From sequence record NC_048046.1: DNA of 64,000 nt. One strand, written 5' to 3'. The translations under genes and the position numbers were made by a program. The notes under the pieces are model-generated. The model was not told the origin of the DNA, did no database searches, and saw only the letters and a list, made by a program, of their open reading frames with translations. Shown piece after piece: positions 1 through 64,000 of this stretch. Numbering within the stretch: position 1 is the stretch's first letter; each line of letters begins with the position of its first letter.

Positions 1-138
1 TGCATCGTGGCCCTGGGCCTGGGCTTCCGCATCGCTCGCGTCGACAATGCGCTCCAGCGCACCGACCTGCACGGCCTATCGGACGGCGACCACATCATCA
101 TCCGCCCGTGCAACATCCGCGAGATCGGCACGCGCTAG

Positions 139-486
139 ATGTCCGGCCCCCTGATCATCTCCGGTACAAAAATCTCGGTCATTTCGTCCCATCCCAAGTG
201 GGGCCGATGGGTGAGCTATCCGGACATCGCTGAGACGATCCACCTGCATCCCGAGCAGAAGTGGATGCCGCATGAGGTGCTGGGCCTGAGGGCGGTGTTC
301 AAGCCGGATGACTTGGTCGAGATCAAGGATCAGTGGCTCGCTGATCGCGTAGGCGTCTGCGTAGCACACGTCTCCAGGTTCCGGTGGTGGGCCTACAATC
401 GGCGCTCCGGCGCATATCCCATGGTGGAACTCCAGGGCCTGCCGCTGAAGTGGTACGCCGCCGGTTTCTTCCGAAAGATCAACTAA
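139..486 (+). CDS. hypothetical protein
   Basis: ORF track; ATG follows an upstream stop; same strand as the following gene chain. Confidence 0.6.
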   Translation: MSGPLIISGTKISVISSHPKWGRWVSYPDIAETIHLHPEQKWMPHEVLGLRAVFKPDDLVEIKDQWLADRVGVCVAHVSRFRWWAYNRRSGAYPMVELQGLPLKWYAAGFFRKIN

Positions 487-500
487 CCAAGGAGGACAAG

Positions 501-878
501 ATGTCCGAGACTAAAGCTTTTCCGACTCTAGACGTCCTGGGTGCCACCTCGGGCTTCCTGCTGGCCGAGATGGGCGGCATCTATCAAGTCCTCAACTTCA
601 TGACGAACTCCGACCTGTTTACGCACCAAATCCCGCGCGCTATCGGCCCGGCGGCATTCGCGCTGATCAAGCACAATCCCGCGATGGTTCCTATCCTCCA
701 GGAGATCAAGAACGCCAACGTCGAACAGCGCCTTGCCGGCCGCGACGGCTGGCTGACTAAGCTGGGCGCGACGATCGAAGTGCCCCGTATCGCCGAAGGT
801 GACTACGAAGTGATGGACCCGATCGCCGAGTTCATCGCTATGCGCGGCGGCGCAGATACGGCGATCGTTGTCGTCTGA
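501..878 (+). CDS. hypothetical protein
   Basis: GGAGG RBS before ATG 501 inside ORF 384..878. Confidence 0.7.
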   Translation: MSETKAFPTLDVLGATSGFLLAEMGGIYQVLNFMTNSDLFTHQIPRAIGPAAFALIKHNPAMVPILQEIKNANVEQRLAGRDGWLTKLGATIEVPRIAEGDYEVMDPIAEFIAMRGGADTAIVVV

Positions 879-884
879 CATCAA

Positions 885-916
885 GAGTTGACAGACAACG
901 CGAGGGCCTCTAAGGG
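885..916 (+). promoter_or_regulatory. sigma70-type promoter, GAGTTGACRGAC family
   Basis: TTGACA 888-893; the same GAGTTGAC(A/G)GAC 12-mer recurs at 3365 and 6980, each intergenic and upstream of + strand genes. Confidence 0.55.
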
Positions 917-944
917 TGACGGCGACGATCACAAGGAGGCCCTC

Positions 945-1463
945 ATGCTGAAGTTCACCGACATCTCGAACATCCGCTACGAAATCAACCGCACCGGCGG
1001 TGGCTTCCAGGGACGCATCCTGTTCGAAGTGGGCGCCGACACCTGCCACGTCTGGGTCGATCACGACACCCTCGCCCTGGGCATCTACTATGGCCGGTAC
1101 GACAAGAAGGGCCTGTATCGATATCCGACCGACGCCGCCGCGCGCAAGACCACCGACACGCAAATCCTGAACCTGGAAGCTAAGGCGACCGCGAAGGCCC
1201 TGGCCGCCGTCGTCGCCGAAGTGCGCAAGCTGGGCCTGCCGGCTACCGCCATCGCCGAAGTGCAGCGCCTTGAAGCAGAAGCTGACGAAAAACGCCGGCA
1301 AGAGAAGATCGAGAAGACCAAGAAAGCCTTCCACGACATGCTTCTCTACAGTCTCGAACAAGGCTTGATGCCGCCGGCGAAGGTCAACGAGATCGAGCGT
1401 GTCATGATTGACGTCAAACCGGAAAGCTGGCTGATCCTGCGCAGCGCGGTGCTGGGCGCATGA
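945..1463 (+). CDS. hypothetical protein
   Basis: AAGGAGG RBS, ATG 945; ATGA overlap with the next gene. Confidence 0.75.
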   Translation: MLKFTDISNIRYEINRTGGGFQGRILFEVGADTCHVWVDHDTLALGIYYGRYDKKGLYRYPTDAAARKTTDTQILNLEAKATAKALAAVVAEVRKLGLPATAIAEVQRLEAEADEKRRQEKIEKTKKAFHDMLLYSLEQGLMPPAKVNEIERVMIDVKPESWLILRSAVLGA

Positions 1464-1786
1464 ACGTCGCGAACGTCCTGAACAAGGCCGCCGACCTGAT
1501 CGAGGAGCGTGGCTGGTTCCAAGGGAACCTCCGCGACGATAATGATAAGCGGCTGTGCGCGAACATGGCGCTGGCGGAAGCAGCCGAAATCCGCCTGCAA
1601 GGTGATGTCTCCACTCGCTATACCCTGTACACCCAGGCGCAGTTGGTGCTTCTCAAGCATCTGAGCATCACGATCCTTTGGGACCGCGTGAAGGGCAGCC
1701 TCATCATCGAGTGGAACGATGCTCCGGGGCGCACTCTGTCAGAGGTCGCCACAACGATGCGTGATGCTGCGAAGGGGATCGCATGA
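1460..1786 (+). CDS. DUF6197-like small phage protein (paralog 1)
   Basis: Pattern AADLIEERGW..C..AL..IEWNDAPGRTLSEV recognised by eye; ATGA overlaps. Confidence 0.6.
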   Translation: MNVANVLNKAADLIEERGWFQGNLRDDNDKRLCANMALAEAAEIRLQGDVSTRYTLYTQAQLVLLKHLSITILWDRVKGSLIIEWNDAPGRTLSEVATTMRDAAKGIA

Positions 1787-2148
1787 TCGGGGATGCCCAA
1801 ACCCGCGCGCTCAACATAGCGCTCCTGGAACGCGCCGCCTCCCTGATCGAAGAGAAGGGCTGGTGGTTCAAGGGCATCACCGACGGTCGTGGCAAGCTCT
1901 GTATCGTTGACGCCCTGCGCAAGGCCGTCAACCTCGGCGTCCAAGAGCGTTCGTTCACGACTACGGCCGATCGCGACGCCTTCATCGAGCGGAAGCCACA
2001 AGCGCTGGCGCTGTTCCTGATCATTCATCTGGGCCTGCACCCCTATCCCAGCCCGACGACCTCCTTGATCGAGTGGAACGATGCGCCCGATCGGACCCTC
2101 CAGGAAGTCCTCGACGCCCTACGCAACACCGCCAAGGAGATGCCATGA
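1783..2148 (+). CDS. DUF6197-like small phage protein (paralog 2)
   Basis: AASLIEEKGW..C..AL..IEWNDAPDRTLQEV, a clear paralog of 1460..1786. Confidence 0.6.
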   Translation: MIGDAQTRALNIALLERAASLIEEKGWWFKGITDGRGKLCIVDALRKAVNLGVQERSFTTTADRDAFIERKPQALALFLIIHLGLHPYPSPTTSLIEWNDAPDRTLQEVLDALRNTAKEMP

Positions 2149-2525
2149 CCAATCGCCTTTTCCTCCTGGCCGCCGGCGTCGCCCGTCGCGGCACGAAGCT
2201 GACCGCGATCTTCAAGGACATCGCGATGCAGGGCATGCCGTTCGAGACGTCCGGGACCCGCGACGTCTATGACTGGATGGTCCGCGATTTCGAGTCGGGC
2301 ATTCCTGAGGCGCAGGGTGATATCGATGCTTGGGCAGCCGCCCGCCCGATCGAAGAGGTTCGTGCCGCTTTGACCAAGGTGGCTGAGCGAGACGACGCGA
2401 TCCTCCGCGCCGCCGGGCTGCGGCGGACGGGCCGCACGGTCCATGAATCCGCCTACGGGCGCCTGGGCGAAGATGAAAAGGCGACCGCCATCGCCTCGGC
2501 CGCGCGCATTCTGGGTGTCGCATGA
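2145..2525 (+). CDS. hypothetical protein
   Basis: AAGGAG RBS, ATGA overlap chain. Confidence 0.65.
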   Translation: MTNRLFLLAAGVARRGTKLTAIFKDIAMQGMPFETSGTRDVYDWMVRDFESGIPEAQGDIDAWAAARPIEEVRAALTKVAERDDAILRAAGLRRTGRTVHESAYGRLGEDEKATAIASAARILGVA

Positions 2526-3082
2526 GCCTCGTCAGCATCTACGAACGCGCGCTTTTCCTGATCCGGGAAGAGCCCGACAACACGCCCATGAACGCTTTCG
2601 TCGTGGGCCTGAACTATGGCTCTCAGGACGTTCCGACCCGCTACGAAGCCGTTCGGCGCCTGGGCAAGAAGATCGGTCTGGACGTGCCGGACGACGTCAC
2701 ACTGTTGGACGACAAGCAAGTCGACGTCCTGCTGGTCAAGATCGACGCGTGGCGCAAGACCCGCACCATCACGCAGTTCTCCGGCCGCCTGGAGAACGCG
2801 TTCGGTGAGGCCCGCCGCGAGCGCAACGCGGCCATCCTGGAGGAGGTGATCAAGCGTTTCGAGCGCTTCCCGCCGGCCGCCATCGTCCCACTGCGCGACG
2901 TCTTCGATACCATCTGCCACGTGGCGAGCAAGGTCGAGCCAACCGACAGCGTTTGGGCTGCCGCCGATGCCTACCACGCCTTCGAGCTTGTTAACGGGAA
3001 GTCGTCACCCAACTGCCTGCCGGCCGCGTCGGCAGTCGTTCGGCTCAAGGCGGCGCTCCAGGCGAATAGGCCGCCGGCATGA
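2522..3082 (+). CDS. hypothetical protein
   Basis: ORF track, ATGA overlap chain. Confidence 0.7.
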   Translation: MSLVSIYERALFLIREEPDNTPMNAFVVGLNYGSQDVPTRYEAVRRLGKKIGLDVPDDVTLLDDKQVDVLLVKIDAWRKTRTITQFSGRLENAFGEARRERNAAILEEVIKRFERFPPAAIVPLRDVFDTICHVASKVEPTDSVWAAADAYHAFELVNGKSSPNCLPAASAVVRLKAALQANRPPA

Positions 3083-3366
3083 GCGTCTTCCTGGAGAACG
3101 GCAAGGCGACGCGCAACTCGATCCTGATCCACGCGGCGAAGGTCGCGCTGGGCTGGTACCCTAATCCGGCCACGTTCGATCAGGTAATCGAGGTTGCTGT
3201 GGAACAGCAGGAACGCTCGGTGGGCTTCGACGAGGTCTACGCGGCGGAGCGCGCTGCGCGTGCGGCCTTTCGCAAGCACTACAGTTACCTTGATCTGTCG
3301 ACGCCAGTCGAACCCGCCAAGATGGCGCATCGACTTCTGTTCATCGCGATGCAAGTGCCGGCGTGA
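3079..3366 (+). CDS. hypothetical protein
   Basis: ORF track, ATGA overlap chain. Confidence 0.65.
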   Translation: MSVFLENGKATRNSILIHAAKVALGWYPNPATFDQVIEVAVEQQERSVGFDEVYAAERAARAAFRKHYSYLDLSTPVEPAKMAHRLLFIAMQVPA

Positions 3367-3400
3367 GTTGACAGACGGCGCCTAGCTGATTACCGCTGGG
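3365..3400 (+). promoter_or_regulatory. sigma70-type promoter, GAGTTGACRGAC family
   Basis: TTGACA 3368-3373 in the gap before 3423..3803. Confidence 0.45.
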
Positions 3401-3422
3401 CGAATATGAGAAGGATATAGGG

Positions 3423-3803
3423 ATGAGCATCAAGGCTATGATGGGTGGCATCAAGGAAGTACAGATCGTCGTCCGCGCCGATGGTTCATCCGAAGTGCTC
3501 GGCCTCGGCGATAACGTTCAGATCGGCTATGAATGGAACGGGCAAGCCTATCCCACTCTCCGTGAGGCAGAGCGCGCCAAGATGATCGAGGGTGACAAGG
3601 AGAGCCTTCAGAAGGTGCTCCAGACCCTGCTCAATGAGCCCAGCATCGACGGCACATGTCCGCCGCTCCGCCTTCCGCAGTCCTATCGCCTCGCCGAATC
3701 CCTTCTGGCGAACCCTCGCCTTCGCGAGCTATTCTCGATGGCGCTGAGCAAGATCGCTAAGCGTCCACCCGAGACCTACGCTGACCTGAGAGGTAACGAC
3801 TGA
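3423..3803 (+). CDS. hypothetical protein
   Basis: AAGGA upstream, ORF track. Confidence 0.7.
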   Translation: MSIKAMMGGIKEVQIVVRADGSSEVLGLGDNVQIGYEWNGQAYPTLREAERAKMIEGDKESLQKVLQTLLNEPSIDGTCPPLRLPQSYRLAESLLANPRLRELFSMALSKIAKRPPETYADLRGND

Positions 3804-3969
3804 TGGCCGGACAAAACCTTTATGGGGGCGGAGTTCCCTTCATGGTGAACTCAGGCACCTACGGACGCTGTCGACACGGCCACACGCGCTATATGCCTTG
3901 CTGGCGCTGCGGCATCTGGCATCCCTTAAAATTCCTGAACCACCTGATCGCCGACCTGAAAGGCTGAAC

Positions 3970-4329
3970 ATGGCTCTCGAAACCATCCCCGAATCCGAAC
4001 TCGTTCACCGCGCCTACTATCGCGGTTGGAACCGCAACACCAAGTTCGCGCGCTGGGATGCGACGCAGAACTGCTTCGTGTTCTGGCGCGCGAAGTTCGA
4101 CTACGTCTACATCACCACGGCGCCCCACGGTGAAAACGCCCATCAGGGCGACATCTTCCGGCCGTACGCACGCGTCGCGGATGACGAAATCGCCTTCCCG
4201 GTACCGTTCTACGCTGAGGGCGATACTGATCCGGAGCCGACCGCCCAGGCGATGCACGAGGAAGACGTCCGCCAGTTCAAACTGGAGAACCCAGGCGTCA
4301 TCATGCAACCCTACGGGATGTCCAAGTGA
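3970..4329 (+). CDS. hypothetical protein
   Basis: ORF 3898..4329, likely start ATG 3970; GTGA overlap with the next gene. Confidence 0.65.
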   Translation: MALETIPESELVHRAYYRGWNRNTKFARWDATQNCFVFWRAKFDYVYITTAPHGENAHQGDIFRPYARVADDEIAFPVPFYAEGDTDPEPTAQAMHEEDVRQFKLENPGVIMQPYGMSK

Positions 4330-4943
4330 CCGAGCCCTGGCCGATCCGCACTCGCCCGACGGGCTTCGACATCCAGTCGAACGCACTTGACATCATCACC
4401 CGACGCTCTGGTCTGAACTCCCAGGGCGGCCCTGACGTGATCATCGTGCCGACTGGTAAGGCCCGCAAGGTTCTTGAGAGTCAGGGCAAGATTACGCGCA
4501 CGATCTCGGCACCCGAGATAGACATGCTCCTGGAGGCGGCTGCCGAGTACATCGTCGAGCGCGGCTGGCGTCGGACGACCAACGATGACGATACGCTCAC
4601 GATGACGACTGCCGTTCTGCTCGCGGTGACGGTGTTCAAGGCGCACAACCATGTCGACGAGGAGTCGATGCTGGGTCGGGTGGTCTTGAACCGCTTGGCT
4701 AAGGCGCTCCCGAGCTATTACGACGGTTGTCCGGTCGACGAAGTCATCCTGGAGTGGGAGGCGTCCGCCGGCCGAACTCTGGAGGACGTTCTGCACGTCC
4801 TGCGCACGCGCACTCGTTTGCGCGACGACTGCTCGATCTGCCAGGGCCGCAGTGGTGGCGTGCCGGGCAACGAGAACGTAATCCGTGGCAAGCTGGTCTG
4901 CGACTACTGCCACGCCGCCGATATGACCTTGAGGGGAATGTAA
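4326..4943 (+). CDS. protein with DUF6197-like domain and C-terminal CxxC..CxxCH cluster
   Basis: AAAEYIVERGW...ILEWEASAGRTLEDVL resembles 1460/1783; ends CSICQG...CDYCH. Confidence 0.6.
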   Translation: MTEPWPIRTRPTGFDIQSNALDIITRRSGLNSQGGPDVIIVPTGKARKVLESQGKITRTISAPEIDMLLEAAAEYIVERGWRRTTNDDDTLTMTTAVLLAVTVFKAHNHVDEESMLGRVVLNRLAKALPSYYDGCPVDEVILEWEASAGRTLEDVLHVLRTRTRLRDDCSICQGRSGGVPGNENVIRGKLVCDYCHAADMTLRGM

Positions 4944-5326
4944 TGGGCCTGAACTGTTCGCACGACGCCTTCGATGGTGCCTATTCGCGCTTCCAGCGCT
5001 TCCGCGTGGCGATCTGCCGCGCGATGGGCGGGAGCTACCCCAACGGCTACGATGGGGAGACCAACTGGTACTATGGTCCCGGCATGGACAGCGGGACCCA
5101 TCCGGGCCTCTACATCCTCCTCTGCCACAGCGACTGCGACGGCTCGATGACGTCCAAGGAGTGCCGGCTGGTCGCGGACGACCTGGACAAGATGGTCCCG
5201 CTGCTCGCTCAGCTTCCTGACCACGATCCCACTGATCGCCGCTTCAGCTACGTCGAGATGGCGGAGACGTTTGCGGCCGGCTGCCGTCTGGCGGCGTCGA
5301 AGCGTCAGAAGCTGAAGTTCATGTGA
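4943..5326 (+). CDS. conserved phage hypothetical (MGL..H..F...YS.F..FR / HSDCDG type)
   Basis: Motif pattern recognised by eye; TAATG overlap. Confidence 0.65.
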   Translation: MGLNCSHDAFDGAYSRFQRFRVAICRAMGGSYPNGYDGETNWYYGPGMDSGTHPGLYILLCHSDCDGSMTSKECRLVADDLDKMVPLLAQLPDHDPTDRRFSYVEMAETFAAGCRLAASKRQKLKFM

Positions 5327-5625
5327 TGGATCAGCCTACGAAAAAGCCAACCGGCTACCGCGTCGAACGCCTGGGCTTCTTCGAACGCCGCGTGCCAACC
5401 TACGACGAGGCCTCGCCTGAGCCGCCGGCGCCGAAGCGCGACTGGCTGACGTGGTTGATCGCTTCCCTGCTCTGGGGAGGTGCGATCTTCGCCGTGGCGC
5501 GTGCGTCGGGCCTTCCCATCTGGAGCACCGGATTTACGATCGACGCTACTGATCTGAGTCTCCTCCCGTTCGGTGCCTGGAACATCTGGTTCTTCCAAGG
5601 CCTAGCCAAGAAGGTGCGCCGATGA
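5323..5625 (+). CDS. small membrane protein
   Basis: Two hydrophobic stretches; overlap chain. Confidence 0.6.
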   Translation: MMDQPTKKPTGYRVERLGFFERRVPTYDEASPEPPAPKRDWLTWLIASLLWGGAIFAVARASGLPIWSTGFTIDATDLSLLPFGAWNIWFFQGLAKKVRR

Positions 5626-5951
5626 GCCCGCGTCATCAAATCGTTCAGATGCTCAACGCCGATCTCATTCAACTCAATGAGGATGGGACAGGCAAGCTGG
5701 TCGATCAGCCTCACGACCTAATCATCCAACTCAACCTCAACTACGTCGACCATGGTCATATGGTCGACGTAGTTGAGCTTGGCATCCAGGCCATGGTTGC
5801 TCGCGAGGAGTTGCTGAAGGTAACCCGCGAGAGCCCGCCTCATCCGATGACGGCCGAGGACATCGATGTGGTGCTCGCTACGGCCCGGCAACGCCGGTTC
5901 AAGGCCGAGGCGCTGTTGCCGCTTATTCGCCGGCCTGGGCCGGCTCGATAA
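5622..5951 (+). CDS. hypothetical protein
   Basis: ATGA overlap chain. Confidence 0.6.
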   Translation: MSPRHQIVQMLNADLIQLNEDGTGKLVDQPHDLIIQLNLNYVDHGHMVDVVELGIQAMVAREELLKVTRESPPHPMTAEDIDVVLATARQRRFKAEALLPLIRRPGPAR

Positions 5952-5965
5952 CATAGGAGGGGGCG

Positions 5966-6490
5966 ATGACGGATAAGCCTAAATGGTGGTGGTCCAAGGC
6001 GCGACGCACGGAACATGAGGCGCAGGCCGCCCAGGCTCTGGCAGAGAAGCGCGCTCAGGCGGAACAGCGGCGTGAGCAGAAGGCGAGGGACGCAAAGGCC
6101 CAAGCCCTGAAGCAGCGGCGGCAACTTCGACGCGCAGGCGCCCATCGCGTCGTGCAGACCAATAAGGCCCGATTCCATGTCGAGCAGATCGACGCACGAG
6201 GTCGCTGGTATCCCGTGACTTCCTACGGCGAATTGTTGAACGAGCATTGGGAAAGGCTCAAGACGACCCATTACGAGTCGTTGGAGAAGGCTGTACAACT
6301 CGGGAAGCAGTTTGAGGCCGATTTCAAATCTCAAGTTGAGTTCGAGATTATGCGCCTGACCGAGTACAACAACATCTTGAGCCCGCCCAATTACGAACCC
6401 GTACCCGTAAACGGCGGAATGAATCCTGATGAGGTGCTAGCCCGCGCTGTAGCCACGGTCTGGGGCGGCAAGGAGTACAAGCACTCGTGA
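5966..6490 (+). CDS. hypothetical coiled-coil protein
   Basis: AGGAGG RBS; A/E/Q/R-rich N-terminal half. Confidence 0.7.
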   Translation: MTDKPKWWWSKARRTEHEAQAAQALAEKRAQAEQRREQKARDAKAQALKQRRQLRRAGAHRVVQTNKARFHVEQIDARGRWYPVTSYGELLNEHWERLKTTHYESLEKAVQLGKQFEADFKSQVEFEIMRLTEYNNILSPPNYEPVPVNGGMNPDEVLARAVATVWGGKEYKHS

Positions 6491-6945
6491 CCCAAGAACG
6501 CTCCCCCTACCCCGACGTCGGCGGTTACGTTCGTGACCCGGCCTATCACCTGATGCGCCTGCGCATGCTGCTGACCGGCACGAATGCGCCGGATGATGCG
6601 GTTCTGCGCGAGGCCCTGGTTCGCCTGAATGCACATCTGGAGAAGGACGCGGACCTGCTGTCCGCGCTCCGTGGCGAACGGAAGCTCTACTACGATATCA
6701 TGTCCGATCCGCGTGAAGATGGCGGCGTGCGCATCTGGAGCTACACGCTGAAGGGTCTGCATCTCGCCGGCGCAAACTCCGGCGAAACGTTCGCCATGCT
6801 TCCGGACGCGATCAAAACGCTGTTGGTCGCGAACGAAGGGATTGCATCTGACGAGATCATCTCGATCGCAGTCAACCGTACGTCGAACCTCCCCTACAAG
6901 CGTGACGTCATCGTCACGCTCAAGCCGCTCCCGCCCATTAACTAA
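6487..6945 (+). CDS. hypothetical protein
   Basis: GTGA overlap, ORF track. Confidence 0.65.
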   Translation: MTQERSPYPDVGGYVRDPAYHLMRLRMLLTGTNAPDDAVLREALVRLNAHLEKDADLLSALRGERKLYYDIMSDPREDGGVRIWSYTLKGLHLAGANSGETFAMLPDAIKTLLVANEGIASDEIISIAVNRTSNLPYKRDVIVTLKPLPPIN

Positions 6946-6979
6946 GCCGTCGAAAAAAGTTCAAGAATCTTGTCATCAA

Positions 6980-7012
6980 GAGTTGACGGACGGCAGGGAG
7001 GCCAATAGATAG
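6980..7012 (+). promoter_or_regulatory. sigma70-type promoter upstream of the interrupted tRNA-like pair
   Basis: TTGACG 6983-6988 and TAGAT about 17 nt downstream; member of the GAGTTGACRGAC family. Confidence 0.5.
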
Positions 7013-7050
7013 ACATCAAGCGCGGCGGAAATGCGGCGCGGATGAGAGAT

Positions 7051-7326
7051 CGGCGGGTAGCTTTAGTGGTAGAGCACCAGGGCCGCACAATCATCGGGTG
7101 AGACCAAGTTAGGCGACGCGGATGGCACATTCTTCAGTGCCGGAAACCAAGCCAAGCGAGGTTGGAAGTCCCTTTAGCGAGGGATGGACTTGGACGAAGA
7201 TGAATACTGGCGAGGCGGTACGGGATAGGCCATCCTGGAAACCAGACTAGGAAAGTCGACGAAAGATCATTCGATGCGCGGATGAAGACCTGGGTGTCGG
7301 GGGTTCGAATCCTTCCCCGCTGACCA
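7051..7326 (+). ncRNA. tRNA-like gene 1 with a 200-nt structured insert in the anticodon loop (spliced form would read anticodon GAA)
   Basis: Acceptor CGGCGGG/CCCGCTG-A-CCA; D-arm GCTT..GAGC; anticodon stem CCAGG 7077-7081 / CCTGG 7289-7293; loop ATGAAGA 7282-7288; T-arm GGGGG-TTCGAAT-CCTTC; insert 7082-7281. Confidence 0.8.
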
Positions 7327-7338
7327 TCTCTCGAATAA

Positions 7339-7588
7339 CGGTGTGTAGCTCAGGTGGTAGAGCGCCAGGGCCGGGATTACTATGGTACTGCCGAAGCGAA
7401 GCAGACGCCGGGGTCGCTACTCGGAAGATGCGGGTCTGGAGCAACGGTAAAAGTGCGGATTACGCGGCTCAGCGCAGCAGCTAACTTCGGTTGCTAGCGG
7501 GTGCTGAAGAAACGTACCGAGTGGCCGGGGACCATAGCCTGGATGAAGACCTGGAGGTCGGGCGTTCGACTCGCGCCCACACCGACCA
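7339..7588 (+). ncRNA. tRNA-like gene 2 with a 173-nt structured insert in the anticodon loop (spliced form would read anticodon GAA)
   Basis: Acceptor CGGTGTG/CACACCG-A-CCA; D-arm GCTC-AGGTGGTA-GAGC; CCAGG 7365-7369 / CCTGG 7550-7554; ATGAAGA 7543-7549; T-loop TTCGACT; insert 7370-7542. Confidence 0.8.
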
Positions 7589-7616
7589 TTCCCTTTCGCA
7601 GCGCAGGAGGCCTCTC

Positions 7617-8162
7617 ATGACGATCACGAGCGAGGCCCCGCTGCTGGCCAACGAAACTCCCTCTTTCCTCGTCGGGCACCTGCTCGATCTCGCTGACGTG
7701 CGTCCCGGACATACGGTCCTGGAGCCTAGCGCCGGCGACGGCCGCCTCGCGTTCGAGGCCGTGGCCCGAGGCGCCGATGTCACCGCGATCGAACTGAACC
7801 AGCGCTGCTGCGAGAGCATCGCCAAGCAGCGCGACATGTACGGTCTTCCGAAGTCCGTTCTGGCCGTGCGCCGCTCCGACTTCTTGATGACGCCGGTGAC
7901 GACGCTTTATGACCGCGTGGTTATGAACCCGCCGCGCGCGAATGTCCCGCACGTGACCCACGCCTACAGCTTCCTGAAGCCGGGCGGCCGACTGGTCGCG
8001 CTGATCCATCGCGAGCATGCCGAGGCGATCATCGTCCATGTTGGCGTCGTGGGTGACGCGGAATACTCGCTCACGACCCTGCCGGCTGACATGTTCCAAT
8101 TTGACGGCAAGCCGATCGAAGCTGCGTTCATCACGCTGTGGAAGCCACATGAAGCTGCCTAG
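7617..8162 (+). CDS. SAM-dependent amino-methyltransferase (NPP-motif class)
   Basis: AGGAGG RBS; motif I VLEPSAGDG and motif IV VVMNPP; substrate unknown. Confidence 0.75.
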   Translation: MTITSEAPLLANETPSFLVGHLLDLADVRPGHTVLEPSAGDGRLAFEAVARGADVTAIELNQRCCESIAKQRDMYGLPKSVLAVRRSDFLMTPVTTLYDRVVMNPPRANVPHVTHAYSFLKPGGRLVALIHREHAEAIIVHVGVVGDAEYSLTTLPADMFQFDGKPIEAAFITLWKPHEAA

Positions 8163-8637
8163 CCTGATCTGGCGCCGGCCCGGTGGCCTGGAGGAGTGCC
8201 CGTACTTCCGCTTGACCAAGCTGGACTTCGGACTGTTCTCGTTACGGGTCCACGAGTGGGCTGGCGATGACGATCATCGTGCTTACCACGATCATCCGAA
8301 CTGGTTCATCACCTTCGTCCTGAAGGGCGGCTACACCGACGAGAGCCCGGACATGCGGCCCGAGGTGATCGAGCGCCTGGGCGAGCCCGGCAAGGTCTAT
8401 GACGTCCTGCGGGCGGGCTCGATCCGGTACCGTCGCGCCGATTTCGCCCACAAGGTCATCAACGTCAAGCCGGGCACGGTCACGCTGCTGATCGCCGGCC
8501 GCCCATCGCGCCGCTGGGGCTTTTGGATCAAAGGCAAGCTGATCAAACGCGATCGCTACTTCATCGAGCAGGGCCACCACGGCTGCACGCCCGACGCGGC
8601 TCCGATCCGCCGGCGACCTGACGGGTCGCGCCTGTGA
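8149..8637 (+). CDS. cupin-like protein
   Basis: HDHP..F.T.VLKGGY and later FAHKV pattern typical of small phage cupins. Confidence 0.55.
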   Translation: MKLPSLIWRRPGGLEECPYFRLTKLDFGLFSLRVHEWAGDDDHRAYHDHPNWFITFVLKGGYTDESPDMRPEVIERLGEPGKVYDVLRAGSIRYRRADFAHKVINVKPGTVTLLIAGRPSRRWGFWIKGKLIKRDRYFIEQGHHGCTPDAAPIRRRPDGSRL

Positions 8638-8912
8638 TCTACTACCTGGAGGACGGCACGGTCATGGACCTGCGCTTCCAGTGTGTGAAGTGCGGTAAGC
8701 TGACGGGTGGCCGTCGCCCGCGTGACGGCATCGGTCCGGGAGACGGCACCTACTATTACCCGCGCAAGCACAAGAGCGCGCTGGGCGATCCTTGTCCAGG
8801 AACCTATGACGAGGCCGAATGGGTCGACCAAGCGGTCGGCCGCGTTGAGCCGCTCGAACGCTCGCAGTCTCGTCTGCGTGGAAAACTAGACTTCAAGCGT
8901 CACAAGGTGTAA
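8634..8912 (+). CDS. small Cys/His protein
   Basis: CVKCG ... H ... CPG; GTGA overlap. Confidence 0.55.
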   Translation: MIYYLEDGTVMDLRFQCVKCGKLTGGRRPRDGIGPGDGTYYYPRKHKSALGDPCPGTYDEAEWVDQAVGRVEPLERSQSRLRGKLDFKRHKV

Positions 8913-8978
8913 CTATGCCGTATGTCGATCAAGAACGAGGTGGTCGTCTTCCGTTAGGTTAGCTAACGGAGACTACCC

Positions 8979-9464
8979 ATGACCCAGAACTGGAGCCGCG
9001 TTGACGGCCCTGTGATCGCCCTCGAAACCTGGGGGACGATGCGCCGCTTTGAATCTCTGGTGGAGGCGGTGCAATACTATGCGCGCGGTTACTATGGTGA
9101 CCCGAAGATGCGCCATATCCTCGACCAGGACGGCCTCTATATCCCGACCTGGAAGATCGACGAGGTTGCGCGCCTCAATCCTCGCCCGAGCTATCGGCGC
9201 TGGAACCGCCGGTACGTCTTCCGGCAAGGTCCGGTGGAGGGCGTTAGCTGTGCGCGCGCCAGCCGCCGGCGCTGCTATCGCCGGATCGCCACGACCAGCG
9301 AGCGCCGTGAGAACGGCTTTCTCTGCTATGACGAGGACGCGATCGACCTGGGCGTTAAGGTCCGGGGAAAGCGCTCGAAGCTCCCGTCGGCCTGGGACGA
9401 CGTCCAGCACGCCCGTCACGGTAACGGCTGGAAGCGCAACCGGCAGAAGCAGTATCGGGAATGA
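8979..9464 (+). CDS. conserved basic phage hypothetical (GPV..R..R..LPSAWDD..WK type)
   Basis: GGAG RBS; motif pattern recognised by eye. Confidence 0.65.
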   Translation: MTQNWSRVDGPVIALETWGTMRRFESLVEAVQYYARGYYGDPKMRHILDQDGLYIPTWKIDEVARLNPRPSYRRWNRRYVFRQGPVEGVSCARASRRRCYRRIATTSERRENGFLCYDEDAIDLGVKVRGKRSKLPSAWDDVQHARHGNGWKRNRQKQYRE

Positions 9465-9661
9465 ACCATACCCTCGCCAAGCGCAGCGGCCGTCTCTGGG
9501 TTCTCCAGGACGGCCAGCCGCTGTACACCCCTCCCGATTTTGTAAGGCGCGAGATGCGCGGGCGAGGGCTCATGGTCGAATTGGTCGCCCGGCTGAACGC
9601 GGGCGACAGCTACATCAAGTCGATCGTCTGGTTCGAAACGGCCGTGCGTCCCGATCCCTAG
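9461..9661 (+). CDS. hypothetical protein
   Basis: ATGA overlap. Confidence 0.5.
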   Translation: MNHTLAKRSGRLWVLQDGQPLYTPPDFVRREMRGRGLMVELVARLNAGDSYIKSIVWFETAVRPDP

Positions 9662-9671
9662 TGCGACAGCT

Positions 9672-10094
9672 TCATCGCGTCCTCCACATAACGAGGGGCT
9701 GTCTTGCACCCTCGTTCAGGACGTCCGACACCTTCGATTCAGCCAAGCCGGCGTGCTTCAGGGCGTGCAGCGAGGCCCGGACCTTGTCAGGGTTGTAACC
9801 CAGCACTTCTACGAGTTGATGGACGAAGACCCAGCCATGCCTTTCCTGGAGCCCTTCGAGGGCGCCCAGGGTTGCCTGGGACGCCGGCGCTTGCGCTCGC
9901 CGCTGAACCTTCTCGGCCAAGCTCATCCGATCCCGGCGCACCCGACGCTTTCCCAGACCCTGGAGCAGCGCATGGACATGGTCATGGCCCAGGCGGACCT
10001 CAATGCCTTTGAACGACAGGACAGCGCCATCCTTCACGAGGTGGACGTCCAGGACGTCGCCGGGGTCCAATGCGATGTCAAGCTTCAGCTTCAC
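9672..10094 (-). CDS. hypothetical protein, possible C-terminal winged HTH
   Basis: ORF track; VHQLVEVLGYNPDKVRASLHALKHAGL resembles a wHTH. Confidence 0.55.
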   Translation of the reverse strand: MKLKLDIALDPGDVLDVHLVKDGAVLSFKGIEVRLGHDHVHALLQGLGKRRVRRDRMSLAEKVQRRAQAPASQATLGALEGLQERHGWVFVHQLVEVLGYNPDKVRASLHALKHAGLAESKVSDVLNEGARQPLVMWRTR

Positions 10095-10717
10095 TCCACA
10101 CCTTCCAGCATGTTCAGCGCAGCCTGGGCGATCTCGCGCGGCGACATCTTCCGTTTGGGCGCATCGAAGTAGAGCGTCTTGAGAAGCTGCCGCGTCAACT
10201 CGATCCGGCGCTGTTGGCGTAGGGCCTCGATCGACGTGAGTTCCCGGACCGTGTTCTGTGCGCGCTCCAGCACGGCGGGCCAGCCGGCTCGACGCCGCGC
10301 TCGCTCCTCCTCGGAAACAGGCTCGTCCACGTACTCACCGGTCTCCCGATTGCGGTAGCGCTCCGTCTGCGGATACAGCGGATCAGCCAGCATCGCGGTG
10401 AAGTTCTCGACGGTGTGCTCAGCCTGCTGGAGCCTGTCGCGATGATCGAGCCAACCGATATGGCAGAGCGACTTGAGAACCCAGAGCGTCCCCGTGGCGT
10501 CATGGACCTGGACCGCTTCAGCCAGGACAAGCGCCTGATCGTAGGCAGCCTTCGACCAGTCGCGCTCGCCGGCGCCGATCCGAAGATTGTAGTTGTAGGG
10601 CTTGCCGAACGTGAGGCCGCCTGTCGCGGCGATCCTCGGCTTATAGCCCACATGGCCCATCGCCGGCGCGTCGCGGCCTTCAGCCCAGAACTCGACGAGA
10701 ACGTGATCCGTCGCCAT
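10091..10717 (-). CDS. hypothetical protein (start uncertain)
   Basis: 3' part of ORF 10091..11041; overlap with the next gene. Confidence 0.5.
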   Translation of the reverse strand: MATDHVLVEFWAEGRDAPAMGHVGYKPRIAATGGLTFGKPYNYNLRIGAGERDWSKAAYDQALVLAEAVQVHDATGTLWVLKSLCHIGWLDHRDRLQQAEHTVENFTAMLADPLYPQTERYRNRETGEYVDEPVSEEERARRRAGWPAVLERAQNTVRELTSIEALRQQRRIELTRQLLKTLYFDAPKRKMSPREIAQAALNMLEGVE

Positions 10718-10806
10718 GGTGGAGCCGTTGACCGAAACGAGGAATGATCCCAGGCCCGGAATGACGACCGGCTTGCGGTCGCCCTGTAGGTGGATGAAGC
10801 CTCGAC

Positions 10807-11022
10807 TCACAGGTACACCTCGGCCAGTTCGGGCGCGGCATCTTCGCCGTGCTCGTTGAACCACATCAGGATGGCGCTGTGGTACAGGTCGGCCGCTTTC
10901 GCCTTGGTGGGCGTCCGCATCAGATCGAGACGCCGTGCGTCGAGTTCGACCTGATCGGACAGTTCGGCGATGCGCTCCAGGGTCTCGAAATCGCGGCGGA
11001 CGGTGTCGTAGTGGTGAGCCAT
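10807..11022 (-). CDS. hypothetical protein
   Basis: ORF track, overlap chain. Confidence 0.55.
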   Translation of the reverse strand: MAHHYDTVRRDFETLERIAELSDQVELDARRLDLMRTPTKAKAADLYHSAILMWFNEHGEDAAPELAEVYL

Positions 11023-11267
11023 TACCAGCGCACCCCTTCACGTCGGCGGAACAGGATGCCCTGCGCCGCGTGAGGCATGTCAGCGTAGGCGCCCTTGAAC
11101 TCTTCGTCCTCGGTCAGGGCGATGGCCCAGCGCGTCTGCTGCACCCGACGCATGTAGCCGACCGTCTCACCTTGTTCGGTGACGATCTCGTACATGATGC
11201 CGGCGACGCTCTTGGCGTACAGGGTGACGCCGCCGGCCGGCGTGATGATCTGGCGACCTTGGGGCAT
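11022..11267 (-). CDS. hypothetical protein
   Basis: 3' part of ORF 11022..11594, ATG 11267. Confidence 0.5.
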   Translation of the reverse strand: MPQGRQIITPAGGVTLYAKSVAGIMYEIVTEQGETVGYMRRVQQTRWAIALTEDEEFKGAYADMPHAAQGILFRRREGVRW

Positions 11268-11482
11268 CAGGCGACCACCGGACAGTCGCCGGTCACGACC
11301 TTCACGCGGCCGTACTTGAAGCGCGGACGCAGGGCCTTGGCCGCGCGCTGGGCAGCCGCACCCGAGGGATGCGAGCACGAGTCGACGCCGGTGTCCTTGG
11401 CGATCGCGAGGCCCGCGACGGAGCCGAGCAGATCGCAGTACGGCCGTCCGCCGATCGTGATGTGATGGGTCTGCTTGCACAT
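11267..11482 (-). CDS. small Cys/His protein
   Basis: AAAGGAGG RBS just downstream of the promoter at 11516-11542. Confidence 0.6.
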   Translation of the reverse strand: MCKQTHHITIGGRPYCDLLGSVAGLAIAKDTGVDSCSHPSGAAAQRAAKALRPRFKYGRVKVVTGDCPVVA

Positions 11483-11538
11483 GGCGAGCCTCCTTTCGTT
11501 GTTCGTCAGGAGGGTTGTAAAGAAACGTTCCAACCTTG

Positions 11539-11781
11539 TCAACCGCTCGAAAGCGGAGGGTTGAGCACTTCGTACGTGGCGGCGGCGTCGGCAATGACTT
11601 TCGACCGCTGCTCGCTCGCTTCCGCGATCATCCGATGAGCGATCGTGCGCCAGCGATTACGTTCCTTCACCGACATTTCCTCGTAGGACTTCGCCCGATC
11701 CGGACGTTGTCCATAGGCACGTCGGACCCAGCTTTCGTAGAGCGTGATCGCCAACGTTTCGTAGGCGTCGATGCCGATCAT
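11539..11781 (-). CDS. hypothetical protein
   Basis: GGAGG RBS, overlap chain. Confidence 0.55.
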   Translation of the reverse strand: MIGIDAYETLAITLYESWVRRAYGQRPDRAKSYEEMSVKERNRWRTIAHRMIAEASEQRSKVIADAAATYEVLNPPLSSG

Positions 11782-12410
11782 GAGGCCTCCTTCTCGTAAA
11801 GCCGAGCCCAGGCCTCGGTCTGCCCCTCATGATCTGAAGCGGCGATGTTGGGATCGATCGGGCCGTGATGCAGGATCGTGTAGACGTGCGGAGCGCCGTG
11901 AGACCCTTCCATGACTAGCCCGTCAGGCGTGATCTGCGTGCGCATCTTCCAGCACCCGTTCAGGACCCAGAGGAAGGCTTCGCCATCTCGCACCGCCAGC
12001 ACCTGAGCGTAGATGCCCGCCACACCACGATCACCCAGCAGTAGGTAATCTTCAGCCTGAATGATGTGATCATCGGTGAAGGCGGTCGGTTCAGCGACCT
12101 GGACCTGCTGGCCGTCCGCATCGTAGCCTATGACGGTGACTACTTCGTCGATCTGCCGTACTACGGTGCGCTTATAGTAGACGATATCGACGATTTCCTG
12201 CGCCTCAATCATCGACTTCAGATAGCCGGCGGAGATCGCTCGGACTGCTTCCGCATGCGTCTCGTACGTGTCCGCGATCTCGGGGACCCACTCAGTCCAA
12301 GACCATCCGACCTTGGGGTAGACGTATTGGCCGATCTGTTTCGAAAAGCCCCGTACGACCCATTCGGTCTTTTTGGTGCTGTATTGGCGTGGATGCTTTC
12401 CGATCTTCAC
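11778..12410 (-). CDS. hypothetical protein
   Basis: ORF 11778..12476, likely GTG start 12410. Confidence 0.6.
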   Translation of the reverse strand: MKIGKHPRQYSTKKTEWVVRGFSKQIGQYVYPKVGWSWTEWVPEIADTYETHAEAVRAISAGYLKSMIEAQEIVDIVYYKRTVVRQIDEVVTVIGYDADGQQVQVAEPTAFTDDHIIQAEDYLLLGDRGVAGIYAQVLAVRDGEAFLWVLNGCWKMRTQITPDGLVMEGSHGAPHVYTILHHGPIDPNIAASDHEGQTEAWARLYEKEAS

Positions 12411-12790
12411 GGAACCACCACCAATTCGAAGTGCGCCTTGAAGGCGTCTCGGCGAGCCTGCTCCGCCTCTTCGCATACCTGGATTGCGCTTGCCAACGCC
12501 TTCTCCAGGTCGCGGCGCACCGCGTCCACTTTGTTGACCTTCTCTGTCTCCCGGTCCCAGACTTCGAACGCCTTCTTGCGGTGCTCGTAGGCCTGCTCGA
12601 ACGTATCGTAGTGAGCCAGCACGTGAGTGAATTTGGTGTGCAGGATGCCCGTCTTCAGGCCCGGATCGGCAAGACGGGCGATCCGCACGCTACTCCGAAA
12701 GCGGTCCTCCAGTTCGACGGTTGACCAGTCCACGATCTCCAGCGAGGCCGGCATGGGACGGGACGAGTAGGAGACGATGGCGACGGTCAT
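12407..12790 (-). CDS. hypothetical protein
   Basis: GGAGG RBS, ORF track. Confidence 0.65.
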   Translation of the reverse strand: MTVAIVSYSSRPMPASLEIVDWSTVELEDRFRSSVRIARLADPGLKTGILHTKFTHVLAHYDTFEQAYEHRKKAFEVWDRETEKVNKVDAVRRDLEKALASAIQVCEEAEQARRDAFKAHFELVVVP

Positions 12791-12798
12791 AAGCCCTC

Positions 12799-13566
12799 CT
12801 AGACGATGTACGGTACGCGCTGGCGGAAGTCGAAGGCGCGCTTCGTCTCCCGGACGTAGTCGATCAGCTTCTTCAGCAAGTCGGAGTCGTGTGCCGCCGG
12901 ATCGAAGTCGTTGCGCAGGATCGCGTCGATCAGTTCGATGTTCTCGGCGGCGAGTTCTTCGCGTCCGCAGAAGCAGTCGCCCATGCGGGCGGCTTCCATG
13001 ACCGGCTTAGGTACGTTGAGCCGCTCACAGATGACCATGATCTCGCTCTTCCACAGCGACCGGATCGGCTGGATCGAGACGGAGTCCGAGAGCAGGCTGA
13101 ACTTGCCCAGGGTGAACTCGGTCAGATTGGTGCAGCCCACGACCCAGAAGTTGCTGCCCGGCTCGAACGGAATCGGCTTGCTGATCAGCATGCCTTCGTG
13201 GGATTCGACCGCGTTCAGCGCGCGCAGGTGGATGTCCGCCCAGCGTTGCTGATCGTGATTGTCGCCCAGAGGTACGACAACTTCCAGAACCACTTCGTCG
13301 CCCGCGACTTCCTTGATCCAGGTAGCGGCGGCGGCTTCGAACCAACTCGGCGTCGCGCGGCCGGCGTTGATGTAGTGCAGAGCCCGGATAGGCACGCGGC
13401 GGAAGCCCTCGGCCTCCAGTTCGCGCACGGCCGTCAGCAGGGCGTAGAACGCCGTCAGCGAGTCGGTGCCTGACAGGCCGATGATGAAGCCCGGCACGGG
13501 CGTCTGGGACTGCTTGATCTTGATCTTCAGTCGCGTGACGAGGTTCTGGAATTTAGGCGTCGGCAA
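12799..13566 (-). CDS. nadE: NAD+ synthetase-like (NadE / N-type ATP pyrophosphatase) protein
   Basis: FIIGLSGTDS (SGGxDS-like PP-loop), VGCTNLTE, G.FS, PIRSLWKSEI..I...L.VP; probable TTG start 13566. Confidence 0.6.
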   Translation of the reverse strand: MPTPKFQNLVTRLKIKIKQSQTPVPGFIIGLSGTDSLTAFYALLTAVRELEAEGFRRVPIRALHYINAGRATPSWFEAAAATWIKEVAGDEVVLEVVVPLGDNHDQQRWADIHLRALNAVESHEGMLISKPIPFEPGSNFWVVGCTNLTEFTLGKFSLLSDSVSIQPIRSLWKSEIMVICERLNVPKPVMEAARMGDCFCGREELAAENIELIDAILRNDFDPAAHDSDLLKKLIDYVRETKRAFDFRQRVPYIV

Positions 13567-13777
13567 TCGAGTCGTCCTTAGGCTTGGTGATGTTCGGGTT
13601 GATCTCATCGAGCGCGGCCTTGATCTCAGCCGTCAGCGCCTTCGTGCGCTCCAGCAGATCATCGTGAATAGCCTGCTGCTCGGCCGTGAGTGGCTTGGGC
13701 GCATAGTCCTGGGGCTCGCTGACGGGCTCCAGCCACGTCATGCCAGTCTCGGGACAGGTGAACTTCTGAAACTTCAT
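13553..13777 (-). CDS. hypothetical protein
   Basis: 3' part of ORF 13553..14029, ATG 13777. Confidence 0.5.
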   Translation of the reverse strand: MKFQKFTCPETGMTWLEPVSEPQDYAPKPLTAEQQAIHDDLLERTKALTAEIKAALDEINPNITKPKDDSIADA

Positions 13778-13781
13778 CAGA

Positions 13782-14099
13782 TCACCGGGGCATAGACGAG
13801 ACTTGGCAGGTGCGGTTTTGCACCGTACTGACGGCGACATAGACGGTATCTTCGACTTGACCGGCGTTGCGTGGCACGTTCCGAACGCGGAAGATTTGGC
13901 ATTCGCCGTACTGTCCGAATTTGGCGACCAGGGCGACCTTCGGCTTGTGTCGCAGGCTTTCCCAATCGAAGACCGGAAGAGCATCGGCGCGAGCCGGTCT
14001 GACGACGCCAGCGATCGCCCATAGGACAACCAGCGAGGCCAAGGCGAACGCGATCCAGCCGACCGTTTGTTTCGGGGTCGGATTGAAGAGAAAATCCAT
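13782..14099 (-). CDS. N-terminally anchored or secreted small protein
   Basis: AGGAG RBS; hydrophobic N-terminus followed by ARA. Confidence 0.6.
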   Translation of the reverse strand: MDFLFNPTPKQTVGWIAFALASLVVLWAIAGVVRPARADALPVFDWESLRHKPKVALVAKFGQYGECQIFRVRNVPRNAGQVEDTVYVAVSTVQNRTCQVSSMPR

Positions 14100-14120
14100 G
14101 AAAGACTCCTGTGCTTGAGT

Positions 14121-14196
14121 TGGCGATCCCTACTGGACTCGAACCAGTACCCGCCCTTTAGAAGAGGGCTGCCCTCTCCGGTTGGACCAAGGGACC
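14121..14196 (-). tRNA. tRNA-Arg(UCU)
   Basis: Reverse complement folds fully: acceptor GGTCCCT/AGGGATC-G-CCA, anticodon arm GCCCT-CTTCTAA-AGGGC, T-arm ACTGG-TTCGAGT-CCAGT; 76 nt. Confidence 0.9.
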
Positions 14197-14199
14197 TAG

Positions 14200-14559
14200 T
14201 TAGCCGGCCGCCATGTGAAGGGCGTACTCGGCGCGTTCACGGAATGCTTTCCTGGCGGCGTAGGCGCGGTCGGCGATCTCGCTGGAGTAGAGTTGGCTCC
14301 TGTTGCCGAGATTGGCGCGGGCGTGCGACTCCTCGATCCAGAAGGCGGCTTCGTGCTCCGTCCAGTCGCCGGCCTCGACCAGCGCGAGCCGTGCGACCAT
14401 GGCGCGGCGCGACCATTCGGCCTGTGCGTACTGGATGAAGGTCATCGAGTAGGCTTCGGTCGCCAGGGCGGGCCTGATCACGAAGCTGAAGCCGCCGACG
14501 ACGGGCATGACTTGGTCTACGATCGACTCGGCTTTTGCGAGGGCAGCTTGACGTTCCAT
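14200..14559 (-). CDS. hypothetical protein
   Basis: ORF 14200..14595, likely ATG 14559. Confidence 0.6.
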   Translation of the reverse strand: MERQAALAKAESIVDQVMPVVGGFSFVIRPALATEAYSMTFIQYAQAEWSRRAMVARLALVEAGDWTEHEAAFWIEESHARANLGNRSQLYSSEIADRAYAARKAFRERAEYALHMAAG

Positions 14560-14990
14560 CAGGCGGCTTCCGCGCCGGCCAGCACGTGATACCACGAGTC
14601 CGGATGCTTCGAGTTGCCCTCGTCCTTGATCCAGCCGCCGCCGAAGTGGGCGGTCAGTAGGTTCAGGATGCGTTCGGCGTCGCCGTGCGAGCCCAAGCTG
14701 AGCAGCACGCCCGGATCGCGCGAGAAGACCTCGCGGTAGTCGCAGGCGCAGTAGCCATTGAGGAAGACGTGCATCATGCGCGACTCGCCGCGCTTGCGCC
14801 GGTGATACATCTTGGTCGCGTTGCCGGCGACCTGGGCGGGCGTCAGTTCCTCATCGAAATGCACCACGACGTGATCATCTTGATCCGTCAGGCGGATCGT
14901 GTAGTTCGAGCCGCCGTACAGTCGACGCATCGCCTTCACGATCGTCATGATGTCGGTCTGCTGGAACACGGCATTGCAGGAAATGGTCAT
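14559..14990 (-). CDS. hypothetical protein
   Basis: AGGAGG RBS downstream of the promoter at 15022. Confidence 0.7.
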   Translation of the reverse strand: MTISCNAVFQQTDIMTIVKAMRRLYGGSNYTIRLTDQDDHVVVHFDEELTPAQVAGNATKMYHRRKRGESRMMHVFLNGYCACDYREVFSRDPGVLLSLGSHGDAERILNLLTAHFGGGWIKDEGNSKHPDSWYHVLAGAEAA

Positions 14991-15044
14991 CAGGGCCTCC
15001 TGGTTGTTCGTCAGAGGTGTCTGTAAAGAAACACTGGACGCCTG

Positions 15045-15347
15045 TCAACTCTCTCCAGCGGCGGCTTCGAATTCCGCGTACAGCTTCACGACATGGCCGA
15101 CTGCCTGCTCGACGAAGAGGAAGTACGTCTCAGGACGCTGCCCGTACACCGGCTCCTCGTTCAGCTTGTAGAAGCCGAAGCCGTACTTGGCCGTCCACTG
15201 GACCTGGATGTTGAAATCGTTGCAGTCAACCTCGATCCAGAACTCGCCGTTAGGCGATTCGGGTTTGTCGAGATGCGTCGTGGCCGAGGACGATAGTCGC
15301 TCGGGAATCAGCGCCATGAAGTCGCCGGGCTGCTTGTAGAGGCTCAT
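15045..15347 (-). CDS. hypothetical protein
   Basis: ORF track, ATGA overlap. Confidence 0.6.
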   Translation of the reverse strand: MSLYKQPGDFMALIPERLSSSATTHLDKPESPNGEFWIEVDCNDFNIQVQWTAKYGFGFYKLNEEPVYGQRPETYFLFVEQAVGHVVKLYAEFEAAAGES

Positions 15348-15652
15348 CGTGGCGCCTCGACCTTCTTGCGTCGGTTCTTGTGGGCTTCCCAGCCCGCCTT
15401 GAAGGCGATGTCCAGGACGATGCGATCCACGCCCGGCGGATAGGTACCGCCTTGAGCCTTCCAGGCTTCGAAAGCCTCGTGACGTTCCTGCATGTCGTTC
15501 TTCCTCATGGCGCCCTCCTCTTCATGCGCTGCTGGAACATAGACCGCCGACAACGGCTCGCCGCGCTTGACGTACAGGTAGCCATCGGGCACCGGCGGCA
15601 AGCCTTGCTTTTTTGGGTCGAGCTTGAAAGTGTGGGTCTCGACTTCAGGCAT
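15344..15652 (-). CDS. hypothetical protein
   Basis: GAGGAG RBS downstream of the promoter at 15679. Confidence 0.65.
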   Translation of the reverse strand: MPEVETHTFKLDPKKQGLPPVPDGYLYVKRGEPLSAVYVPAAHEEEGAMRKNDMQERHEAFEAWKAQGGTYPPGVDRIVLDIAFKAGWEAHKNRRKKVEAPR

Positions 15653-15777
15653 GGCGCTCCTCGCGATCGTTAGGCTCTTGTAAAGAAACCCTACGTGAGG
15701 TCAAGCCTCAAAATGCCGGCTTGACAGTCTGGCTGGCCGTGCGAGAACCAACGCTGCCATTAACCATAGGGGCCGTC

Positions 15778-16227
15778 ATGGGCACGCGCGCGCAGTTCTT
15801 CATCAACCACCCGAGCGATCTCGAAAAGCGTATCTGGCTAGGCTCGGTGGCCTGGGATGGCTATCCGGAAGGCGATATCGGTGAGGCCTTCCAGGGCGTC
15901 AAGACGGTTCACGACTTCCGCGAGGCCGTCGACAAGATCGCCCTCCAGCGGGACGACTACTGCGATCCGGACAAGCGCTCGTTCCCGTTCCCCTGGATGA
16001 ACGACCTCTACCTGACCGACTGCACCTACGCCTTCTTCGATGACGCGGTCCAGTTCACGTACTTCCACAATGGCTTCATGCCGCTGGAGCAGTTCCTGGC
16101 GCTCACCGAAGAGCAGCACGAAGAACTCAGCGAGCGCGAGGATCAGCTTCCCGAGAACGTACCGGCGCCGACGTCAGCCCTGCCGCCCGGCCCCGACAGC
16201 ATCATCATCGTGAGCGCAGCCGGCTAG
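15778..16227 (+). CDS. conserved phage hypothetical (MGTR...WDGYP type)
   Basis: N-terminal MGTRA..F / WDGYPEG pattern; divergent from 15344..15652. Confidence 0.65.
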   Translation: MGTRAQFFINHPSDLEKRIWLGSVAWDGYPEGDIGEAFQGVKTVHDFREAVDKIALQRDDYCDPDKRSFPFPWMNDLYLTDCTYAFFDDAVQFTYFHNGFMPLEQFLALTEEQHEELSEREDQLPENVPAPTSALPPGPDSIIIVSAAG

Positions 16228-16493
16228 GCTGCGTTCTTACCGATGTGGTAGCCGTCGCAATAGACGCACTTGTAAGAGCGGAAGACCCCGCCGTGCTTGC
16301 GCTCCATGGCGGCGGCTGCCTTCTCCGCGCTGGCGAGGGAGCCGTACTCGACCTTGGGCTTTTTGCTGCCCCGGCTGATGTGGGAGTTGCGACTGAACAT
16401 CCCCCAGGCATTGCCGGTGACGAAGAAGTTGCGGTAAAACCGCGCCAGCGGCAGTTGACCCTTCAGGGCGAGATAGACGTTACGCAGCTTCAT
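16224..16493 (-). CDS. small basic protein with YxCxxCxGYH motif
   Basis: YKCVYCDGYHIGK; GGAGG RBS. Confidence 0.65.
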   Translation of the reverse strand: MKLRNVYLALKGQLPLARFYRNFFVTGNAWGMFSRNSHISRGSKKPKVEYGSLASAEKAAAAMERKHGGVFRSYKCVYCDGYHIGKNAA

Positions 16494-16517
16494 CGGAGGC
16501 CTTTTGGAGGTCGGTCA

Positions 16518-17201
16518 CTAGTCGATTTCCCCTGCATAACGTAAACGGCTGAGGATCGCGTGAGCCTCCTGCTCTTTGAGCGCGCAGCCCTTGAGGGTTT
16601 TCATTTTCGCCGCAGCTTCGAGCAACTTGGCGGCCTGCTTGAGCTTGGCGGCCGTAGCTTGAATCTTGGCCGGACGTTTCGTGTCGCCGATCCAATCAGC
16701 CTGATCGACAACGGTGCCGTCGCGAATGTCCACGATCCGCCAGCGCGTATCATAGTTGAGGGGATCGTAGGGGTCAGTGTTGACCCGACGCTTCAGAGCG
16801 GCCTTGGCGTCGCCCAGGGTGATCGAGCGCTCATTAACCACCCAGGACCGGCGGCCTTTCAAGGTCGTCTTGCCGTAAGCTTGAAGAGCATAGACAGGAA
16901 GTTCTGAACTTCCCTCATGCGTGGCTTCCTGTCCCGCCATGGCTTCCGGATACACCACTTTTCCTGTACGGATGTCGATGATCCGCGTGTCGGTCCCTTT
17001 GTTGATCCGATCGCCGTCCACGCCTTTCCCCAGAGCGTCGCAATTCTCGATCGCGGTTTCCATGGTGCGATAATGGCCATGGGCGGTCCACGTGCGCCGG
17101 TCACGGGTAAGCGCAAAACGATTCCGAACATGAGCCGGGAACGGATACAGGCCTTGCACCCAGAACGGACCATTCGAGGGGTTAGTCCAGTCATCTTGCA
17201 T
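16518..17201 (-). CDS. protein with an internal two-fold repeat
   Basis: TRIIDIRTGKVV and WRIVDIRDGTVV repeats; GGAGG RBS at ATG 17201. Confidence 0.6.
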   Translation of the reverse strand: MQDDWTNPSNGPFWVQGLYPFPAHVRNRFALTRDRRTWTAHGHYRTMETAIENCDALGKGVDGDRINKGTDTRIIDIRTGKVVYPEAMAGQEATHEGSSELPVYALQAYGKTTLKGRRSWVVNERSITLGDAKAALKRRVNTDPYDPLNYDTRWRIVDIRDGTVVDQADWIGDTKRPAKIQATAAKLKQAAKLLEAAAKMKTLKGCALKEQEAHAILSRLRYAGEID

Positions 17202-18121
17202 CAGGCGTTCCCCTCCTGCGGGAACAAGGAGGCGATGTAGTCGAACGCTTCCTGACGGCACCGGAAGATACGCATGTTGCGCTTCTCGCACTCCTCTCTA
17301 CCGATCCCCAGCGTACGGTAGCCCCCACGCCCGCGATAAACGCTCCAGCCCCAGATGGAGCGGCCGACCCCCATGTAGCGATACTGAGGGTTGTCCTTCA
17401 CGATGCACGCGAAGACGGTCGGGAAGCAGTCGGACCCGTAGACGGCCCACAGTGGCACGTCGAGCGGCGCCGTATCGAGCGTGAGCGGGATGAACATCAG
17501 TTGTCCAGACGCGCCGCAATCTTGCTCCAAACACCAGCGCGGAAGAAGCAAAAGCCGCACGCGATGCCTAGGAATCCAAACGGCACCGCACCTATGGTGG
17601 GAATGAAGATACCTGCGAAGAACGTCGCTACACCGAACGCAGCGGCAGCGTTCTGCCAGTTGTTCGCCAGCGCGTAAGCTTGATGACGCTTGATGCCCAT
17701 CCCGATCTCCTTCAAGCCACCCGTAAACTCTCAAGCTCCGGCACGCAAGATCACATCTCGCAGGAATGGCAGCCTTCATCACCGAACGTCATCGGCGCCG
17801 GCGGAGGCAAGCCACGGGAGATGAGCACACCACGGCCGCTGAAGCCCATCCGCCCAACGACGGCATCTCGGGCCGTCAGCTTGGGGGCGGAGCGCGCCGG
17901 CGCAGTGCGTTTAGGTTTCGGCTCAGACCGATAGCCCAACTCGGTCGTCAGCACCATCAGATCGCAGATGATGTACTGGCCGAACTTCAGGATCAGCAGG
18001 AAACTCAGCATATAGAGAAGGAGCAACATTGCGCGGGCCTCCGGTTACGTCATAGCGTCGTGTAAAGAAACATATTCCTACGCGCAAGCGAAATCGTAAG
18101 GCGAGCCGCCTCGGAGGAATC

Positions 18122-18442
18122 TTGACCATGTACCCACTTTGGGAATTGTGTCGAGAACCCGACGCAACCTCCACCATACGGAAACCGGTTGCCCATAAGG
18201 GGGAAAACGGTTATTCCACCTACATGACCCAGCTTCATCATGATCCGCAGGTCTACGCTCGCGAACAGGCCGCTATCGCCCATGTGGCGGGAGGGGTCCA
18301 GACGCTGCTGGACCAGTCTGTTGAGGCGACCGATCTGACCGCCATCCTTCCTCGCTCCCTGCGCGCCGAACTCGCGGCCGAGATGGCGCGCCGCCTCGTG
18401 CAAAACCCGATGGCGTACCCTGGAGTCATTGCGGCGCTCTAG
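18122..18442 (+). CDS. hypothetical protein
   Basis: GGAGG RBS; divergent from the promoter at 18061. Confidence 0.6.
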   Translation: MTMYPLWELCREPDATSTIRKPVAHKGENGYSTYMTQLHHDPQVYAREQAAIAHVAGGVQTLLDQSVEATDLTAILPRSLRAELAAEMARRLVQNPMAYPGVIAAL

Positions 18443-18556
18443 ACGAGACGGCTGTCAACACATTTGGCGCTTGACCCTCTGGGTAGCGCTGGTTTACGCA
18501 TAGCCTGAAAGGTTCACTCTGGGTGGACCAAATGGCTTATAGGTAAACCGGGCCTG

Positions 18557-19819
18557 ATGATCGTCTACCCCATCCTCAATCGCATCCGTAAGGGCGAAGC
18601 GACCGCTGAGGAAGCGCGCGCCGGACTGCGTCAGTTGCTGGATGAACACGGGCTCAAGGTCTACACGCACGTCTTCTCCGCTCTGCGCGTCTGGACTCTT
18701 AAGGTGATCACCAGCGGTCGAACCGACACCACGGAACTCAACCGGTGGTTCAGACTCCTGCACGGCGTTTCGGTCACAATGGCGCGGCGCGAACGAGATT
18801 GCCACGATAGCATCGCAGTCGACGTGCTCGCCGAAATCATCTTCGACTACATGTCCAAGCTGATGCGGGATGCCTTCGACGCGGCTGATCCGTTTCATCG
18901 CGAATACCTCGTCCACCGTCGGCTGGGCCGCTTCATGCGGGGCGATCCGATCGACTTCGTGAACCAGCGCCCGCCGGGCGAGATGTCCTGGTCGGGCAAG
19001 GGCGACCAGTGCGTCGAGTTCATCCATGTCCGCCGTCCTGGGACCAGGGACGCCGGCTGGCCCGGCATCACCCGCGACTGGTTCGAGCGCAAGGTCGCCC
19101 TGGAGGGCGATCATGAGATCGGCGCCGGCTTCGACATGCTTCACATGCTGCAAGAGGACGCCGTGACCCAAGTCTCCCTGATCCAGACGCTCCGCGATCT
19201 GCATGACGCCTTCGCGTCCTGGACGGCCCAGACCGTGAAGCAGGAGCAGGCGATCGCGGCGGCCAAGCAGGTGCTCGCCGTAGTCGATGACTATGCTGGC
19301 GAGCCGGACATCTCGTCCGAGAGCCGCGAGGTCATCACCGATATCTTCGGGACGGCCGTGCTGGTCTCGGATAAGCCGGTCCTGTTCACCGTTCATGAGG
19401 TGGACATCATGCTCAAGGCGCAGCGCGCGCTGACGACCCACAGCATCGATCCCGCCGGCATGAAGTCCGCCTTGGAGCGCATCGAGCGCTGGTTCGGCGA
19501 GTTCCCTGACACCGGCAAAAAGCGCGAAGACGGCACTCCGCTGCCGTACTGGTTCTGCTTTGGGTCCAACGGCGAACGCGACTACATGCGCAGCGTCGCG
19601 AGAGCCGCGCTGGCGCGGGTCCCCCCGTCCTTCGAGGACGCGGTGGTCGAGTCGATCCGCGAGTTCGCCGATCAGGTGTTGAGCGCGGCCCAGGACTGCT
19701 GCACCGACCCGGATGCCGGCCCGGACGCGACGACCACGGTGCGGTTCACCGGCGAGGAGGGATGTGAGATCGGGACCGCGCTGCATCGGTTGGTGGGCGC
19801 GGTGGCGAAGGGCACCTGA
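18557..19819 (+). CDS. 420-aa hypothetical, probably multi-domain
   Basis: Long ORF heading an overlap chain. Confidence 0.7.
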   Translation: MIVYPILNRIRKGEATAEEARAGLRQLLDEHGLKVYTHVFSALRVWTLKVITSGRTDTTELNRWFRLLHGVSVTMARRERDCHDSIAVDVLAEIIFDYMSKLMRDAFDAADPFHREYLVHRRLGRFMRGDPIDFVNQRPPGEMSWSGKGDQCVEFIHVRRPGTRDAGWPGITRDWFERKVALEGDHEIGAGFDMLHMLQEDAVTQVSLIQTLRDLHDAFASWTAQTVKQEQAIAAAKQVLAVVDDYAGEPDISSESREVITDIFGTAVLVSDKPVLFTVHEVDIMLKAQRALTTHSIDPAGMKSALERIERWFGEFPDTGKKREDGTPLPYWFCFGSNGERDYMRSVARAALARVPPSFEDAVVESIREFADQVLSAAQDCCTDPDAGPDATTTVRFTGEEGCEIGTALHRLVGAVAKGT

Positions 19820-20214
19820 TGAAGACGCTCAATCTCCATCGTATCCGCACCGGCAACGCCGATCCGTTCGAAGCCGGCCTGTTGATCGCCGAGCACCTCC
19901 ACATGGGTAGCCGTGGGCATCTCTCGCTGTATGGCGCGCTGAGCCAGCAGACGATCCGGATCGTGCGGGGCGAAGTCGCCTTTGGAGAAGCCTGGGAGTG
20001 GCGGTACATCTTGCGTGCGGTCCGTGACCAGTTTCGCCGGCAGGGCTCCGATTACGTCGGTCAAATGGACGCCCTGCACGATTTGGTCGATTGGGCGATC
20101 CGGGAGCGTGAACAGTTGGATCGTGCTGGCCGTCTCGATCGCCGTGACCACCTCGGCCGACCGGAGGTCCCACCGGCGGCAGCCGGTTGCGAGACGCGGA
20201 GCGGCGAGCAATGA
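19819..20214 (+). CDS. hypothetical protein
   Basis: TGATG overlap. Confidence 0.6.
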   Translation: MKTLNLHRIRTGNADPFEAGLLIAEHLHMGSRGHLSLYGALSQQTIRIVRGEVAFGEAWEWRYILRAVRDQFRRQGSDYVGQMDALHDLVDWAIREREQLDRAGRLDRRDHLGRPEVPPAAAGCETRSGEQ

Positions 20215-20438
20215 ACACCCTCAGAGGCATCTGGAACGGTCTGCTGATCGTGATCGGCCTGACCACGATCGGCTGCATCCTGGCCCGCTTCGTCGTGGAC
20301 CCCTACGTCCGCTGGCTCGAACCGATCATCGCCGAATATGGTCCGGATACGGCGCTGCTGATCACCCTACTGATCGCATGTGCGGCGTTGGTCGTGCTCC
20401 TGTCGGCAACCCATTTTCTGGGACGAAAACGCTCATGA
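20211..20438 (+). CDS. small two-TM membrane protein
   Basis: Two hydrophobic segments; ATGA overlaps. Confidence 0.6.
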   Translation: MNTLRGIWNGLLIVIGLTTIGCILARFVVDPYVRWLEPIIAEYGPDTALLITLLIACAALVVLLSATHFLGRKRS

Positions 20439-20647
20439 CCAAAGAGACCCGCGTCGGCTTCATGTGCATGACCGACTTCGACGACGAACTGGAGAACGCG
20501 GCCGGCGGCAACAAGGTCTATCCGAGCATGGAAGACCTGAAGAGCAACGCGTCGTGCTGGGACACCTGCGGCGTGGTGCGGGTGACGGTCGTCCGCGAGG
20601 AAGTCGTCGTGCCTCAGAACCTCTTCCCGCAGCGGAGCGCACCATGA
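20435..20647 (+). CDS. conserved small phage protein (YMC.TDF..EL..A.GGNKVYPS..DL..C type)
   Basis: FMCMTDFDDELENAAGGNKVYPSMEDLK..C..CGVVRV. Confidence 0.6.
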   Translation: MTKETRVGFMCMTDFDDELENAAGGNKVYPSMEDLKSNASCWDTCGVVRVTVVREEVVVPQNLFPQRSAP

Positions 20648-21084
20648 CCCTCGTCCGCGACGGCGCCTTCCATTGGCTCAATAAGATGACGCGTCGCGAG
20701 CGCATGCAGGTCTTCGACAAGCAAGACCCCGCGCCGCCGCCCGGCCGTCCTTACACGACCGAGGAGAAGGAAGCCTTCATGGCGCTCGGCGCGCCGCCTA
20801 GGGACCCTCCTCCCATCGTGGTGCGCGGCCGGCGCATGGATGTGATCCAACGAGATCGTGCGCGGGACATCGACCTCCTGCTGCGCCCGTTCGTCAGCGA
20901 TGCGTTGAGCTACTTCGAAGGTAAGCCCTTCGTGTGGCCTCTGTCGCGCGCCTTGGCTGAAGCGCTAGTAGGCGCCCAGGGCTTCGACCGCAAGCGTGCC
21001 TACCTGATCGGCAAGCTGCTTCAGGAAGAAGCGGTGCGAGCCGGCTACCAACCCGAAACTCCTCCTGAGGAACACGCTCCATGA
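20644..21084 (+). CDS. hypothetical protein
   Basis: ATGA overlap chain. Confidence 0.6.
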   Translation: MTLVRDGAFHWLNKMTRRERMQVFDKQDPAPPPGRPYTTEEKEAFMALGAPPRDPPPIVVRGRRMDVIQRDRARDIDLLLRPFVSDALSYFEGKPFVWPLSRALAEALVGAQGFDRKRAYLIGKLLQEEAVRAGYQPETPPEEHAP

Positions 21085-21353
21085 GCGAGAACCTGATCGA
21101 GCGCATCAATGCCCTCTCGAACGACGCGGTCTACATCGCGTCGCTTCAGCACTTCGGCGTCGTCATGATGGGTAAGCCGATCCTGATGGCGCCGTCGAAC
21201 GACCGCCAGCAGAAGGCGTTCGACGAACTGCTGGAGGCAGGTTTCGTCCACGGCGACGTAGAGCGCGGCGTGTACGGATATCGGTCGACCTTCGACGGCC
21301 GAGAGGCGCACCCTTACTGCGTCGCGGCGCTGGCGGGGCATCCGGATGACTAA
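21081..21353 (+). CDS. hypothetical protein
   Basis: GAGGA RBS, overlap chain. Confidence 0.6.
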   Translation: MSENLIERINALSNDAVYIASLQHFGVVMMGKPILMAPSNDRQQKAFDELLEAGFVHGDVERGVYGYRSTFDGREAHPYCVAALAGHPDD

Positions 21354-21549
21354 TCGATCCAAGGTCATCCCGAACGGCACGCGGGTCATGGTGAATTATC
21401 CTGAGGTCTCGCGGACACCCTATGAGGGTGAAATCTTGGAGTATTGTGCGGAGCATAATACTTATCGAGTTTCGATGGTGTCTGCTCCGCATTACGACCC
21501 ATGGCTGGACAGAGATCGACTTGAAGTGATCTGGAGCCTCATGGAATGA
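21346..21549 (+). CDS. small SH3/Tudor-like beta-barrel protein
   Basis: IPNGTRVMV.Y...YEGEILEY...YRV pattern. Confidence 0.4.
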   Translation: MTNRSKVIPNGTRVMVNYPEVSRTPYEGEILEYCAEHNTYRVSMVSAPHYDPWLDRDRLEVIWSLME

Positions 21550-21779
21550 TCGACCCTCTCATCACCTGTCCGCACTGCTGCGGCGTGTTCCAGCCTGATC
21601 CGGAGCAGGTTGATCTCGCGGCCGTCGAAGGGCTCGCAATGCAACTCTATACGCGAACGGGTCCTGGGCCTAACTGGCAGCAGGTGGAGCCGGACGATCG
21701 TGCGTACTGGCGAGATGTGGCGCGCCGGCTGCTTGTCGAAGCGGCCGAGCAGATGACCGATGCCGATGATGACGATTGA
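21546..21779 (+). CDS. hypothetical protein with N-terminal CPHC
   Basis: Overlap chain. Confidence 0.5.
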   Translation: MIDPLITCPHCCGVFQPDPEQVDLAAVEGLAMQLYTRTGPGPNWQQVEPDDRAYWRDVARRLLVEAAEQMTDADDDD

Positions 21780-22083
21780 GCAGGCCAACTTCTGGGGCGC
21801 CGTGCTCCCTCTCGTCTTCTGCGCCCTAGCCTTCATCTGGTTCTTCGAGGGCTGGAAGAAGGATGCGCAGGCACGTGCGCAGCGGGACCGTGAAGAGCGC
21901 TGGCGCCGGGCCGAGGAACGTACTGCCTGGGAGCGTGAGGAGCGAGAGTATCAGCGCCGGCGCGCCCGTACGCCGGAGCAGCGCGTCGCCGATGATGTTG
22001 CCCTGGCTAAGCGTATTCGCCGCGAGCGAGAGCGCACCGAACGTCGCATGGACCGCGCGCTGATTCACGGCGAGTCCGACTGA
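21760..22083 (+). CDS. membrane-anchored charged coiled-coil protein
   Basis: N-terminal TM followed by an R/E-rich helix. Confidence 0.55.
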   Translation: MPMMTIEQANFWGAVLPLVFCALAFIWFFEGWKKDAQARAQRDREERWRRAEERTAWEREEREYQRRRARTPEQRVADDVALAKRIRRERERTERRMDRALIHGESD

Positions 22084-22421
22084 TGGGTCGTCCTTACGAT
22101 CACCAATACTACTGCGACACCGGGTCTCGTCATGGCGAGATGCGTTGCGGCGGTTGCGGAAAACCCATCACCGAAGGTCCATACCGCGTCTACAAGCGCA
22201 CCAAGGCCTATGACTGGTACTACGTCACCTTCCATCGGGCCTGCTGCGAGGATGATCCGCAGTGGGCGAAGCTGGACGCTGCGCGCGAAGCTTCTCTGGC
22301 TCGTGACCAGCGCCTGTACGCGGCGGCCGTACGGTTTCGCGACAAATGGCAGGTCGATGATCTGGACGACCTGATCGAACGTCTTTCACCTCCTGCTGAA
22401 GAGAATACCCATGGGCTGTGA
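22083..22421 (+). CDS. Zn-ribbon-like protein
   Basis: CGGCGKPI ... HRACC. Confidence 0.55.
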   Translation: MGRPYDHQYYCDTGSRHGEMRCGGCGKPITEGPYRVYKRTKAYDWYYVTFHRACCEDDPQWAKLDAAREASLARDQRLYAAAVRFRDKWQVDDLDDLIERLSPPAEENTHGL

Positions 22422-23133
22422 CATCCACTTCTATGTTGAGCGCCGAGTCGACGGCGTCTGGCAGGCGGCCGACACCTGGGTCGACGACGGCTATGGCGAC
22501 AAGGGCGTCGAACAACTTCACGTCCCCTACGACGCCCAATATTACTCGGACCGCGACTACGAGTTTTTCGGCATCCTGGCCGGCGTGCGTCGTCCTCAGG
22601 CGAGCCCGCCCGTCGCGAACGAGGGCGTTCCGGGTGATGCTTGTCCTGAGTATTTGGCCCTGGTCGAGCGCATGGTCGGTGACGCGCACTCCCACTCGTT
22701 CTTCACGCTCGCGGAGTTCCTCGCGTACGACTGGACGCAGGAGGCCAAGTTCGAAGGCTGGATCAGACTGAACGAATGGGTGCGCTGCCGCAATAACGCG
22801 GATGGCCCGGAAGTTTACAGCAGAGGTGTGGCCGGCGGTACGATCCGTCACTGCACTATGGAGCAGTTCGAGGAGGCGTGGCAGACGCTATGCCAGGAGA
22901 AGGGCTGGCCCGAATCCGCGAGACCGCGCTGGAAACTCAACCCCTCCGATGTGCTCGATCCGGGCATGATGCGCATGGTCAAGCTACTCGGCGGTGGTGA
23001 TCCGTACTGCCACTACAAGTGGTCAGTCCCTTACTACAAGTCGGCGCGCCGGTTCTGGAGCGACGTACTCCCGCGTCTGCTGCGTCTGGGCAAGCCGGAA
23101 GACGTCCGCTGCGTCTTCTTCTTCGACAACTGA
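22411..23133 (+). CDS. conserved phage protein (MGCDIH family)
   Basis: MGCDIHFYVE start, R.Y..F..LAGVR, HSHS...L.E, C-terminal R.VFFFDN. Confidence 0.75.
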   Translation: MGCDIHFYVERRVDGVWQAADTWVDDGYGDKGVEQLHVPYDAQYYSDRDYEFFGILAGVRRPQASPPVANEGVPGDACPEYLALVERMVGDAHSHSFFTLAEFLAYDWTQEAKFEGWIRLNEWVRCRNNADGPEVYSRGVAGGTIRHCTMEQFEEAWQTLCQEKGWPESARPRWKLNPSDVLDPGMMRMVKLLGGGDPYCHYKWSVPYYKSARRFWSDVLPRLLRLGKPEDVRCVFFFDN

Positions 23134-23140
23134 GGCTGAC

Positions 23141-25060
23141 ATGGACCCGAGCAAGATCGACCACGAACGTCAGGCCCGCGTAAGCGCGGAGCGTGAAGCG
23201 CGCCGCGTCCTAGAGGGGCGTAAGCGGGACATGCTGAACGAAATCGACGATCTCGAACACACGATCGGTATCTTCGGCACCGGTATGGGCACGGAAAACG
23301 CGCGCCGCGCCTATCAGGGCCTCGCCCGCCTCAAGAAGTTCGTGGAGGATCAGTGATGGGGTTCACCTGGGTCTGTCCTGAGTGTCAGGTGCTAAACGGC
23401 CACACGATGGAATGCTCGTGTCCGCCGGTCCCCTCGTATCGCGAGTCGCAGGAGGCCCAGCGCCGCGTCGCCACCGAGCAGCAGGCGGAACGCGATCGCC
23501 GGGAGTCGATCAAGTGTCGCGCGCTGGATGAGATCGACGACATCCGTGTGGCCATCGACACCGACTTCGCGCGCAGCATGCTCGGCCGTCCCCAGGTCGA
23601 CGATATCAAGCGGAGCCTTGACAAGCTGGGCACCATAGTCACGGTGGAGCTATGATCGTTTTCACCTATTATGGCCGATATGTCGACCTGTCGAAGGTGG
23701 TCTCCATCTCGCCGCTGCGGTATGGTGATCGTTTCTCCATCCACATGATGGGCTGCCCGACGCATGTTATCGTTCTCGCTGACGTAAGCGAGGATGAAGC
23801 GCAATATGTGCATCCTGACCTGCTGAATCATTTGAAGTCATCGCGAAGAGACGCGCCGTCGAAGGAGGCTTTGGCCAAGGTCGTCCTTCTGCATAGCTCC
23901 TTCATCGCTCAGTGGCGAGACTACGTGGCATCCCGCGAAGCTGCTGCCGTAAAGATCATGGATGCGGTCCAGCGCAACCCTACGGCCGCCGTCATCCTTG
24001 CGGAGATGCTCCACAAGCTGACACCTCAGGAAGCGCCATGACCCAGATCATGAAGCCCGCTGACCGCCACAAGTGGCTGCTCGACTACATCGCCGCCCTG
24101 CCGCCGCAGGAGACGGTCGACGTCTGTAGCGCCGACTTCGTGAACGACTACCTAGATGCGACCAAGGCGTCGGCCTACATCCAGCCATACGGCGCCCACC
24201 GCTGTCCGAGCCTCGGCCGCGACCTGTCGGCGCTCTACAAGCAGCGCCGGCTGAAGCGAGAGCGCAGCAGCATCGAAGGGATGGGCGGCATGGGCTTCCC
24301 GACCTGGGTCTGGTGCTACCAGCTATCCCGCATGGAGCGCATGTTCCGTGAGAAGGGGCCTGAGGCCTTCCTGGAGTATTGAGCCGATGATCCTCTACGA
24401 GAAAACGTGGCGAAACAAGGAGCCGCGCGAGCATTCCATCTTCACGGCGATCTCGTCGGCCGTCACGCCTGATCCGTACTCCTACAACAACGCCGGCGAA
24501 CGCGCCGATCGGACGGTCGACAATCTGATCGAGATGTTCGCCCGGCTGGTGGAGGAGCTTCATACGGACGGGCAATTGACGAACGCCCAGGTCGTCAAGA
24601 TCGTCGGTCGCGGGTTCTTCGAGACGAAGGCGCAGGCCGAATGAGCATCACGTCCGAGCAGCAGGCGCACGCGGACGAAATCGCGCCCCTCCTGGAGATG
24701 TTCCTGTGCCTCGGCGCGATGTACATGGAGATGCACCAAGATCGCGACGGCATGCTGGCGGTCCAACCGCACCTGACCAGCTTGGCTAAGGAGACTGCCT
24801 ACGCCCTGGCGAAGTCCGAAGGCGTTCGCGAGGATCGCGTCGTCCAACTGGTCAAGGCGATCTCGGGCGTGATCCGCGTTGACGGGGACGAAGAGGCGTG
24901 CCGCGACGCATTTGAAGCGATGTACCGTCGGCGCTATATGGCCTATCCCGCCTCAGTTCAGGACAATCTCTTGCAGCGTCGGCCGACCGGTAACTACAGG
25001 CAGTACGAGACCTATCGCGACTACGAGTTCTTCAAGGCAGGCTTTGAAGCAGCGCGCTAG
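23141..25060 (+). CDS. chain of six short hypothetical genes (23141-23356, 23353-23655, 23652-24041, 24038-24382, 24387-24644, 24641-25060)
   Basis: Tight start/stop overlaps, ORF track. Confidence 0.6.
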
Positions 25061-26144
25061 AGGTCGATACGGGCGCGCTGCTCATCTGAGAGCATATGCC
25101 AGCACCGCGAGGTTCGCGCCACCTCGGACATGTACCCAGCTTCTACCTGCGAAATATGGTCCAGGAGGGCGATGAACGTCTCCGCCGTGGGGAAGTGCCG
25201 ACTCAAGGCTATATCGGCTTTCTCGGACGCGTTATGGGCGTCCAGCGTGTCGTTTGCTTCGTAGGCGAGGGCGGCGTCGCGGGATGCGGTCGCCAACTCG
25301 CGGAGTTGCTTGAGCTTGAGGGGCTCGATCATGCTGGGTTCTCTCTAGCGAGGCGTTCGACGTAATCGCGCATTCCGGCGCTGCTGGCATAATGCCACGT
25401 CCACGGCACCTGCTCGGGCCGGGCGCCGTTGAACCGGCACAGCCACGCAAAGCCCTCCGGCGAATGCGGGTACTGCTCGGCCGATGGCTGGAAGCCGGTC
25501 ATGCGGAAGCACGCGGCGACCTGCGCCGGCGTCAGGTTGGGATCGCGGACAGCCTTCAGCTTGACCTTGACCTCCTCAGGCGCGACGGGCGCCGGCGGCT
25601 CGATCTCGTAGCCGGCCTTGCGCAGGAGCTTGATCGCGGCGGCGATTTCAGGCGTGGGCTTCGTCATCACCTTCCTGCTCGAACACGTACTCAGCGATGT
25701 CGCACAGACGGAAGAACCCGTGCCGGCGGATCGAGCGATTTTCGGGCAGTGCGAACCAGATGCTGTTCGCGACGCTGATCATCTTGCGCGCGTCGCCAGC
25801 ATCGCGCGCGGCCTTCAGCGCTTCAAAGGCGCTCGGCTCGAACTTCTCCAGATAGTAGCTGAAGTCGTTCAGGTAGTCCTTGAGGACGTCTTCATTGCTG
25901 TCGAAGATCGAGAAGATTGCTTTGCTGTCGGCGTCGGTCACGAGATCACCTCGACGGTCACGCGGACCTTCTTGCCCACGAACTGGTTGAAGGTGACGTG
26001 CTCCTTCTTCTCGTCCCAGCTTTGCAGCCGGACGAACATGCCGTTCGCCTCGTGCGGGTTGTGCTCGAAGCCCTCGGCGATCAGGGCCATACCGCCGTCT
26101 TCCTTCTTGGGGTCCACGACCCCTTCCATCACGACCTTCATCAC
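25057..26144 (-). CDS. chain of four short hypothetical genes (25057-25332, 25329-25670, 25648-25941, 25938-26144)
   Basis: Tight overlaps, ORF track. Confidence 0.55.
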
Positions 26145-26458
26145 GCCTCCTCGAAGTTCTGGCCAGCATGTCCGGCGTCGATGAACTCGCGCGCCGTCAT
26201 GCCCTCGTATTCGTCGATCTCGCCCGGCTCCGGGCCACTATCGCAGCCCTTGCCGATGCCCAGGCGTTTCGCGTACAGATCGCCGTCCGGCAGGCTGAGC
26301 GCGCCGCAACTGGACTTCCCGTCCGTCCAGACCAGAAGTCGACAGGGCTCTCCCATCGGCGATCCGTGCATCTGTCCGATGCCGCACGGTACCGCGACGC
26401 AGCAGAGGCCGCAGCCGGTGCAGGGCGCGCCTTCAGCGGGCTTGCGGTACTTGTCCAT
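26141..26458 (-). CDS. CxxCxxCC (YkgJ-like) Fe-S/Zn-binding protein
   Basis: PCTGCGLCCVAVPC ... PC ... C ... GCDS. Confidence 0.65.
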   Translation of the reverse strand: MDKYRKPAEGAPCTGCGLCCVAVPCGIGQMHGSPMGEPCRLLVWTDGKSSCGALSLPDGDLYAKRLGIGKGCDSGPEPGEIDEYEGMTAREFIDAGHAGQNFEEA

Positions 26459-27734
26459 CAGCAGTCCATCATGAGCGCGAGCGCCAACGGCGAGCCTTGC
26501 TCCGCACCGAGGCTGTAACGGCCGAGCTTGTCGAAGGGCAAGGCCTGGGGATTGGCCCTGATGTCCCAGGCCAAGCCATCACGCCCGATGATCTTGACGT
26601 CCAAGTCATCGTCGAGGTCGGCGATGGCTTGGCGCAGGTCTTTGATCTTCATTGCGGAGCCGCCTCCTTCAGCGCTTCCAGGCCGGCGGGCGTCATCTGG
26701 TACAGCATGTAGAAGTACCGACGTTCGCCCCGGACCTGCTCGGACTGCTGGGCGCTGCGGAGCAGGCCGCGCCGCACGAGGCTCCCGAACAAGGCCGCCG
26801 AAAAGCCGCTAGGACGCCGCGTCCACTTTTGCTGCGCATCTCCCGTATAGGAGCGCAGGTGGGACAGCGCCTGGATGTGCCGTTCGGTCAGGCCGGACAC
26901 GGTTCGGCCAGCATGTCGAGGTTGAACCAGTGGCCGTTGTCGGTAGCGGTGACGTACATGCCGCTGCCGCTAGTCGTGAAGCAGTAGCAGCGATCGCGCT
27001 CGCTCCAGAAGACCGGCGGATAGCGGCCGTAGTCGACGCCCAGGCGCTTGAGCATCGCGGAAAGCTGGGCCGCACGGGCTTTGCCTTCAGCGCTGTCTTT
27101 CGTCTTTTCGATCTCGATCCAGACGCGATTGTTCATACTTTTCCCTCCGTGATTTCCGACATGCGATCCGCCTTCTCGGCGGCGAGTTGCTTCAGCCGGT
27201 CCTTGTAGGGTCGCACAGCCTCAGCGATGAGCAGTTCGATCTCGGCCTCGCGCGCCGCGATGTCCTGGAAGACTTCGATCGCGGCGAGGCGCGCGGCCTC
27301 GGCTTCCTGGCGCGAGGCGTAGCGGCCCTTGATCAAGTCCTTGAGCCCGCGCTGCGATCCGGCGCCCGAGGGATAGGGACGCATCCACGTCTTATCGGTC
27401 TCCGAAATCATGTGCGTCACGGCCCAGCGTTCGGGCTGGTCCCACCAACCGCCGTTGTGGACCTTGTGGAGGACCCAGCAGACGTAGTCGCCCTTCGGGT
27501 CCGGACCATCGTCGCGGAAATCCGGCATCTTCATGCGGCGACCTCCAGCGCGAGACGGTCGTGGCCGTCCTGGGTTACGATCAGCCGGCGATGACCGGTC
27601 TCGCCTTCGCCGAGTACGAGCCAGCCGAGCGCGGCGAGATGGCCCTGCTCGCGCTGGAACTGGCAGGAGCACGGACGCGGTTCGGTCGCGATCTGGCGCA
27701 GGGCCTTGAGGAGGGTGTTGACCTGCATCGCCAT
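26458..27734 (-). CDS. chain of five short hypothetical genes (26458-26652, 26649-26900, 26888-27136, 27133-27534, 27531-27734)
   Basis: Tight overlaps, ORF track. Confidence 0.55.
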
Positions 27735-28588
27735 CAGTCCTGTCCTTCCAGGCCGAGCGCGCGATACAAGATCAGCGCGGCTTCACGCCGGCCATGGTCG
27801 GGATCGTTGTTCGGGTCCATGTAGGGGCTCAGCGACAGGAGGGCGTGACGCAGCGTCGGATCGCGCCGCGCAGCCAGGATTTCACCAAGCACGGTTCCCT
27901 TTTGGTCCGTCGACAGACACAGGCCGCTCCAGTCAGGGATGCCGACCGAGGCGTCACCACCGTCGAACTCCATCCCCACGTTGGCGAACGGCTTGTCGGA
28001 TTCCCAGGCGTCGGGCCAGTCGGGCATGTCGTCGACCGGGCCATGGATTTGCTTGATCGAGCCCAGCGCCTCCTGCACAGCGATGTCCGTGCGTAGTGCG
28101 TCGGTCCATAGGCGCTCGATCTCCTGGGCTTCAGGATCGATCGTGATCTCGCGGCGAACTGCCACCATGATCAGGACGCAACCGCCTTCGGTGTCCTCCA
28201 CAGTCATCCCATGCGTCTCTTCATGGTTGAACTCGTAGATCACGCCCAGCTTCGCTTCGACCTCGGCGTTGCCCGCCTCGATCACCGTACGCCCGGTCGG
28301 CAGGATCACCGGAATGACATAGGTGTTCGACTGGAAGACCTCGGGGGTCAGCAGGTCGGTGTGCGGCTCGGCGCCCTGAGCGGCCGAGAAGTAGACGTAG
28401 TCGAGCCGCGCACGGGCTACGCCGATCAGGTTCGCGATGTCGTCCAGCAGATCGCCGGCGATGTCAGCGGTCAGCGTATTCTTCTGGAACCGCGCCGGCG
28501 TGGTGGTCTTGTAGTTGAGCATCCGGATCGGCTCGGCGGCAGCGATCACGGCCTCAGGAATGTAGACTTTGCCGTGGATCGTGATCAC
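27734..28588 (-). CDS. 2OG-Fe(II) oxygenase-like N-terminal domain fused to an unknown domain
   Basis: AEPHTD ... YVIPV ... EFNHEETHG supplies an HxD...H triad; GTG 28588 with AGAAGGA RBS. Confidence 0.45.
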   Translation of the reverse strand: MITIHGKVYIPEAVIAAAEPIRMLNYKTTTPARFQKNTLTADIAGDLLDDIANLIGVARARLDYVYFSAAQGAEPHTDLLTPEVFQSNTYVIPVILPTGRTVIEAGNAEVEAKLGVIYEFNHEETHGMTVEDTEGGCVLIMVAVRREITIDPEAQEIERLWTDALRTDIAVQEALGSIKQIHGPVDDMPDWPDAWESDKPFANVGMEFDGGDASVGIPDWSGLCLSTDQKGTVLGEILAARRDPTLRHALLSLSPYMDPNNDPDHGRREAALILYRALGLEGQD

Positions 28589-30595
28589 CAGCGCGGGTCC
28601 TTCTCTCCAGCCTTCATGGCGGTTTCGATGGTCGAGTAGCGCGCGACATAGTCGATCACGCCCGAGTCGAGCTTGCGGTACAGCACGAACGGCCGCGCCG
28701 CCGGCTGCATGGTTTTGGTCAGGCAGTCCTGAACGATCTGGTAGCGCGGGTTCGCGGCGTTCCACGCGGCGATCCGTTCACGGTACTTGTCGTAGGGATT
28801 GATGCGGGCCATCGGGGTCTCCTCTTGATCGTCACGGTTCTTGTAAAGAAACAACGTGACCGATGCAAGCAGTAAATCACCGCACTGGCATGATCTTCAG
28901 GAGTCGAAGCAACTGCATGATCGCGCGGGCCGTTGCCAAGGCCCTATCGGCGTGCTCTTGCTCGATCACCGCGCCAGTGTCGTCGATAATCCAGGCCGTC
29001 GGATCGATGAGCCACGCGATCCGAACCTCCAGGTTCCGCTCGTCTACCGAGGTCACGCCGGCGACGCGGGCGTCGTCCAGGATGCGATCGAACATCTCGC
29101 CCTGGATCGTGCCGTAGAACATGCCGTGCGTGCGCAGGCTGCCGGCGATCGCGTGGCTCTGGCGGGCGATCAGGTCGAGGTTTTCGGACTTCATTTCATC
29201 CCCAGCCCGCGTTCCCAACGGTAGAGCCGCCGGATGTGGTAAACGGTTCCGCTGCCTCCCCAGCCCGAACCGCTCGGCAGCCGACGCTCAGCAGCCTCGC
29301 GGGTCTTGTGGCGTGAGACGATCTTCCCGCCCCGCTGGCGCTGGCCGTTGCGGATGTCGACAGCGATGACCGCCCACTTATGGCAGGCCGCGCTCATTTC
29401 GCGTCCTCGGACAACTCTCGAAGGAATTCCAGTTCGCGTTCCAGGCGACCCTCTTCCCGAGCCGCCTCCAGCAGCGCGGCCGTGGCTTCGCTGACGCGGA
29501 CGCCTGTGAAGAAGATGCGCAGCGGGCCGGGTACCACGTTGGTGATCAGGGCGCGATCCTGCATGGTCAGGTCAGCCAATGTATTCCTCCAGGCCCAGCA
29601 CATGGAAGAAATCCATGCGCATTCTTGCCAGTACCACTTCCTCCGCTTCCTTGCGCACGTCGTCGGGCAGCGGCTGACTGGTCAGCGCGCCATGCTCGCC
29701 GTACCAGTGTTCGGGCGTCGCGGTGTCGCTGTGCTGCACGGCCATGTGGGCGATGACGTACCAGCGCATGTTGTTGTCCACGTCCAGGCTGACGCCGTGG
29801 TAGAAATGCGTCGTCTCGCGCAGCCGCTTGTCCAGGCGCATCGCGGTGATGAACTTCGGGATGTCCTCTTCCGGGCCGCGCCCGTTGATGAACATCACCA
29901 TCGCGGCGTGTTCGTCGTACGAGAGCGGATAGATCGGTTGCAGCAGGTCGAAGGTCATCTCAGGACTCCTGGCTGGGAGCCGGCAGAGCAGCCAAGCCGC
30001 CGCCGGCTGCGATAGCGAGCTTGACGTTCTCGTTGAGATCGCCCTTGCGCAGGAAGCCGTCCAGACGGTCGATCAGGCCCTGCATGCTGACGATCATGTT
30101 GAAGAAGAAGGCTTCGGCCTCCTCCGACCACGGGATGACCTTGCGGTACTGGCTGTTCTCGGCCGAGCCCTCGTGATGCAGGGGCGCTTCCTCGAACTGC
30201 TGGCTGTAGACATGCTTCCCGACCTTAATCAGAACGTCATACTGAAGCCCGAGTCGCACCGTAGGCAGATGGTCGTGAGCCCACGACTGGAATTCCTTCG
30301 CCTGATGGCCATCGCGGCGATCACGACGGTAGTAGACGACGATCACCTTCTCGCGGGCGAGGTTGCGCAGCGCGACCTTGTACTGAGCGATCTTGCGCTC
30401 GTAGTCGCGTTTGGTCTGGTTCAGGTCACGGCCGTGGACCTGTGGCACGCAGCCCAGCAGGTCGACGACCTCTTTGCGGAGCTTGATCGTGAAGATGCCG
30501 GTATCGGAATCCAGGTGGATGTCCGCACGCTTCTTCACGTCGAAGCTGTCCGGGTCTGGCAGGGGCCAATCGTAGCCCATCGTTCCGACTTGCAT
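28585..30595 (-). CDS. hypothetical genes (28585-28812, 28877-29194, 29191-29397, 29572-29958, 29960-30595)
   Basis: RBS plus promoters at 28842 and 30623; ORF track. Confidence 0.6.
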
Positions 30596-30641
30596 GGGGT
30601 CTCCTTTGATCGTCAAGCTTCGTGTAAAGAAACGAGGGCGA

Positions 30642-31267
30642 TCATGCAAGCGGAATCTTCGGTGTGCCTCGATAGTTCGCCGCGTTGCCGTAGTTGCGGC
30701 AGGTCACGATTCGCTTGTCGCAGGTCTCGCCGGCGCCCGGCTGATAGCCGCACGATTGGTCGCCGAAGCGGGCCGGACACAAGCCGTCAACCTGGAGCGG
30801 CTTACGCGCGTCCACCGCCGCCATCGCCTGCTCTGGAGTAGCCCAGGACATCAGAGGCGGAGCACAGCGGACACCACGCCCGCTCACCTTGCGGATTGCC
30901 GCGCCGCCTTCATCGTTCGGCCCGGAGACGTAGGCGTTCCATCGGCCCCTGTGCGTCATGGTCACGCAGGACCGGTCGGTGCGGTCGAAGCGATCGTCAG
31001 ATGTGCGGGTCCAGGTCACGGCAGCACCACCGGCGTCACGCGGTGCGCCGGCAGGCGCGTGATCTCGTCGCTGTAGGTATCGACGCGGATGTCGTAGTGG
31101 GTCGGCTTGGTCGCCGGCTCGACGCGCAGGAACTCCACCTCGAACGAGCCGGGTTGACGCAGGAAGTGCGCCGGTGAGTCGCCTCCGTCGCGGTAGACCC
31201 AGGGATTGGGCTTGCCGGCCGTGATCCGACGGCGCCAGCGCCACGCGTCACATTGCTGTACGCTCAT
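30642..31267 (-). CDS. two hypothetical genes (30642-31019, 31016-31267)
   Basis: GTGA overlap; the first ends in a Cys cluster CPARF..C..C..C. Confidence 0.5.
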
Positions 31268-31424
31268 CGAAACCTCCGCAGGGTAAGCACGAGACCCAGC
31301 GCCGGCAGCGATAGCAGGGCGACCAGCGTGCCCAGGTTGCCGAACTTGTCGTGTGCCCAGCCGATCGCGATGAACCATATGATGAGCAAGACGAAGGCGC
31401 CGGGCGGGATGGGGCCGAGGTACA

Positions 31425-32087
31425 TCACGATTCCCTCGTGCCGGCGGGCAGAAAGCACTCGGCGGTGTCGGTCGGCGCGTGCCGGAGGCGGCCGTAGTTG
31501 ACGCTGATTTCATCAGGCGACATGAACTGGTTCATGACCTGGACGCGCTCGACGTCGAAGATCATGTCGCGGAACTTCCCGTCCTTGGTCGCGCAGGCGA
31601 AGCTGATCTCGTTGAACACCGTGTTGGCGGAGGTGCGGTCGGGCAGCGCGTACACCTTGTCAGCGATCCGCATCCACAGAGCGTCGCGGCGCTTGGTCAG
31701 CTTCTCCATCTCGGCAGCGACCTCCTCGCACTCGCGCAGGAAGTCCTCGGTCAGGATGTCGCGGATCGGCGGGTTGAGACGGGCGACCTGCCGCGCGGTG
31801 CGATCGGGCTCGGGATAGGGGAACTTCGCCCCGGCGATGATGCGAACCTCGCCGTCCGCCCAGGAACCGTCGACCACGTCGATCTCGCCATCTTCTTCCA
31901 TCTTGCGAGCCGCCTGCATGCCCGTCTGGCCCCACGTATGCTGGTCCAGCCTCATGCAAGGCTTCGCCTGCGGGTTCCACAGCGGAATGAGGTCGCCTTT
32001 CCGGAGGCGTGCCTGAAGAACAACGCCTTGCTGAAGCATCGTCATGATGATCATGGTGCGGCTTTCCGCGACGGTCGGCGCGATCAT
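31425..32087 (-). CDS. hypothetical protein, N-terminal domain paralogous to 32090..32377
   Basis: AARKMEEDGEIDVVDGSWADGEVRIIAGAKFP vs AAKRMVVAGEIVVVGGSLENGEANLLAGPNFP. Confidence 0.65.
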   Translation of the reverse strand: MIAPTVAESRTMIIMTMLQQGVVLQARLRKGDLIPLWNPQAKPCMRLDQHTWGQTGMQAARKMEEDGEIDVVDGSWADGEVRIIAGAKFPYPEPDRTARQVARLNPPIRDILTEDFLRECEEVAAEMEKLTKRRDALWMRIADKVYALPDRTSANTVFNEISFACATKDGKFRDMIFDVERVQVMNQFMSPDEISVNYGRLRHAPTDTAECFLPAGTRES

Positions 32088-32089
32088 CG

Positions 32090-32377
32090 TTAGGCCTCCT
32101 TCGGGAAGTTGGGGCCGGCGAGCAGGTTGGCTTCGCCGTTCTCCAGCGAGCCGCCCACCACGACGATCTCGCCGGCGACGACCATGCGTTTCGCGGCCGT
32201 GAAGGCGCGCGAGCCATAGCTGTACCGCGACAGCGACATCTCGGGCAGGCCGGTCGGGTTCCAGCGGGCGACCATGGCGACTTGACCCGTGCGCAGCAGG
32301 CGTCGAGCCGCCTCACCACCCTCGCGCATGCGCTGGAGGATGTGTTCGCGGTTCTGGGCGATCGTCATGAGCGGCAT
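32090..32377 (-). CDS. hypothetical protein
   Basis: AAGGAG RBS downstream of the promoter at 32406. Confidence 0.65.
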   Translation of the reverse strand: MPLMTIAQNREHILQRMREGGEAARRLLRTGQVAMVARWNPTGLPEMSLSRYSYGSRAFTAAKRMVVAGEIVVVGGSLENGEANLLAGPNFPKEA

Positions 32378-32445
32378 CTGGGTCTCCTTGCTTCGTCGAG
32401 ATGGTTGTAAAGAAACATCCCTAGACGCGCAAGCGGTATTTTCGG

Positions 32446-32703
32446 CTAGATGGAAGAGACGTAGCGAGCGTGGCTGTTCGAGAAACCCTCGCGCACGTCA
32501 TCCATAATCAGCGTATGGTGAGCGAGGATCGCGAGATCGTCGTGATGTTCGAGGTCAAACCGTCGCGCCTCTACGCCGCAGCGCATGATGCGCTCCTGGA
32601 TACGGCTATCCAGTTCAACCATCGAAGGTGCCTTGGGAGGGGCATAGCCGAACCGCTGCTGGAAGCGATCCCGTACGTGTAGGCACCAGTCGTCGAAGGT
32701 CAT
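32446..32703 (-). CDS. hypothetical protein
   Basis: GAGGA RBS, ORF track. Confidence 0.55.
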   Translation of the reverse strand: MTFDDWCLHVRDRFQQRFGYAPPKAPSMVELDSRIQERIMRCGVEARRFDLEHHDDLAILAHHTLIMDDVREGFSNSHARYVSSI

Positions 32704-32712
32704 TCTCGTTCC

Positions 32713-32931
32713 TCAGTCGTTAATCGGGCGGTGATGGATCGCGGTCGAGGTGATCCGCACGCCGTTCCGCTTGAACGCCGCTTTGATCTCCTTCAGCACG
32801 AACGGAAGGGTATCACGGGCGCCGCGCTCGTAGTCCGCGATCGTGGACGTGGAGCAGTCGATCTGCTTGGCGAGGTCGTGCTGTGTCCAGCCCAGAAGGA
32901 CACGGGCGGCTTTACACTGCGCGCGCTTCAT
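32713..32931 (-). CDS. XRE-family helix-turn-helix regulator
   Basis: QCKAARVLLGWTQHDLAKQIDCSTSTIADYERGAR, a classic alphaproteobacterial Cro/C1 HTH. Confidence 0.85.
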   Translation of the reverse strand: MKRAQCKAARVLLGWTQHDLAKQIDCSTSTIADYERGARDTLPFVLKEIKAAFKRNGVRITSTAIHHRPIND

Positions 32932-35900
32932 CAGCCGACCTGCTCGAACACCTTGCGCATGTCGTCCTTCGGTAGGCCGTACTTCGCGAGGTCGCGTGTG
33001 GCGTCAGTGGTGTGCCGCATCACATAGGTCTGGATATCGCTGAAGTCGTAACCGGCCTGGGCCAGAACGACGATCGCCTGATAGAGCCGCTGCCGCGCGA
33101 AGGTAGTCGGCGACCGATCGGAGAGCGGGCCTTGCTCATCGTGGAAGGTCGACGCGATGTCACGCCCGTCTCCGTTGTAGATGCGCTTGTCCTGGCTCAT
33201 TGGTTGACCTCGATGACCATCGACTTGCGAGCGCAGAAGCTCGGGCCGGTCGAGCCGCTGATCCAGACGCCGCCACGCGAGCGGCAGAGTTCGGCCTTCT
33301 CGCGACCGGCGCGGGACTCCTGCGCAGCGAAATAGAACAGCAGGCATAGCAGTGTGCCGACGATCGCGATGAAGGCGATGACTTTGTCCATCAAGTTTCT
33401 TCTCCTTCCAGGGTGTCGAGGCAGCTTTCGATCGTCATGACCGCGAAGCGCTGTCCGGCCGATACGAACGTCTTGTCGTTGATGTCCGTCTTGACCACGG
33501 CGCCGGTGAAGGCGCGGCCCGACAGCATCAGATCGCGCAGACGATAGGCGTACTGGTGATGCTCCGGACGGAACGCGTAGCTGGTGCCCTTCGTGCGGTC
33601 GACGCCCTTCCAGACTGGCTGCACCGACAGGCTGCCCGGTACGGGAAAGTCGCCCGGCTCCAGATCGACGCGGTCGAGCAGGTGCAGATAGGGGCCGGCG
33701 GGCGGAGGAGGCGACGACACGCGGTTCATTGCTCGCGCTTCCAAACCAGGACGCTCCAGGTGCTGACCTCAGGATCATAGTCGCCCTGCTGCATTGCGTA
33801 CGGCGACTCAGCGTAGTCGTAGCCGCCCTCGACGAAGATTTCCGTCACCTCGGGGTGGTGGGCCTCGATCGTCGCGATCAGGACGTCGAACTTCCACTTC
33901 GTCTTCCACTCGTCGCCGGGGACCGACTCGACCAGGGGGCCGGCGCGCTCGCGGCCGTCGCTGGTCATGACCCAGGTACCACGCGACTGATAAACGCCGC
34001 GCTGACCGACCGAGTGCCGGGCTTCGACCAGCGCAGCGGCGCGGGCCTCGGCGATCGCGGCGAGCATGTCAGCGTGGTTCGGAAAGAGCTTCATCTGGGC
34101 CTCCTGTTTAATTGCTCGCGCAATTCATTCGTCCAGGAGGCTTGTAAAGAAACATCTACCGAAGCGCAAGCGGAAATATCACGGCCAATCGTGGGCGCGC
34201 TTGATCTGATCCTGGATCACGCCGATGACGTGTTCCTTCGTCTTCGCGCGGTCGCAGTCAGCGGTGATCGATAGGAACACCGACGGACCGAAGGCGCCGT
34301 CGTATTCGACGTTCTCGACGCCGGCGATCAGTTCGAGCCGTTCCGTGAGGGTCGGCTTGAGGCCGTGCTTGGGTTCCGTGAGACGTGCGACCGCCAGCCG
34401 TTCGGCCTTCGCGAGGGCGTCGTATGCTTCCTGGCCGAGGTCGACGGTATAGCTAGTCTGCACCGGCTTCAGCGTAAGGCCCTTGAGCGCGTCAATCCGT
34501 CGCGACTCCTGGACAGCGGCCCGGACCCGATCCTTGAACGTCTGCATCACTCGACCTCGTACAGGCGGGCCAGCATGTCGCTGACGTCTTGATCGTCGAA
34601 AGTCGCGCTCTTGTGCAGCTTCTCGATCAGGGCCGCGAGCACGAATCCGATCCCCACGTCGACCACGGCATGGCTCAACGGCACCGGCGTCGCGGTCGGG
34701 ATGTTCGCCTGTCTGACCTTCATCATCATGTCCTCGTGGTGTTAGGGGAAGAAGCTGTACTCGCCAGTCTCGACCAGCGTCACTTCCCTGGGGTCGGTAG
34801 TCCAGGTCGCGCCCAGCACGTCGACGATGTCGGGATTGTTCAGCAGGCCGCGCTCATGCAGCTTGCCGATCAACCGGCTGATCGTGACGCTCATGTGGAG
34901 CGCGCTCTTCTGCACCTCGTGGCGCGCGGCTTCCTCGGCGCTGTAGCGCACGATGCCGTCGTCTTCAGAGTCGACTTCCTGCTCGCGCTGATAGAACGTC
35001 ACCACGCACCTCCGTTAGCTCTTCGGAGTCGATCATACGAAGACATCGGGGTGTCGGCGCGTGCCTCGAACCGGGCGCGCGCGGCGGCGTGCTTACCCAG
35101 CAGTTCGGCGTGCTGGAGAACGTCCAAGGAGTCGGCGCCGGGCGGCAGCAGATAGGTGTCCTTGACGTAGACGAACGTCTTCCCGCCCTTACGGACTTCC
35201 TCATACGCGGCCTTCACATCCTCATTGAGGATGCCGATTTCGCCCGTCCCTATGCCGTACTGGCTGTAGAACTGGAGAACGACTGCCCAGGACAACGGCG
35301 TGCCTTGCAGCGCCTGTTGAGCCACGATGCCTACCACCTTGCGGTGCAGATTCTTGAGTTCGGCGATGCGATCGCGAGTCACCATCATCCCTTAATCATC
35401 TCCCGCAGATCGGTGCGGCCGAAGCCGGTCACCTCCAGAAGGCTCTCCATGAATTCTCGATCGCGCTGCTTGACCGCATTCTCGGCCTCCTCGATCAGGC
35501 CCGGCCCATTCGGGTAGCCACGCAGTGCTTCCCAGCGCGCGCCGCTGGCGGTCTGCGCCTCGCGCGCGAGATCGCGGACCAAGGTACGAGCTTCACGCAG
35601 GGCCTTCGCGCGTTCTTGCAGCGTGGGCTTCGCGGCACGCGGGGGCTTCGGCAGCGCCTTCCTGTAACGTTCGGCGCCAGCGCACGCGGCCTCGAAGGTC
35701 GCGTAGCGGGACACGTACTGCTTACCCTTCCCGGTTCGGCTGCTGAGGCTGAAGGGGCGCTTGGCCCACCGGTTGTCGGCGGTCACCATCTCGTAGGCGA
35801 TCTCGAAGTCGCTGTTCTGGTTGTTCCAGATCGCGATGCGGACCCGATAGGCGTCGAAGGTCATCGGCGCTTCAGCACCTCGGGCGCCGGCGTGTCGTCC

Positions 35901-36502
35901 TCGACATCCCAGGTCAGGAAGTGATTGCCGTCGTGATCGAACAGGCTCTCCTCCTTGGTCATCAGGATCGTGTCGCCGGCCGCGTCCAGCAGCAGGATGA
36001 AACCGTTCCGGCGCTTCACCTTGGCGATAGTGCGCTCTTGCAGAGTTTCGATCAGGGTCATGTGGTCCTCCTAGACGAGATCGCGCAGCGTGTCTTTGCG
36101 CTTCATCGCACGCCAATAGTTCAGGACGCCGTCCGGCGTGGTGTCGTACAGGGCGGGATCACGCCTGTTGACGCCGGCGAGATCGAGGACATCGTAGACC
36201 GCCAGCATAGCGTTAGCGCAATCAGCGACGCTGGGCTCGGGCTTCTCGGCCGTGACCTTGAAGTTTCGACGCAGCACCCTGGCGATCATCTCGTCGAGCT
36301 TGCTCCACGGGAAAGCGGCGTCCAGCATGACGCAGAACTCCTGGCCGATCTCGAACACGAGACCCGGCGAAGCGCGATCATGCGGAGGCTTGAAGAACAT
36401 GTCTTCGATGAAGACCCACCGATCTTCAGCCTTCTCCCAGGCCTGCGCGATCTCCACCGTAAAGCGGGGGCGCAACAGATTAACGCGGTCGCGGTTCAGC
36501 AT
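32931..36502 (-). CDS. chain of short hypothetical genes (32931-33200, 33197-33391, 33391-33729, 33726-34094, 34179-34550, 34547-34729, 34742-35005, 34999-35388, 35385-35864, 35861-36061, 36071-36502)
   Basis: Tight overlaps; promoters at 34143 and 36533; ORF track. Confidence 0.6.
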
Positions 36503-36621
36503 GGGGTCTCCTTATTGATCGTCACCGTGACCAGTAAAGAAACAACATGACGCGCGCAAGCGGAAAATTCAATTATGAGTTAACCGCTAACGGGCGCCGC
36601 CCCCGCGAGGCAACCGATCCC

Positions 36622-37302
36622 CTAAACCCAGAGCACCCGACGCTCTAGCGCCTGATAATGCTCCTGCCCCATCGGCGTGCGGACCAGCGCCATCATGGTG
36701 TCGCCCACCCACTCCGGCCGCAGGTGCGCCGACAGAACAGCGCGCCAGCGCCAGTCCCCATCACGGACCTGATATTGGTCCAGCACTGTACGAGGCAGCG
36801 CCCCACCAACCGGTGGTCCCATGAAGACACGCTTGCGGGTGCGGGCCACGGCGTCAATTCGAGCGAGATCGCTGTCGCGGAACGGGCGGCCCAGGTTCTT
36901 GGGCGGCGCCCCCTGAGCTAGGCGGTCCAGTACGGTGGGGCCGTTGCCCTTGATGGCCATGAAGTCCTGCATCATGTCGCCGGCCTGCTCGCTGATCCGA
37001 TACGCCAGCGCGACCTGACCGCGACGGATCGCCTCGCGCCGCATCCAATAGGTCGGGCCGGGGTCATTGGGGTACACGAACCGCCAGTCCTGCTCCACGA
37101 GAAGCTTTGCGTCCATCATGTACTGGAACACCTCCGGATCGAAATCCGACCGCTCTCGCGCCGTATTGCCCTCGGCCGTCCAGTCCGCCAGCAGTGCGGT
37201 GACGCGGTCGTGCATCGGCGTCACAGCTTGAGCCGCCACCGGGATCGCAGAGACTACCACGGCCGCGCCGGCGGTGGTCAGTAAGGTACGACGATTGATC
37301 AT
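36622..37302 (-). CDS. putative Tat-exported protein
   Basis: MINRRTLLTTAGAAVVVSAIPVAAQA: twin-Arg, hydrophobic core, AQA cleavage site. Confidence 0.6.
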   Translation of the reverse strand: MINRRTLLTTAGAAVVVSAIPVAAQAVTPMHDRVTALLADWTAEGNTARERSDFDPEVFQYMMDAKLLVEQDWRFVYPNDPGPTYWMRREAIRRGQVALAYRISEQAGDMMQDFMAIKGNGPTVLDRLAQGAPPKNLGRPFRDSDLARIDAVARTRKRVFMGPPVGGALPRTVLDQYQVRDGDWRWRAVLSAHLRPEWVGDTMMALVRTPMGQEHYQALERRVLWV

Positions 37303-37311
37303 GAGCCCCTC

Positions 37312-37920
37312 TAGCCGACACAGTCGCTATTTCCCCTCACCATTATAGGAGACCCGCGTAGCGGTCAAAAGGGAATCTCGACCATTCGAGCAGCACGCGT
37401 AACGCGCAGCAGGACACGCGTCGCGAGTCCAGGAGTCAGCTAGAATAATTGGGACACGGCGTAGCCGGTCGTCGGAAAAATTTAGCCGACACAGTCGCAT
37501 GGCCGACACGACTTACCGTATTCGGTAATATGGAGCCAATTTGCCCGCCCTGGTGCATCGTTTTACCGAATACGGTAACGCAGTCGACATGAGACCGGCA
37601 TGGTCGCATGGGCGTCTCGACCATCTCGTCAATTGATTGTCCGGAGGACGAGCCGGCGGCAGCCGGTCACGAGGCGCGAAGCGACGAGTGAGAGCCCCTG
37701 ATCATCTTGGTCGTCTCGACCATCTAGGCATCTTGACCATCTAGGCATCTTGACCATCTCGGGCGTGAGCCCTTATTCCTCCTGAGCGTATGGTGCCCTG
37801 GTCTACTGTACTCTTGTTCTCTTGGCGCCCTGGGTCTACTGTTCCCCCGTTCTCTCGTTCTCTTGGTGTCCGAAGGACGAGCCGGCGGCAGCCGGTCACG
37901 AGCGCAGGCGAAGCCCAGCG
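37312..37920. repeat. repeat-rich non-coding zone at the strand switch
   Basis: TAGCCGACACAGTCGC x2 (37312, 37483); inverted 16-mers 37513-37528/37563-37578; 28-mer x2 (37646, 37875); 17-bp tandem 37718-37759. Confidence 0.8.
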
Positions 37921-37993
37921 AGTGATGTGCCAGGATCGTTGACACCGGGCTGCCAGTATTCTAGACATGGTTAACTCCGACCTGGATTAACCG

Positions 37994-39253
37994 ATGTCCC
38001 GCACCCCACAGATTCAGAAGACGATCCACGGTGAGCCCGTGGACCACACCACCTACCTCCGCGCCATCCTGGACGAGATTGACCGCTATCCCGACGGCGC
38101 GCGCAACGCCGACATCGCCCGTGGCCTGGGCGCTGAGTGGGCCGAACTGCCCCTGCGCACCGTCCTGTCCCAGACCCTGGTGAACATGGCGCGCCGCAAC
38201 CTGATCTACCGCGACCTCGGCGAGCGCGGCCTGTATAAGGTGTCGATGGTGGCGCGCCGCGCCGGCGTGAACAAGTTCGACTCCGATGAGCAGTCGATCC
38301 TTGCCGCAATCCGCGCCGAAGGCGGGATTTGCCAGTGGCGCGACATCCTGGATGCCCACGACTGCCGCCCGAAGGGCGTCGACGCCGACGTGATCAAGGC
38401 GTCGCCACTCTATACGCGCCTGCATCGCGTGATCGCCAACAGCCAACTCATCCGTCAGGATTTCGCGGCCCGAGGCGTCTACAACCTGCCCTGGGCCGAA
38501 CTCGGCAGCCTACCGCTGCGCGGCAAGTGGTACGCCCTCATGTCGAAGGTCTCGTTCATCGAGTCCTGCGCAAAGGCGAAGGTCGATCTCGATCTGGACG
38601 TCTGGCGCGATCAGCGCGACGCCTATTTCGCCCACGTCGGCGAAGCGTTCGCGAACCTCCGCAAGCAGTTCGGCGACAGCGAAGACGATCTCCTGGCCGA
38701 CAGCCGCATCTACGGCGCCGTCGTGGCCCTGGCGCGCGCCGCGCCCAAGGAGGTCAACATCATCCGCGCCGAATGGCGAGACCGTACGGACGTATGGGTC
38801 CAGGCGCGGCGTGATGCTGCTGAAGCCGAAGCTGACGCCCTGGAGGCCGAGGGCAAGACCTGGAACCACCTCCAGCCGATCGTGCGGCAAGATATCGAGG
38901 AGCACCGCGCCGGCCGTGACGAGGAGTGGGAGAAGAAGCACATCCGCTGGCTCTATTCCCGCTTCGAGCGCGGAACGGTCGGCACGCATGTTCATGCGCC
39001 GCTGCTGCTCTATACGGCGGTGGCGGAGCACTATGGGAAGTGCCCGGCAGCGCTCAGCCGAGGCCTGATCGTCGACAAGCCGCACGACGACGTTCGCCTG
39101 CGCCCACATCGGTCGCGCCGGACGAACTACGAAATCATCCAAGAGCAGATTGCCAACGAGATTGCTGACGAACGTCAGCGCGAGTTCCTCTATCAGGACG
39201 ACATTGACCTGGACGAGGAATTGGACATCGACGAGACGCCCACGTTGGGGTGA
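37994..39253 (+). CDS. 419-aa hypothetical DNA-binding protein (N-terminal wHTH-like)
   Basis: Strong GC3 codon bias; GARNADIARGLG..LSQTLVNMARRNLIYR resembles a wHTH; followed by a terminator. Confidence 0.75.
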   Translation: MSRTPQIQKTIHGEPVDHTTYLRAILDEIDRYPDGARNADIARGLGAEWAELPLRTVLSQTLVNMARRNLIYRDLGERGLYKVSMVARRAGVNKFDSDEQSILAAIRAEGGICQWRDILDAHDCRPKGVDADVIKASPLYTRLHRVIANSQLIRQDFAARGVYNLPWAELGSLPLRGKWYALMSKVSFIESCAKAKVDLDLDVWRDQRDAYFAHVGEAFANLRKQFGDSEDDLLADSRIYGAVVALARAAPKEVNIIRAEWRDRTDVWVQARRDAAEAEADALEAEGKTWNHLQPIVRQDIEEHRAGRDEEWEKKHIRWLYSRFERGTVGTHVHAPLLLYTAVAEHYGKCPAALSRGLIVDKPHDDVRLRPHRSRRTNYEIIQEQIANEIADERQREFLYQDDIDLDEELDIDETPTLG

Positions 39254-39278
39254 AGTCGAAACGGACCAGAAGTTGAAG

Positions 39279-39305
39279 AGGCCGCCCAATCGGGCGGCCT
39301 TTTTA
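39279..39305 (+). terminator. Rho-independent terminator
   Basis: AGGCCGCCC-AATC-GGGCGGCCT followed by a T-run. Confidence 0.85.
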
Positions 39306-39415
39306 TTTATAGGCGTTTTAGACCTAAAATACACCATAGGCACTTTAACCTCAAGTTGCGCAGAATTTATAAGCTTTATGGACCACAATTTAACCAAATA
39401 GGGCGATCGTCCGCG

Positions 39416-39597
39416 CTCCCCTCTTTACCCTAGAATTACTAAAGCACTTCTCGACTAGTGATTAACCACACCACCGTAGCGTTCCTGGCGGCTCTCCCCT
39501 CTTTACCCTAGAACCACTGAAGCACTTCTCGACCGATAATTAACCACTACCGATACCGCTCCTTTATGGTCTATTTTTAATAGAGAAGTGCTTTAGT
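39416..39597. repeat. AT-rich direct and inverted repeats
   Basis: About 55-bp unit at 39416 and 39494 (CTCCCCTCTTTACCCTAGAA..AAGCACTTCTCGAC..TTAACCAC); 39583-39597 is the exact reverse complement of 39438-39452. Confidence 0.8.
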
Positions 39598-39816
39598 CTT
39601 TGCTACGGGAAGGATATAGAGAGGAAAAGAGTCAAAAATTGAGTCGGCTCCGACTCTTGCCTAAAAGTTGCGCCCTCACCTTCGGTCGCTCCGCTAATGA
39701 TCGGCGCTTGACAAGGATTGCCGGCCGGTGCTACTGGCGGCAAACTGCCAGGAATCTTGACATGCTGGTGGGATCATGAGACGGATGGGGGCGTACAGTT
39801 AACGCTTTCAGGTCCC

Positions 39817-40389
39817 ATGGCTCGCGCCTATCTCCGCAACGCTCCCGAAGGGGATCAACGTCCCGAACCGCTCAGCACGCCGGTCGTCGACCGGGCGCTG
39901 GAGTCACGTTTGCCGGGCGTCAAGGCTTGGCTCAAGCCGCGCATCCCCGCGCTGGAAGACAGCGACATCAAGTTCGCGCTCTCCTCGGCGCTGAAGGGCA
40001 GCGGGGCCGACGCGTTCCGCGCCGGCGTCATCCTGAAGGACATGTTCTCGTGGCCGGTCGACATCGACCTGATCATGATCCTGCGTGATGCGGTCGAAGG
40101 TCTCGCCATCGCCCTGAAGATCGAGACCGGTCATTGGGTCGTCCGTACGGGCCTGCGCTTCCCCGGCAAGGACGGCGACACGATCGAGTGGGAAGATGAC
40201 AATGGGAAGGCGCGCGCCGGCACGATCAAGACGATCGATCGCACCTACGCCCAAGCCCTGGTTCAACCACCGGACGGTCTGACCAAGGTCCATAAGCCGG
40301 TCCGCGTGATCGCCGAGTCGGTCACCGCCAACATCACGCAAGCTGAATATCCGAAGATCATTCCGCTGGCGGCCAACGGAGCCGCCTGA
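39817..40389 (+). CDS. hypothetical protein
   Basis: ORF 39718..40389, likely ATG 39817; start of the packaging-side operon. Confidence 0.7.
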   Translation: MARAYLRNAPEGDQRPEPLSTPVVDRALESRLPGVKAWLKPRIPALEDSDIKFALSSALKGSGADAFRAGVILKDMFSWPVDIDLIMILRDAVEGLAIALKIETGHWVVRTGLRFPGKDGDTIEWEDDNGKARAGTIKTIDRTYAQALVQPPDGLTKVHKPVRVIAESVTANITQAEYPKIIPLAANGAA

Positions 40390-40685
40390 TGCCGCGCGGC
40401 TTGCCTTTCGCCGTCGACCGCAAGCGCAAGTGCGGCGATCACTCCCGTTTCAAGACGACCTACGTCCAGGAGCGTGTCGCGGTCCGTCGCGGTCGGGCGC
40501 TGCTGGTGTCGCACAAGGAAGCGCTCTCGCCCGCCAAGCTCGCCGCGCTGCCCGAGTGGGTCCGCCGGCTGCCGCAACACGAGGTCATGGAGCGCAGCTT
40601 CGACCTGATCGACGACTACAGCGTCGACATCCGCCTGATCACCAATCTGCTGCAAGACATCCGTGAAGAGGAGGCTGCGCAATGA
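40389..40685 (+). CDS. hypothetical protein
   Basis: TGATG overlap. Confidence 0.65.
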   Translation: MPRGLPFAVDRKRKCGDHSRFKTTYVQERVAVRRGRALLVSHKEALSPAKLAALPEWVRRLPQHEVMERSFDLIDDYSVDIRLITNLLQDIREEEAAQ

Positions 40686-40852
40686 ATGCTGTCGTAGCCG
40701 CCGGCGCAACGGGAGCCTGGGCCGCTCGCAACGCCCAACTCGATCGGGCACATCCGAATTACGAAGAGTCGCGCGAGGCTCGCGCCGATATTTGGTATGC
40801 GATGATCCTCGCGGTGTTGGGCATCATCGTCGTAGCCTGGATGAACTGGTAA
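40682..40852 (+). CDS. 56-aa protein with C-terminal TM helix
   Basis: GAGGAGG RBS, ATGA and TAATG overlaps; below the ORF-track cutoff. Confidence 0.55.
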   Translation: MNAVVAAGATGAWAARNAQLDRAHPNYEESREARADIWYAMILAVLGIIVVAWMNW

Positions 40853-41358
40853 TGAGCCGCATCCTGGGCATCGACCCCGGCGTCAACGGCGCGATCGCGC
40901 TCATCGACACCGACGACTGGTCGATCTGCATCACCGACATGCCGCGTGAGCCGGGCAAGGGCGGTAAGAACGCTGTCTCGCCGGCAGGCTGCGCCCGCAT
41001 CTTCGACGCGACCGCGCCCGACTACACCTTCATCGAAGACGTCTGGTCCTCGCCGCAGATGGGCGTCGTCTCAGCGTTCTCGTTCGGCCGCAACCTCGGC
41101 ATCCTCGAAGGCGCCGCCGCCAGCCGATCCATCCTGACCAAGGTGCGCCCGCAGGATTGGAAGGCTGCGACCAAGACGCCCAAGGACAAGAACGAGGCCC
41201 GTCGCCGGGCCATGCAACTTTTCCCCTGCGCCTACGACCTCTTCAAGCGGGTCAAGGATGACGGTCGTGCGGAAGCCGCCATCCTCAGTTTCTACGGGCT
41301 CCTCAGCATCAAGTTGATGCCGCCCAAGCCGCTTACCCTGTCGGAGTTTCCTAATTGA
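40852..41358 (+). CDS. ruvC: RuvC-like Holliday junction resolvase
   Basis: ILGIDPG, FIEDV, SAFSFGRNLG.LEG, WK, DGRAEA motifs. Confidence 0.9.
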   Translation: MSRILGIDPGVNGAIALIDTDDWSICITDMPREPGKGGKNAVSPAGCARIFDATAPDYTFIEDVWSSPQMGVVSAFSFGRNLGILEGAAASRSILTKVRPQDWKAATKTPKDKNEARRRAMQLFPCAYDLFKRVKDDGRAEAAILSFYGLLSIKLMPPKPLTLSEFPN

Positions 41359-41897
41359 CCTCGCGTATCAAGATGGTCGGCGCGCGTACCCCTAAGCTCC
41401 GCATGTTCAAGCGATCAGGCCCGCTGCGCGGCAAGCGTGCCTCGATCGTCATCACGGATGCTTCCGGCCCGATCCCGTCCGAGGACGGCATCTCGTGGAC
41501 GGCCGATCATGTCATCGACGATCCGCGCGAGCCGCGCATCACGCCGACCGGCATCCTGGATCATCGCGGCATGATGCTGCTGCGCGTTGCCGTGCCGATC
41601 AAGGTGCCGATGGGCTTCGCCATCCCTCAGGTCAATCCGCCCGAGCGCGACGAAGTCGAGACCCTGGTCCCCGAGGACATGCTGGCCGTCTCGGAAGTCG
41701 GGCTGGGCATCGGCTTCGTCACGCCCGAGGAAGCCGAAGAGAGCGAAGAGGATCAGGCGAGCATGCTCATGCAACTGATCGAAGCCGCCCTCGAACACAC
41801 GAACGGCGACAAGGTCGCGGCCAAGGCGCTGCTCGCCGAGCAGGGCATCGAGATCACGTTCAAGGACGAGATCGAGCCCAAGGACGCTACGCCGTGA
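41355..41897 (+). CDS. hypothetical acidic-tailed protein
   Basis: TTG start overlapping the ruvC stop. Confidence 0.65.
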   Translation: MTSRIKMVGARTPKLRMFKRSGPLRGKRASIVITDASGPIPSEDGISWTADHVIDDPREPRITPTGILDHRGMMLLRVAVPIKVPMGFAIPQVNPPERDEVETLVPEDMLAVSEVGLGIGFVTPEEAEESEEDQASMLMQLIEAALEHTNGDKVAAKALLAEQGIEITFKDEIEPKDATP

Positions 41898-42145
41898 CGC
41901 CCGAGGCCGTCGAAGAGGGCGAACGCCTGAAGACTGAGATCGATCGCCTCACCAATCGCCAGGAATTGGTGATGGAGATGATGAAGGAACACCAGTCTTC
42001 AGTCTTCAACCTCGTCGCCCAGAGCGCCAACGACGAACTTGTCGAAGACAATCGCAACCTCGCGACCTTCTATTACGAATCCTTCCTCGACCTAACCATC
42101 CAAATCGGCCGTCTAACCACCCGACTAGAGGCCCTAGCGAAGTAA
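41894..42145 (+). CDS. small coiled-coil protein
   Basis: GTGA overlap, AAGGA RBS. Confidence 0.6.
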   Translation: MTPEAVEEGERLKTEIDRLTNRQELVMEMMKEHQSSVFNLVAQSANDELVEDNRNLATFYYESFLDLTIQIGRLTTRLEALAK

Positions 42146-42151
42146 AAGACA

Positions 42152-42832
42152 GTGCCACGTCTAGGAAATGACCGCGCGGAGCTTTACGCCCGCCACCGTT
42201 CAAAGGGTATGGTGCCGGCTAAGGCCGCACCCGCCGCCGGCTACTCGCCCAAGTCCTCCACAACTCACCTGGAGGAAGACCCGGAAATCCGCGCCCGGAT
42301 CGACGAACTGCGCGCCGAGCATGAGTCGGTCAAGGAGCAGCAGACCATCGCTGCCCGTGAGGCCGCCAAGGTCGTCGGACAACTCGCCGGCTACGGACGC
42401 GCCTGGGTGATCCAGCAATTGGCCGAGGTCGCCGGCCTCGCCAAGAACGACGCCGAGTACAAGGACGCGATCCACGCGCTCGAACTGATCGGCAAGGACT
42501 TCGGGATGTTCAAGGGCGCCTCGGAAGACGAAGGCTCGAACGTCCCTAAGACGACCGACCTCGACGCCCTGGCGAGCTTGGTCAATTCGGCTCACGAAGC
42601 GCTCCCGACGGAGGTGGATATCCACGCCATGCCGCCTCTCAATGACGATGAAGCGGCCGAACTGATCGCGGGCCAAAAGCGCGGCGAGGCGGAGAAGCCC
42701 AAGTCCGCCGACAACACCATCACCGTAGCCGACACCGATGAGCCGTTCGACTACGACGCCCTGCGTCGCTCGCTGGAAGACGGCGAGTTCGACGATGAAG
42801 AGGAAACGCCGGACGCCGGCGACGACGAATAA
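42152..42832 (+). CDS. terS: terminase small subunit
   Basis: AA..AGYS....L...PEIRARIDEL HTH pattern, acidic tail, directly upstream of TerL. Confidence 0.8.
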   Translation: MPRLGNDRAELYARHRSKGMVPAKAAPAAGYSPKSSTTHLEEDPEIRARIDELRAEHESVKEQQTIAAREAAKVVGQLAGYGRAWVIQQLAEVAGLAKNDAEYKDAIHALELIGKDFGMFKGASEDEGSNVPKTTDLDALASLVNSAHEALPTEVDIHAMPPLNDDEAAELIAGQKRGEAEKPKSADNTITVADTDEPFDYDALRRSLEDGEFDDEEETPDAGDDE

Positions 42833-42837
42833 TCACC

Positions 42838-45558
42838 ATGTCGATCAACAACGCACCTGCCCCGTATCCGATGGAGCAGCGCAAGCGAACGCGCGCGGCC
42901 ATCAAGCAACTCAACGACCTCGCCGATAAGAGCCTGGAAGTTGCCCAGATGGGCCTCATCCTGCCGACTTCGACCAAGCAGGCGATCATCAAGATCACCG
43001 GCACGTCCGATCCAAGCCAGCAGGTCGAAGCCCTGAACGACCTTTCCGAACAGGTCCAGAAGCGACACCTGGAGCGCCTGCTGCCGCTGGCCAAGGACGA
43101 GTTCAACGCCTTCTGCGAATACGTCAACCCGGACGAGCCGCCGGAGTCGCCCTGGCACATGTGGCTTGTCGACAAGCTCCAGGAGATCGAGAACAACCCG
43201 CGCCTCAACCGCTTCATCCTGAATTGCCCGCCGGGCCACGCCAAGCCGCTGCACGTGGACACGCTGGTCCGCATGGGTGACGGAAGTTGGAAGCGCCTGG
43301 GCGACATCAAGAAGGGCGATTTCGTCCTGTCGCATGTTGGGCTGTCGCGCGCCGTGACGGCCGTCCATGATCAGGGCGTCCTGCCGCTGCTGAAGATTAC
43401 GACCCGTCGCGGCCGTGAAATCCTGTCGGCGCATGACCACTCGTTCCTGTCCAAGGGGAAGTGGAAGCAGGCTGCCGATCTGCGGCCGGGGGACCCGCTC
43501 GAAATCGTGGGCACGGTGACGCCGCAAACGACCAAGGCCGCCGATCCTTACCCGGACCTGACCGAGGCGAACTACCGTCTCGCGGCCTGGGTCGTGGCGC
43601 GCATGTATCGCATCCACAAGAAGGACTTCCACGAGTATTCCTTTTCGGTCAGCTTGGCGGGCCATCAGACCGCGCTCGAAAATCTGCTGACGCAGCACGC
43701 GATCCCGTTCACCAATTATCCGCGCGCCCAGGCCGGTCGGTCCTACCATCGTCTCGGAACGAAGGCGATCAAGGCATTCCTCGCGCGCTTCGACCTCGAC
43801 GTGCCTACCGAAGAGCGCTGCATCCCAGAGAAGGTGTTCTCGGCGACCTACGCCAAGCGGAAGGTTTTCGTTCAGGCCTATATCCAGGTTCGCGGAACCT
43901 TCAGCGGCAAGAAGACGCCGCTCGTGCGCTTCAACTACACGACCGAGAAGCATGCCCGCGACTGGCAACGTCTCCTCGCGTCGATGGGTGTCGATAGCTC
44001 GCTGACGATCCGTGAGCGTTCGTTCCGAGTCACGATTAGCGCGCCGGGTCTGCGCGTCCTGGAAGAGCAGGAGATTTCGTTCCCCGGCGAAGAGCACGCC
44101 ACCTACCTCAGCAAGCGCGCCGAGGCGATCAAGCCACTGTCGGATAGCGTCGCGTCGGTCGAGCCGGCCGGCGAAGGACCGTGCAAGTGCCTCACCGTGA
44201 ACCAGGACCACACCTTCCTCGCCGATGGCGTGGTCGTCCACAACTCGACCTACGCCTCGCGCCTGTTCGTGGCTTGGCGCCTGGGCCGCAATCCGAAGCT
44301 GCGCATCATCGGCGGCGGCAACAGCCAGACGTTCGTCGAGAACGAATTCTCGAAGAAGATTCGCAACCTCGTCACCACGCCGATGTACGGCAAGGTCTTC
44401 CCGTCCCTGGCTATCGATCCGAGCACGCGCGGCGCGCCGCAGTGGGCCATCGCCGGCACGACCGGTCAGTATGCTGCCAAGGGCGTCGGCTCGCCCGTCC
44501 ACGGCTTCCGCGCCAACTTCATCGTGGTCGACGACCCCTACGCCCGAATTGAAGAAGCCGAGTCCGCGACCATCCGCGAGAAGGTCGCCACGTGGTTCAT
44601 CGGTGACTTGGGTACGCGTCTCATGCCGGGCGGGAAGGTCTTCCTGGTCATGACGCGGTTCCACGAAGACGATCTGACCGCGTCGCTGATGAAGATGAAC
44701 AGCCGCCTCAGCGCGCGCTCGCAGTGGCTGAAGGTCGAGGTGCCCGGCGTCTGCTACGAGGAAGAGGGCGACATCCTCGGCCGCAAGGTCGGCGACATGC
44801 TGTGGGACGTCTACGACCACACCTGGGCTAAGGAAAAGCAGGTCGAACTCGGCTTCCAGCGGTACTCCCTGGTCATCCAGCAGAACGACTCGGCCGCGTC
44901 CACCGAAAGCATCTCGGGCAACTTCAAGTATTACTCGATTCCGCCGCACCTCACGAACGAGGCGCTGCGCAAGGCCCTGGCTGATGGCCACGTCGACAAG
45001 CGCGGTCGTCCCAAGCCCAACCGTCGGGCATACTTCCGCCGCATCGTCCTCAGCGTCGATACCGCGTCCAAGCCCACCGAGCGCGCCGACTACACGGTCA
45101 TCCAGACCTGGGGCGAGACGTTCGACCGGCAGTATTACCTGCTGAACCAGAAGCGGGTGAAGGTCGACTTCAACTCGATGATCCAGGAGATCGAGTCCCA
45201 GGCCCGGAAGGACGACGTCGACGCTATCCTGGTCGAAGACAAGGGCCAGGGCACGGCCTACATTCAGAACCGTGGCAAGACCACTTTCCAGAAGCGCCTC
45301 GCGCCGGCCCCGATCGTACCGATCGACCCCAAGGGCCAGTCCAAGGAGTTTCGTTTCGACGAAGTGAGCCCCATGATCGTCGAGGGCGCGGTGTGGCTGC
45401 CGGAGGAGAAGGTCTGGATCAACGACTTCCTCAAGGAGGTCAGCCAGTTCCCCGAAGGCGCCCACGATGACCAAGTCGACGCCATGACGCAGGCCCTGCT
45501 TTACTTCAAGAAGTCGCGCGCTCGCGGCGGCATTCGGAAGATCGGCAGCTACGGTTAA
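42838..45558 (+). CDS. terL: terminase large subunit (intein-containing; 573 aa after splicing)
   Basis: Walker A GHAK|ST split by the intein; Walker B IVVDDP; VMTRFHEDDL; nuclease SVDTA..ADYT, LVEDKGQG, FPEGAHDDQVDAMTQ. Confidence 0.95.
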   Translation: MSINNAPAPYPMEQRKRTRAAIKQLNDLADKSLEVAQMGLILPTSTKQAIIKITGTSDPSQQVEALNDLSEQVQKRHLERLLPLAKDEFNAFCEYVNPDEPPESPWHMWLVDKLQEIENNPRLNRFILNCPPGHAKPLHVDTLVRMGDGSWKRLGDIKKGDFVLSHVGLSRAVTAVHDQGVLPLLKITTRRGREILSAHDHSFLSKGKWKQAADLRPGDPLEIVGTVTPQTTKAADPYPDLTEANYRLAAWVVARMYRIHKKDFHEYSFSVSLAGHQTALENLLTQHAIPFTNYPRAQAGRSYHRLGTKAIKAFLARFDLDVPTEERCIPEKVFSATYAKRKVFVQAYIQVRGTFSGKKTPLVRFNYTTEKHARDWQRLLASMGVDSSLTIRERSFRVTISAPGLRVLEEQEISFPGEEHATYLSKRAEAIKPLSDSVASVEPAGEGPCKCLTVNQDHTFLADGVVVHNSTYASRLFVAWRLGRNPKLRIIGGGNSQTFVENEFSKKIRNLVTTPMYGKVFPSLAIDPSTRGAPQWAIAGTTGQYAAKGVGSPVHGFRANFIVVDDPYARIEEAESATIREKVATWFIGDLGTRLMPGGKVFLVMTRFHEDDLTASLMKMNSRLSARSQWLKVEVPGVCYEEEGDILGRKVGDMLWDVYDHTWAKEKQVELGFQRYSLVIQQNDSAASTESISGNFKYYSIPPHLTNEALRKALADGHVDKRGRPKPNRRAYFRRIVLSVDTASKPTERADYTVIQTWGETFDRQYYLLNQKRVKVDFNSMIQEIESQARKDDVDAILVEDKGQGTAYIQNRGKTTFQKRLAPAPIVPIDPKGQSKEFRFDEVSPMIVEGAVWLPEEKVWINDFLKEVSQFPEGAHDDQVDAMTQALLYFKKSRARGGIRKIGSYG
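43246..44244 (+). mobile_element. intein (333 aa, Pro1, class-3-like) with degenerate LAGLIDADG domain
   Basis: Starts PLHVDTLV.M.DG, block B SAHDHSF, block F GPCKCLTV, ends VVVHN/S; central LAGLIDADG-like helices lack the acidic DG. Confidence 0.9.
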
Positions 45559-45594
45559 CCCCACCAGCAAGGTGTCCTTTGCTCCTCTGGTGCG

Positions 45595-46145
45595 GGGACC
45601 CTTCGAAATTAGGGTAGAAATAGGCTAAAAAATAACTAAGAATTTCAGAGCCCGGCCCCGACCCCGAGCGCTCATCTACATTTGGTGCCAATTTCGACAT
45701 CACCCCATAGATGTGGGGCAAATCTTGGGCTCTAGACACCTGGGATTCTGCGGGGCGCGTTAACCATGTTTGTTTACGTTAATGCACCCTCGGCCGGTAA
45801 CCCTAATTCGTAGCCTTAAAATCCCCCGACTTTACCTGGAGTATGGCCCAGGCACTACCCGGTCAGACCGCTCCGGTATGGCCGCGAGATCGGCGCGTCG
45901 ACAGCCTCAGCGGCCTGTCTGCGCCCTGACAGCCGCCGGCGCCTGCCGACAAACCTACGGACCTCAGCCACCAAACCTACGGAGTCCGGCGATCGAGGTC
46001 CGCAGGTTGGGGGACCCTTAGAAATTGACCGGGGGACCCTTCAAAATTCACCCACCAGGGACCCTGGAAATTTCACCGGGGGACCCTTCGAAATTCTGCC
46101 TCCGGGGACCCTAGGAAATTCTGGAGCCAGGGACCCTGGAAAATT
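45595..46145 (+). repeat. GGGACCCT-N2/3-AAATT direct repeats x7
   Basis: Starts 45595, 46011, 46033, 46058, 46080, 46105, 46130. Confidence 0.9.
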
Positions 46146-46323
46146 CACCCAGAATTTGGCCGGATCACCGGCCTATTTAAGCCCAACCCTCAGATCGGCA
46201 TAAATATCGGCGATTTTACCCCATTTTCGGCCCAAAAACCCTTAAAAATCAGCTTTTTAGTCCCATTTCAGCATCGGCAACGCCCGCTCCGCGCCCTGAC
46301 TGACCGCAGTCATCCTTCAGCGC

Positions 46324-46546
46324 AAATGTGACTCACCAACCTGTCGTCACAATTCCTCCCACGTTTTCAACACGTTACAGAGTCACGTCTCAAATCCGGC
46401 CACGCCCAGCCCGATCCGGTCATCCGGCCAAACCTTAATCCGGCCATATCCGGACATCGCCTCGTCCCAGAAACTTCAATGAAATCAATAAACCCTCCAC
46501 ACCAAACGTGACTATCCGGACATATCCGGCCACGCAAACGTGACTC
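46324..46546. repeat. AAAYGTGACTC (GANTC-containing) cluster 1 with interspersed ATCCGG x7
   Basis: 46324-46334, 46380-46390 (reverse), 46504-46514 (variant), 46536-46546. Confidence 0.75.
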
Positions 46547-46583
46547 TCGACATATTGCTGCACCGCAGCATAGCCCCAGCCCG

Positions 46584-46632
46584 TACAACCCATTTCGGTT
46601 GTATTTCCGCTTTACAACCAATAACGGTTGTA
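46584..46632. promoter_or_regulatory. tandem palindromic operators TACAACC-N6-GGTTGTA x2
   Basis: 46584-46603 and 46613-46632. Confidence 0.7.
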
Positions 46633-47049
46633 TCTGCCCAGGCACATCCCCTCATCCCTGTCAACCCCACCTACCTGCGACCACCTCGCAGTCCTGATTT
46701 GGCAGAAACGAGACTGTGTCGCCGGCGCCGCGCCCCTGCGTTATCGTGCCGCGCTTGCCAGAGCGCCAGGATCGTGCCCTACTGTCGATCGGGAGCCGGC
46801 CTCCCTGGCTCAAGTGCTTCGGCGTAGCGGGAAGATCGAACCCAGCCCCGTGACTCGCTGCAATGCCGCCTTGAGCGACCTCGATCGTCTCTCCCAAGCG
46901 ATATCGAGGTCAGGCCGGCTCCTATCCCACCTCCAGGTCACCCAAAACAGGGCTAGTGGCGCGGATTCACCCGTTTTTGGGCTAGTCTGGGCTCAAAACA
47001 GCCTAAATCGGGCGAAAAACTCGACAAAACGCCATTTTATTCGCAAAAC

Positions 47050-47169
47050 TTGACGCGATTCCATTAATTTGACGCGACGTCATTCCATTTCGCCAACTTG
47101 ACACGACGCCATTTCATTTCGCCGACTCGACATGACGCCATTTCATTCTCTTGACGCGACGCCATCCCG
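47050..47169 (+). repeat. five iteron-like repeats TTGACGCGACGCCATT...
   Basis: Starts 47050, 47069, 47098, 47127, 47151. Confidence 0.8.
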
Positions 47170-47202
47170 TTCTGCCCGGCGCTCGACCACCGCCCAGGTC
47201 GG

Positions 47203-47430
47203 TTAAGGTAAACGTCAGGCCCGTTAACCATGATCGTTAGGGTTAACGCCCAGGTAGGGTTACGAATTAAGGTAAACGCGGAGTTAGGGTTAACGTTCGT
47301 TAAGGTTAACACCACGTCGCTCGGCTAACAGTAGTAGTGTTAACGTGCAACGCACTGTTAGGGTTACGAATTAAGGTTAACGCGCCCGGCGGTCATACCG
47401 GGTAATACTTAACGGGCGTTAGGGTTAACG
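47203..47430. repeat. dense cluster of TTAA(C) half-sites
   Basis: About a dozen TTAA in 230 bp, as GTTAGGGTTAAC and TTAAGGTTAAC units; TTAACCAT at 47224. Confidence 0.75.
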
Positions 47431-47434
47431 CCCT

Positions 47435-47506
47435 AAGAGCGCGCAGCCTCGCCGTTGCGCCCCTACGGTTCGAAGAGCCCGGCCCTGCCGGGTCCTGCCC
47501 GGCTAC
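47435..47506 (-). ncRNA. putative structured small RNA, copy 1
   Basis: Invariant 26-nt core; downstream of the minus-oriented box 47530-47544. Confidence 0.6.
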
Positions 47507-47573
47507 CTCTACACCCTAGCGGCTATTTCTTAACAAAACGTAAACGCCCGACACTTTCGCGCCGGGCGTCTCG

Positions 47574-48487
47574 TTATGCGTCGTCCGCTTGCGCGGCGGC
47601 GCCGTAGTCGTGTTGATCCCATAGGACGCCCAGCGTTTGGTCAGGGCTGAAATGGGGGCAAACCGTTTCGATTGTGTCGTAAGTCTCCCGGAAGGCGAGC
47701 GCGTCGTCATCCTGGAGCCAAACCGACGTTTTGGCGGCCTTGTTGCGCAGCGTGTACGCCGCGCCGTTGCCGTAGCTGTCAAGGGCGAAGCGTTCGCCCT
47801 CCGATATGCGAATCGGGCCTGAGTACATGGTCAGCACCCCGTCGGGTCGGCCTTGGCGTAGCGCCAGCGCTCGCCGTCATGCCAAAGCCCGGTTGAGTGA
47901 ACCGTTCCGTACTCGCGAATCTCGCGACGGGCGGTTTCGGGGTCGATTCGGTCGTATCGCCACCCCTTGCCGGCCGAGTCTTCGGAGGCTTGCGCCTCGC
48001 GTAGCTCTTTGGCCGTCATTTCGAAGATGTGGCGGGAGTAGCCGACGATTTCACCGGCCTCTTTCATGGGAATTCGGCGCATGACGTACATGTCGCGTTC
48101 TCCGAAGGCGCCGGGCGTTTCCGCCCGGCGCTAGGTTACCAGAGCGCCCAGAGAATGAGCGCGGCGAGTAGCAGGGGCGTAAGCTTGATCAAGCTACAGC
48201 CCCAAGGCATGGGGGACGCCCCAAACGGCCGCCGCGTTGCGCGGGCGGGCGTCAAGGGCCAATCGCCACCGGTAGAGGTATTCTCGCGCCGCCGCTTGTT
48301 CGGGCGTCCGGCCGTGTCCGATACGCTCCGCCATGCGGGTTGCGACGTCGGAGCCGGGAACCTTGCGCACCGGGTCGGAGCACATGTCCGCGAAGAGCGC
48401 GCACGCCTCTTTGATTGCCGGCGCGTTGTCCGCGAAGGACTGGCGCAAGAAATCGACGAGAGGGACGCGTTTAGGCGTTTCGTTCAT
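47574..48487 (-). CDS. three small cassette genes (47574-47837, 47831-48091, 48194-48487)
   Basis: ORF track; fed by the minus-oriented box 48555; bidirectional hairpin near 47545-47570. Confidence 0.6.
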
Positions 48488-48658
48488 AGGGCCTCACGAT
48501 GTCAAAGAGCGCGGCGGGGTTGTCCGCCGACCCCTGCAATCTCGCACCTATTTCTTAACAAGACGTTAACGGCCGAATCTTTTTTGCGTTTACGTTTTGT
48601 TAAGGAATGGGCGTTAGGTTGCTCTCGACGGCGCAACCCGCGCCCCTGGAGCAAGGCC

Positions 48659-49066
48659 ATGTTTTCGAACCTCCCGCCGCACCTCTTCGTTTCGTCCGCT
48701 GGCGGCGACCTCTTCGACACCCGCGACCCGGATTGGAATTTCAAGCCGCCGCTTCGCCGCGCCTATTCGACGGCCGCCGACCCTATCGAGACGCTTTCTC
48801 AGGTCAAGGCGGCCTTGCGGGCGGGTCCTTACGCTTGGCCGGGCGGGTATCCCCTGTATTTCGTCACCCGCGACGGCGCCGCCCTGAGTTTCGACGCCGT
48901 GCGCTCGCAATTCGCCAGCGTGGCGGATGACTTCATGTCGGACTCCTCGACGGGCTGGCGCGTCTGCCGTGTTGAAATCAACTATGAGGATTCCGACCTG
49001 CGATGCGACCACACGGGGAAAGCTATCCCCGCCGCGCACGGTGACGACGAAGACGAACCGGCTTAA
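48659..49066 (+). CDS. cassette gene, AWPGGYP-motif protein
   Basis: Leader family A plus CCTGGAG RBS; YAWPGGYPLYFVT.DG..L....VR..F ... C..T motif. Confidence 0.75.
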   Translation: MFSNLPPHLFVSSAGGDLFDTRDPDWNFKPPLRRAYSTAADPIETLSQVKAALRAGPYAWPGGYPLYFVTRDGAALSFDAVRSQFASVADDFMSDSSTGWRVCRVEINYEDSDLRCDHTGKAIPAAHGDDEDEPA

Positions 49067-49132
49067 CCTTTTGTTAAGAAATAGCCGGTAGGGTGAAACC
49101 TGCCGGCGCATCCCGCGCCCTGGAGCCTGCTT

Positions 49133-49426
49133 ATGTCGCACGTCTATGACATCGAATATACCGACACGTTCGCCGGGGAGGCGAATTACTCATGGGTTCG
49201 CCGGGCGACCGTGACCATGCCAGAGCTAACCCATTACGGGTATGACGGCGGTTCGAACTACTCCAAGGCGAACAAGGTTTTTAACCGCGAACTCATGAAG
49301 CGCGCCAAGGCCGCCATGGGCCTGACGGGCGTCAAGGGCGTCTCGACCACGCACGGGGACACCCTGGAGTTTCGCCCCTACGGCTCCGCGACGGTCCTTT
49401 TCGCCAACTATCGCGAAATAGACTGA
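49133..49426 (+). CDS. cassette gene, TDTFxGEANYSWV-motif protein
   Basis: Leader family A plus RBS; motif recognised by eye. Confidence 0.75.
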   Translation: MSHVYDIEYTDTFAGEANYSWVRRATVTMPELTHYGYDGGSNYSKANKVFNRELMKRAKAAMGLTGVKGVSTTHGDTLEFRPYGSATVLFANYREID

Positions 49427-49491
49427 CCACGACGCCCGGCGCCTGGACGGCCGCCGGGCGTTCGCTTGCCCAGCCCGTTAACCATGTTTTT

Positions 49492-49562
49492 GAAAAGCGC
49501 CCAGCCTCGCCGTAGCGCCCCTACGGTTCGAAGAGCCCGGCCCCGCCGGTCCCGCCGGCTAC
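49492..49562 (-). ncRNA. putative structured small RNA, copy 2
   Basis: 59 nt identical to copy 4; downstream of the minus box 49586. Confidence 0.65.
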
Positions 49563-49689
49563 AGGTCCAATCTAGCGCTCATTCCTTAACAAACCGTAAA
49601 CGCGAGAATCTTTTTCGTGTTTACCTTTTGTTAAGAAATAGGGTCTAGTGTTCTCGTGTCGGGCGGATCGGCCGCCCTGGAGAACCTGA

Positions 49690-51630
49690 ATGCAAAACAT
49701 GCCCAAGCATGACCGCGAAGTCATCTGCGCCATCGTTACGCACGCCCTGGCGCTCGGCTATGAAGTCGCCTGCGCTGATACCGAACTCGACTGGACGACT
49801 GACCCGGCCGCGATCTTCGCCGACCTCGGCGAGTGCGACGAAGAGCGAATCAGCTTCCGCAAGCCCGGCGACCCGACGCGCAAGCATTGGGTTTATCTGG
49901 TCTACGGGAACGGGGAAGGCGAAACCGTCTGCGACTACCGCGCCGACGCTGAAACCCGCGAAATCCTCGCCGTCGCCGACGCCCTGGCCAGCGTGCAAGA
50001 CATGGAAGCGCTCGCGCTCCAGCACCGCAAGCCCTTCACGGAAGACGTGGGCGGCGACCTGCAACTGTCCATCGCCTGGACCGGGACTGGTTTCATGTAC
50101 GGGCTCGCCCGTGGCCCGGACGCGCCTTCGCTGGACCTTCGGCGCCTGCAAGCGGTGTCTTGGCTCGCCACGCGCCCCGCCGACGACTACCGGAGCGCCG
50201 CCACCGTTGACCAAGTCGTCGCGGTCATGGCGGAAGTCGACAAGGTCCCGCACCTGATCGAACGCGCCGCCTAAATCGAACGCCCCGGAATCTTTTTCCG
50301 GGGCGTTTACCTCTTGTTAAGAAATAGCCGTTAGGTTGCTCTTGTGGCGGGACGGTCCCGCCCTGGAGAAGACCCGATGAACGAAGCCCAAACCAACGCC
50401 GCCGCCGCGATCAAGACCACGGGTGAAACGATCCTGGCGAAGATCGAAGCGGCCCGCGCGGAAGTCGCGGCGAACCCGCACCTCGCCGGCCAATTCTACC
50501 TTGTCGCCGACACGGGCGGCGGTCTGGTCGTGAACTCGGACGGCGCGCACGGCTACCGCCTGAGCGGCATGTTTAGCCCCCTGACTCTGGCCTTCGACGC
50601 CACCGCCAAGGAAGAGGCCTATAAATTCGCCGGTCACTGGAATCGCCGCATAACGCCGGCTCAACGGGCCTCGCGCTGCACCGTCACCGTGACGACCCGT
50701 GAGGAGGCCTGGAGCGCCCTCGAAAAGTCCTGGCGCGAAACCTTCGCCATGATCGAAGCCGCCAAGAAAGACTAAGGCGAGCGCCCCGGCCGAAAAGCCG
50801 GGGCGTTTACCTCTTGTTAAGAAATACCCTCTACAGTCCAACTTGTCGGCGCATCCCGCGCCCTGGAGCAAGTCCCATGCGTAAGCCTCGCCTGTATTTC
50901 GAATATTACGGCGTCACCGTCTGGCGCAACACGTCGCCCGGCTTCGCCCTGCGCTGGAGTGGCGGCGGGTACGCGGCCGACACCCAAGAGGGAATCCGCC
51001 GCCTGATCCGTGAGGGTCGATGAGCAACGCCGCCCGCGCCGAAAAATGGATCGGCCGCGTTGAGCAAGGAGTCGGCCGCGCCCTCGAAAGAGCGGCGCGG
51101 TCCCGGCCCTTCGCTATCGAGGCGGAGGCCGCCCCGTTCCTGGCGACCTTCAAGCGTCAGGCCGCCGGACATGCCGCGCGCGCCCAGACCCTGGCCAGCC
51201 AAGGCGACCGCGTCGGCGCCTTGGTCGAGGCGGGACACGCGCAACGGTGCGCCGCGAACCACGCGAGAATTTTGGAGGCCGTCGACTCCGTCTTAACCTC
51301 TTGTTAAGAAATAGGGGCTAGGTTGCTCTTGTGGCGGGACGGTCCCGCCCTGGAGAACCTGAGATGAGCACCCTTCCCGTTCGGACCCTGGCGCAAATCG
51401 GTCACCTGACTTGGGTGGCCACGCGCAAAGGCGCCGGCTTCGATGCGGCGTTCGCCGATAGTGACGACGCTATCCGCCACGCCATGAACACGGGCGGCAA
51501 CGTCGGCCACACCCTCCTAGGCTGGATTGACATGTTCAGCCCTTCGGCGACGTTCGAAGAGAACCAACGGCAGGTCGCGGCCTTCCTCGAACGCGGCGAC
51601 GAATTCGACCGCGTCATGGGCCAAGGCTAA
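49690..51630 (+). CDS. cassette genes (49690-50274, 50377-50775, 50877-51023, 51020-51307, 51364-51630)
   Basis: Each, except 51020, follows a box, leader hairpin and CCTGGAG RBS; terminators at about 50281, 50782, 51637. Confidence 0.75.
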
Positions 51631-51698
51631 GCCAAGCGCCCCGGCAGAAAAGCCGGGGCGTTTACCTTTTGTTAAGAAATACCCTCTAAGGTGATCAC

Positions 51699-51768
51699 GT
51701 ACCCGGCAGGACCGGGCGGGCCGGGCTCTTCGAACCGTAGGGGCACAACGGCGGGGCTGCGCGTTTTT
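51699..51768 (+). ncRNA. putative structured small RNA, copy 3
   Basis: Occupies an entire cassette slot between box 51661 and box 51794, has no RBS or ORF and ends in a T-run. Confidence 0.7.
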
Positions 51769-51862
51769 CAGCGCCTCGAAAAAGTTCACCGCGTTAACGT
51801 CTTGTTAAGAAATAGCGCCTAGGGTGGCTGTGTGGCGGGACGGTCCCGCCGGAGAAAACGAC

Positions 51863-53379
51863 ATGACCACGCAAGCCGCCCTCGCCGCCCGCCTGGACCG
51901 CGCCGCCCGGATCATCCGGGGCGAAGTCGCCGCCTCCAAGCGGAAAGAACGCAAGGCCCGCCGCGCGTTTTCCCGCGCCCTCGCCGGCATGGACATTCCG
52001 ACCTATGTCGCTTGGCTGAACGATCCGGCCGACTCCTTCGCCCTTACCGACGACGTCGCCCATTGGGCGCAAATCGGAATCACGAACGCCGCGCAACTCG
52101 GCGACTACCTGAACGGGTGCGTTCGTCGGGAAATGGAAAAGGACGCTCGCAACGGTTATTGCGATGACGCCTTTGACGACTACGCCGAACGCGGCGGCTA
52201 CGGCGGCGGCGATGACGGGGAGGGCTACACCTTCGACCGCGACCGCGCCGAAGGGATCGCCGCCGACAAGGCCAAGCGCGACGCCATGCACGAAGACATG
52301 CCGTTTTAACGGTTTGTTAAGAAATAGCGTCTAGAACGAAACCACGGGCGGCGGATCGGCCGCCGCCCGGACCTTCGGAGCCCCGAAAATGTTCCTCTGG
52401 ATTTGGACCGTCGCCACCGACGAACTGACCCCCGCCTATAAGAACCCGCCGGCCGTCGCGCCGGAAGGTTGCCTTTTCCTCATGGCGGCAAACCAACGCC
52501 AAGCGGAACGCGCCCGCGACCTCGCCAAGGCCGCCGGCTAAACCCCTCAATCTGGAGCGCAAGCCCATGACGCAACGCTACCGCCTCGCCGATCAAATCA
52601 AGGTCGCGAACGAGGTTTCGAATCTACTCTATTCGGCCTCCGACGTCGTCGCCGTCGCTGCGCAGTACGAAACGACGCCCGCCGGTCAAGCCAAGCTCGC
52701 CAAGCTGCGAAGCGACCTCATCGGCATGAGCGCCGGCGCCCTGACGCACAAGCCGCCGGCCGCCGTGCTCGAAACCCTCGTTTGGGTTGTCGAGTTGGCG
52801 CAAGATCGCGCTACCGGCGCGGACTTCAACACGCCGCAAGAGGCCCTGGACGAACACGACGCCTTAGCCTTCGTTTGCGACTGGCTGAAGGCTCAAGGTC
52901 AGGACGTGTCGCCGATCATCGGCGCGCAACCGTCTTCCGAAGCGCTCGCTAAGTTGGTAGCGGCTCGCGACGCCGCACAAGCTGAACTCGACGCGCTGGA
53001 GGTTCCGGCCCTGCCTGAAGCGGTTGACGTCGTCGCCGACGTTCTCCGCTACAAGGACGCCCAAGGCGACGCGGACGACGTCCTTTCCGCCCTGGCGCGC
53101 GCCGGCTTCAAGGTCGTTCGGGAAGGGGAGGCCTAGCCTATGGCGCAAACCTTCCCCCACGTGCTGGCGTCGCAGCACTTCCCCGGCCGGGGCGCTACGG
53201 CGCCCGGATCGGTCGTCCTTCGCGACCTAGGCCCGACCGCGCCGCATCGCTACGTCACCCACTTCCGCAACGAAGAGGACCCGGCGAAGCCGTATCACGT
53301 CATGGGCCACTATTTCGCCGAAGACGAGGAAGCGGACGCACAAGCCGATTTCCGTAAACGCTGCGCTCGCGGCTACTGA
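51863..53379 (+). CDS. cassette genes (51863-52309, 52567-53136, 53140-53379)
   Basis: Boxes 51794 and 52306, leader hairpins, RBS. Confidence 0.7.
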
Positions 53380-53407
53380 TCAACCCTCAGGACAAGGAGT
53401 CCAGACC

Positions 53408-53599
53408 ATGACCGACAAGACCCCCGCCAAGCCGAAGAAAGCGCCCGCCAAGGCCAAGGCCGCCCCGGCTCCGAAGGAAGCCGCCGCCGCGCCCAAGACG
53501 CCCCGCAAGGCCAAGGCCGCCCCGGCTCCGGCCGCTCCGCGTCCGAAGGTGCGCGGCCTGAAAGCCGCCCTTTTCGGGGGCGCGTTCAACCGCCTGTAA
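53408..53599 (+). CDS. 63-aa Lys/Ala/Pro-rich histone-H1-like protein
   Basis: AAGGAG RBS; KAKAAPAP repeated twice, PAKPKK. Confidence 0.7.
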   Translation: MTDKTPAKPKKAPAKAKAAPAPKEAAAAPKTPRKAKAAPAPAAPRPKVRGLKAALFGGAFNRL

Positions 53600-53692
53600 A
53601 ACTTCCCGGCGTTTACCTCTTGTTAAGAAATAGGAGGTAGAACATAAACACGGGCGGCGGATCGGCCGCCGCCCGAACTCCCTGGAGGCCCC

Positions 53693-54376
53693 ATGGCCCG
53701 TAAGCTGACTCTCTCGCTGCTCGCGAACCCCGATTTGAGCATGGCGAACGTCACGACCACGTCGCAGCGTATCGAGGACTGGACCGACACCCTTTATCCC
53801 GAAGACGGGAGCGAAGGCGCTGAAATCGTCCTGCCGCCGGTCACGTTCGGCGCCGTGTATGAGCGCGCCGAAGACCTGCTGACCAAGTCGCAGCAACGCA
53901 CCGCCGAACGGTCCCCGAATCGCGAAGTCTCGCCCGACCTCGCCGAACGTTTCGAGGGGAGCGACGGCCACGACGAATGGCGGGCGTCGTTTGACCCCAT
54001 GATGAACTATGTTTGGCCGGTCGCGCTTCCCTACCGCGCCGAAGCCTCGCAAGTCGCCGCGCTGCTGCAAGAATTCTGCCCGGTCATGACTCTGGTCAAC
54101 TTCGGCGACGACTCGCCGTTCTGCTCCGAGTCCCACGCCTTCGCGCTCTCGGGCGGCGGAATGAACCTCGCCGACCAAATCGCGACGGCCTATCTCTGCG
54201 CCGGCGTCGTTCCGCCCTCGTCTCTGCTGGAATCGCTCCCCGGCGTGATCAGCGATTATCAACGCGACAAGGTCGCCCCGGTCCTGCGCAAGGCCTATCG
54301 GAAAGCCGCCGATTACCACGCGTACCGGGCTAAGGCGATCCGCCGGGAAGCCGGCCGCGTCTTCACCAAGTCCTAA
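53693..54376 (+). CDS. cassette gene, hypothetical (LSGGGM.LA..I..AY motif)
   Basis: Box 53612, leader family B, CTGGAGG RBS; terminator near 54385-54410. Confidence 0.75.
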   Translation: MARKLTLSLLANPDLSMANVTTTSQRIEDWTDTLYPEDGSEGAEIVLPPVTFGAVYERAEDLLTKSQQRTAERSPNREVSPDLAERFEGSDGHDEWRASFDPMMNYVWPVALPYRAEASQVAALLQEFCPVMTLVNFGDDSPFCSESHAFALSGGGMNLADQIATAYLCAGVVPPSSLLESLPGVISDYQRDKVAPVLRKAYRKAADYHAYRAKAIRREAGRVFTKS

Positions 54377-54439
54377 GCCTGGAGGCCCGGCGCACCCCGC
54401 CGGGCCTTTAGCGTGTCTGGCGCGTTAACCATGTTCTAG

Positions 54440-54509
54440 AATTGCGGGCAGGTTCGCCGTAGCGCCCCTACGGTTCGAAGAGCCCGGCCCCGCCGGTCCC
54501 GCCGGCTAC
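54440..54509 (-). ncRNA. putative structured small RNA, copy 4
   Basis: 59 nt identical to copy 2; downstream of the minus box 54534. Confidence 0.65.
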
Positions 54510-54635
54510 AGGACTCACCCTAGACCCTATTCCTTAACAAACCGTAAACGTGAAAAAGAATCTCGCGTTAACCTCTTGTTAAGAAATACCCCCTATGGTC
54601 CTCTCGACGGCGCACCCCGCGCCCTGGAGTCTGAC

Positions 54636-55241
54636 ATGACCCTTCCGACCCTTTACCTTCGCCGCGAACCGACGTCGCAAGGCGTCCCGAACGTCGATGA
54701 CTCGCCGGAGCGTTTCGACATCGTGGCCTATCGCGACAAGGCGATGACTGACGCCGCCGGCCGCTGGCCTTGGTTCTATCAGTCCAAGCCCCGCAAGGGC
54801 GCGAAAACCGTCATGCTCAATTGCATGCGTCACCGCGCCGCGTGGCGCCCCGATCATCACGGCGAAACCCCGTTCATGCTGGAAACGCGCCGCGCCATGA
54901 CGGCCGCGACGATGCAAATGGACGCCCTGATTTCCCGCCTGCACGCCGAAGGCCGTAAGCTGGCGCTCGCCGGGACCGTGGCCTATTCCAAGGCGCACCC
55001 GCGCCGAACGGTGACGTTCGTTAGCGCCATGGGCTCCAATTGCCTGCACGTCACGCCGGGCGGGACGTCCTATCGCGGCGAATACCAACTGACCACGGGC
55101 GACCATGGCGACTACCCGCCGCCGGCCTGGATGGAAGAGCTAGACCGCCTTTGCGACGACTACCGACTCGGGACGTTCCCGGATAACCTCAAGGTCGTGT
55201 GCAAGGGTGGAAAGATCATCGAGCAAGTTTCCAACTGGTAA
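54636..55241 (+). CDS. cassette gene, hypothetical
   Basis: Box 54568, leader family A, RBS. Confidence 0.7.
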   Translation: MTLPTLYLRREPTSQGVPNVDDSPERFDIVAYRDKAMTDAAGRWPWFYQSKPRKGAKTVMLNCMRHRAAWRPDHHGETPFMLETRRAMTAATMQMDALISRLHAEGRKLALAGTVAYSKAHPRRTVTFVSAMGSNCLHVTPGGTSYRGEYQLTTGDHGDYPPPAWMEELDRLCDDYRLGTFPDNLKVVCKGGKIIEQVSNW

Positions 55242-55307
55242 CCTTTTGTTAAGAAATAGCCGGTAGGTTCATCCCTGCCGGCGCATCCCGCGCCCCTGGA
55301 GTCGAAC

Positions 55308-55958
55308 ATGCCCCGCACCGTCACTAAGGAAGTTTTCCAGTACGACGAACTGACGCCGAAGGCCCAAGAAAAGGCCCGCGACTGGTTCCGCGACATGCTG
55401 GACCGCACCGCCGATAACGAATTCGCCGAACCCGTCATGGAAGAGGCCGAACGCGTCGCCGGCATGCTCGGAATCACCTTCAAGCCGACGCGCGGCGGTG
55501 ATCCGGTATCGTGGTCGGGCTTCTACAGCCAAGGCGACGGCGCCAGCTTCGAGGGCCGTTACGCGGCCCCGGAAAAGCCGGCTTTCGAGACGATCAAGGC
55601 CGAATTCCCTACGGAATTGAAGTTGCAAGCCATAGCGGCCGAACTGGACGCCTTCCAAGATCGCCACGGCCGCCGACTGGTCGCGGACATCACCCGCAAC
55701 GGCCGGAGCAACTACGTTCACGCCTATACCGTCGATATCGACGTTTGCGAGCAAGACGAGGCCGCCGACGACGGACTCGTTAACGTTTCGCCGACGACCG
55801 AAAAGGCCATCGCCGACGAACTGCGCAATTTCATGGGCTGGATTTGGGATCAACTCCGCGAAGCCTATGAAGGCGACCGCGAGGACGAAACCGTCGCCGA
55901 CAATATCCGCGCCAACGAATACGAATTTGAGGCGGACGGAACCCGGACCCGCGACTAA
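55308..55958 (+). CDS. cassette gene, WSGFxSQGDGASF-family protein (often auto-annotated as antitoxin; function unproven)
   Basis: VFQYDEL...AQEKARDW, WSGFYSQGDGASFEG, I.ANEYEF..DG. Confidence 0.7.
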   Translation: MPRTVTKEVFQYDELTPKAQEKARDWFRDMLDRTADNEFAEPVMEEAERVAGMLGITFKPTRGGDPVSWSGFYSQGDGASFEGRYAAPEKPAFETIKAEFPTELKLQAIAAELDAFQDRHGRRLVADITRNGRSNYVHAYTVDIDVCEQDEAADDGLVNVSPTTEKAIADELRNFMGWIWDQLREAYEGDREDETVADNIRANEYEFEADGTRTRD

Positions 55959-56008
55959 CGCAACCCGGCCGGCGCTTCGGCGCCGGCCTAGCCTGGAAAG
56001 GCCCCGCA

Positions 56009-58595
56009 ATGAACATGGCTCGCAAAGAACACGCCGGAAGCTACCAAATCGGGATTTGGGGCGTTGAGCGCATCCGACGCGGCGTCTGGGAAGCCCGCGC
56101 CAACGGGCCGGGTACGCTTGGCGACGGCTCGCCGCATACGTATCCGACGCTCGACGCGGCGCACCTCGCCTTGACCGGCGAGCCCCGGCGAGAAATTCGC
56201 GGCTCTTAACCTGTTGTTAAGAAATAGCCGCTAACCTCTAATCATCGAACAACGGGAGACACCCCCCATGATGACCAACCCTCACGCCCTGGCGATCCTC
56301 GCCGCCGCAAACAAGATTCTTCCCCTGACGCACCTGCACCCGTGCGACCAACGCGCGCCGGCCGTCGATATCATCGGCGACCTGTTCAAGATCGCCGACG
56401 ACATCGACGCCGCCGCCCCGGCTTCGGCCGTGACCCTGCCGGCCGGTAACGAGACGCTGGCGAAGCTGGGCGCCGCCGTCGCCCTGGCGCGCCTGGAACT
56501 CGAAAGCGCCTATCAGCGGACCGAAAGCATTAGCGAGCGCCACCGCCTCGCGCCGCTCATCGCCACCATGTCGGACGCCCTCAAGGCGTACCGCGCCGAC
56601 CCGGCGACGCCCAAGGCTCCGGCCGCGCCCCTGCCGCACGCCTTCGCCACCATTCCGGACGGTTCGGCCCTGCAACGCGCCACCGCCGCCGGTATCGCGA
56701 TCTTTCAGGCCGAAGGCTCGACGTTCTACACGCCCGGCCCGTCCGCCAACTTCACCCGCGACGACTGGCGCGGCCCGTACTACGGCGCGGCCGAAGCCGC
56801 CCGCGCCGCCCTGGCCGAACGCAACGGGAAGGCGGCCTAAGCCATGCTGAATCCGATCCTTCGCGAACGGCGCGAGCCGGTCGATATCGTCCTAGACGCC
56901 CTCAAGGGCCGTATGGGCGAAGCCGACGCTTCGGAGGCCTGCGACTCCGTGTTCCTGGCCCTGCAAAACGAGGGTTACGCCGTCGCCCCCTTCACGATTG
57001 AAGGCCGCCGCCTCACGCAAACGGATACGGGCGTCAAGCTGGGCGACGCGCTCCGGACGCTCTTCGAAGCGGTCCCGAACTACGCCGTTCGGTCGCAACG
57101 TCTCGCCGACGCCGTGAGCGTCGCTAGCGGGTACGTCTATCAACCCCGGTATCGCTTCCTCGCCGACGACGGCACGGGCGCGGCGATCCTGACCAACTGC
57201 GACGACGGCCGGAGCGTTTATTTCCAGCCCGGCCCGGACGCCGACGAGGCCCGCGCCGAATTCGAGCGTTCGCAGTACACCGACGAGACGGCCGAAGGCT
57301 TCGGCGTCGCCGGCCTCTGGCGCGCCAAGGCCGCCGCCTATTTCAATGACGATCCGGAAGGGCTCTAGCCGATGAGCTACGACACGAAGACTCTCGCCGC
57401 GCAAACGATCATCGACGCGCACACCGCCGGCCGTGGCCTGGAGGAAGGCCAAAGTCGGGCAACCGACCTCTACCACGTTCTCGACTCGCTGCTGACGTGG
57501 AGCGACTTCCACGGCGTGGACTTTGACGCCACGCTTTCGGAGCTACGCGCCGACCTCGCCGAAGAGCCGCCTTGCGCCGGCAATGTCGGCCGGGTCGTCA
57601 TCACGCTGGAAACCGGCGAAGGCGCCCGCGAGGAATTCGTGTCGCGTCACTACACGATTGCCGAAGCCGTCGCCGCCCTGGATGGCCCCGGTATCGACGC
57701 CAAGGCCCGGCATGAGGGCCGTTACACAATCGCCGCGCCGCACGGGCTGGGCTCGGACCTTGAAGCCGTCCCCCTGGCGCGCAAGCTGGGCTATCAGGGC
57801 AAGGATTGCCCCGCCGCCGCCTTCGCCTTCCTCTCTACCCGGATTCCCTGATCATGGCCAAGCGCAAGCCCTACACCCCGAACCCGTTCGCCCGCTACAG
57901 CGTCGGCGGCCTCTCCGCCGAAGCCAAGGCCGCCCGCCGGCCTTCCCTGGCCTGCCTTCGCGCCATCGTCCGGGAAGCCGCCGCGCTAAAGGCCGAAGCC
58001 GTGGCGCGCCTCGCTGATCAACGGTGGATGCGCGGCGCCTCGCTCATGGCGCAAAGCTGGACCCGTGACAACGCGGCGATGAGCGTTCACGCCCTAGCCC
58101 GGAAGAACCTCGAATATCTCCGGATGCGAGCGCACCTCACGGTTTCGCCAGAGCGGGCCGGCTCCTACGCGCCCGCCGGCTGGCCTATCGACCGCCCGGC
58201 CCTGGAAAAGTGGCAAGCCCTCAACCCGCCGCCCCCGGCCCGTGACTATGACTCGCTCATCGGCCGCGCCGCCCGCGCCTCCGGCTGGGCTTAAGGAAAG
58301 GATTCCCATGTCGGACCTGATCAAGCTCAACCCCGAACCCGCCAACATGACCGCCGTCAAGCTGGGCGCCGTCATCCTGTATTTCAGCTATCAGACCCTT
58401 GTCGGGTTCCGTTGCCCGCATCTGGGCACGGTGTCCAATCCGGACGGCAAGGGCTACGGCCGAACGACCGCCGGCCACATGACGAAATTCGGCCTCGCCA
58501 GCGCTCGGACCACGGCGACGGAATCGGATTTCCAGACGCTCGCGCTTCGGGCCGTTCAAGGCCACGTCCGCGACATCGGCGAATTGCTGATCTAG
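56009..58595 (+). CDS. cassette genes (56009-56209, 56268-56840, 56844-57368, 57372-57851, 57854-58294, 58308-58595)
   Basis: ORF track, close packing, box 56206. Confidence 0.65.
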
Positions 58596-58609
58596 TCGCG
58601 CCCGTTCAA

Positions 58610-58710
58610 GAGTCACGTTTCAGGCCTAACCTGACTCCAACAGAGTCACATTTTCCCGAAACCGTGACTCCGCCTCGATTTCCCGTCACGTTCTGGTCTA
58701 AACGTGACTC
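58610..58710. repeat. AAAYGTGACTC (GANTC) cluster 2
   Basis: Five GANTC at 58610, 58633, 58643, 58666, 58706; the outer pair forms an exact 11-bp inverted repeat. Confidence 0.85.
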
Positions 58711-58743
58711 GTCCTAGTTCCTCAGTAAAAACAAGGAGTTATC

Positions 58744-58818
58744 TTGCGCTTCATCGAACACATGCTTGAAGGTTCCGGCGTCCTTTTCGCAATCGTCATC
58801 CTTTTCCTGCTGCATTAA
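58744..58818 (+). CDS. 24-aa hydrophobic peptide MRFIEHMLEGSGVLFAIVILFLLH
   Basis: AAGGAG 5 nt before TTG; stop lies inside box 58815; not in the ORF track. Confidence 0.5.
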   Translation: MRFIEHMLEGSGVLFAIVILFLLH

Positions 58819-58901
58819 CCTCTTGTTAAGAAATAGCGGGTAGAGGTAGAGGGGTCAGGCGCACACCGCGCCGGCCCCTCTTTCTGTTGGAGCGCAGACC
58901 A

Positions 58902-59393
58902 ATGCCCGACTACAAGACGAACGACCCCAAGGGCTACATGGGCGACCCCCGCCGGGGCGCCGCCATGGGCCGTCCGACCTACGCGCCGGACGCCGCCGGC
59001 TGGACCGTGGAAGGCCTGAAGACGGCCGCCGCCCTCGAAGAGGACCGCGCCCGGATCGCCGAAGAGCAACGCGAGAACCGCCCCGGCGACGGCTATAAGC
59101 GCCAGTGCTGGGAAGCCGCCGCCGCGTCGTTCCGCAAGGAAGCCGAACGCCTCCGCTCGCTCATCCCGGCCGCCCGCGCCATGCTCGCCGCCTCGCCGAA
59201 GATCACCCTTCAACGCGTCCGCCTGGACTCGGGCGGCTACGACCGCAACGGGACCTATTTCGGGCATGACCTCCCCCTGTATTGGGCGGCGGACGAATCC
59301 GGCGACTATGACGCGACGTTCCGCGCCGCCGACCGCAACGCGGCGAAGGCCATCGTTCGCGAGACGTACCCCGCCGCCCGCTTCTACAACTAG
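58902..59393 (+). CDS. cassette gene, VRLxSGGYD..G.YFG..PLYWA-motif protein
   Basis: Box 58815, GGAG RBS; motif recognised by eye. Confidence 0.75.
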   Translation: MPDYKTNDPKGYMGDPRRGAAMGRPTYAPDAAGWTVEGLKTAAALEEDRARIAEEQRENRPGDGYKRQCWEAAAASFRKEAERLRSLIPAARAMLAASPKITLQRVRLDSGGYDRNGTYFGHDLPLYWAADESGDYDATFRAADRNAAKAIVRETYPAARFYN

Positions 59394-59470
59394 CCGGCGT
59401 TAAGGGGTTGTTAAGAAATAGCCGGTAGGGTCACACCTACCGGCGCACCCCGCGCCCTGGAGAAAATCGG

Positions 59471-60823
59471 ATGACCTCGCAACTCTGCATCGCCGACGAA
59501 AACGCCGCCCTGGATTTCCTGGCGCGCGCCGTCCCCGCCCTCTGTGACGCCGGCATTATGCCGCCGACGCTGGATATTCTGGATTCGCTCGCCGCCAACC
59601 CGAACGCGTACGGTCTTAGCCGCGTCCCGGCCCTGGCGCCGCTCGCCGCCGAATGGGCCGGACCGTATCAGACGCAAGCGAATGACGGCGAAGGTCCGAC
59701 CACGGTCCGGGCGCTGATCGTCGCCGCGCTGGGCGCCGATGAGTCCGGCAACTTCGATATCGGGTTCCGCACCTACGCCGTGAACGACTCGGAACACTGG
59801 AATCTTGCCGGGACTCCTCTGGAGGGCGTGCCGGCCTATAGCCTGTATCTGATCCGCGAAGGCGAGCAAACTTACATGTGCTCGCTCACGCCATCGAGCT
59901 ACGCCTATGGGATTCAGAACGTGTTCCTCTATCCCGATCAAGACGGCTTGCCGGCTGTCAATGAATACGGGCAAACGGCGGTTGAAGCGTATATGGACGC
60001 CGAAAACCCCGAATATGAGGGCGTCGAAGATACCTATTTCGGGTATATGGGCGACCGCGCCGCATTCGACCGCCGCGAAGCCGAAGAGGGCGACGTTTCA
60101 GAGCGCCTTAGCTTCGATAAGTCGGTTTTCCGTGTGGACCTCTCCACGCTGGACGGGTTCGCCGCGTCGCCGGCCAATCCCCGCGAAACGACCGCGTTCG
60201 CCGACTTCGAAACCCTCGCCGCCGCCTTCTACAAGGCCGCGTGCGACTCGGCTTGGGAGGACGCGAAGGAATACGTTAGCGGCAACGCTACCGAACCGCG
60301 CATTTTAACGGGTTGTTAAGAAATAGCCTGTAGGTTCTCCCCATGGGCGGCGGATCGGCCGCCGCCCGACCGGAGCGCCAGACATGGCTATCTCGACCGC
60401 CGCCCTTAACGCTCACGTCGCCGAAGTGGCGGAATGTGAGTCCGACCTGAACGAAGCCTTTGAGGCTTTCGACCGGGGCGAAGCGCCCGACCGTGGCGAC
60501 TGCGATTATGCGTTTCTGAAGCTGGAAACGGCGGAAATGCACCTCGCGCAATTCCTGGCGCCGGTCTTGGCGTCGCCGATCTTTGTTCACGCCTAGGAGG
60601 GCCTGACATGTCCAAGCGTCCTGACTTCACCGGCCGGCTTCCCGTCCGCGACGACGTGCAAACGGTGACGTGTCACCGCCCGCCGACGCGCTCGGAAATC
60701 AACTTCGGCCACGGCGCGACGCATTACCGGGATTTCCCGGTTGCGGCCGTGTGCTGGGCGGGAACCCGGTTCAAGAAAACGTGGTTCGTCGCTGACGACG
60801 GGCTTCGCTACTACACGTCTTAA
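59471..60823 (+). CDS. cassette genes (59471-60319, 60384-60596, 60608-60823)
   Basis: Boxes 59400 and 60305, leaders A and B, RBS. Confidence 0.7.
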
Positions 60824-60900
60824 CCTCTTGTTAAGAAATAGGCCCTATGGTCTATTTCGAGGGCGGCGGATCGGCCGCCGCCCGAACCGGAGTAGACGCG

Positions 60901-61332
60901 ATGTCCGCCCGCTTTCAAACCGCCGCCGCCGCCCGTCAATTCATGCTCGGCGGTAACGCCGTGGTCACGCTGCAAAGCGAAAAGACCGGCGCGCGCTTCA
61001 CCTACAAAATCAAGGCCGCCCCTGACGGTGCGGTGTCGTTCGTTAAGCTCCTGACGGGTCAGGACAACGAATCGGATTACGCCTATATCGGGTTGATCCG
61101 GGGCGCTCAATTCGCCCGGACGGCTAAGGCTCGCGTCACCGCCGACGCCCCTAGCGTCAAGGCCCTGGAATGGGCCTGGAAGGCGCTAAGCGCGGATCGC
61201 TTGCCCGATACCCTGGCGATCTTCCATGAGGGCCGTTGCGGGCGCTGCAATCGCCTCCTGACGGTCCCCGAGTCCATCGAGTCGGGCTTCGGCCCGGAAT
61301 GCGCCGGCCGCGTCCTGCGCCAAGCCGCCTAA
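60901..61332 (+). CDS. DUF6011-like Zn-finger protein
   Basis: C-terminal HEGRCGRCNRLLTVPESIESGFGPEC; box 60820, leader family B. Confidence 0.75.
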   Translation: MSARFQTAAAARQFMLGGNAVVTLQSEKTGARFTYKIKAAPDGAVSFVKLLTGQDNESDYAYIGLIRGAQFARTAKARVTADAPSVKALEWAWKALSADRLPDTLAIFHEGRCGRCNRLLTVPESIESGFGPECAGRVLRQAA

Positions 61333-61378
61333 CCTCAACGGGCGGGCCTCGCGCCCGCCCAAGCCCTGGAGTCCTGCC

Positions 61379-63844
61379 GTGGCCTATTATCCGCCCGTCA
61401 AAGGTCAAGTTCACCGTTTCCGCGACTCGGTCGCCCTGTACGTCGGGACCGGCGAGACGGTTTACGTTTCCGCCGCCGACGCTCGCAAGATCGCCCGCGC
61501 CCTGAACAAGGCCGCCAAGTCCTGCACCTCGGAGCCGTTCGCCCAAAGCTCCGGCCTGACGTTCTCGTTTTCGTTCGCGGACGGTCGGGAAAAAGACCTT
61601 CCGCGTTAACTTGTTGTTAAGAAATGCCGTCTAGGGTGACGGCATGGGGCGGTGGATCGGCCGTCGCCCTAGCCTGGAGCGAAAGCCCATGACCAAGACC
61701 AAGCGCCCCGCCGGCTACTACTCGAAAGCCGCCCGCGAAGCCCGCGCCCTGGCTCGCCAGCGCCGCGCCGCCGCCCGCCTCAACTGGTCGGACGAAAAGC
61801 GCCACAAGATGGCGACCAAGTCCGCCAAGTTCTTCGCCAAACACGCGGCCCGCGCCGCCCTGGCGGGGAACGAGAAAGAAACCCGCCGCCTATCGGTTCA
61901 CATGACCCGATTCGACAACGTGCGCCGCATGGTCGGCGCCGTGTTGGCGGTCCGCGCCGCTCGCTTCCGCATCGAGGCCGCCGCGTAAGGCGGCCTCACA
62001 ACCCCTAGAAAGGACACCTCTTGAAACACGCCTCCGAAGCGCTCGCCGTCGTCGCCGTGTGCGGACTCCTGGCCTTTTGGCTCTGGAATGACTCGCATCC
62101 GGTCATGGTCGCCGTGGGCCTGGACTGTCAGGGCGAAACCGTCCGCGTCTACGGCGCCGACGACGCCCCGGAAGCCTCCAAGGTCTGCCGGACCGTGGAA
62201 ATCCACAAGGTCCCCTAGAAAGTTCGGCCTCTTAACCTCTTGTTAAGAAATGGCCTCTAGGGTGACTACATGGGCGGCGGATCGGCCGCCGCCCGAACCG
62301 GGAAAATCAAGATGACCCGTCAAGCTAAGCCCTTCGCTCACCTGAAGCCCAAGACCGGCGAAACCAAGGCGCAAGCCTTGATCCGACTCGGTGATTTCTC
62401 GCGCTTCGGCATTATGGCCCAACTGCTGATCATGGAAGCTCTCGGCCGCAAGTTCGGCGCTATCGAGTACGGCCCCCGTGATACGAACATGGGCAAGCTC
62501 AAGCAATTCCTGAAGGCCGCCCCGAACGACACCGTTGCGGCCGTGGAAGAGTACGCCGGCGCCGTCGCCGCTATGGGCCTGGAAAAGGTCCGCGAACAAT
62601 TCAAGGGCGGCGCGGGCGCGCTGATCCACCCCGACTCCTGGCATGGCGTGGCGGTGGAAATCAAAACCGCCCTCGACGCCGCCAAGGCCTAACCCTTCCC
62701 CTGTAGAGCGTACCGGGGCGGCGGATCGGCCGCCGCCCAAACCCCTAGGACTGGAGTCCTTCACATGTCCCGTTCGTTCCGTCACTCCGCCGCCTTCGAA
62801 GATACCCGCGCCGAATTCGCCGCCCGGAAGAACGCCCGCGAAAGCCGCCGCCGCGAATTCGAATCCATGGGATTCGATAACGCCGACGCCCTGGCCGTGC
62901 GCCGCTTCCATCGCCCCTACAAGGGCCGGAATCGGTCGGTCCTGGACATCGAAGCCTAGGCCCGGAAACGGCCCTTCTAGAGCCCCTACAGAAGGCCCGC
63001 CCTAATCGGCGGGCCTTTACTGTTTGGTAAGACCTTCCCCGCTAGAGTGTGTGCATGGACAAGCCCGCTCTCTTCGAAGTCACCACGCGCCACGCCGACG
63101 GATCGGCTACCCGTGGGATCGTCCCCGCCGCTCTGGTCAAGACGGCCTATGCGCAAGCGCTGCGCAAGGCCTGGAAGGCTAAGGCGGGCGACCTCGTGAC
63201 CGTGCTCCCCTACGGGGTGGCCCTGCCGAATACCCCTGCCCAAAGCGAAAGGCTTTTCTCGCTTTAACCTTTTGTTAAGAAATGGCCTGTAGGGTACACC
63301 CATAGGCAACCCCTGGAGCTACCCCCGATGACCCTGCATCACACCCTCATGGAAGCCCTGGACACGGCCCAGATGAACGGCGCTACGGTCGACCCCCTGC
63401 ATGCGGACATCCGCCGCGCCCTGCGCCTTGCCCAGATGGCGGGCGCTACGCTGGACACCCCGGAAGAGGTGGCCGCCGCTGTGCTGCGCATGAAGGTTGC
63501 GCAGTCGATGAACCGCCGTCGCAAGGCCTAGGAAGAAAGGCGTTCGCGTTTACCTCTTGTTAAGAAATAGGGGGTAATGTCTCTACATGGGCGGCGGACA
63601 TCCCCGCCGCCCGAACCTCGGAGCCCCTGCCATGTTCCCCCGTAACGTCGCCATCGCCGAAGCTGCTCAGTTCTCGCAAGTGTCCATGGCGGACTATCGC
63701 GAGCATGTCGCCGAAGAGCGTCACGCCATGCGCGCGAAGCTGGCGAAGCGAGCCAAGCTCAAGGCGGACATCAAGGCGGGCGCGTTCGCCTTCGCCCTGG
63801 CCTTCGTGGCTGCTGGCGTGGTTCTCGCTCTGGGCGTGTTCTAG
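61379..63844 (+). CDS. cassette genes (61379-61609, 61689-61988, 62021-62218, 62312-62692, 62765-62959, 63049-63267, 63328-63531, 63632-63844)
   Basis: Boxes 61606, 62232, 63016, 63264, 63549; leaders; (CCT)GGAG RBS. Confidence 0.7.
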
Positions 63845-64000
63845 GGGGAGGGGTCGCCCTCGGCGCGAGTCGAGGGTACCTAAAAGAATCCATCTCGACC
63901 CCTTGACAAAATCGACGGGCCGGGGGAGGGTCTTGTTTCAAAATGGGACGGCCAGGGACCCAAGGCCACCCTCCCTCGTTAACCATTTTTCCGGGGCGCC

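Follow-up and report, generated by a model that had tools for sequence, protein, structure and literature searches.

The right end of the genome of Caulobacter phage CcrPW (NC_048046.1), analysed here as a window of 64,000 nt, carries two real tRNA-Phe(GAA) genes, each split between tRNA nucleotides 31 and 32 by a large folded insert that matches no known group I, group II or ribozyme model. These genes belong to a conserved, unannotated phage tRNA cassette family, which may represent a new kind of bacterial-virus tRNA intron. To our knowledge, the tRNA introns of Bacteria and their phages are self-splicing and mostly group I, and splicing by a protein endonuclease and RtcB is regarded as archaeal and eukaryal. 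The explanation that we tentatively favour, at slightly less than an even chance, is that the inserts are enzyme-spliced, non-group-I tRNA introns whose RNA has its own role as well.

Identification of the split genes

With its intron search (-i), ARAGORN calls a tRNA-Phe(GAA) at 7051-7326 with a 200-nt insert (7082-7281) and a second, tandem tRNA-Phe(GAA) at 7339-7588 with a 173-nt insert (7370-7542). Both genes of the original prediction, which had been read from the sequence, are thereby recovered with the same inserts, and all its statements on the sequence hold. The exons and the upstream element are as follows.

6983-7011, plus strand: promoter-like element (TTGACG and TAGATA with a 17-nt spacer), some 40 nt ahead of gene 1, read from the sequence
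7051-7081, plus strand: 5' exon of gene 1, tRNA positions 1-31, with the acceptor 5' strand including C1, the D arm and CCAGG (sequence, ARAGORN -i; acceptor-stem covariation)
7282-7326, plus strand: 3' exon of gene 1, positions 32-76, with the AUGAAGA loop, CCUGG, variable loop, T arm, acceptor 3' strand, A73 and CCA (sequence, ARAGORN -i)
7339-7369, plus strand: 5' exon of gene 2, positions 1-31 (sequence, ARAGORN -i)
7543-7588, plus strand: 3' exon of gene 2, from the loop AUGAAGA to CCA (sequence, ARAGORN -i)

When run without the intron search, ARAGORN, together with Rfam at gathering scores, makes a sole call in the window, a tRNA-Arg(TCT) at 14121-14196, and the uninterrupted Rfam tRNA model does not match the split genes with their inserts in place. 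As ARAGORN -i also yields false calls elsewhere in the CcrPW genome, intron-mode detection by itself proves little. The reality of the genes follows instead from their conservation in phage CcrColossus with compensatory changes, from syntenic homologues and from the covariation of insert 1. The genes are unannotated in the GenBank records of CcrPW, CcrColossus and Brevundimonas phage Bajun, and full-text literature searches found no published description of split phage tRNA-Phe genes. Standard annotation overlooks such genes in these phages, and the tRNA sets reported for them are therefore incomplete.

The element upstream of gene 1 is a putative promoter. It is not called by a strict sigma-70 scan, and the same TTGAC(A/G)-17-TAnAnA arrangement also lies ahead of the homologous genes in Bajun and at loci L057, L058, L059, L060, L064 and L066. 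That the split genes are absent from the three annotated records would suit dead tRNA genes interrupted by inserted DNA; such an origin is barely credible given the conservation of the locus, the compensatory changes in both exons and inserts, this conserved element and the conserved synteny.

The tRNA bodies

When joined, the exons form 76- and 77-nt cloverleaves with an encoded CCA, the anticodon stem CCAGG/CCUGG and the loop AUGAAGA. With the inserts removed, both genes have the 7-bp acceptor stem, D and T arms, 5-bp anticodon stem and 7-nt loop of a tRNA-Phe, with U33, GAA, a purine at position 37 and A73; C1-G72 and G37 are atypical. The joined exons align without gaps across the junction with uninterrupted annotated phage tRNA-Phe genes. 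Runs of G at the junctions mean that the cut sites could lie up to 2 nt more 5', leaving the product unchanged. The remaining tRNAs of CcrPW cover 17 amino acids, Phe not among them.

The acceptor stem of CcrColossus differs from that of CcrPW by compensatory changes, and the anticodon stem covaries by lineage (CCAGG/CCUGG, CCUGG/CCAGG, ACAGG/CCUGU, CAAGG/CCUUG and AUGAG/CUCAU). Around inserts of 145-201 nt, 13 of the 16 copies in the family exactly rebuild the 7-nt loop with U33, GAA and purine 37 at the stem/loop boundary, in GC-rich and AT-rich lineages alike, which is hard to explain without decoding. The exceptions include the replacement of U33 by A in gene 1 of L057, gene 1 of Bajun and the single gene of L070. 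The bulge of Bajun gene 1 is about 10 nt, and gene A of L068 has no anticodon-like loop.

The inserts as conserved folded RNAs

The inserts and the hairpins discussed below are located as follows.

7082-7281, plus strand: insert 1, 200 nt, family 1 (consensus fold, pair counts)
7125-7140, plus strand: hairpin in insert 1 with loop AUUCUUCA (7129-7136); covariation in its stem, and CUUCA unchanged in the loop across six homologues
7370-7542, plus strand: insert 2, 173 nt, family 2 (compensatory pairs versus relatives)
7477-7494, plus strand: hairpin in insert 2 with loop UAACUUCG (CUUCG at 7485-7489) and three compensatory stem pairs

Insert 1 begins with one unpaired G, followed by the closing helix CCGC/GCGG (7083-7086 / 7278-7281), a second helix CAUCGGGUGA/UCAUUCGAUG (7092-7101 / 7267-7276) and a three-armed junction, and in the covariation-supported fold its ends pair in a 14-bp closing stem. 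Across six sequences, 91.5% of the cells of this fold are paired and 26 pairs show compensatory changes, against 9.2 +/- 2.1 in shuffled controls (0 of 500 reached 26) and 2-9 in slid controls. Family 1 also has invariant unpaired nucleotides, for example UGAnUA, GGACUUG and CCAAGC. The identity of insert 1 to its counterparts in Colossus, L057, L058, L059 and Bajun is 97, 86, 87, 72 and 59%, respectively. Both its own exons and the methyltransferase gene next door are less conserved than insert 1, which hints at a function of the unspliced RNA or of the insert.

In insert 2, one unpaired G is again present; CCGGG/CCUGG and CUAUGGU/ACCAUAG form its closing helices, and it also has a hairpin on the 5' side and a long arm on the 3' side. 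Eight compensatory pairs are found versus Colossus and 10 across four sequences; in CcrColossus, for instance, CUAUGGU/ACCAUAG has become CUGUGAU/AUCACAG. The insert-closing helices that had been noticed in the sequence of CcrPW are thus conserved in homologues with covariation. In Colossus, L057 and L058, insert 2 is about 79% identical and the exons of gene 2 are 97-99% identical, the pattern expected for a functional tRNA with an intron that changes by compensation. Purifying selection acts on the insert RNA itself, most of all in gene 1, and this RNA probably has a second role.

A hypothetical role of this kind involves the hairpin loops. Loop AUUCUUCA of insert 1 is complementary to the anticodon-loop segment UGAAGA (7283-7288), and CUUCG within loop UAACUUCG of insert 2 is complementary to UGAAG of its own anticodon loop. 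The hypothetical pairing shows no covariation in insert 1, and in none of the sequences taken singly is it longer than expected by chance; for each sequence, 8-50% of shuffles contain runs of 5-6 nt, and L064 and L066 have no such run.

The same data bear on the main alternative explanation, possible though on the doubtful side, in which the RNA would remain unspliced as a permanent chimera, its tRNA body carrying a functional folded domain on the anticodon stem. The body would provide RNase P and 3'-end processing, CCA and stability, and might also be recognised by PheRS, the cupin or the methyltransferase. The gene would then be a natural counterpart of the tRNA scaffold used in the laboratory and, compared with the Y-RNA-like YrlA, a circularly permuted design. 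Three independent changes of U33 to A33, the over-long Bajun bulge, the L068 gene lacking an anticodon-like loop and the abnormal anticodon loops of cupin-linked tRNA-like genes in L072 and L074 all argue for such a chimera, as does the constraint on insert 1 (86-97% conserved in the closer relatives) beyond that on its exons or the methyltransferase gene. CcrPW moreover encodes a Ro60 orthologue and an array of tRNA-like, YrlA-like Y RNAs, so that tRNA-mimic RNAs are part of its biology. However, the exact anticodon loops of most copies and the much better conservation of the gene 2 exons than of insert 2 are at odds with a permanent chimera, which would also leave the phage without a tRNA-Phe.

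Comparison with known intron and ribozyme classes

Searches with Rfam returned no group I (RF00028), group II or ribozyme match at E<=10 in the locus (6950-7650, 701 nt) or at E<=0.5 in nine homologous loci, the models for hammerhead, HDV-like, twister, pistol, hatchet and hairpin ribozymes included. The original prediction had noted no group I core in the inserts, and the covariance-model searches bear this out. It had further offered either an unrecognised intron class or a tRNA scaffold displaying a cargo RNA; the lack of a match to known group I, group II and ribozyme classes stands, and on sequence evidence both a new intron class and a scaffold are still candidates.

Group I introns have U as the last nucleotide of the 5' exon, which forms a U.G pair in P1. 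As had been pointed out for CcrPW, the 5' exon does not end in U, and this holds for all 16 copies of the family: the last nucleotide is G, or A in Bajun gene 1, and a junction shifted by 1-2 nt still leaves G or A there. Group I introns that have degenerated or diverged strongly, comparable to known bacterial tRNA introns, would agree with the size of the inserts, which is near that of the smallest group I introns, with their location in the anticodon arm of a bacterial-type tRNA and with a final G, the place of omega-G in group I introns, in most copies (14 of 16). They are nevertheless highly improbable: RF00028 has no match at E<=10 at the locus or in nine other loci, the 5' exon end is never U, the inserts of Bajun gene 1 and L060 end in A rather than G, and the 14-bp closing stem pairs the intron ends with no P1/P10 guide and P3-P7 core. 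Group II introns have domains V and VI, a 5' GUGYG and a 3' AY, and usually exceed 400 nt; the inserts, at 145-201 nt, start with (G/A)CCG and end with GG.

The bulge-helix-bulge of archaeal and eukaryal tRNA splicing consists of two 3-nt bulges that hold the splice sites, 4 bp apart. In CcrPW, ACCA on the 5' side of the 5' site cannot pair with the GCGC that precedes the 3' bulge in any of three registers, so that the motif cannot form; the two sites face each other at the base of one helix. Hand checks of the sequence for an HDV-like P1, RNase III-type overhangs and a group I P1/P10 guide gave no fit for any of them.

What Rfam leaves at E<=10 in the locus is a sub-threshold YrlA hit, which is a tRNA-arm artefact, and a chance C/D-box match. 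The YrlA model (RF02553), whose gathering score is 69 bits, reaches 24.1 bits in the window; in L059 it reaches 34.7 bits, and the outer stem is marked there as not pairing. The matching segment extends from the T arm in gene 1 into the D arm in gene 2, and the changes in Colossus disrupt the swapped acceptor pairing. An ARAGORN tRNA/tmRNA search of the window finds no tmRNA, and the genes have a full D arm and anticodon stem. A tmRNA would instead combine a tRNA-like domain lacking the anticodon arm with a tag reading frame.

A new self-splicing or self-cleaving RNA is a further candidate, and a quite unlikely one. It would cut both junctions for joining by the RtcB that the phage encodes, or both cleave and ligate alone, as hairpin and VS ribozymes can. 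The strongly conserved folds, including the invariant unpaired nucleotides of family 1, would be consistent with catalysis, as would the placing of both junctions at the base of one helix beside single unpaired purines and a conserved hairpin loop that could dock on the anticodon bulge, reminiscent of the VS kissing-loop design. Yet no ribozyme model matches, no sequence or structure core is common to family 1, family 2 and the AT-rich inserts, inserts occupy three tRNA positions, and no covariation supports the docking pairing, which L064 and L066 do not have.

A syntenic family of phage cassettes

Homologues were found in CcrColossus, Bajun and seven metagenomic phage contigs. CcrColossus keeps the gene pair, and eight further phage loci have syntenic homologues, always directly upstream of a highly conserved cupin gene and usually with a small methyltransferase gene in between. 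This synteny is held across phages whose flanking proteins are only 40-55% identical. In some relatives the insert lies elsewhere in the tRNA, at position 37/38 in L073 and, as read by eye, in the D loop in L071.

No core shared by family 1, family 2 and the AT-rich inserts was detected. The family 1 covariance model matches family 2 weakly (15-23 bits, partly via the common exon flanks) and, even with filters off, does not match the AT-rich inserts; a common core of the insert families is thus not shown by these models. All three groups have the same junction architecture, and constant junctions without a shared core fit protein recognition of local structure better than one catalytic RNA.

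With blastn, the locus and each insert matched only CcrPW and CcrColossus among 50,697 phage records, and the Bajun locus matched only itself. A pattern of the exon/insert junctions gave 30 matches in IMG/VR, 28 by chance in coding DNA and the others in the CcrPW and CcrColossus records, and a scan for the exact 3' exon pattern returned only these two phages. All 12 matches of a gapped two-junction pattern in a metagenome collection were chance matches in coding sequence, and neither IMG/VR nor 185,579 genomes yielded a new match to a family-1 motif pattern. Used as bait, the upstream neighbour gp365 was confined to Colossusvirus, and methyltransferase homologues in Rhizobium phages, Pararheinheimera phages and L061 have no split tRNA nearby. 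The cupin profile returned only CcrPW and Colossus from IMG/VR, because the peptide patterns were too narrow; from bacterial genomes it returned distant chromosomal cupins (at most 37% identity) without split tRNAs, plus the phage-like fragment L074.

Neighbouring and partner genes

Two genes follow the tRNA-Phe genes on the same strand, with no terminator found between the latter and gp366.

7617-8162, plus strand: gp366, small SAM-dependent amino-methyltransferase (Pfam Cons_hypoth95/MTS, weak TRM5-TYW2; motifs VLEPSAGxG and NPPx)
8149-8637, plus strand: gp367, cupin protein, 55-94% identical across loci (AlphaFold pLDDT 95.8; phrog_4786 'cysteine dioxygenase')

PHROG assigns DNA-methyltransferase domains to gp366, whose nearest solved relatives are KsgA/Dim1, RsmC/RsmD-like proteins and M.TaqI, and it occupies the same place in most homologous cassettes. 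The cupin gp367 is the most conserved partner of the split tRNA genes, and cupin loci of this kind number about 89. Foldseek places it closest to ergothioneine and other thiol dioxygenases and to further metal cupins (TM about 0.5); a hidden splicing endonuclease was considered for this protein and rejected, since the fold is that of an ordinary metal cupin nearest to thiol dioxygenases. A Pfam search of about 20 cassette-neighbour proteins found no splicing endonuclease or tRNA_int_endo domain. A TnsA-like nuclease near L066 and L070 was set aside, as it has no counterpart near the CcrPW cassette.

The CcrPW proteome comprises 516 proteins. Two of the phage proteins are RNA ligases: gp363 is RtcB (PF01139, Pfam E = 2.5e-124) and gp411 is an Rnl-type ligase with an RNA_ligase domain (PF09414). 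RtcB is also encoded by phiCbK-like phages, where searches other than an intron-mode genome scan found no split tRNA-Phe; RtcB was therefore rejected as a partner specific to the split genes.

Proposed mechanism and relation to known systems

In the enzymatic splicing that we favour, the precursor would form the full cloverleaf, with the closing helix of the insert extending the anticodon stem, a single purine of the 5' strand left without a partner and, on the 3' strand, the seven nucleotides of the anticodon loop bulging out. A postulated protein endonuclease would cut both helix/bulge junctions, and the tRNA body would keep the halves together until a phage ligase seals them: RtcB if the ends are 2',3'-cyclic phosphate and 5'-OH, the Rnl-type ligase if they are 3'-OH and 5'-phosphate. 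The spliced product would supply the tRNA-Phe missing from the other tRNAs of the phage. As to its second role, the insert could hold or shield the anticodon loop through its UUC-containing hairpin loop or, alternatively, present that loop to the co-encoded methyltransferase and cupin. Splicing, its cutting and joining agents and the function of the inserts are put forward here from sequence comparison. The loss of U33 in three relatives, the long bulge of Bajun gene 1, the conservation of insert 1, the non-specific RtcB, the lack of a bulge-helix-bulge and the lack of a splicing endonuclease among the cassette neighbours scanned all count against enzymatic splicing.

A more elaborate proposal, which we consider unlikely, is a new class of phage tRNA introns, excised by protein or by themselves and joined by RtcB or Rnl, whose UUC loop would pair with their own GAA anticodon and thereby shield it from host anticodon nucleases or present it to the methyltransferase and the cupin oxygenase. 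If true, a bacterial virus would have both tRNA modification that depends on an intron and tRNA splicing of the archaeal/eukaryote style.

Enzymatic splicing would be reminiscent of archaeal and eukaryal tRNA introns, which are processed by EndA/Sen and RtcB or Trl1. In both cases an insert of variable sequence and length sits in the anticodon arm with exact exon boundaries and leaves the mature tRNA fold intact; the inserts of relatives at other tRNA positions recall the varied, non-canonical positions of archaeal enzyme-spliced introns, and RtcB is here encoded by the phage. In contrast to these systems, the host is a bacterium, the position is 31/32 instead of 37/38, there is neither a bulge-helix-bulge nor an EndA-like gene among the cassette neighbours scanned, and the inserts of the CcrPW family are large RNAs whose folds are conserved.

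Bacterial group I tRNA introns are found in cyanobacterial tRNA-Leu(UAA), Azoarcus tRNA-Ile(CAU) and alpha-proteobacterial tRNA-Arg(CCU). They too split the anticodon region of a bacterial-type tRNA by a structured RNA of about 200 nt without an ORF, whereas the phage inserts match no group I model, follow a G or A, lie at the stem/loop boundary rather than within the loop and pair their ends in a long closing stem. With YrlA and the engineered tRNA scaffold, in which RNAs are expressed as inserts in the anticodon stem, the split genes share a tRNA-like module with a long structured domain extending from the anticodon stem, and Ro60 and a YrlA-like array occur in the same phage. Unlike the permuted YrlA, their RNA ends in an acceptor stem with CCA, has a complete anticodon loop and no Ro-binding stem, and owes its sub-threshold Rfam score to the T and D arms only.

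A conserved family of large folded inserts outside groups I and II, set exactly at the stem/loop boundary of tRNA-Phe, would reveal enzymatic splicing in a bacterial virus, a new ribozyme or natural tRNA scaffolds, and phage RtcB and Rnl ligases gain a possible substrate beyond repair. Some other tRNA introns do more than undergo excision: that of Haloferax tRNA-Trp guides 2'-O-methylation in the anticodon arm of the same tRNA, and intron-dependent modifications in yeast and metazoan tricRNAs are further examples. The phage inserts differ from these in having no box C/D motifs, in that their pairing is hypothetical and in their neighbours, a predicted amino-methyltransferase and a cupin. They resemble them in a conservation beyond the needs of excision, in the possible pairing of the intron with the anticodon loop and in the modification-type enzymes encoded beside the split genes, so that an uncharacterised, highly conserved cupin and a small methyltransferase become linked to one particular tRNA.

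Two split tRNA-Phe genes in phage CcrPW

The locus matches Caulobacter phage CcrPW (MH588545/NC_048046, 308 kb, Colossusvirus, Dolichocephalovirinae) at 100% identity and CcrColossus at 91%. The window is the final 64 kb of the CcrPW record (record position minus 244,141 gives window position), and the gp365-gp366 interval of 670 bp is unannotated in both records. ARAGORN with default settings reports a single tRNA in the window, as does Rfam at its gathering scores: an ordinary tRNA-Arg(TCT) (14121-14196, minus strand; Rfam tRNA model score, 54 bits). The original prediction of tandem tRNA genes split at the same anticodon-arm position was confirmed by ARAGORN with intron search, which returned the following genes:

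7051-7326: gene 1, tRNA-Phe(GAA), with insert 1 (7082-7281, 200 nt)
7339-7588: gene 2, tRNA-Phe(GAA), with insert 2 (7370-7542, 173 nt)

In both genes the insertion point lies at positions 31/32. Without their inserts, the exons form normal cloverleaves of 76 and 77 nt, and the joined exons carry the anticodon stem CCAGG/CCUGG, the loop AUGAAGA (U33, GAA, G37), A73 and an encoded CCA; all sequence features initially listed, including the insert bounds, are present. Both genes begin with C1-G72, an unusual pair since tRNA-Phe normally has G1-C72, and A37 is the usual bacterial base at position 37. C1-G72 recurs in nearly all family members and G37 in the GC-rich ones. ARAGORN intron mode also gives false calls at other places in the CcrPW genome, and the case is therefore built on comparative evidence. 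According to the GenBank record, the final 18,404 bp of the genome (window ~45597-64000) repeat the first 18,404 bp, so that this part of the window is present in two copies per phage genome.

Homologous loci

CcrColossus carries both split genes (insert 1, 97% identical to CcrPW; insert 2, 80%). In its insert 2, eight pairs are altered on both sides, among them the closing helix (CUAUGGU/ACCAUAG in CcrPW, CUGUGAU/AUCACAG in CcrColossus), and one acceptor-stem pair of gene 1 is changed by compensation. Neither DNA searches nor exact-pattern scans, run on IMG/VR, metagenomes and genomes, returned family members beyond these two phages, and further loci were reached through the flanking proteins gp366 and gp367. 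In Brevundimonas phage Bajun, a gp366 homologue (40% identical) lies behind an unannotated 700-bp gap containing the same tandem pair. Homologues in a large protein collection led to tandem pairs on three metagenomic phage contigs (L057, L058, L059) and to single split tRNA-Phe genes on others (L060, L064, L066/L067, L070), several of them from AT-rich phages. A TTGAC(A/G)-17-TAnAnA element precedes the tRNA genes in every case, and no terminator was found between them and the downstream protein genes.

Conserved folding of the inserts

For insert family 1 (insert 1 and its homologues), a tRNA-plus-insert consensus was built from CcrPW, Colossus, L057, L058, L059 and Bajun. It comprises 83 pairs, and the paired fraction of cells is 91.5%, versus 83.4% in shuffles. 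Changes on both sides occur in 26 pairs, versus 9.2 +/- 2.1 in shuffles (0/500 as high); sliding the partners by 1-3 columns left 2-9 two-sided changes. Outward from the anticodon stem, the fold starts with one unpaired purine and then a closing helix of 4 bp, which stacks beside that stem; an asymmetric internal loop leads on to a 10-bp helix, in which two G.U pairs are invariant, and to a three-armed junction. Family 2 (insert 2 and its homologues) shows 10 compensatory pairs among four sequences, and the AT-rich pair L066/L070 seven over the whole gene, exons included. These substitution patterns indicate that selection acts on the inserts as folded RNAs. The junction architecture is common to all lineages, the closing helix being always present with varying sequence.

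Closing helices of the inserts
CcrPW gene 1: CCGC/GCGG
CcrPW gene 2: CCGGG/CCUGG
L059 gene 2: CCGGC/GCUGG
Bajun gene 2: CCGUGC/GCAUGG
L064: CUGG/CCAG
L066: CCGU/ACGG
L060: UGAC/GUCA

Identity to CcrPW, part by part
Insert 1: Colossus 97%, L057 86%, L058 87%, L059 72%, Bajun 59%
Insert 2: Colossus 80%, L057 79%, L058 79%, L059 55%, Bajun 53%
Gene 2 exons: Colossus 99%, L057 97%, L058 99%, L059 82%, Bajun 68%
Methyltransferase gene: Colossus 90%, L057 86%, L058 68%, L059 59%, Bajun 63%

These identities indicate that gene 2 is constrained in its tRNA and gene 1 in its insert.

Comparison with known RNA classes

Rfam searches of the locus at E<=10, and of nine homologous loci at E<=0.5, gave no match to group I or group II introns, self-cleaving ribozymes or large ncRNAs, in agreement with the earlier observation that no group I core is recognizable. 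Group I introns were rejected because no copy has a 5' exon ending in U, two inserts have no terminal G, and the insert ends pair together in a long stem, the opposite of the P1/P10 arrangement; a divergent group I intron is very improbable. To our knowledge, the tRNA introns so far described from bacteria and phages belong to group I, or in rare cases to group II. By direct sequence reading, none of the three junction registers that are possible accommodates a bulge-helix-bulge motif. A Y RNA was likewise rejected, repeated YrlA matches being sub-threshold (24-35 bits versus 69); they span the gene 1 T arm to the gene 2 D arm and reflect tRNA likeness only.

The family 1 covariance model detects family 2 weakly and does not match the AT-rich inserts, and topology differs between families 1 and 2. 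From these comparisons, a common core of the insert families is not supported. That the inserts represent a new self-processing ribozyme seems improbable.

Decoding and other roles

Several observations support a tRNA-Phe product. Joining the gene 1 exons yields a sequence whose alignment to annotated tRNA-Phe genes without inserts, from Vibrio, Klebsiella, Bacillus and Burkholderia phages, is ungapped and runs through the junction; gene 2 has a scaffold like tRNA-Pro of phiCbK-like phages but a Phe anticodon loop. The other CcrPW tRNAs cover 17 amino acids and leave out Phe, Tyr and Thr. The anticodon stem covaries across lineages, the loop N-U-G-A-A-R-N is kept in 13 of the 16 copies, and the exons always restore a 5-bp stem and 7-nt loop despite insert lengths of 145-201 nt.

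U33 is near-universal in tRNAs. Three copies have A33 instead:

L057 528-803: gene 1, loop AAGAAGA
L053 (Bajun locus) 3380-3653: gene 1, loop UAGAAGA, with a longer bulge
L070 1757-2005: only copy seen there, loop AAGAAAG

The remaining tRNA and insert are intact in all three. Taken together, A33, the high conservation of insert 1, and gene A of contig L068, in which no anticodon loop is recognizable, suggest selection for something besides decoding, acting at least on the gene-1 type RNA.

The best fit, a tentative one, is that of enzyme-spliced, non-group-I introns whose RNA has a second role. An unspliced RNA on a tRNA scaffold is the main rival and somewhat less probable; that the genes are dead is hardly credible. 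The junction structure would be recognized, both strands cut at the closing-helix base and the nicked tRNA sealed by a phage ligase, while the insert RNA would have an additional function of its own; we infer all three of splicing, cutting enzyme and insert role. No published description of the split genes was found in a literature search, and none is annotated in the GenBank records. They belong with tRNA introns or tRNA-embedded RNAs and could, depending on mechanism, form a new class.

Families 1 and 2 and Bajun gene 2 share a covarying-stem hairpin with CUUC(A/G) in its loop (AUUCUUCA at 7129-7136; UAACUUCG around 7485-7489). The Phe codon UUC lies within this loop, whose sequence complements UGAAG(A) in the anticodon loop. 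The CUUC loop is invariant in family 1, leaving therefore no covariation to test; taken sequence by sequence, a match of 5-6 nt never exceeds what chance would give, and no loop complementary to the anticodon loop is present in L064 or L066. Cis pairing of the two loops is proposed as a hypothesis only. Within each insert there is also one near-copy of the anticodon-loop sequence (UGAAGA or AUGAA; 7196-7206, GAAGAUGAAUA; 7503-7510, CUGAAGAA), not kept in Bajun gene 1; this near-copy might offer the CUUC loop another pairing partner. GAAGAUGAAU is common to L064 and insert 1.

Neighboring and other phage genes

The split tRNA-Phe genes form a conserved cassette with two protein genes, found in the same places in L053, L057-L060, L064, L066 and L070:

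7617-8162, plus strand: gp366, small NPPx amino-methyltransferase
8149-8637, plus strand: gp367, cupin of ~160 aa

The ~180-aa gp366 is a Rossmann amino-methyltransferase with VLEPSAGxG and NPPx motifs, nearest to KsgA/Dim1, RsmC/RsmD-like enzymes, M.TaqI and methyltransferase domains of large phage proteins; its substrate could be RNA or DNA. The best-conserved partner of the split genes is gp367 (55-94% identity across loci; 89 homologues, nearly all metagenomic, several on contigs >200 kb), which is more conserved than the methyltransferase and has invariant His, Asp and Cys residues. The modelled structure (pLDDT 95.8) is that of a metal cupin, with ergothioneine and other thiol dioxygenases as its closest matches; the TM of about 0.5 makes the fold match a generic one. 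A nuclease role was rejected, the predicted fold not being a nuclease fold. No endonuclease candidate was found near the cassettes. Elsewhere, CcrPW encodes RtcB (E = 2.5e-124), an Rnl-type RNA ligase, a CCA-adding enzyme, a Thg1-like enzyme and a Ro60 orthologue. RtcB is not specific to split-gene phages, being present also in phiCbK-like phages, in which no split genes were found. In L059, a Thg1-like gene immediately precedes the cassette.

The cupin adjoins tRNA-like genes also where the methyltransferase is absent (L068, L073, L074). Variant cupin-linked genes, many of which have C1-G72 and a 3' end ...CUGACC in common, are the following:

L068 2319-2790: two irregular tandem tRNA-like genes
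L071 ~2955-3125: tRNA-like gene, anticodon CAC, apparent ~95-nt D-loop insert (read by eye)
L072 2131-2301: uninterrupted tRNA-like gene, abnormal loop containing AAC
L073 2577-2756: tRNA-Phe, 105-nt insert at 37/38, accepted by the Rfam tRNA model (41 bits)
L074 (phage-like fragment from a bacterial-genome search with the cupin profile) 513-585: as L072

Outside the window, an unannotated YrlA-like (Y-RNA-like) array of at least five units (CcrPW record 116,200-117,300, minus strand; L047 16200-17300) adjoins gp440 (114,590-115,999), the Ro60 orthologue with TROVE and Ro60 vWA domains. Its units share a 5' motif, GGUGGCGUAG...(A/U)CUUC, and a 3' motif, GUUCCCCCACC, and score 30-33 bits on Rfam YrlA, under the threshold of 69. 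Two of them are miscalled by ARAGORN -i as intron-containing tRNA-Thr and tRNA-Ala.

Follow-up and report, generated by a model that had tools for sequence, protein, structure and literature searches.

Caulobacter phage CcrPW carries, within its 18.4-kb terminal repeat, four conserved non-coding copies of a short element, each placed behind an early promoter of its own, and because of this arrangement the copies probably make a small RNA of unassigned role. The window that we analyzed, a stretch of 64,000 nucleotides from record NC_048046.1, is the right end of this phage. A promoter census of the window identified 25 early-promoter motifs, all 25 inside the terminal repeat, where the early promoter layout pairs a CtrA-type box in the −35 position with a TAnnnT −10 element. 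In 21 of these cassettes, the promoter is followed by a GC hairpin, then a ribosome-binding site and then an ORF with its ATG at +41 to +66, whereas in exactly 4 of the 25 the hairpin leads into a conserved core, and none of these four has a ribosome-binding site or a start codon past the hairpin. A coding element was rejected. The preliminary description of this DNA had claimed that the copies lack a ribosome-binding site or conserved ORF and occupy a cassette of their own, and it was right on both points, as the copies fill the gene slot of the standard early cassette. The analysis established this cassette anatomy, a fixed promoter-to-core orientation and a lack of coding potential. Opposite-strand ORFs overlapping the copies lie in differing frames relative to the core, and a short ATG-led ORF past types B and D loses its conservation after 8 codons and is missing in types A and C.

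The four copies share an invariant 26-mer, with exact matches at 47460-47485 (minus strand), 49518-49543 (minus), 51718-51743 (plus) and 54465-54490 (minus). This 26-mer had no match in 100 shuffles, even at 3 mismatches, and none is expected by chance. The second and fourth copies (B and D) share an uninterrupted identity of 59 nt. Exact matches and shuffles thus bear out what had been described initially, namely four copies, the shared 26-mer and the 59-nt identity. The copies are dispersed rather than tandem, and the identity among the four paralogues ends abruptly at the core boundaries. Their features are as follows.

47513..47544, minus strand: promoter of copy A, with a TTTA-N7-TTAA box at 47530-47544 and the −10 element TAGGGT at 47513-47518
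47438..47503, minus strand: putative transcribed element of copy A, with the 5′ hairpin at 47487-47503 and the 49-nt core at 47438-47486
47424..47429, unstranded: first GTTAAC past copy A, 20 nt after the ACGGCG of the core
49569..49600, minus strand: promoter of copy B, with the box at 49586-49600 and the −10 element TAGATT at 49569-49574
49496..49559, minus strand: putative transcribed element of copy B, with the 5′ hairpin at 49545-49559 and the core at 49496-49544
49475..49495, minus strand: conserved tail of copy B, a four-U run and then an exact CtrA half-site stretch
49478-49485, plus strand: exact CtrA half-site TTAACCAT in the tail of copy B
51634-51663: intrinsic-terminator-like hairpin ahead of the copy C promoter
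51661..51692, plus strand: promoter of copy C, with the box at 51661-51675 and the −10 element TAAGGT at 51687-51692
51702..51769, plus strand: putative transcribed element of copy C, with the 5′ hairpin at 51702-51716, the core at 51717-51765 and a five-U run to 51769
54517..54548, minus strand: promoter of copy D, with the box at 54534-54548 and the −10 element TAGGGT at 54517-54522
54443..54506, minus strand: putative transcribed element of copy D, with the 5′ hairpin at 54492-54506 and the core at 54443-54491
54425..54432, plus strand: exact CtrA half-site TTAACCAT, 25 nt beyond the core of copy D

The GTTAAC past copy A starts an array of TTAACC-type motifs that extends to ~47200, and the box of the promoter following copy C starts at 51793. 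Copies B and D each have their promoter back to back with the plus-strand promoter of the next gene. The orientation of neighbouring genes varies, being co-directional at copies A and C and convergent at copies B and D, as expected of an independent gene.

At each CcrPW copy, the −10 element lies ~30 nt upstream and the promoter is directed into the copy. The CtrA-type box occupies the expected −35 place, and its upstream half reads TTTA, not TTAA, in all four CcrPW copies and in 13 of 13 Caulobacter-phage copies; relative to the consensus TTAA-N7-TTAA (PMC3692519), it is therefore a CtrA box with one mismatch. The earlier claim of a CtrA-box promoter pointing into each copy thus stands for orientation and position, but the box itself is imperfect. 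Among the homologues described below, each of the 13 Caulobacter-phage copies has the box 62–65 nt upstream of its core and oriented the same way, and the Bajun copy is likewise preceded by a promoter-like region in this orientation. Promoters of the same class in phiCbK are bound by CtrA, and their activity is lost in a host with temperature-sensitive ctrA, with binding and CtrA-dependent activity demonstrated for two of them, gp005 and gp018 (PMC9437464). The CcrPW cassettes resemble these phiCbK-like early cassettes (Mascolo et al. 2022, PMC9437464) in promoter motif, terminal-repeat location and a layout that is identical up to the 5′ hairpin. They differ in that the sites are treated in that study as lying upstream of protein genes whereas the element cassette is gene-less, and in that all element promoters use the TTTA variant of the upstream half-site.

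Searches for homologues yielded 14 copies in seven phages: four each in CcrPW and CcrColossus (Colossus), two in RBC57, and one each in BL64, Ccr2, BL57 and Bajun. Bajun is a Brevundimonas phage and the remaining six carriers are Caulobacter phages; type A is the most widely distributed copy type. With the covariance model, all 14 copies scored at least 56 bits and everything else at most 23 bits. A combination of nhmmer and the covariance model detected no copy in the early regions of phiCbK, Rogue and CcrBL9, no extra copy in a further 150 kb of CcrPW and no second copy in Bajun. IMG/VR pattern scans filtered with the covariance model matched only in CcrPW and Colossus, and a plasmid BLAST search with the element gave no match. 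A pattern of 17 specified bases hit at least 240 loci in metagenome and genome contigs, all of them chance among the matches listed.

The only match to Rfam 15 at gathering thresholds in the whole window was one tRNA, no match at E up to 10 over 47300-54700 overlapped any copy, and none of the Rfam CRISPR-repeat families matched the element. Among the phage sequences searched, the covariance-model approach proposed in the preliminary description found homologues only in the six Caulobacter phages listed and Bajun, and a REP/MITE-type repeat or known Rfam family, which that description had named as contrary outcomes, was looked for and neither was found. A tRNA-like or ribozyme identity was rejected, since ARAGORN finds nothing at the element and Rfam has no match. 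A REP/MITE repeat was rejected because the copies have no flanking inverted repeats and every copy is promoter-coupled; the inverted repeats near the copies are only back-to-back promoters and terminator hairpins. We also rejected a recombinase site, as the arms flanking the central palindrome are asymmetric in the alignment.

Conservation was assessed in one co-inherited block present in five phages. In the core plus tail, 64 of 70 columns are invariant, compared with 47 of 98 third codon positions in the adjacent gene (Fisher p = 1e-9) and 211 of 294 columns across its whole CDS (p = 3e-4). The element is constrained more strongly than neighbouring coding sequence and is under purifying selection, and the five-phage comparison already points toward a core that accumulates far fewer substitutions than synonymous or intergenic sites nearby. 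These data bear on the reading, which we consider quite improbable, that the element is a functionless repeat, an emptied cassette spread by recombination between promoter repeats and homogenised through gene conversion or through recent exchange among phages. Its presence is indeed patchy among close relatives (BL64 vs Rogue, Ccr2 vs phiCbK, RBC57 vs Ccr2), the BL64 indel is flanked by direct promoter repeats, and copy D of Colossus has diverged roughly as far as its flanks. However, the adjacent gene, which moves with the same indel block, has diverged much further than the core, so recent transfer of the block cannot explain the identity of the core; the sharp end of paralogue identity at the core boundaries speaks against this reading as well, as does the recognisable copy retained in Bajun, whose large terminase is only 48% identical. 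An obligate tie to the neighbouring 97-aa gene was rejected, since homologues of this gene in Agrobacterium and other phages belong to tight operons that lack the element; searching Pfam, NCBIfam and PDB with the gene was uninformative.

The element had been described as a structured RNA with two hairpins. The quoted hairpin sequences are correct and hairpin 1 does show compensatory changes, but it is the only part that covaries and is the generic 5′ hairpin behind nearly all early promoters; it is absent from the Bajun copy. For hairpin 2, the claimed alternation of U-G and U-A pairs in the extension is real, with the partners of two U residues switching between G and A, and it pairs only on the promoter-sense strand, whereas the T/A variant in the 3′ arm breaks its pair rather than preserving it. 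Across the homologues, none of the 11 pairs of hairpin 2 and its extension shows a compensatory change, 4 pairs vary only by breaking, and the hairpin is broken in about half of the copies. Its predicted probability is ~1 in B-type copies and PW_D and 0.80 in RBC57_A, and at most 0.15 (mostly ~0) in seven other homologues. Folding energies of single copies do not differ from those of shuffles, a long-hairpin model does no better than shuffles, and different alignments gave three different consensus folds. A shared secondary structure for the element is thus not supported, nor is the label "structured". The RNA-sense strand is G-rich with several G runs, and a G-quadruplex was rejected because the later runs are not conserved.

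Since the genes of CcrPW include one for a Ro60 homologue (TROVE and Ro60 vWA domains), we weighed whether the element could be a Y-RNA-like partner of this protein. Partner RNAs of a Thermus phage Ro60 are described as hairpins with a CGAA motif (PMC12135203), and CGAA is present in the core. YrlA and Y RNAs (RF02553; Chen et al. 2014, PMC4201824) are, like the putative product here, small phage-encoded non-coding RNAs. However, relaxing the cutoff to E up to 10 brings no YrlA or Y_RNA match onto the element, the Ro60 gene (record positions 114590-115999) lies ~175 kb away, and three YrlA-like candidates sit directly upstream of that gene. The distributions do not coincide either: besides CcrPW and Colossus, Ro60 occurs in seven Brevundimonas jumbo phages that lack the element, and it is missing from five of the seven element carriers (Ccr2, BL64, RBC57, BL57 and Bajun). 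With no model match, no adjacency and no co-distribution, we rejected this link, which is scarcely credible.

Our preferred reading, to which we give somewhat less than an even chance, is that the element is a gene-less early transcription unit for a small RNA recognised through its primary sequence and not its fold. The cassette joins the standard terminal-repeat promoter and the 5′ GC hairpin to a G-rich core of ~50 nt that replaces the ribosome-binding site and ORF. Host RNA polymerase with CtrA would transcribe this unit early in infection, giving a short RNA of roughly 70–100 nt. With a terminator scanner, none of the copies was found to end in a canonical intrinsic terminator; a long imperfect hairpin is followed by four or five U in types B and C, and types A and D have no U run. 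The RNA may then act away from its own locus by binding protein or nucleic acid, presumably through the conserved primary sequence rather than a conserved fold, with its dose raised by copy number (4 per repeat and 8 per packaged genome). Antisense matches in the window amounted to only two of 13–14 nt, near chance expectation, and pairing with the 21 early mRNA leaders gave no signal (mean z = −0.07).

A possible, though rather unlikely, alternative is that the element acts in cis, either on the DNA itself or during transcription, as a local control module made up of its CtrA-box promoter, the core and the CtrA-type site further downstream. The core would then be a protein-binding or pause site rather than part of a diffusible RNA, the unit could be roadblocked or interfere with the convergent genes at copies B and D, and copy A could fire into an origin-like region of TTAACC motifs and iterons. 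A GTTAAC or CtrA-type site follows the core by 15–39 nt in 14 of 14 copies, GTTAAC occurs only 16 times in the 18.4-kb repeat, and the presence of such a site at every copy hints at a DNA-level or cis component. For types B and D as well as Bajun, this site is the exact half-site TTAACCAT, the B-type tail that bears it is invariant in 20 of 21 columns among the five phages, and the TTAACC array is faced by the type A copies of four Caulobacter phages and by the Bajun copy; conservation of sequence without fold would also fit. On the other hand, the relation to neighbouring genes is inconsistent, with two copies convergent and two co-directional, and phiCbK, Ccr2 and Rogue keep the TTAACC array with no promoter or element facing it. 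The site past copy C is merely the box of the next promoter, and in the alignment the core has neither the dyad nor the direct-repeat symmetry typical of operators.

The same region raises the question of whether the transcript serves as a primer or activator of DNA replication, in which case G-rich RNA made just upstream of the origin-like sequence would form a stable RNA-DNA hybrid there. The G runs of the RNA-sense strand would suit such a hybrid, and type A is directed into a gene-free region where the TTAACC array is joined by five 29-bp iteron-like units and an AT-richer stretch and where ~1.8 kb carry no annotated gene in CcrPW and Colossus. We nevertheless regard this as very unlikely, given that types B, C and D are not beside any origin-like region, that G-richness by itself leaves the invariant non-G segment of the core unaccounted for, that the later G runs vary, and that relatives carry the array without the element.

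The proposed small RNA can be compared with known non-coding RNAs of phages and of the host. Lambdoid put RNAs, as in HK022, are ~70 nt long with two hairpins, lie just past early promoters, occur more than once per genome and act on their own polymerase so that downstream genes are read; their stems are conserved. The phage element is similar in length, promoter-proximal position, copy number and its two proposed hairpins, but two of the four CcrPW copies have no co-directional downstream gene and the element's stems are not conserved. RNA decoys, among them repeat-mimicking anti-CRISPR RNAs and pseudo-antitoxin repeats, are another phage tool for countering host defence. These too are short non-coding RNAs for which copy number matters, whereas the element copies are dispersed with their own promoters instead of tandem, match no Rfam CRISPR-repeat family and implicate no defence system. 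A multi-copy decoy RNA made from CtrA-timed early promoters, whose invariant sequence would titrate a host factor during the first minutes after swarmer cells are infected, is in our view improbable. Possible host targets of such a decoy include a cell-cycle regulatory RNA or protein and a defence component. On the host side, Caulobacter has the cell-cycle non-coding RNA CcnA, which is believed to require CtrA for its expression and acts via a short C-rich loop pairing with GGGG motifs in its targets (PMC8959179). The phage core has an invariant G run, but a four-base motif is no evidence of relation, and CcnA comes from one host gene located at the chromosomal origin, whereas the phage element is multi-copy in CcrPW.

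The terminal repeats of phiCbK-like phages are full of CtrA-dependent promoters, whose products so far are, to our knowledge, all small proteins. If 4 of the 25 CcrPW promoters make a non-coding RNA, it would rank as the first candidate for a non-coding early product in this model phage group, from an element more constrained than the adjacent proteins. The cassette also supplies a search rule for other phages, namely an early promoter with a 5′ hairpin and no ribosome-binding site. Were the decoy reading true, the host's own cell-cycle clock would trigger an RNA-based takeover. The proposed RNA, if real, would offer a direct handle on the first acts of these phages in the swarmer cell.

The region 46500-55500 of the window is 100% identical to positions 290641-299641 of the Caulobacter phage CcrPW record; record positions equal window positions plus 244141, the window being the final 64 kb of the 308,141-bp CcrPW genome. 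Our analysis confirmed the observation made in the preliminary description. The 26-mer common to all copies occurred exactly four times, at the positions and on the strands reported, and had no match in 100 shuffles with three mismatches permitted. The element, a conserved sequence with a core of about 50 nt, lies behind early promoters at four places:

47438-47503, minus strand: copy A
49496-49559, minus strand: copy B
51702-51769, plus strand: copy C
54443-54506, minus strand: copy D

The 59-nt identical run between copies B and D was borne out, and both belong to a longer duplication that includes a back-to-back promoter pair (repeat families D8 and D15). Each copy is present twice per packaged genome, the element being located within the annotated terminal repeat (record 289735-308140, window 45594-63999); BLAST located eight element places in the CcrPW record.

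The most informative result was a census of promoter cassettes in the window. The conserved octamer of the promoter occurred 25 times, in every case in the terminal repeat and never in the remaining 45 kb. Downstream of 21 promoters we found a GC hairpin beginning some 9 nt past the -10 sequence TAnnnT, followed by a GGAG-type ribosome-binding site and an ATG at +41 to +66. The other four, which are the element copies, carry the hairpin and then the conserved core, with neither ribosome-binding site nor start codon. ORFs opposite the copies shared no common frame relative to the core, and a short frame opening with ATG downstream of B and D was conserved for only eight codons and had no counterpart after A and C. 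The census and the frame comparison thus supported the proposed lack of a ribosome-binding site or conserved ORF. Because the 21 gene cassettes also have the hairpin, hairpin 1 is the generic 5′ hairpin of early transcripts and does not belong to the element; the copy in Brevundimonas phage Bajun lacks it. Among the 5′ hairpins that separate early promoters from ribosome-binding sites between 48600 and 63620, three sequence classes can be told apart. Within each class conservation extends to the loop, which suggests that something recognizes these hairpins and that they are more than stabilizers.

Each copy had been placed behind a CtrA-box promoter pointing into it. The promoter motif does have a TTAA-N7-TTAA-type box at the expected -35 position, with the qualification that the upstream half-site is TTTA, not TTAA, in all 13 Caulobacter-phage copies; most gene-driving early promoters carry TTAA there. 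Among phiCbK-like phages, with CcrPW as one of them, terminal repeats are enriched in predicted CtrA sites, and CtrA binding and loss of activity in a ctrA temperature-sensitive host have been reported for two phiCbK promoters (PMC9437464). As the CtrA evidence comes from those two promoters and the element promoters carry TTTA, CtrA control of the four is something that we infer as plausible.

A BLAST search of about 50,700 phage records detected the element in CcrPW, CcrColossus, BL64, Ccr2, RBC57 and BL57, and weakly in Bajun. Reading the loci individually gave 14 copies, 13 of them distinct, in four syntenic types.

Copy types by phage
CcrPW and CcrColossus: types A, B, C and D
RBC57: types A and B
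BL64 and Ccr2: type B
BL57: type A
Bajun: a copy resembling type A

In the covariance-model search suggested earlier, the 14 copies scored at least 56 bits and all else at most 23 bits. With nhmmer and the covariance model, no copy was detected in another 150 kb of CcrPW, in the phiCbK, Rogue and CcrBL9 early regions, or in IMG/VR outside CcrPW and Colossus. The element is accessory. BL64 and Rogue, members of the same species, are set apart by an indel (about 535 bp) that holds copy B with its promoter and a 97-aa gene and has promoter repeats at the edges, and Ccr2 and phiCbK differ by a 1.17-kb indel. No inverted repeats were found flanking the copies, which argues against a REP/MITE-type repeat. 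The 97-aa gene beside copy B (49133-49426, plus strand; phrog_22729), part of the mobile indel among Caulobacter phages, had no match in Pfam, NCBIfam or PDB; its homologues in phages of Agrobacterium, Pseudomonas and Stenotrophomonas (55-66% identity) are not accompanied by the element.

Because gene and element travel together, the type B block served as an internal control. Across five phages, 64 of the 70 columns of the core and tail (the conserved stretch 3′ of the copy B core) were invariant. The adjacent gene was less constrained, with 47/98 third codon positions (Fisher p = 1e-9) and 211/294 columns overall (p = 3e-4) invariant; the promoters of the block were only 60-66% invariant. 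The exception was the Colossus D copy, with a divergence about that of its flanks. That the copies are a repeat without function, as this one copy taken by itself might suggest, is improbable.

The sequences quoted for the hairpins were correct as written, and the structured RNA proposed through hairpin 2 was not upheld. In the 14-sequence alignment, no pair of hairpin 2 and its extension changed on both sides; three pairs changed on one side (U-G to U-A), and four varied only by breaking. Breaks occurred in PW_A, PW_C, Col_A, Col_C, Col_D, BL57_A and Bajun (phage and copy type; PW, CcrPW; Col, CcrColossus). The partition-function probability of hairpin 2 was about 1 in the B types and PW_D, 0.80 in RBC57_A, and at most 0.15, usually close to 0, in the remaining seven homologues. 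Single copies had no folding advantage over shuffles (z from -1.5 to +1.2), a longer hairpin model was no better than column shuffles, and RNAalifold returned differing folds on differing alignments, all resting on invariant columns. The sequence itself is conserved, 29 of 49 columns of the core alignment being invariant and variation being limited to a few positions. Every candidate fold requires G-U pairs that are possible only in the promoter-sense RNA; the strand claim was correct to that extent, and this sole strand-specific hint is a weak one.

The element matched no known family, Rfam producing no hit either at gathering thresholds or with E relaxed to 10, and no tRNA-like gene was found at it. 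A partnership with Ro60 was suggested by the reported Ro60 and Y-like RNA of CcrColossus, and CcrPW encodes a Ro60 homologue with TROVE and Ro60 vWA domains (within record 114590-116985). Directly upstream of this gene, on the same strand, lie three YrlA-like candidates scoring below Rfam's threshold. Five of the seven phages carrying the element lack Ro60, yet it is present in seven Brevundimonas jumbo phages (67-70% identity) without the element. Given these candidates and the mismatched distribution, we rejected the element as a Ro60 partner, a role that it almost certainly does not have. In the search for targets, matches to the core in the window were limited to two of 13-14 nt, near chance expectation, and the pairing energy of the core with 21 early leaders equaled that of shuffled cores. 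A 14-base piece of the core in sense orientation within an annotated gene (53189-53202, plus strand) is probably due to chance.

All 14 copies are followed by GTTAAC, 15 to 39 nt past the end of the invariant block; the 18.4-kb repeat holds only 16 occurrences, seven of them within one array. Where it follows types B and D or the Bajun copy, the site is an exact TTAACCAT, a CtrA half-site (PMC3692519). For type C it coincides with the next promoter's box, and for type A it opens a TTAACC-type motif array followed by 29-bp iteron-like units. Its presence after every copy keeps a cis or DNA-level reading alive, in which the element would act in cis as a unit with CtrA sites on either side, though we consider this rather unlikely. 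The roughly 1.8 kb at 45594-47430 is without an annotated gene and contains, on the minus strand past copy A, the TTAACC-type array (47200-47430) and five iteron-like units (47040-47176), along with a second tandem array (46009-46151) and a stretch richer in AT. This region resembles an origin or a cluster of CtrA-binding sites. The same TTAACC array occurs in phiCbK, Ccr2, Rogue, RBC57 and BL57 and after the Bajun copy. A replication-linked transcript, which the setting of copy A might bring to mind, is very unlikely.

Other loci of CcrPW also drew attention. The CcrPW annotation is probably missing a gene, since an unannotated 97-aa ORF (48194-48487, minus strand) shares 77% identity with CcrColossus gp002; this ORF has an early promoter, a 5′ hairpin and a ribosome-binding site of its own. 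The 135-aa "DNA ligase" product (48659-49066, plus strand) had no Pfam match, and its name is doubtful because it is based on a PHROG family label only. Outside the terminal repeat, a second dispersed repeat family (D12 and D13; 11499-36565) occupies eight places with a common 11-base core and may be another promoter class. A permuted alphaproteobacterial-type tmRNA scoring above Rfam's threshold (record ~140712-141096) lies between tRNA genes and is absent from the record's feature table.

The element is thus real, selected, non-coding, promoter-coupled and undescribed. Of the small RNA proposed earlier, the early promoter-coupled non-coding unit is supported by the census, and the fold is not. 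We tentatively favor, at slightly short of even confidence, the reading that the element specifies a small early RNA that would work through its sequence.

Follow-up and report, generated by a model that had tools for sequence, protein, structure and literature searches.

A CtrA-type promoter array in a terminal repeat of Caulobacter phage CcrPW, a pattern already published for its phage group

The 64,000-nucleotide stretch of record NC_048046.1 that was analysed (hereafter, the window) comes from the giant Caulobacter phage CcrPW (100% match to MH588545.1), of which it forms the right end, and includes the right copy of its 18.4-kb direct terminal repeat (45594-63999; repeat_region 289735-308140 of MH588545.1). 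Entirely inside this repeat lies an array of 25 sites built on the TTAA-N7-TTAA box of CtrA, the host cell-cycle master regulator. In the explanation that we consider the best, and probable, the repeat carries 25 promoters dependent on phosphorylated CtrA (CtrA~P), which would fire immediately in the swarmer cell and would also form patches for cassette exchange. The pattern is real, but its core was not new for this group of phages: Mascolo et al. (2022; PMC9437464) had already found terminal repeats rich in CtrA sites across phiCbK-like ('LPEG') phages, CcrPW included, with high-scoring sites intergenic in the direct terminal repeat and upstream of genes of unassigned function. The CcrPW array is the same phenomenon with no essential difference and, because the core finding is published, it yields no new principle: that terminal-repeat genes of a phage can be wired to the host cell-cycle master regulator is not new. 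What is added here is a complete description of the promoters and leaders, the division into units, four promoters of non-coding units, the restriction of sites to the repeat, homology breakpoints at the units and a different reading of the timing.

An exact scan identified 14 perfect boxes, all within 48555-63278, whereas 100 dinucleotide shuffles yielded 0.04 on average and never more than 1. When up to one mismatch was allowed, 26 sites were found (shuffle mean 2.41, maximum 9), comprising 25 in 47530-63563 and one at 36569 that was devoid of any extended motif feature. The first-pass annotation had counted 14 perfect and 11 single-mismatch boxes, almost all at gene junctions, and both figures were reproduced far above the shuffled controls. 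Its remark that full boxes were absent from the first 47 kb also proved correct and could be extended to the whole genome, since the other 271 kb of CcrPW contained no exact box and no position-weight-matrix match of 18 bits or more, with the 25 array sites scoring 42-57 bits. All 25 lie between genes inside the terminal repeat; 24 have an annotated gene or a conserved non-coding unit immediately downstream, and the one exception stands before an unannotated ORF.

The array consists of 20 rightward mRNA units, of which 12 contain a single gene, together with one leftward unit of three genes and four non-coding units. At its left edge, a one-mismatch promoter (47513-47544, minus strand; box scan and motif columns) precedes copy 1 of the conserved non-coding unit (47433-47503, minus strand; nhmmer E=9e-19 and alignment). 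A perfect-box promoter (48538-48569, minus strand) serves the leftward unit (47574-48487, minus strand; from annotation and ORF homology), which is made up of an unannotated ORF (48194-48487, 77% identical to Colossus gp002), gp452c and gp451c, and it diverges from the one-mismatch promoter of gp453 (48589-48620, plus strand). The 33 annotated genes gp453-gp485 (48659-63844, plus strand), all coding for hypothetical proteins, fall into the 20 rightward transcription units. Besides that of gp453, one-mismatch promoters on the plus strand serve gp455 (49620-49651), gp456 (50306-50337), gp457 (50806-50837), gp464 (53612-53643), gp466-467 (55238-55269) and gp485 (63549-63580), with a terminator hairpin adjoining those of gp456 and gp457. 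Perfect boxes on the same strand serve gp454 (49063-49094), gp458 (51293-51324), gp459 (51794-51825), gp460-463 (52306-52337), gp465 (54568-54599), gp468-472 (56206-56237), gp473 (58815-58846), gp474 (59400-59431), gp475-476 (60305-60336), gp477-478 (60820-60851), gp479-480 (61606-61637), gp481-483 (62232-62263) and gp484 (63264-63295). The remaining non-coding units, each supported by nhmmer and alignment and each behind a one-mismatch promoter, are copy 2 (49489-49564, minus strand; promoter 49569-49600, minus strand), convergent with gp454; copy 3 (51697-51771, plus strand; promoter 51661-51692, plus strand), with a T-run at its end and a terminator hairpin adjoining its promoter; and copy 4 (54436-54511, minus strand; promoter 54517-54548, minus strand), convergent with gp464. 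The 20 rightward units serve 33 genes and four promoters serve no ORF, so the proposed rule of one promoter per gene does not hold. Likewise, a small ORF follows the box at 21 sites as had been noted, and at the other four the box precedes the non-coding unit instead.

The sites share an anatomy that reaches well beyond the box, as the first-pass annotation had described. The 12-mer TTGTTAAGAAAT is exact at 22 sites and is replaced by TTGTTAAGGAAT at the remaining 3, and a -10-like hexamer starts 11 nt after the end of the box at all 25, with T in its first position at 24 sites, A in its second at 25 and T in its sixth at 22. With the start site inferred from the hexamer spacing, the CtrA box overlaps the -35 position at every site; a sigma-70 consensus scan detected no promoter at the array sites and no canonical -35 element at the right distance. 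Rightward sites are 62-87 nt upstream of the annotated start codon in 20 of 21 cases. The leader hairpin and ribosome-binding site reported earlier were also recovered, 18 of the 20 rightward mRNA leaders having a GC-rich hairpin at their start and a GGAG-type ribosome-binding site after it; the leader of gp468-472 has no hairpin, that of gp484 no strong one, and that of gp479-480 a hairpin with two G-U wobble changes. The suggestion that a terminator is often present was only partly borne out: a strong hairpin with a T-rich tail directly adjoins about five boxes, but terminator-like matches over the whole region, 23 against 20.6 expected, do not exceed chance. Comparison of orthologous promoters of CcrPW and Colossus showed 97% identity in the box and 98% in the next 5 nt, against 73-83% in the flanks, which suggests, from the alignments, that the box and these 5 nt are under purifying selection.

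For the CtrA dependence of such promoters, the most direct data come from phiCbK (PMC9437464). Purified CtrA~P shifted gp005 and gp018 probes in EMSA, mutation of the box abolished the shift, and the corresponding lacZ fusions lost 29-fold and 5-fold activity in a ctrA-ts strain. The phiCbK promoter-lacZ reporters were also active in uninfected wild-type cells, and therefore no phage factor is needed. phiCbK, Ccr2, BL64, BL57 and Colossus all have the same box, followed after 11-12 nt by the -10-like hexamer and then by the leader hairpin, and the box before gp460-463 is identical over its 15 letters to those of phiCbK gp005 and gp018. The earlier proposal of CtrA-type promoters at cassette junctions is thereby upheld, in that all four elements are shared with the CtrA-tested phiCbK promoters, and by this likeness the CcrPW promoters would be bound and activated by CtrA as their homologues are. 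Host RNA polymerase would use the 25 copies of this one promoter type only together with phosphorylated CtrA, the box standing in place of the -35 element, and each copy would give a short transcript: 20 mRNAs of 1-5 small genes, one leftward 3-gene mRNA and four non-coding RNAs. CtrA-activated promoters of the Caulobacter host (late-S-phase and G1) similarly have a single TTAA-N7-TTAA box over the -35 region and depend on CtrA~P, and the CcrPW sites resemble them in box position; unlike them, the CcrPW sites are phage-borne, repeated 25-fold with near-identical flanks and followed by a 5' hairpin leader. Early transcription of phage phi29 is likewise tied to a host developmental master regulator, Spo0A, but Spo0A represses phi29 promoters, whereas CtrA activates those of the phiCbK type.

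It is very improbable, in our judgement, that the likeness to CtrA sites is incidental and that a longer invariant word is read either by a host sigma factor on its own or by a factor that the phage encodes or carries in its virion. The strongest conservation is indeed in the 12-mer, whose invariant letters extend 5 nt past the box and are 98% kept between orthologues there; the upstream half-site is imperfect at 10 sites and still imperfect in their orthologues; and another factor could read the 5-nt extension because it is specific to the Colossus lineage. However, the phiCbK homologues bind CtrA without this extension and lose binding when the box is mutated, their promoters are active in the uninfected wild type and not in the ctrA-ts strain, what three phage genera share is the box, the -10-like hexamer and the spacing between them, and no canonical -35 element is found at the right distance in the CcrPW sites.

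We also regard as unlikely the idea that the array is mainly a CtrA sink with cassette transcription secondary, in which the fifty strong sites of each genome, their number raised further by replication, would deprive host targets and the replication origin of CtrA and thereby reprogramme the cell cycle. Each genome has two repeats with 25 sites in each, to be compared with roughly 100 CtrA-activated host genes (PMC11264516). In addition, the left part of the repeat (45594-47512), which is non-coding and promoter-less, contains further clusters with TTAAC-type half-sites among several repeat families, including GGGACCCT..GAAATT-type copies at 45595 and 46011-46146, iteron-like copies of ~29 bp at 47019-47176 and copies of a 13-mer such as GTTAGGGTTAACG at 47202-47430. 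On the other hand, the fixed distance to the -10-like hexamer at every site, and to a leader and ORF at 21, would be needless for a pure sink. Titration of CtrA is compatible with CtrA-dependent transcription from the array and does not exclude it.

The timing of expression is where our reading departs from the published one. Because the repeat is present at both genome ends, the array would be on whichever end enters first, and in double dose. It would fire at once in the piliated swarmer cell, which is rich in CtrA~P and is the cell infected, and would fall silent once CtrA is cleared. The claim that these genes are expressed first would follow from their terminal-repeat position and appears consistent with the published behaviour of ctrA401, although the published interpretation is the opposite. 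According to Mascolo et al. (2022), in what they call lytic deferment, the same promoters are silent in the infected swarmer, like late-S-phase promoters held by SciP, and do not fire until the predivisional cell makes CtrA again, so that the lytic programme is delayed. We think this somewhat unlikely, but it was proposed by the authors of the phiCbK binding and reporter work, and two observations on the host agree with it: SciP blocks late-S-phase CtrA promoters in G1 (10.1101/739516), and induction in early-to-mid predivisional cells is typical of host promoters that have one CtrA box at -35 (PMC11264516). Against it, ctrA401 at permissive temperature raises late-S-phase CtrA promoters and cripples those of the G1 class (10.1101/739516), whereas the phiCbK reporters were already 29-fold and 5-fold down at permissive temperature in the Quon-1996 ts strain (PMC9437464), and thus behave like the G1 class. 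That strain LS2195 carries ctrA401 is our reading of two papers that cite the same 1996 allele, neither of which says so explicitly. Moreover, in phiCbK infections phage mRNA already accounted for 14% of transcripts at 15 min, by which time 41% of phage genes had reached their peak, figures that refer to all phage genes rather than to those of the terminal repeat specifically. By analogy with the phiCbK homologues, the ctrA401 data favour the swarmer (G1) promoter class for the CcrPW array over deferment.

The description of the region as a gene-cassette array was supported by comparison with Colossus. Nine of 17 ends of CcrPW/Colossus homology blocks fall in promoter-leader units, which cover 12.5% of the region (P = 7e-5), and the cassettes gp455 and gp465, present in CcrPW only, each lie between two copies of the unit, both of which align with a single Colossus promoter. 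The promoter-leader repeats would thus double as homology patches for the gain, loss and swapping of cassettes between related phages. The array resembles in this respect the PeSLs of T4-type phages (Arbiol et al. 2010; PMC2839356), short repeated regulatory units between small ORFan genes at which differences between close relatives break. PeSLs, however, consist of a terminator stem-loop joined to an early promoter that is strong and sigma-70-like, whereas the CcrPW units have an activator-dependent type of promoter with no sigma-70 consensus, a stem-loop that mostly belongs to the 5' leader, and a clear terminator in only about five cases. It is possible, although we lean against it, that the repeats are chiefly mobile regulatory cassettes of this kind, which shuffle ORFan genes by homology supplied by promoter-leader units, in places with a terminator, and that activation by CtrA is secondary. 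Apart from the block ends and the flanked cassettes, this agrees with the presence of the module of gp454 and the non-coding unit in four phage lineages, and with a related metagenomic array in which homologous genes stand behind sigma-70-type repeated promoters instead. Such mobility would nevertheless leave unexplained both the restriction to the terminal repeat and the independent concentration of CtrA sites in unrelated phages of Alphaproteobacteria, and a clear terminator is found in only about five units. Cassette mobility is compatible with CtrA~P-dependent promoters in the repeat rather than an alternative to them.

The encoded proteins are small (median length 97 aa over all 36 ORFs). 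Searches of the 36 ORFs returned no match in PADLOC (0/36) or NCBIfam (0/36) and only DUF6011 and DUF6232 in Pfam; no homology of the array ORFs to characterised proteins was found, and two confident structure models had no structural neighbour. Screening against defence systems therefore disclosed no described defence or anti-defence family, and the role in takeover or anti-defence that had been put forward is an analogy only, because none of the 36 ORFs has a recognisable function. The analogy is to terminal-repeat host-takeover modules of the SPO1 and T5 type (PMC6873191; PMC3556154), in which many small genes of early type fill the repeat and each has a strong promoter and a strong ribosome-binding site. 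CcrPW shares with them the terminal redundancy, many small genes and strong ribosome-binding sites, but the SPO1 and T5 modules rely on ordinary host promoters, and a shut-off function has been demonstrated for several of their products, whereas the CcrPW promoters would depend on a cell-cycle regulator. An ArdC-like gene is present in the array of a relative (L027), and the phage family to which gp454 belongs is very widespread and unusually conserved.

Finally, the conserved non-coding unit is ~70 nt long and is present in four copies (eight per genome), each behind its own CtrA-type promoter. The core of the unit hardly varies between three phage genera, although their repeats have little other sequence in common. 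The four copies matched no covariance model of Rfam 15 at E <= 1, and ARAGORN detected no tRNA or tmRNA. A rather doubtful reading is that the putative ~70-nt RNA is an immediate-early, host-acting regulator or decoy, which might target, for example, the CtrA/GcrA circuit that is also tuned by the host sRNA CcnA, and that the whole array is a G1-class, swarmer-specific immediate-early programme that is not deferred. The region bears on a possible role of the repeated non-coding unit as a small RNA of the phage and on the functions of about 36 ORFan proteins, and whether the array fires immediately or is deferred in the infected swarmer would decide between two views of the infection cycle.

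The window was identical (100%) to record MH588545.1 (Caulobacter phage CcrPW, 308,141 bp), with window coordinates equal to record coordinates minus 244,141. One of the two identical terminal sequences in the annotation (record 289735-308140) corresponds to window 45594-63999, the direct terminal repeat (DTR). The first-pass annotation had described a dense array of boxes for the host cell-cycle regulator CtrA (TTAA-N7-TTAA) in 47530-63563, 14 of them perfect and 11 with one mismatch, and scans of the window against shuffled controls reproduced these counts. All 14 exact boxes were located between 48555 and 63278 (shuffle mean 0.04), in agreement with the earlier remark that the first 47 kb had no full boxes. 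When one mismatch was allowed, 26 boxes were identified in the window (shuffle mean 2.41), including the 25 in 47530-63563 and a single one at 36569. The remaining 271 kb of the CcrPW genome, divided into five pieces that were each scanned on their own, contained no exact boxes and no position-weight-matrix matches of at least 18 bits, and the scores of the 25 sites ranged from 42 to 57 bits. The box pattern is genuine, greatly exceeds chance expectation and is restricted to the DTR.

Alignment of all 25 sites (21 rightward and 4 leftward, three of the leftward ones forming divergent pairs with a rightward partner 34 bp away) revealed a composite promoter. The downstream half-site was invariant at all sites, as were three letters on its upstream side and one on its downstream side; the 12-mer quoted in the first-pass annotation (TTGTTAAGAAAT) was exact at 22 sites and a variant (TTGTTAAGGAAT) was present at the other 3. 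The upstream half-site was TTAA, TTTA or GTAA (14, 10 and 1 sites, respectively), and each of two positions in an A-rich patch approximately 12 nt upstream of the box was A in 18 of the 25. Starting 11 nt past the box, a -10-like hexamer had T at position 1 in 24/25, A at position 2 in 25/25 and T at position 6 in 22/25 sites. No canonical -35 element was found at the proper distance at these sites, and a consensus scan for sigma-70 promoters, which we considered as another reading, accounted for none of the 25; both results fit an activator-dependent promoter.

Annotated start codons were located 62-87 nt downstream of 20 rightward promoters, and in 18 of these 20 leaders a GC-rich hairpin, starting approximately 10 nt or less from the -10-like hexamer, was followed by a GGAG-type ribosome-binding site. 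The succession of -10-like element, leader hairpin and ribosome-binding site noted previously was borne out in these 18 leaders. The 5'-terminal nucleotides of the transcript were also able to pair with the ribosome-binding site in about nine leaders, and such pairing may sequester it; in the predicted folds of the leaders after 48589, 49620, 50306, 51293, 54568, 60305, 60820 and 63549, the 5' letters paired with the GGAG site around the hairpin. The hairpin of the 61606 unit differed from its relatives by two changes, both of which gave G-U wobble pairs, which suggests that the leader stem matters as RNA rather than DNA. Terminators had also been said to be frequent in the array. Strong terminator hairpins did adjoin about 5 promoters, where the T-rich tail enters the box and provides its TTTA upstream half-site, but terminator-like matches across the region were not in excess over chance, so that the claim held in part. 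The shared tail and half-site could be seen at 50278-50308, 50779-50808, 51634-51663 and 47542-47571 (minus strand), and the TTTA state at such promoters was also kept in the Colossus orthologues.

It should be noted that the core of this finding is already known for this phage group: CtrA sites clustered in the DTRs of phiCbK-like phages, with CcrPW named among them, were published in 2022 (Mascolo et al. 2022, PMC9437464). In that study, probes of the phiCbK gp005 and gp018 promoters were shifted by purified CtrA~P, and the shift was lost when the box was mutated. Judged by sequence, these two promoters are members of the same family as the CcrPW array, and the CcrPW box at 52306 is the same 15-mer as both of their boxes; on this basis we strongly infer, by homology, that CtrA controls the CcrPW array. 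The box, the 11-12 nt spacer, the -10-like hexamer and the leader hairpin were common to the DTRs of Colossus, phiCbK, Ccr2, BL64 and BL57, whereas the five letters 3' of the box were confined to the Colossus lineage. Between orthologous promoters of CcrPW and Colossus, the box was 97% and the next five letters 98% identical, compared with 73-83% for the flanks, and imperfect upstream half-sites persisted in the Colossus orthologues.

The left part of the DTR (45594-47512) contained no promoters and no annotated genes, and several repeat families were observed there. A repeat of 16-17 nt was present in seven copies, at 45595 and within 46011-46146; GGGACCCTTCGAAATT, for instance, occurs at 45595 and 46080. 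The leftmost copy begins exactly at the left DTR boundary. Similar copies were present in Colossus and phiCbK, and the repeat array may serve in packaging or terminase recognition. At 47019-47176, where the local G+C falls to 0.576, iteron-like direct repeats (five to six copies, with a spacing of about 24-29 bp) could represent an origin or a protein-binding array. A mostly unidirectional array of 13-mers (47202-47430; for example, GTTAGGGTTAACG at 47236, 47283 and 47418) kept its position beside the first promoters in each of the six phages compared, being located in the relatives at about 2000-2104 in L002, 1547-1775 in L003 and about 1970-2210 in L004-L006. Each 13-mer holds half-site-like TTAAC words, and these make up a full N7 box only in some phages. 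Elsewhere in the window, a tRNA-Arg gene (anticodon TCT; 14121-14196, minus strand) lay outside the genome's main tRNA clusters.

With regard to gene content, the 33 rightward annotated genes were arranged in 20 units, 12 of which were single-gene. One leftward promoter (48538-48569) precedes an ORF missing from the MH588545.1 annotation (48194-48487, minus strand; 97 aa, 77% identity to Colossus gp002), followed by gp452c and gp451c; the ORF is served by a CtrA-type promoter and a ribosome-binding site of its own. The three remaining leftward promoters, like the rightward promoter at 51661, had no ORF behind them and preceded a conserved unit of approximately 70 nt instead. The proposal of one promoter per gene was therefore overstated, and that of a small ORF behind each promoter applies to the 20 rightward units and one leftward unit, but not to the four promoters that precede the non-coding unit.

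The four CcrPW copies of this unit (47433-47503, 49489-49564 and 54436-54511 on the minus strand and 51697-51771 on the plus strand) belong to a set of 11 in five phages, the others being in Colossus (4), BL64, Ccr2 and BL57 (one each; relatives L003-L006). Every copy had the same promoter at an equal distance upstream. In their alignment, 41 of 80 columns were invariant and mean column identity was 85%, with a core that hardly varied, although the DTRs of CcrPW and the phiCbK group are, by a published estimate, ~12% identical (PMC9437464). One copy was convergent with a gp454 homologue in CcrPW, Colossus, BL64 and Ccr2, and a T-run was present at the end of two CcrPW copies. Changes compensated between copies were seen, by eye, in the 5' hairpin only; RNAalifold predicted for the 11 copies a structure without compensatory pairs, and single-sequence folds were not better than shuffles. 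A scan of the array with Rfam (E <= 1) and, for tRNA and tmRNA, with ARAGORN gave no match on the unit, and a tRNA-like gene on its opposite strand was dismissed because ARAGORN had no match and the stems did not fit. Weak Rfam matches elsewhere in the array, such as isrK on GGGACCC repeats, were regarded as chance. Scanning with a 21-nt core identified it only in CcrPW and Colossus in the viral collection and gave none in Caulobacter in the genome collection, where six matches lay within GC-rich sequence, had unrelated flanks and were taken as chance; these scans yielded neither a host homologue nor a long exact target. In phiCbK and the rest of the CcrPW genome, no extra copies were revealed by an nhmmer profile of the unit. 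The unit is a candidate phage small RNA, and it might conceivably act at the DNA level.

The proteins of the array were mostly small (median 97 aa for 36 ORFs). Two DUFs were the sole Pfam matches, and the ORFs matched 19 PHROGs, 18 of which had no assigned function. The 'DNA ligase' label of the PHROG for gp453 (135 aa) was rejected, since a profile of 98 positions is too short for a ligase. Screening of all 36 ORFs with PADLOC and with NCBIfam gave no match. The gp454 protein (49133-49426, plus strand; 97 aa) matched 975 database clusters at E <= 0.001, the best 120 of the 975 being ~70-85% identical, and its family also occurred in phages of Agrobacterium, Pseudomonas and Stenotrophomonas and on a 38% GC contig; at the sequence level, this conservation is unusually strong for a phage ORFan. 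Its sequence had no match in PDB, and its confident AlphaFold model (pLDDT 92.5) had no informative Foldseek neighbour in PDB or among viral models. The same was true in PDB for the model (pLDDT 85.2) of gp474, a protein of 282 aa with a pI of 4.1.

The idea that these genes behave as cassettes was supported. Alignment of the CcrPW and Colossus DTRs gave 17 internal homology-block ends, nine of which fell inside promoter-leader units that make up 12.5% of the region (binomial P = 7e-5), and genes present only in CcrPW, such as gp455 and gp465, had a promoter copy on either side, and the two copies align to one and the same Colossus promoter. The same breakage at units is known for the PeSL cassettes of T4-type phages (PMC2839356), although their promoter type is unlike that of CcrPW. 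Homologues of gp474 were also observed in similar small-gene arrays of two metagenomic relatives, the contigs L026 (GCA_030012885.1, 266 kb) and L027 (JGI 3300001199, 16 kb). In L026 the promoter word was absent and copies of the 13-mer clustered between genes. In L027 the homologues of gp474 and of the DUF6011 protein sit behind repeated sigma-70-type promoters, and the array includes an ArdC-like antirestriction gene; arrays of this kind can therefore hold anti-defence genes, and their promoter type appears to be lineage-specific.

When the array is expressed is a further question, as the first-pass annotation proposed first expression in swarmer cells, which is the opposite of the published lytic deferment model, in which the promoters are silent in the infected swarmer cell and fire in the predivisional cell (PMC9437464). 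Deferment agrees with the early-to-mid predivisional activity of host promoters that have a single box at -35, as described in PMC11264516. However, the ctrA401 allele at permissive temperature raises late-S-phase CtrA promoters and cripples the G1 class (Delaby et al., 10.1101/739516), and phiCbK reporters were crippled at permissive temperature in LS2195, which carries the temperature-sensitive allele of Quon et al. 1996 (PMC9437464). This allele is presumably ctrA401, since both papers cite the same origin, and by this criterion the phage promoters would act as the G1 (swarmer) class. In addition, phage mRNA accounted for 14% of transcripts as early as 15 min of phiCbK infection (PLoS Genet 2023). 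We consider that the DTR genes would more likely be expressed immediately than deferred. Overall, the observation of the array was confirmed and its earlier interpretation partly supported, and a role in host takeover or anti-defence may be proposed by analogy with the systems to which the array is likened, the SPO1 host-takeover module and the T5 first-step-transfer region (PMC6873191, PMC3556154), rather than from protein evidence.
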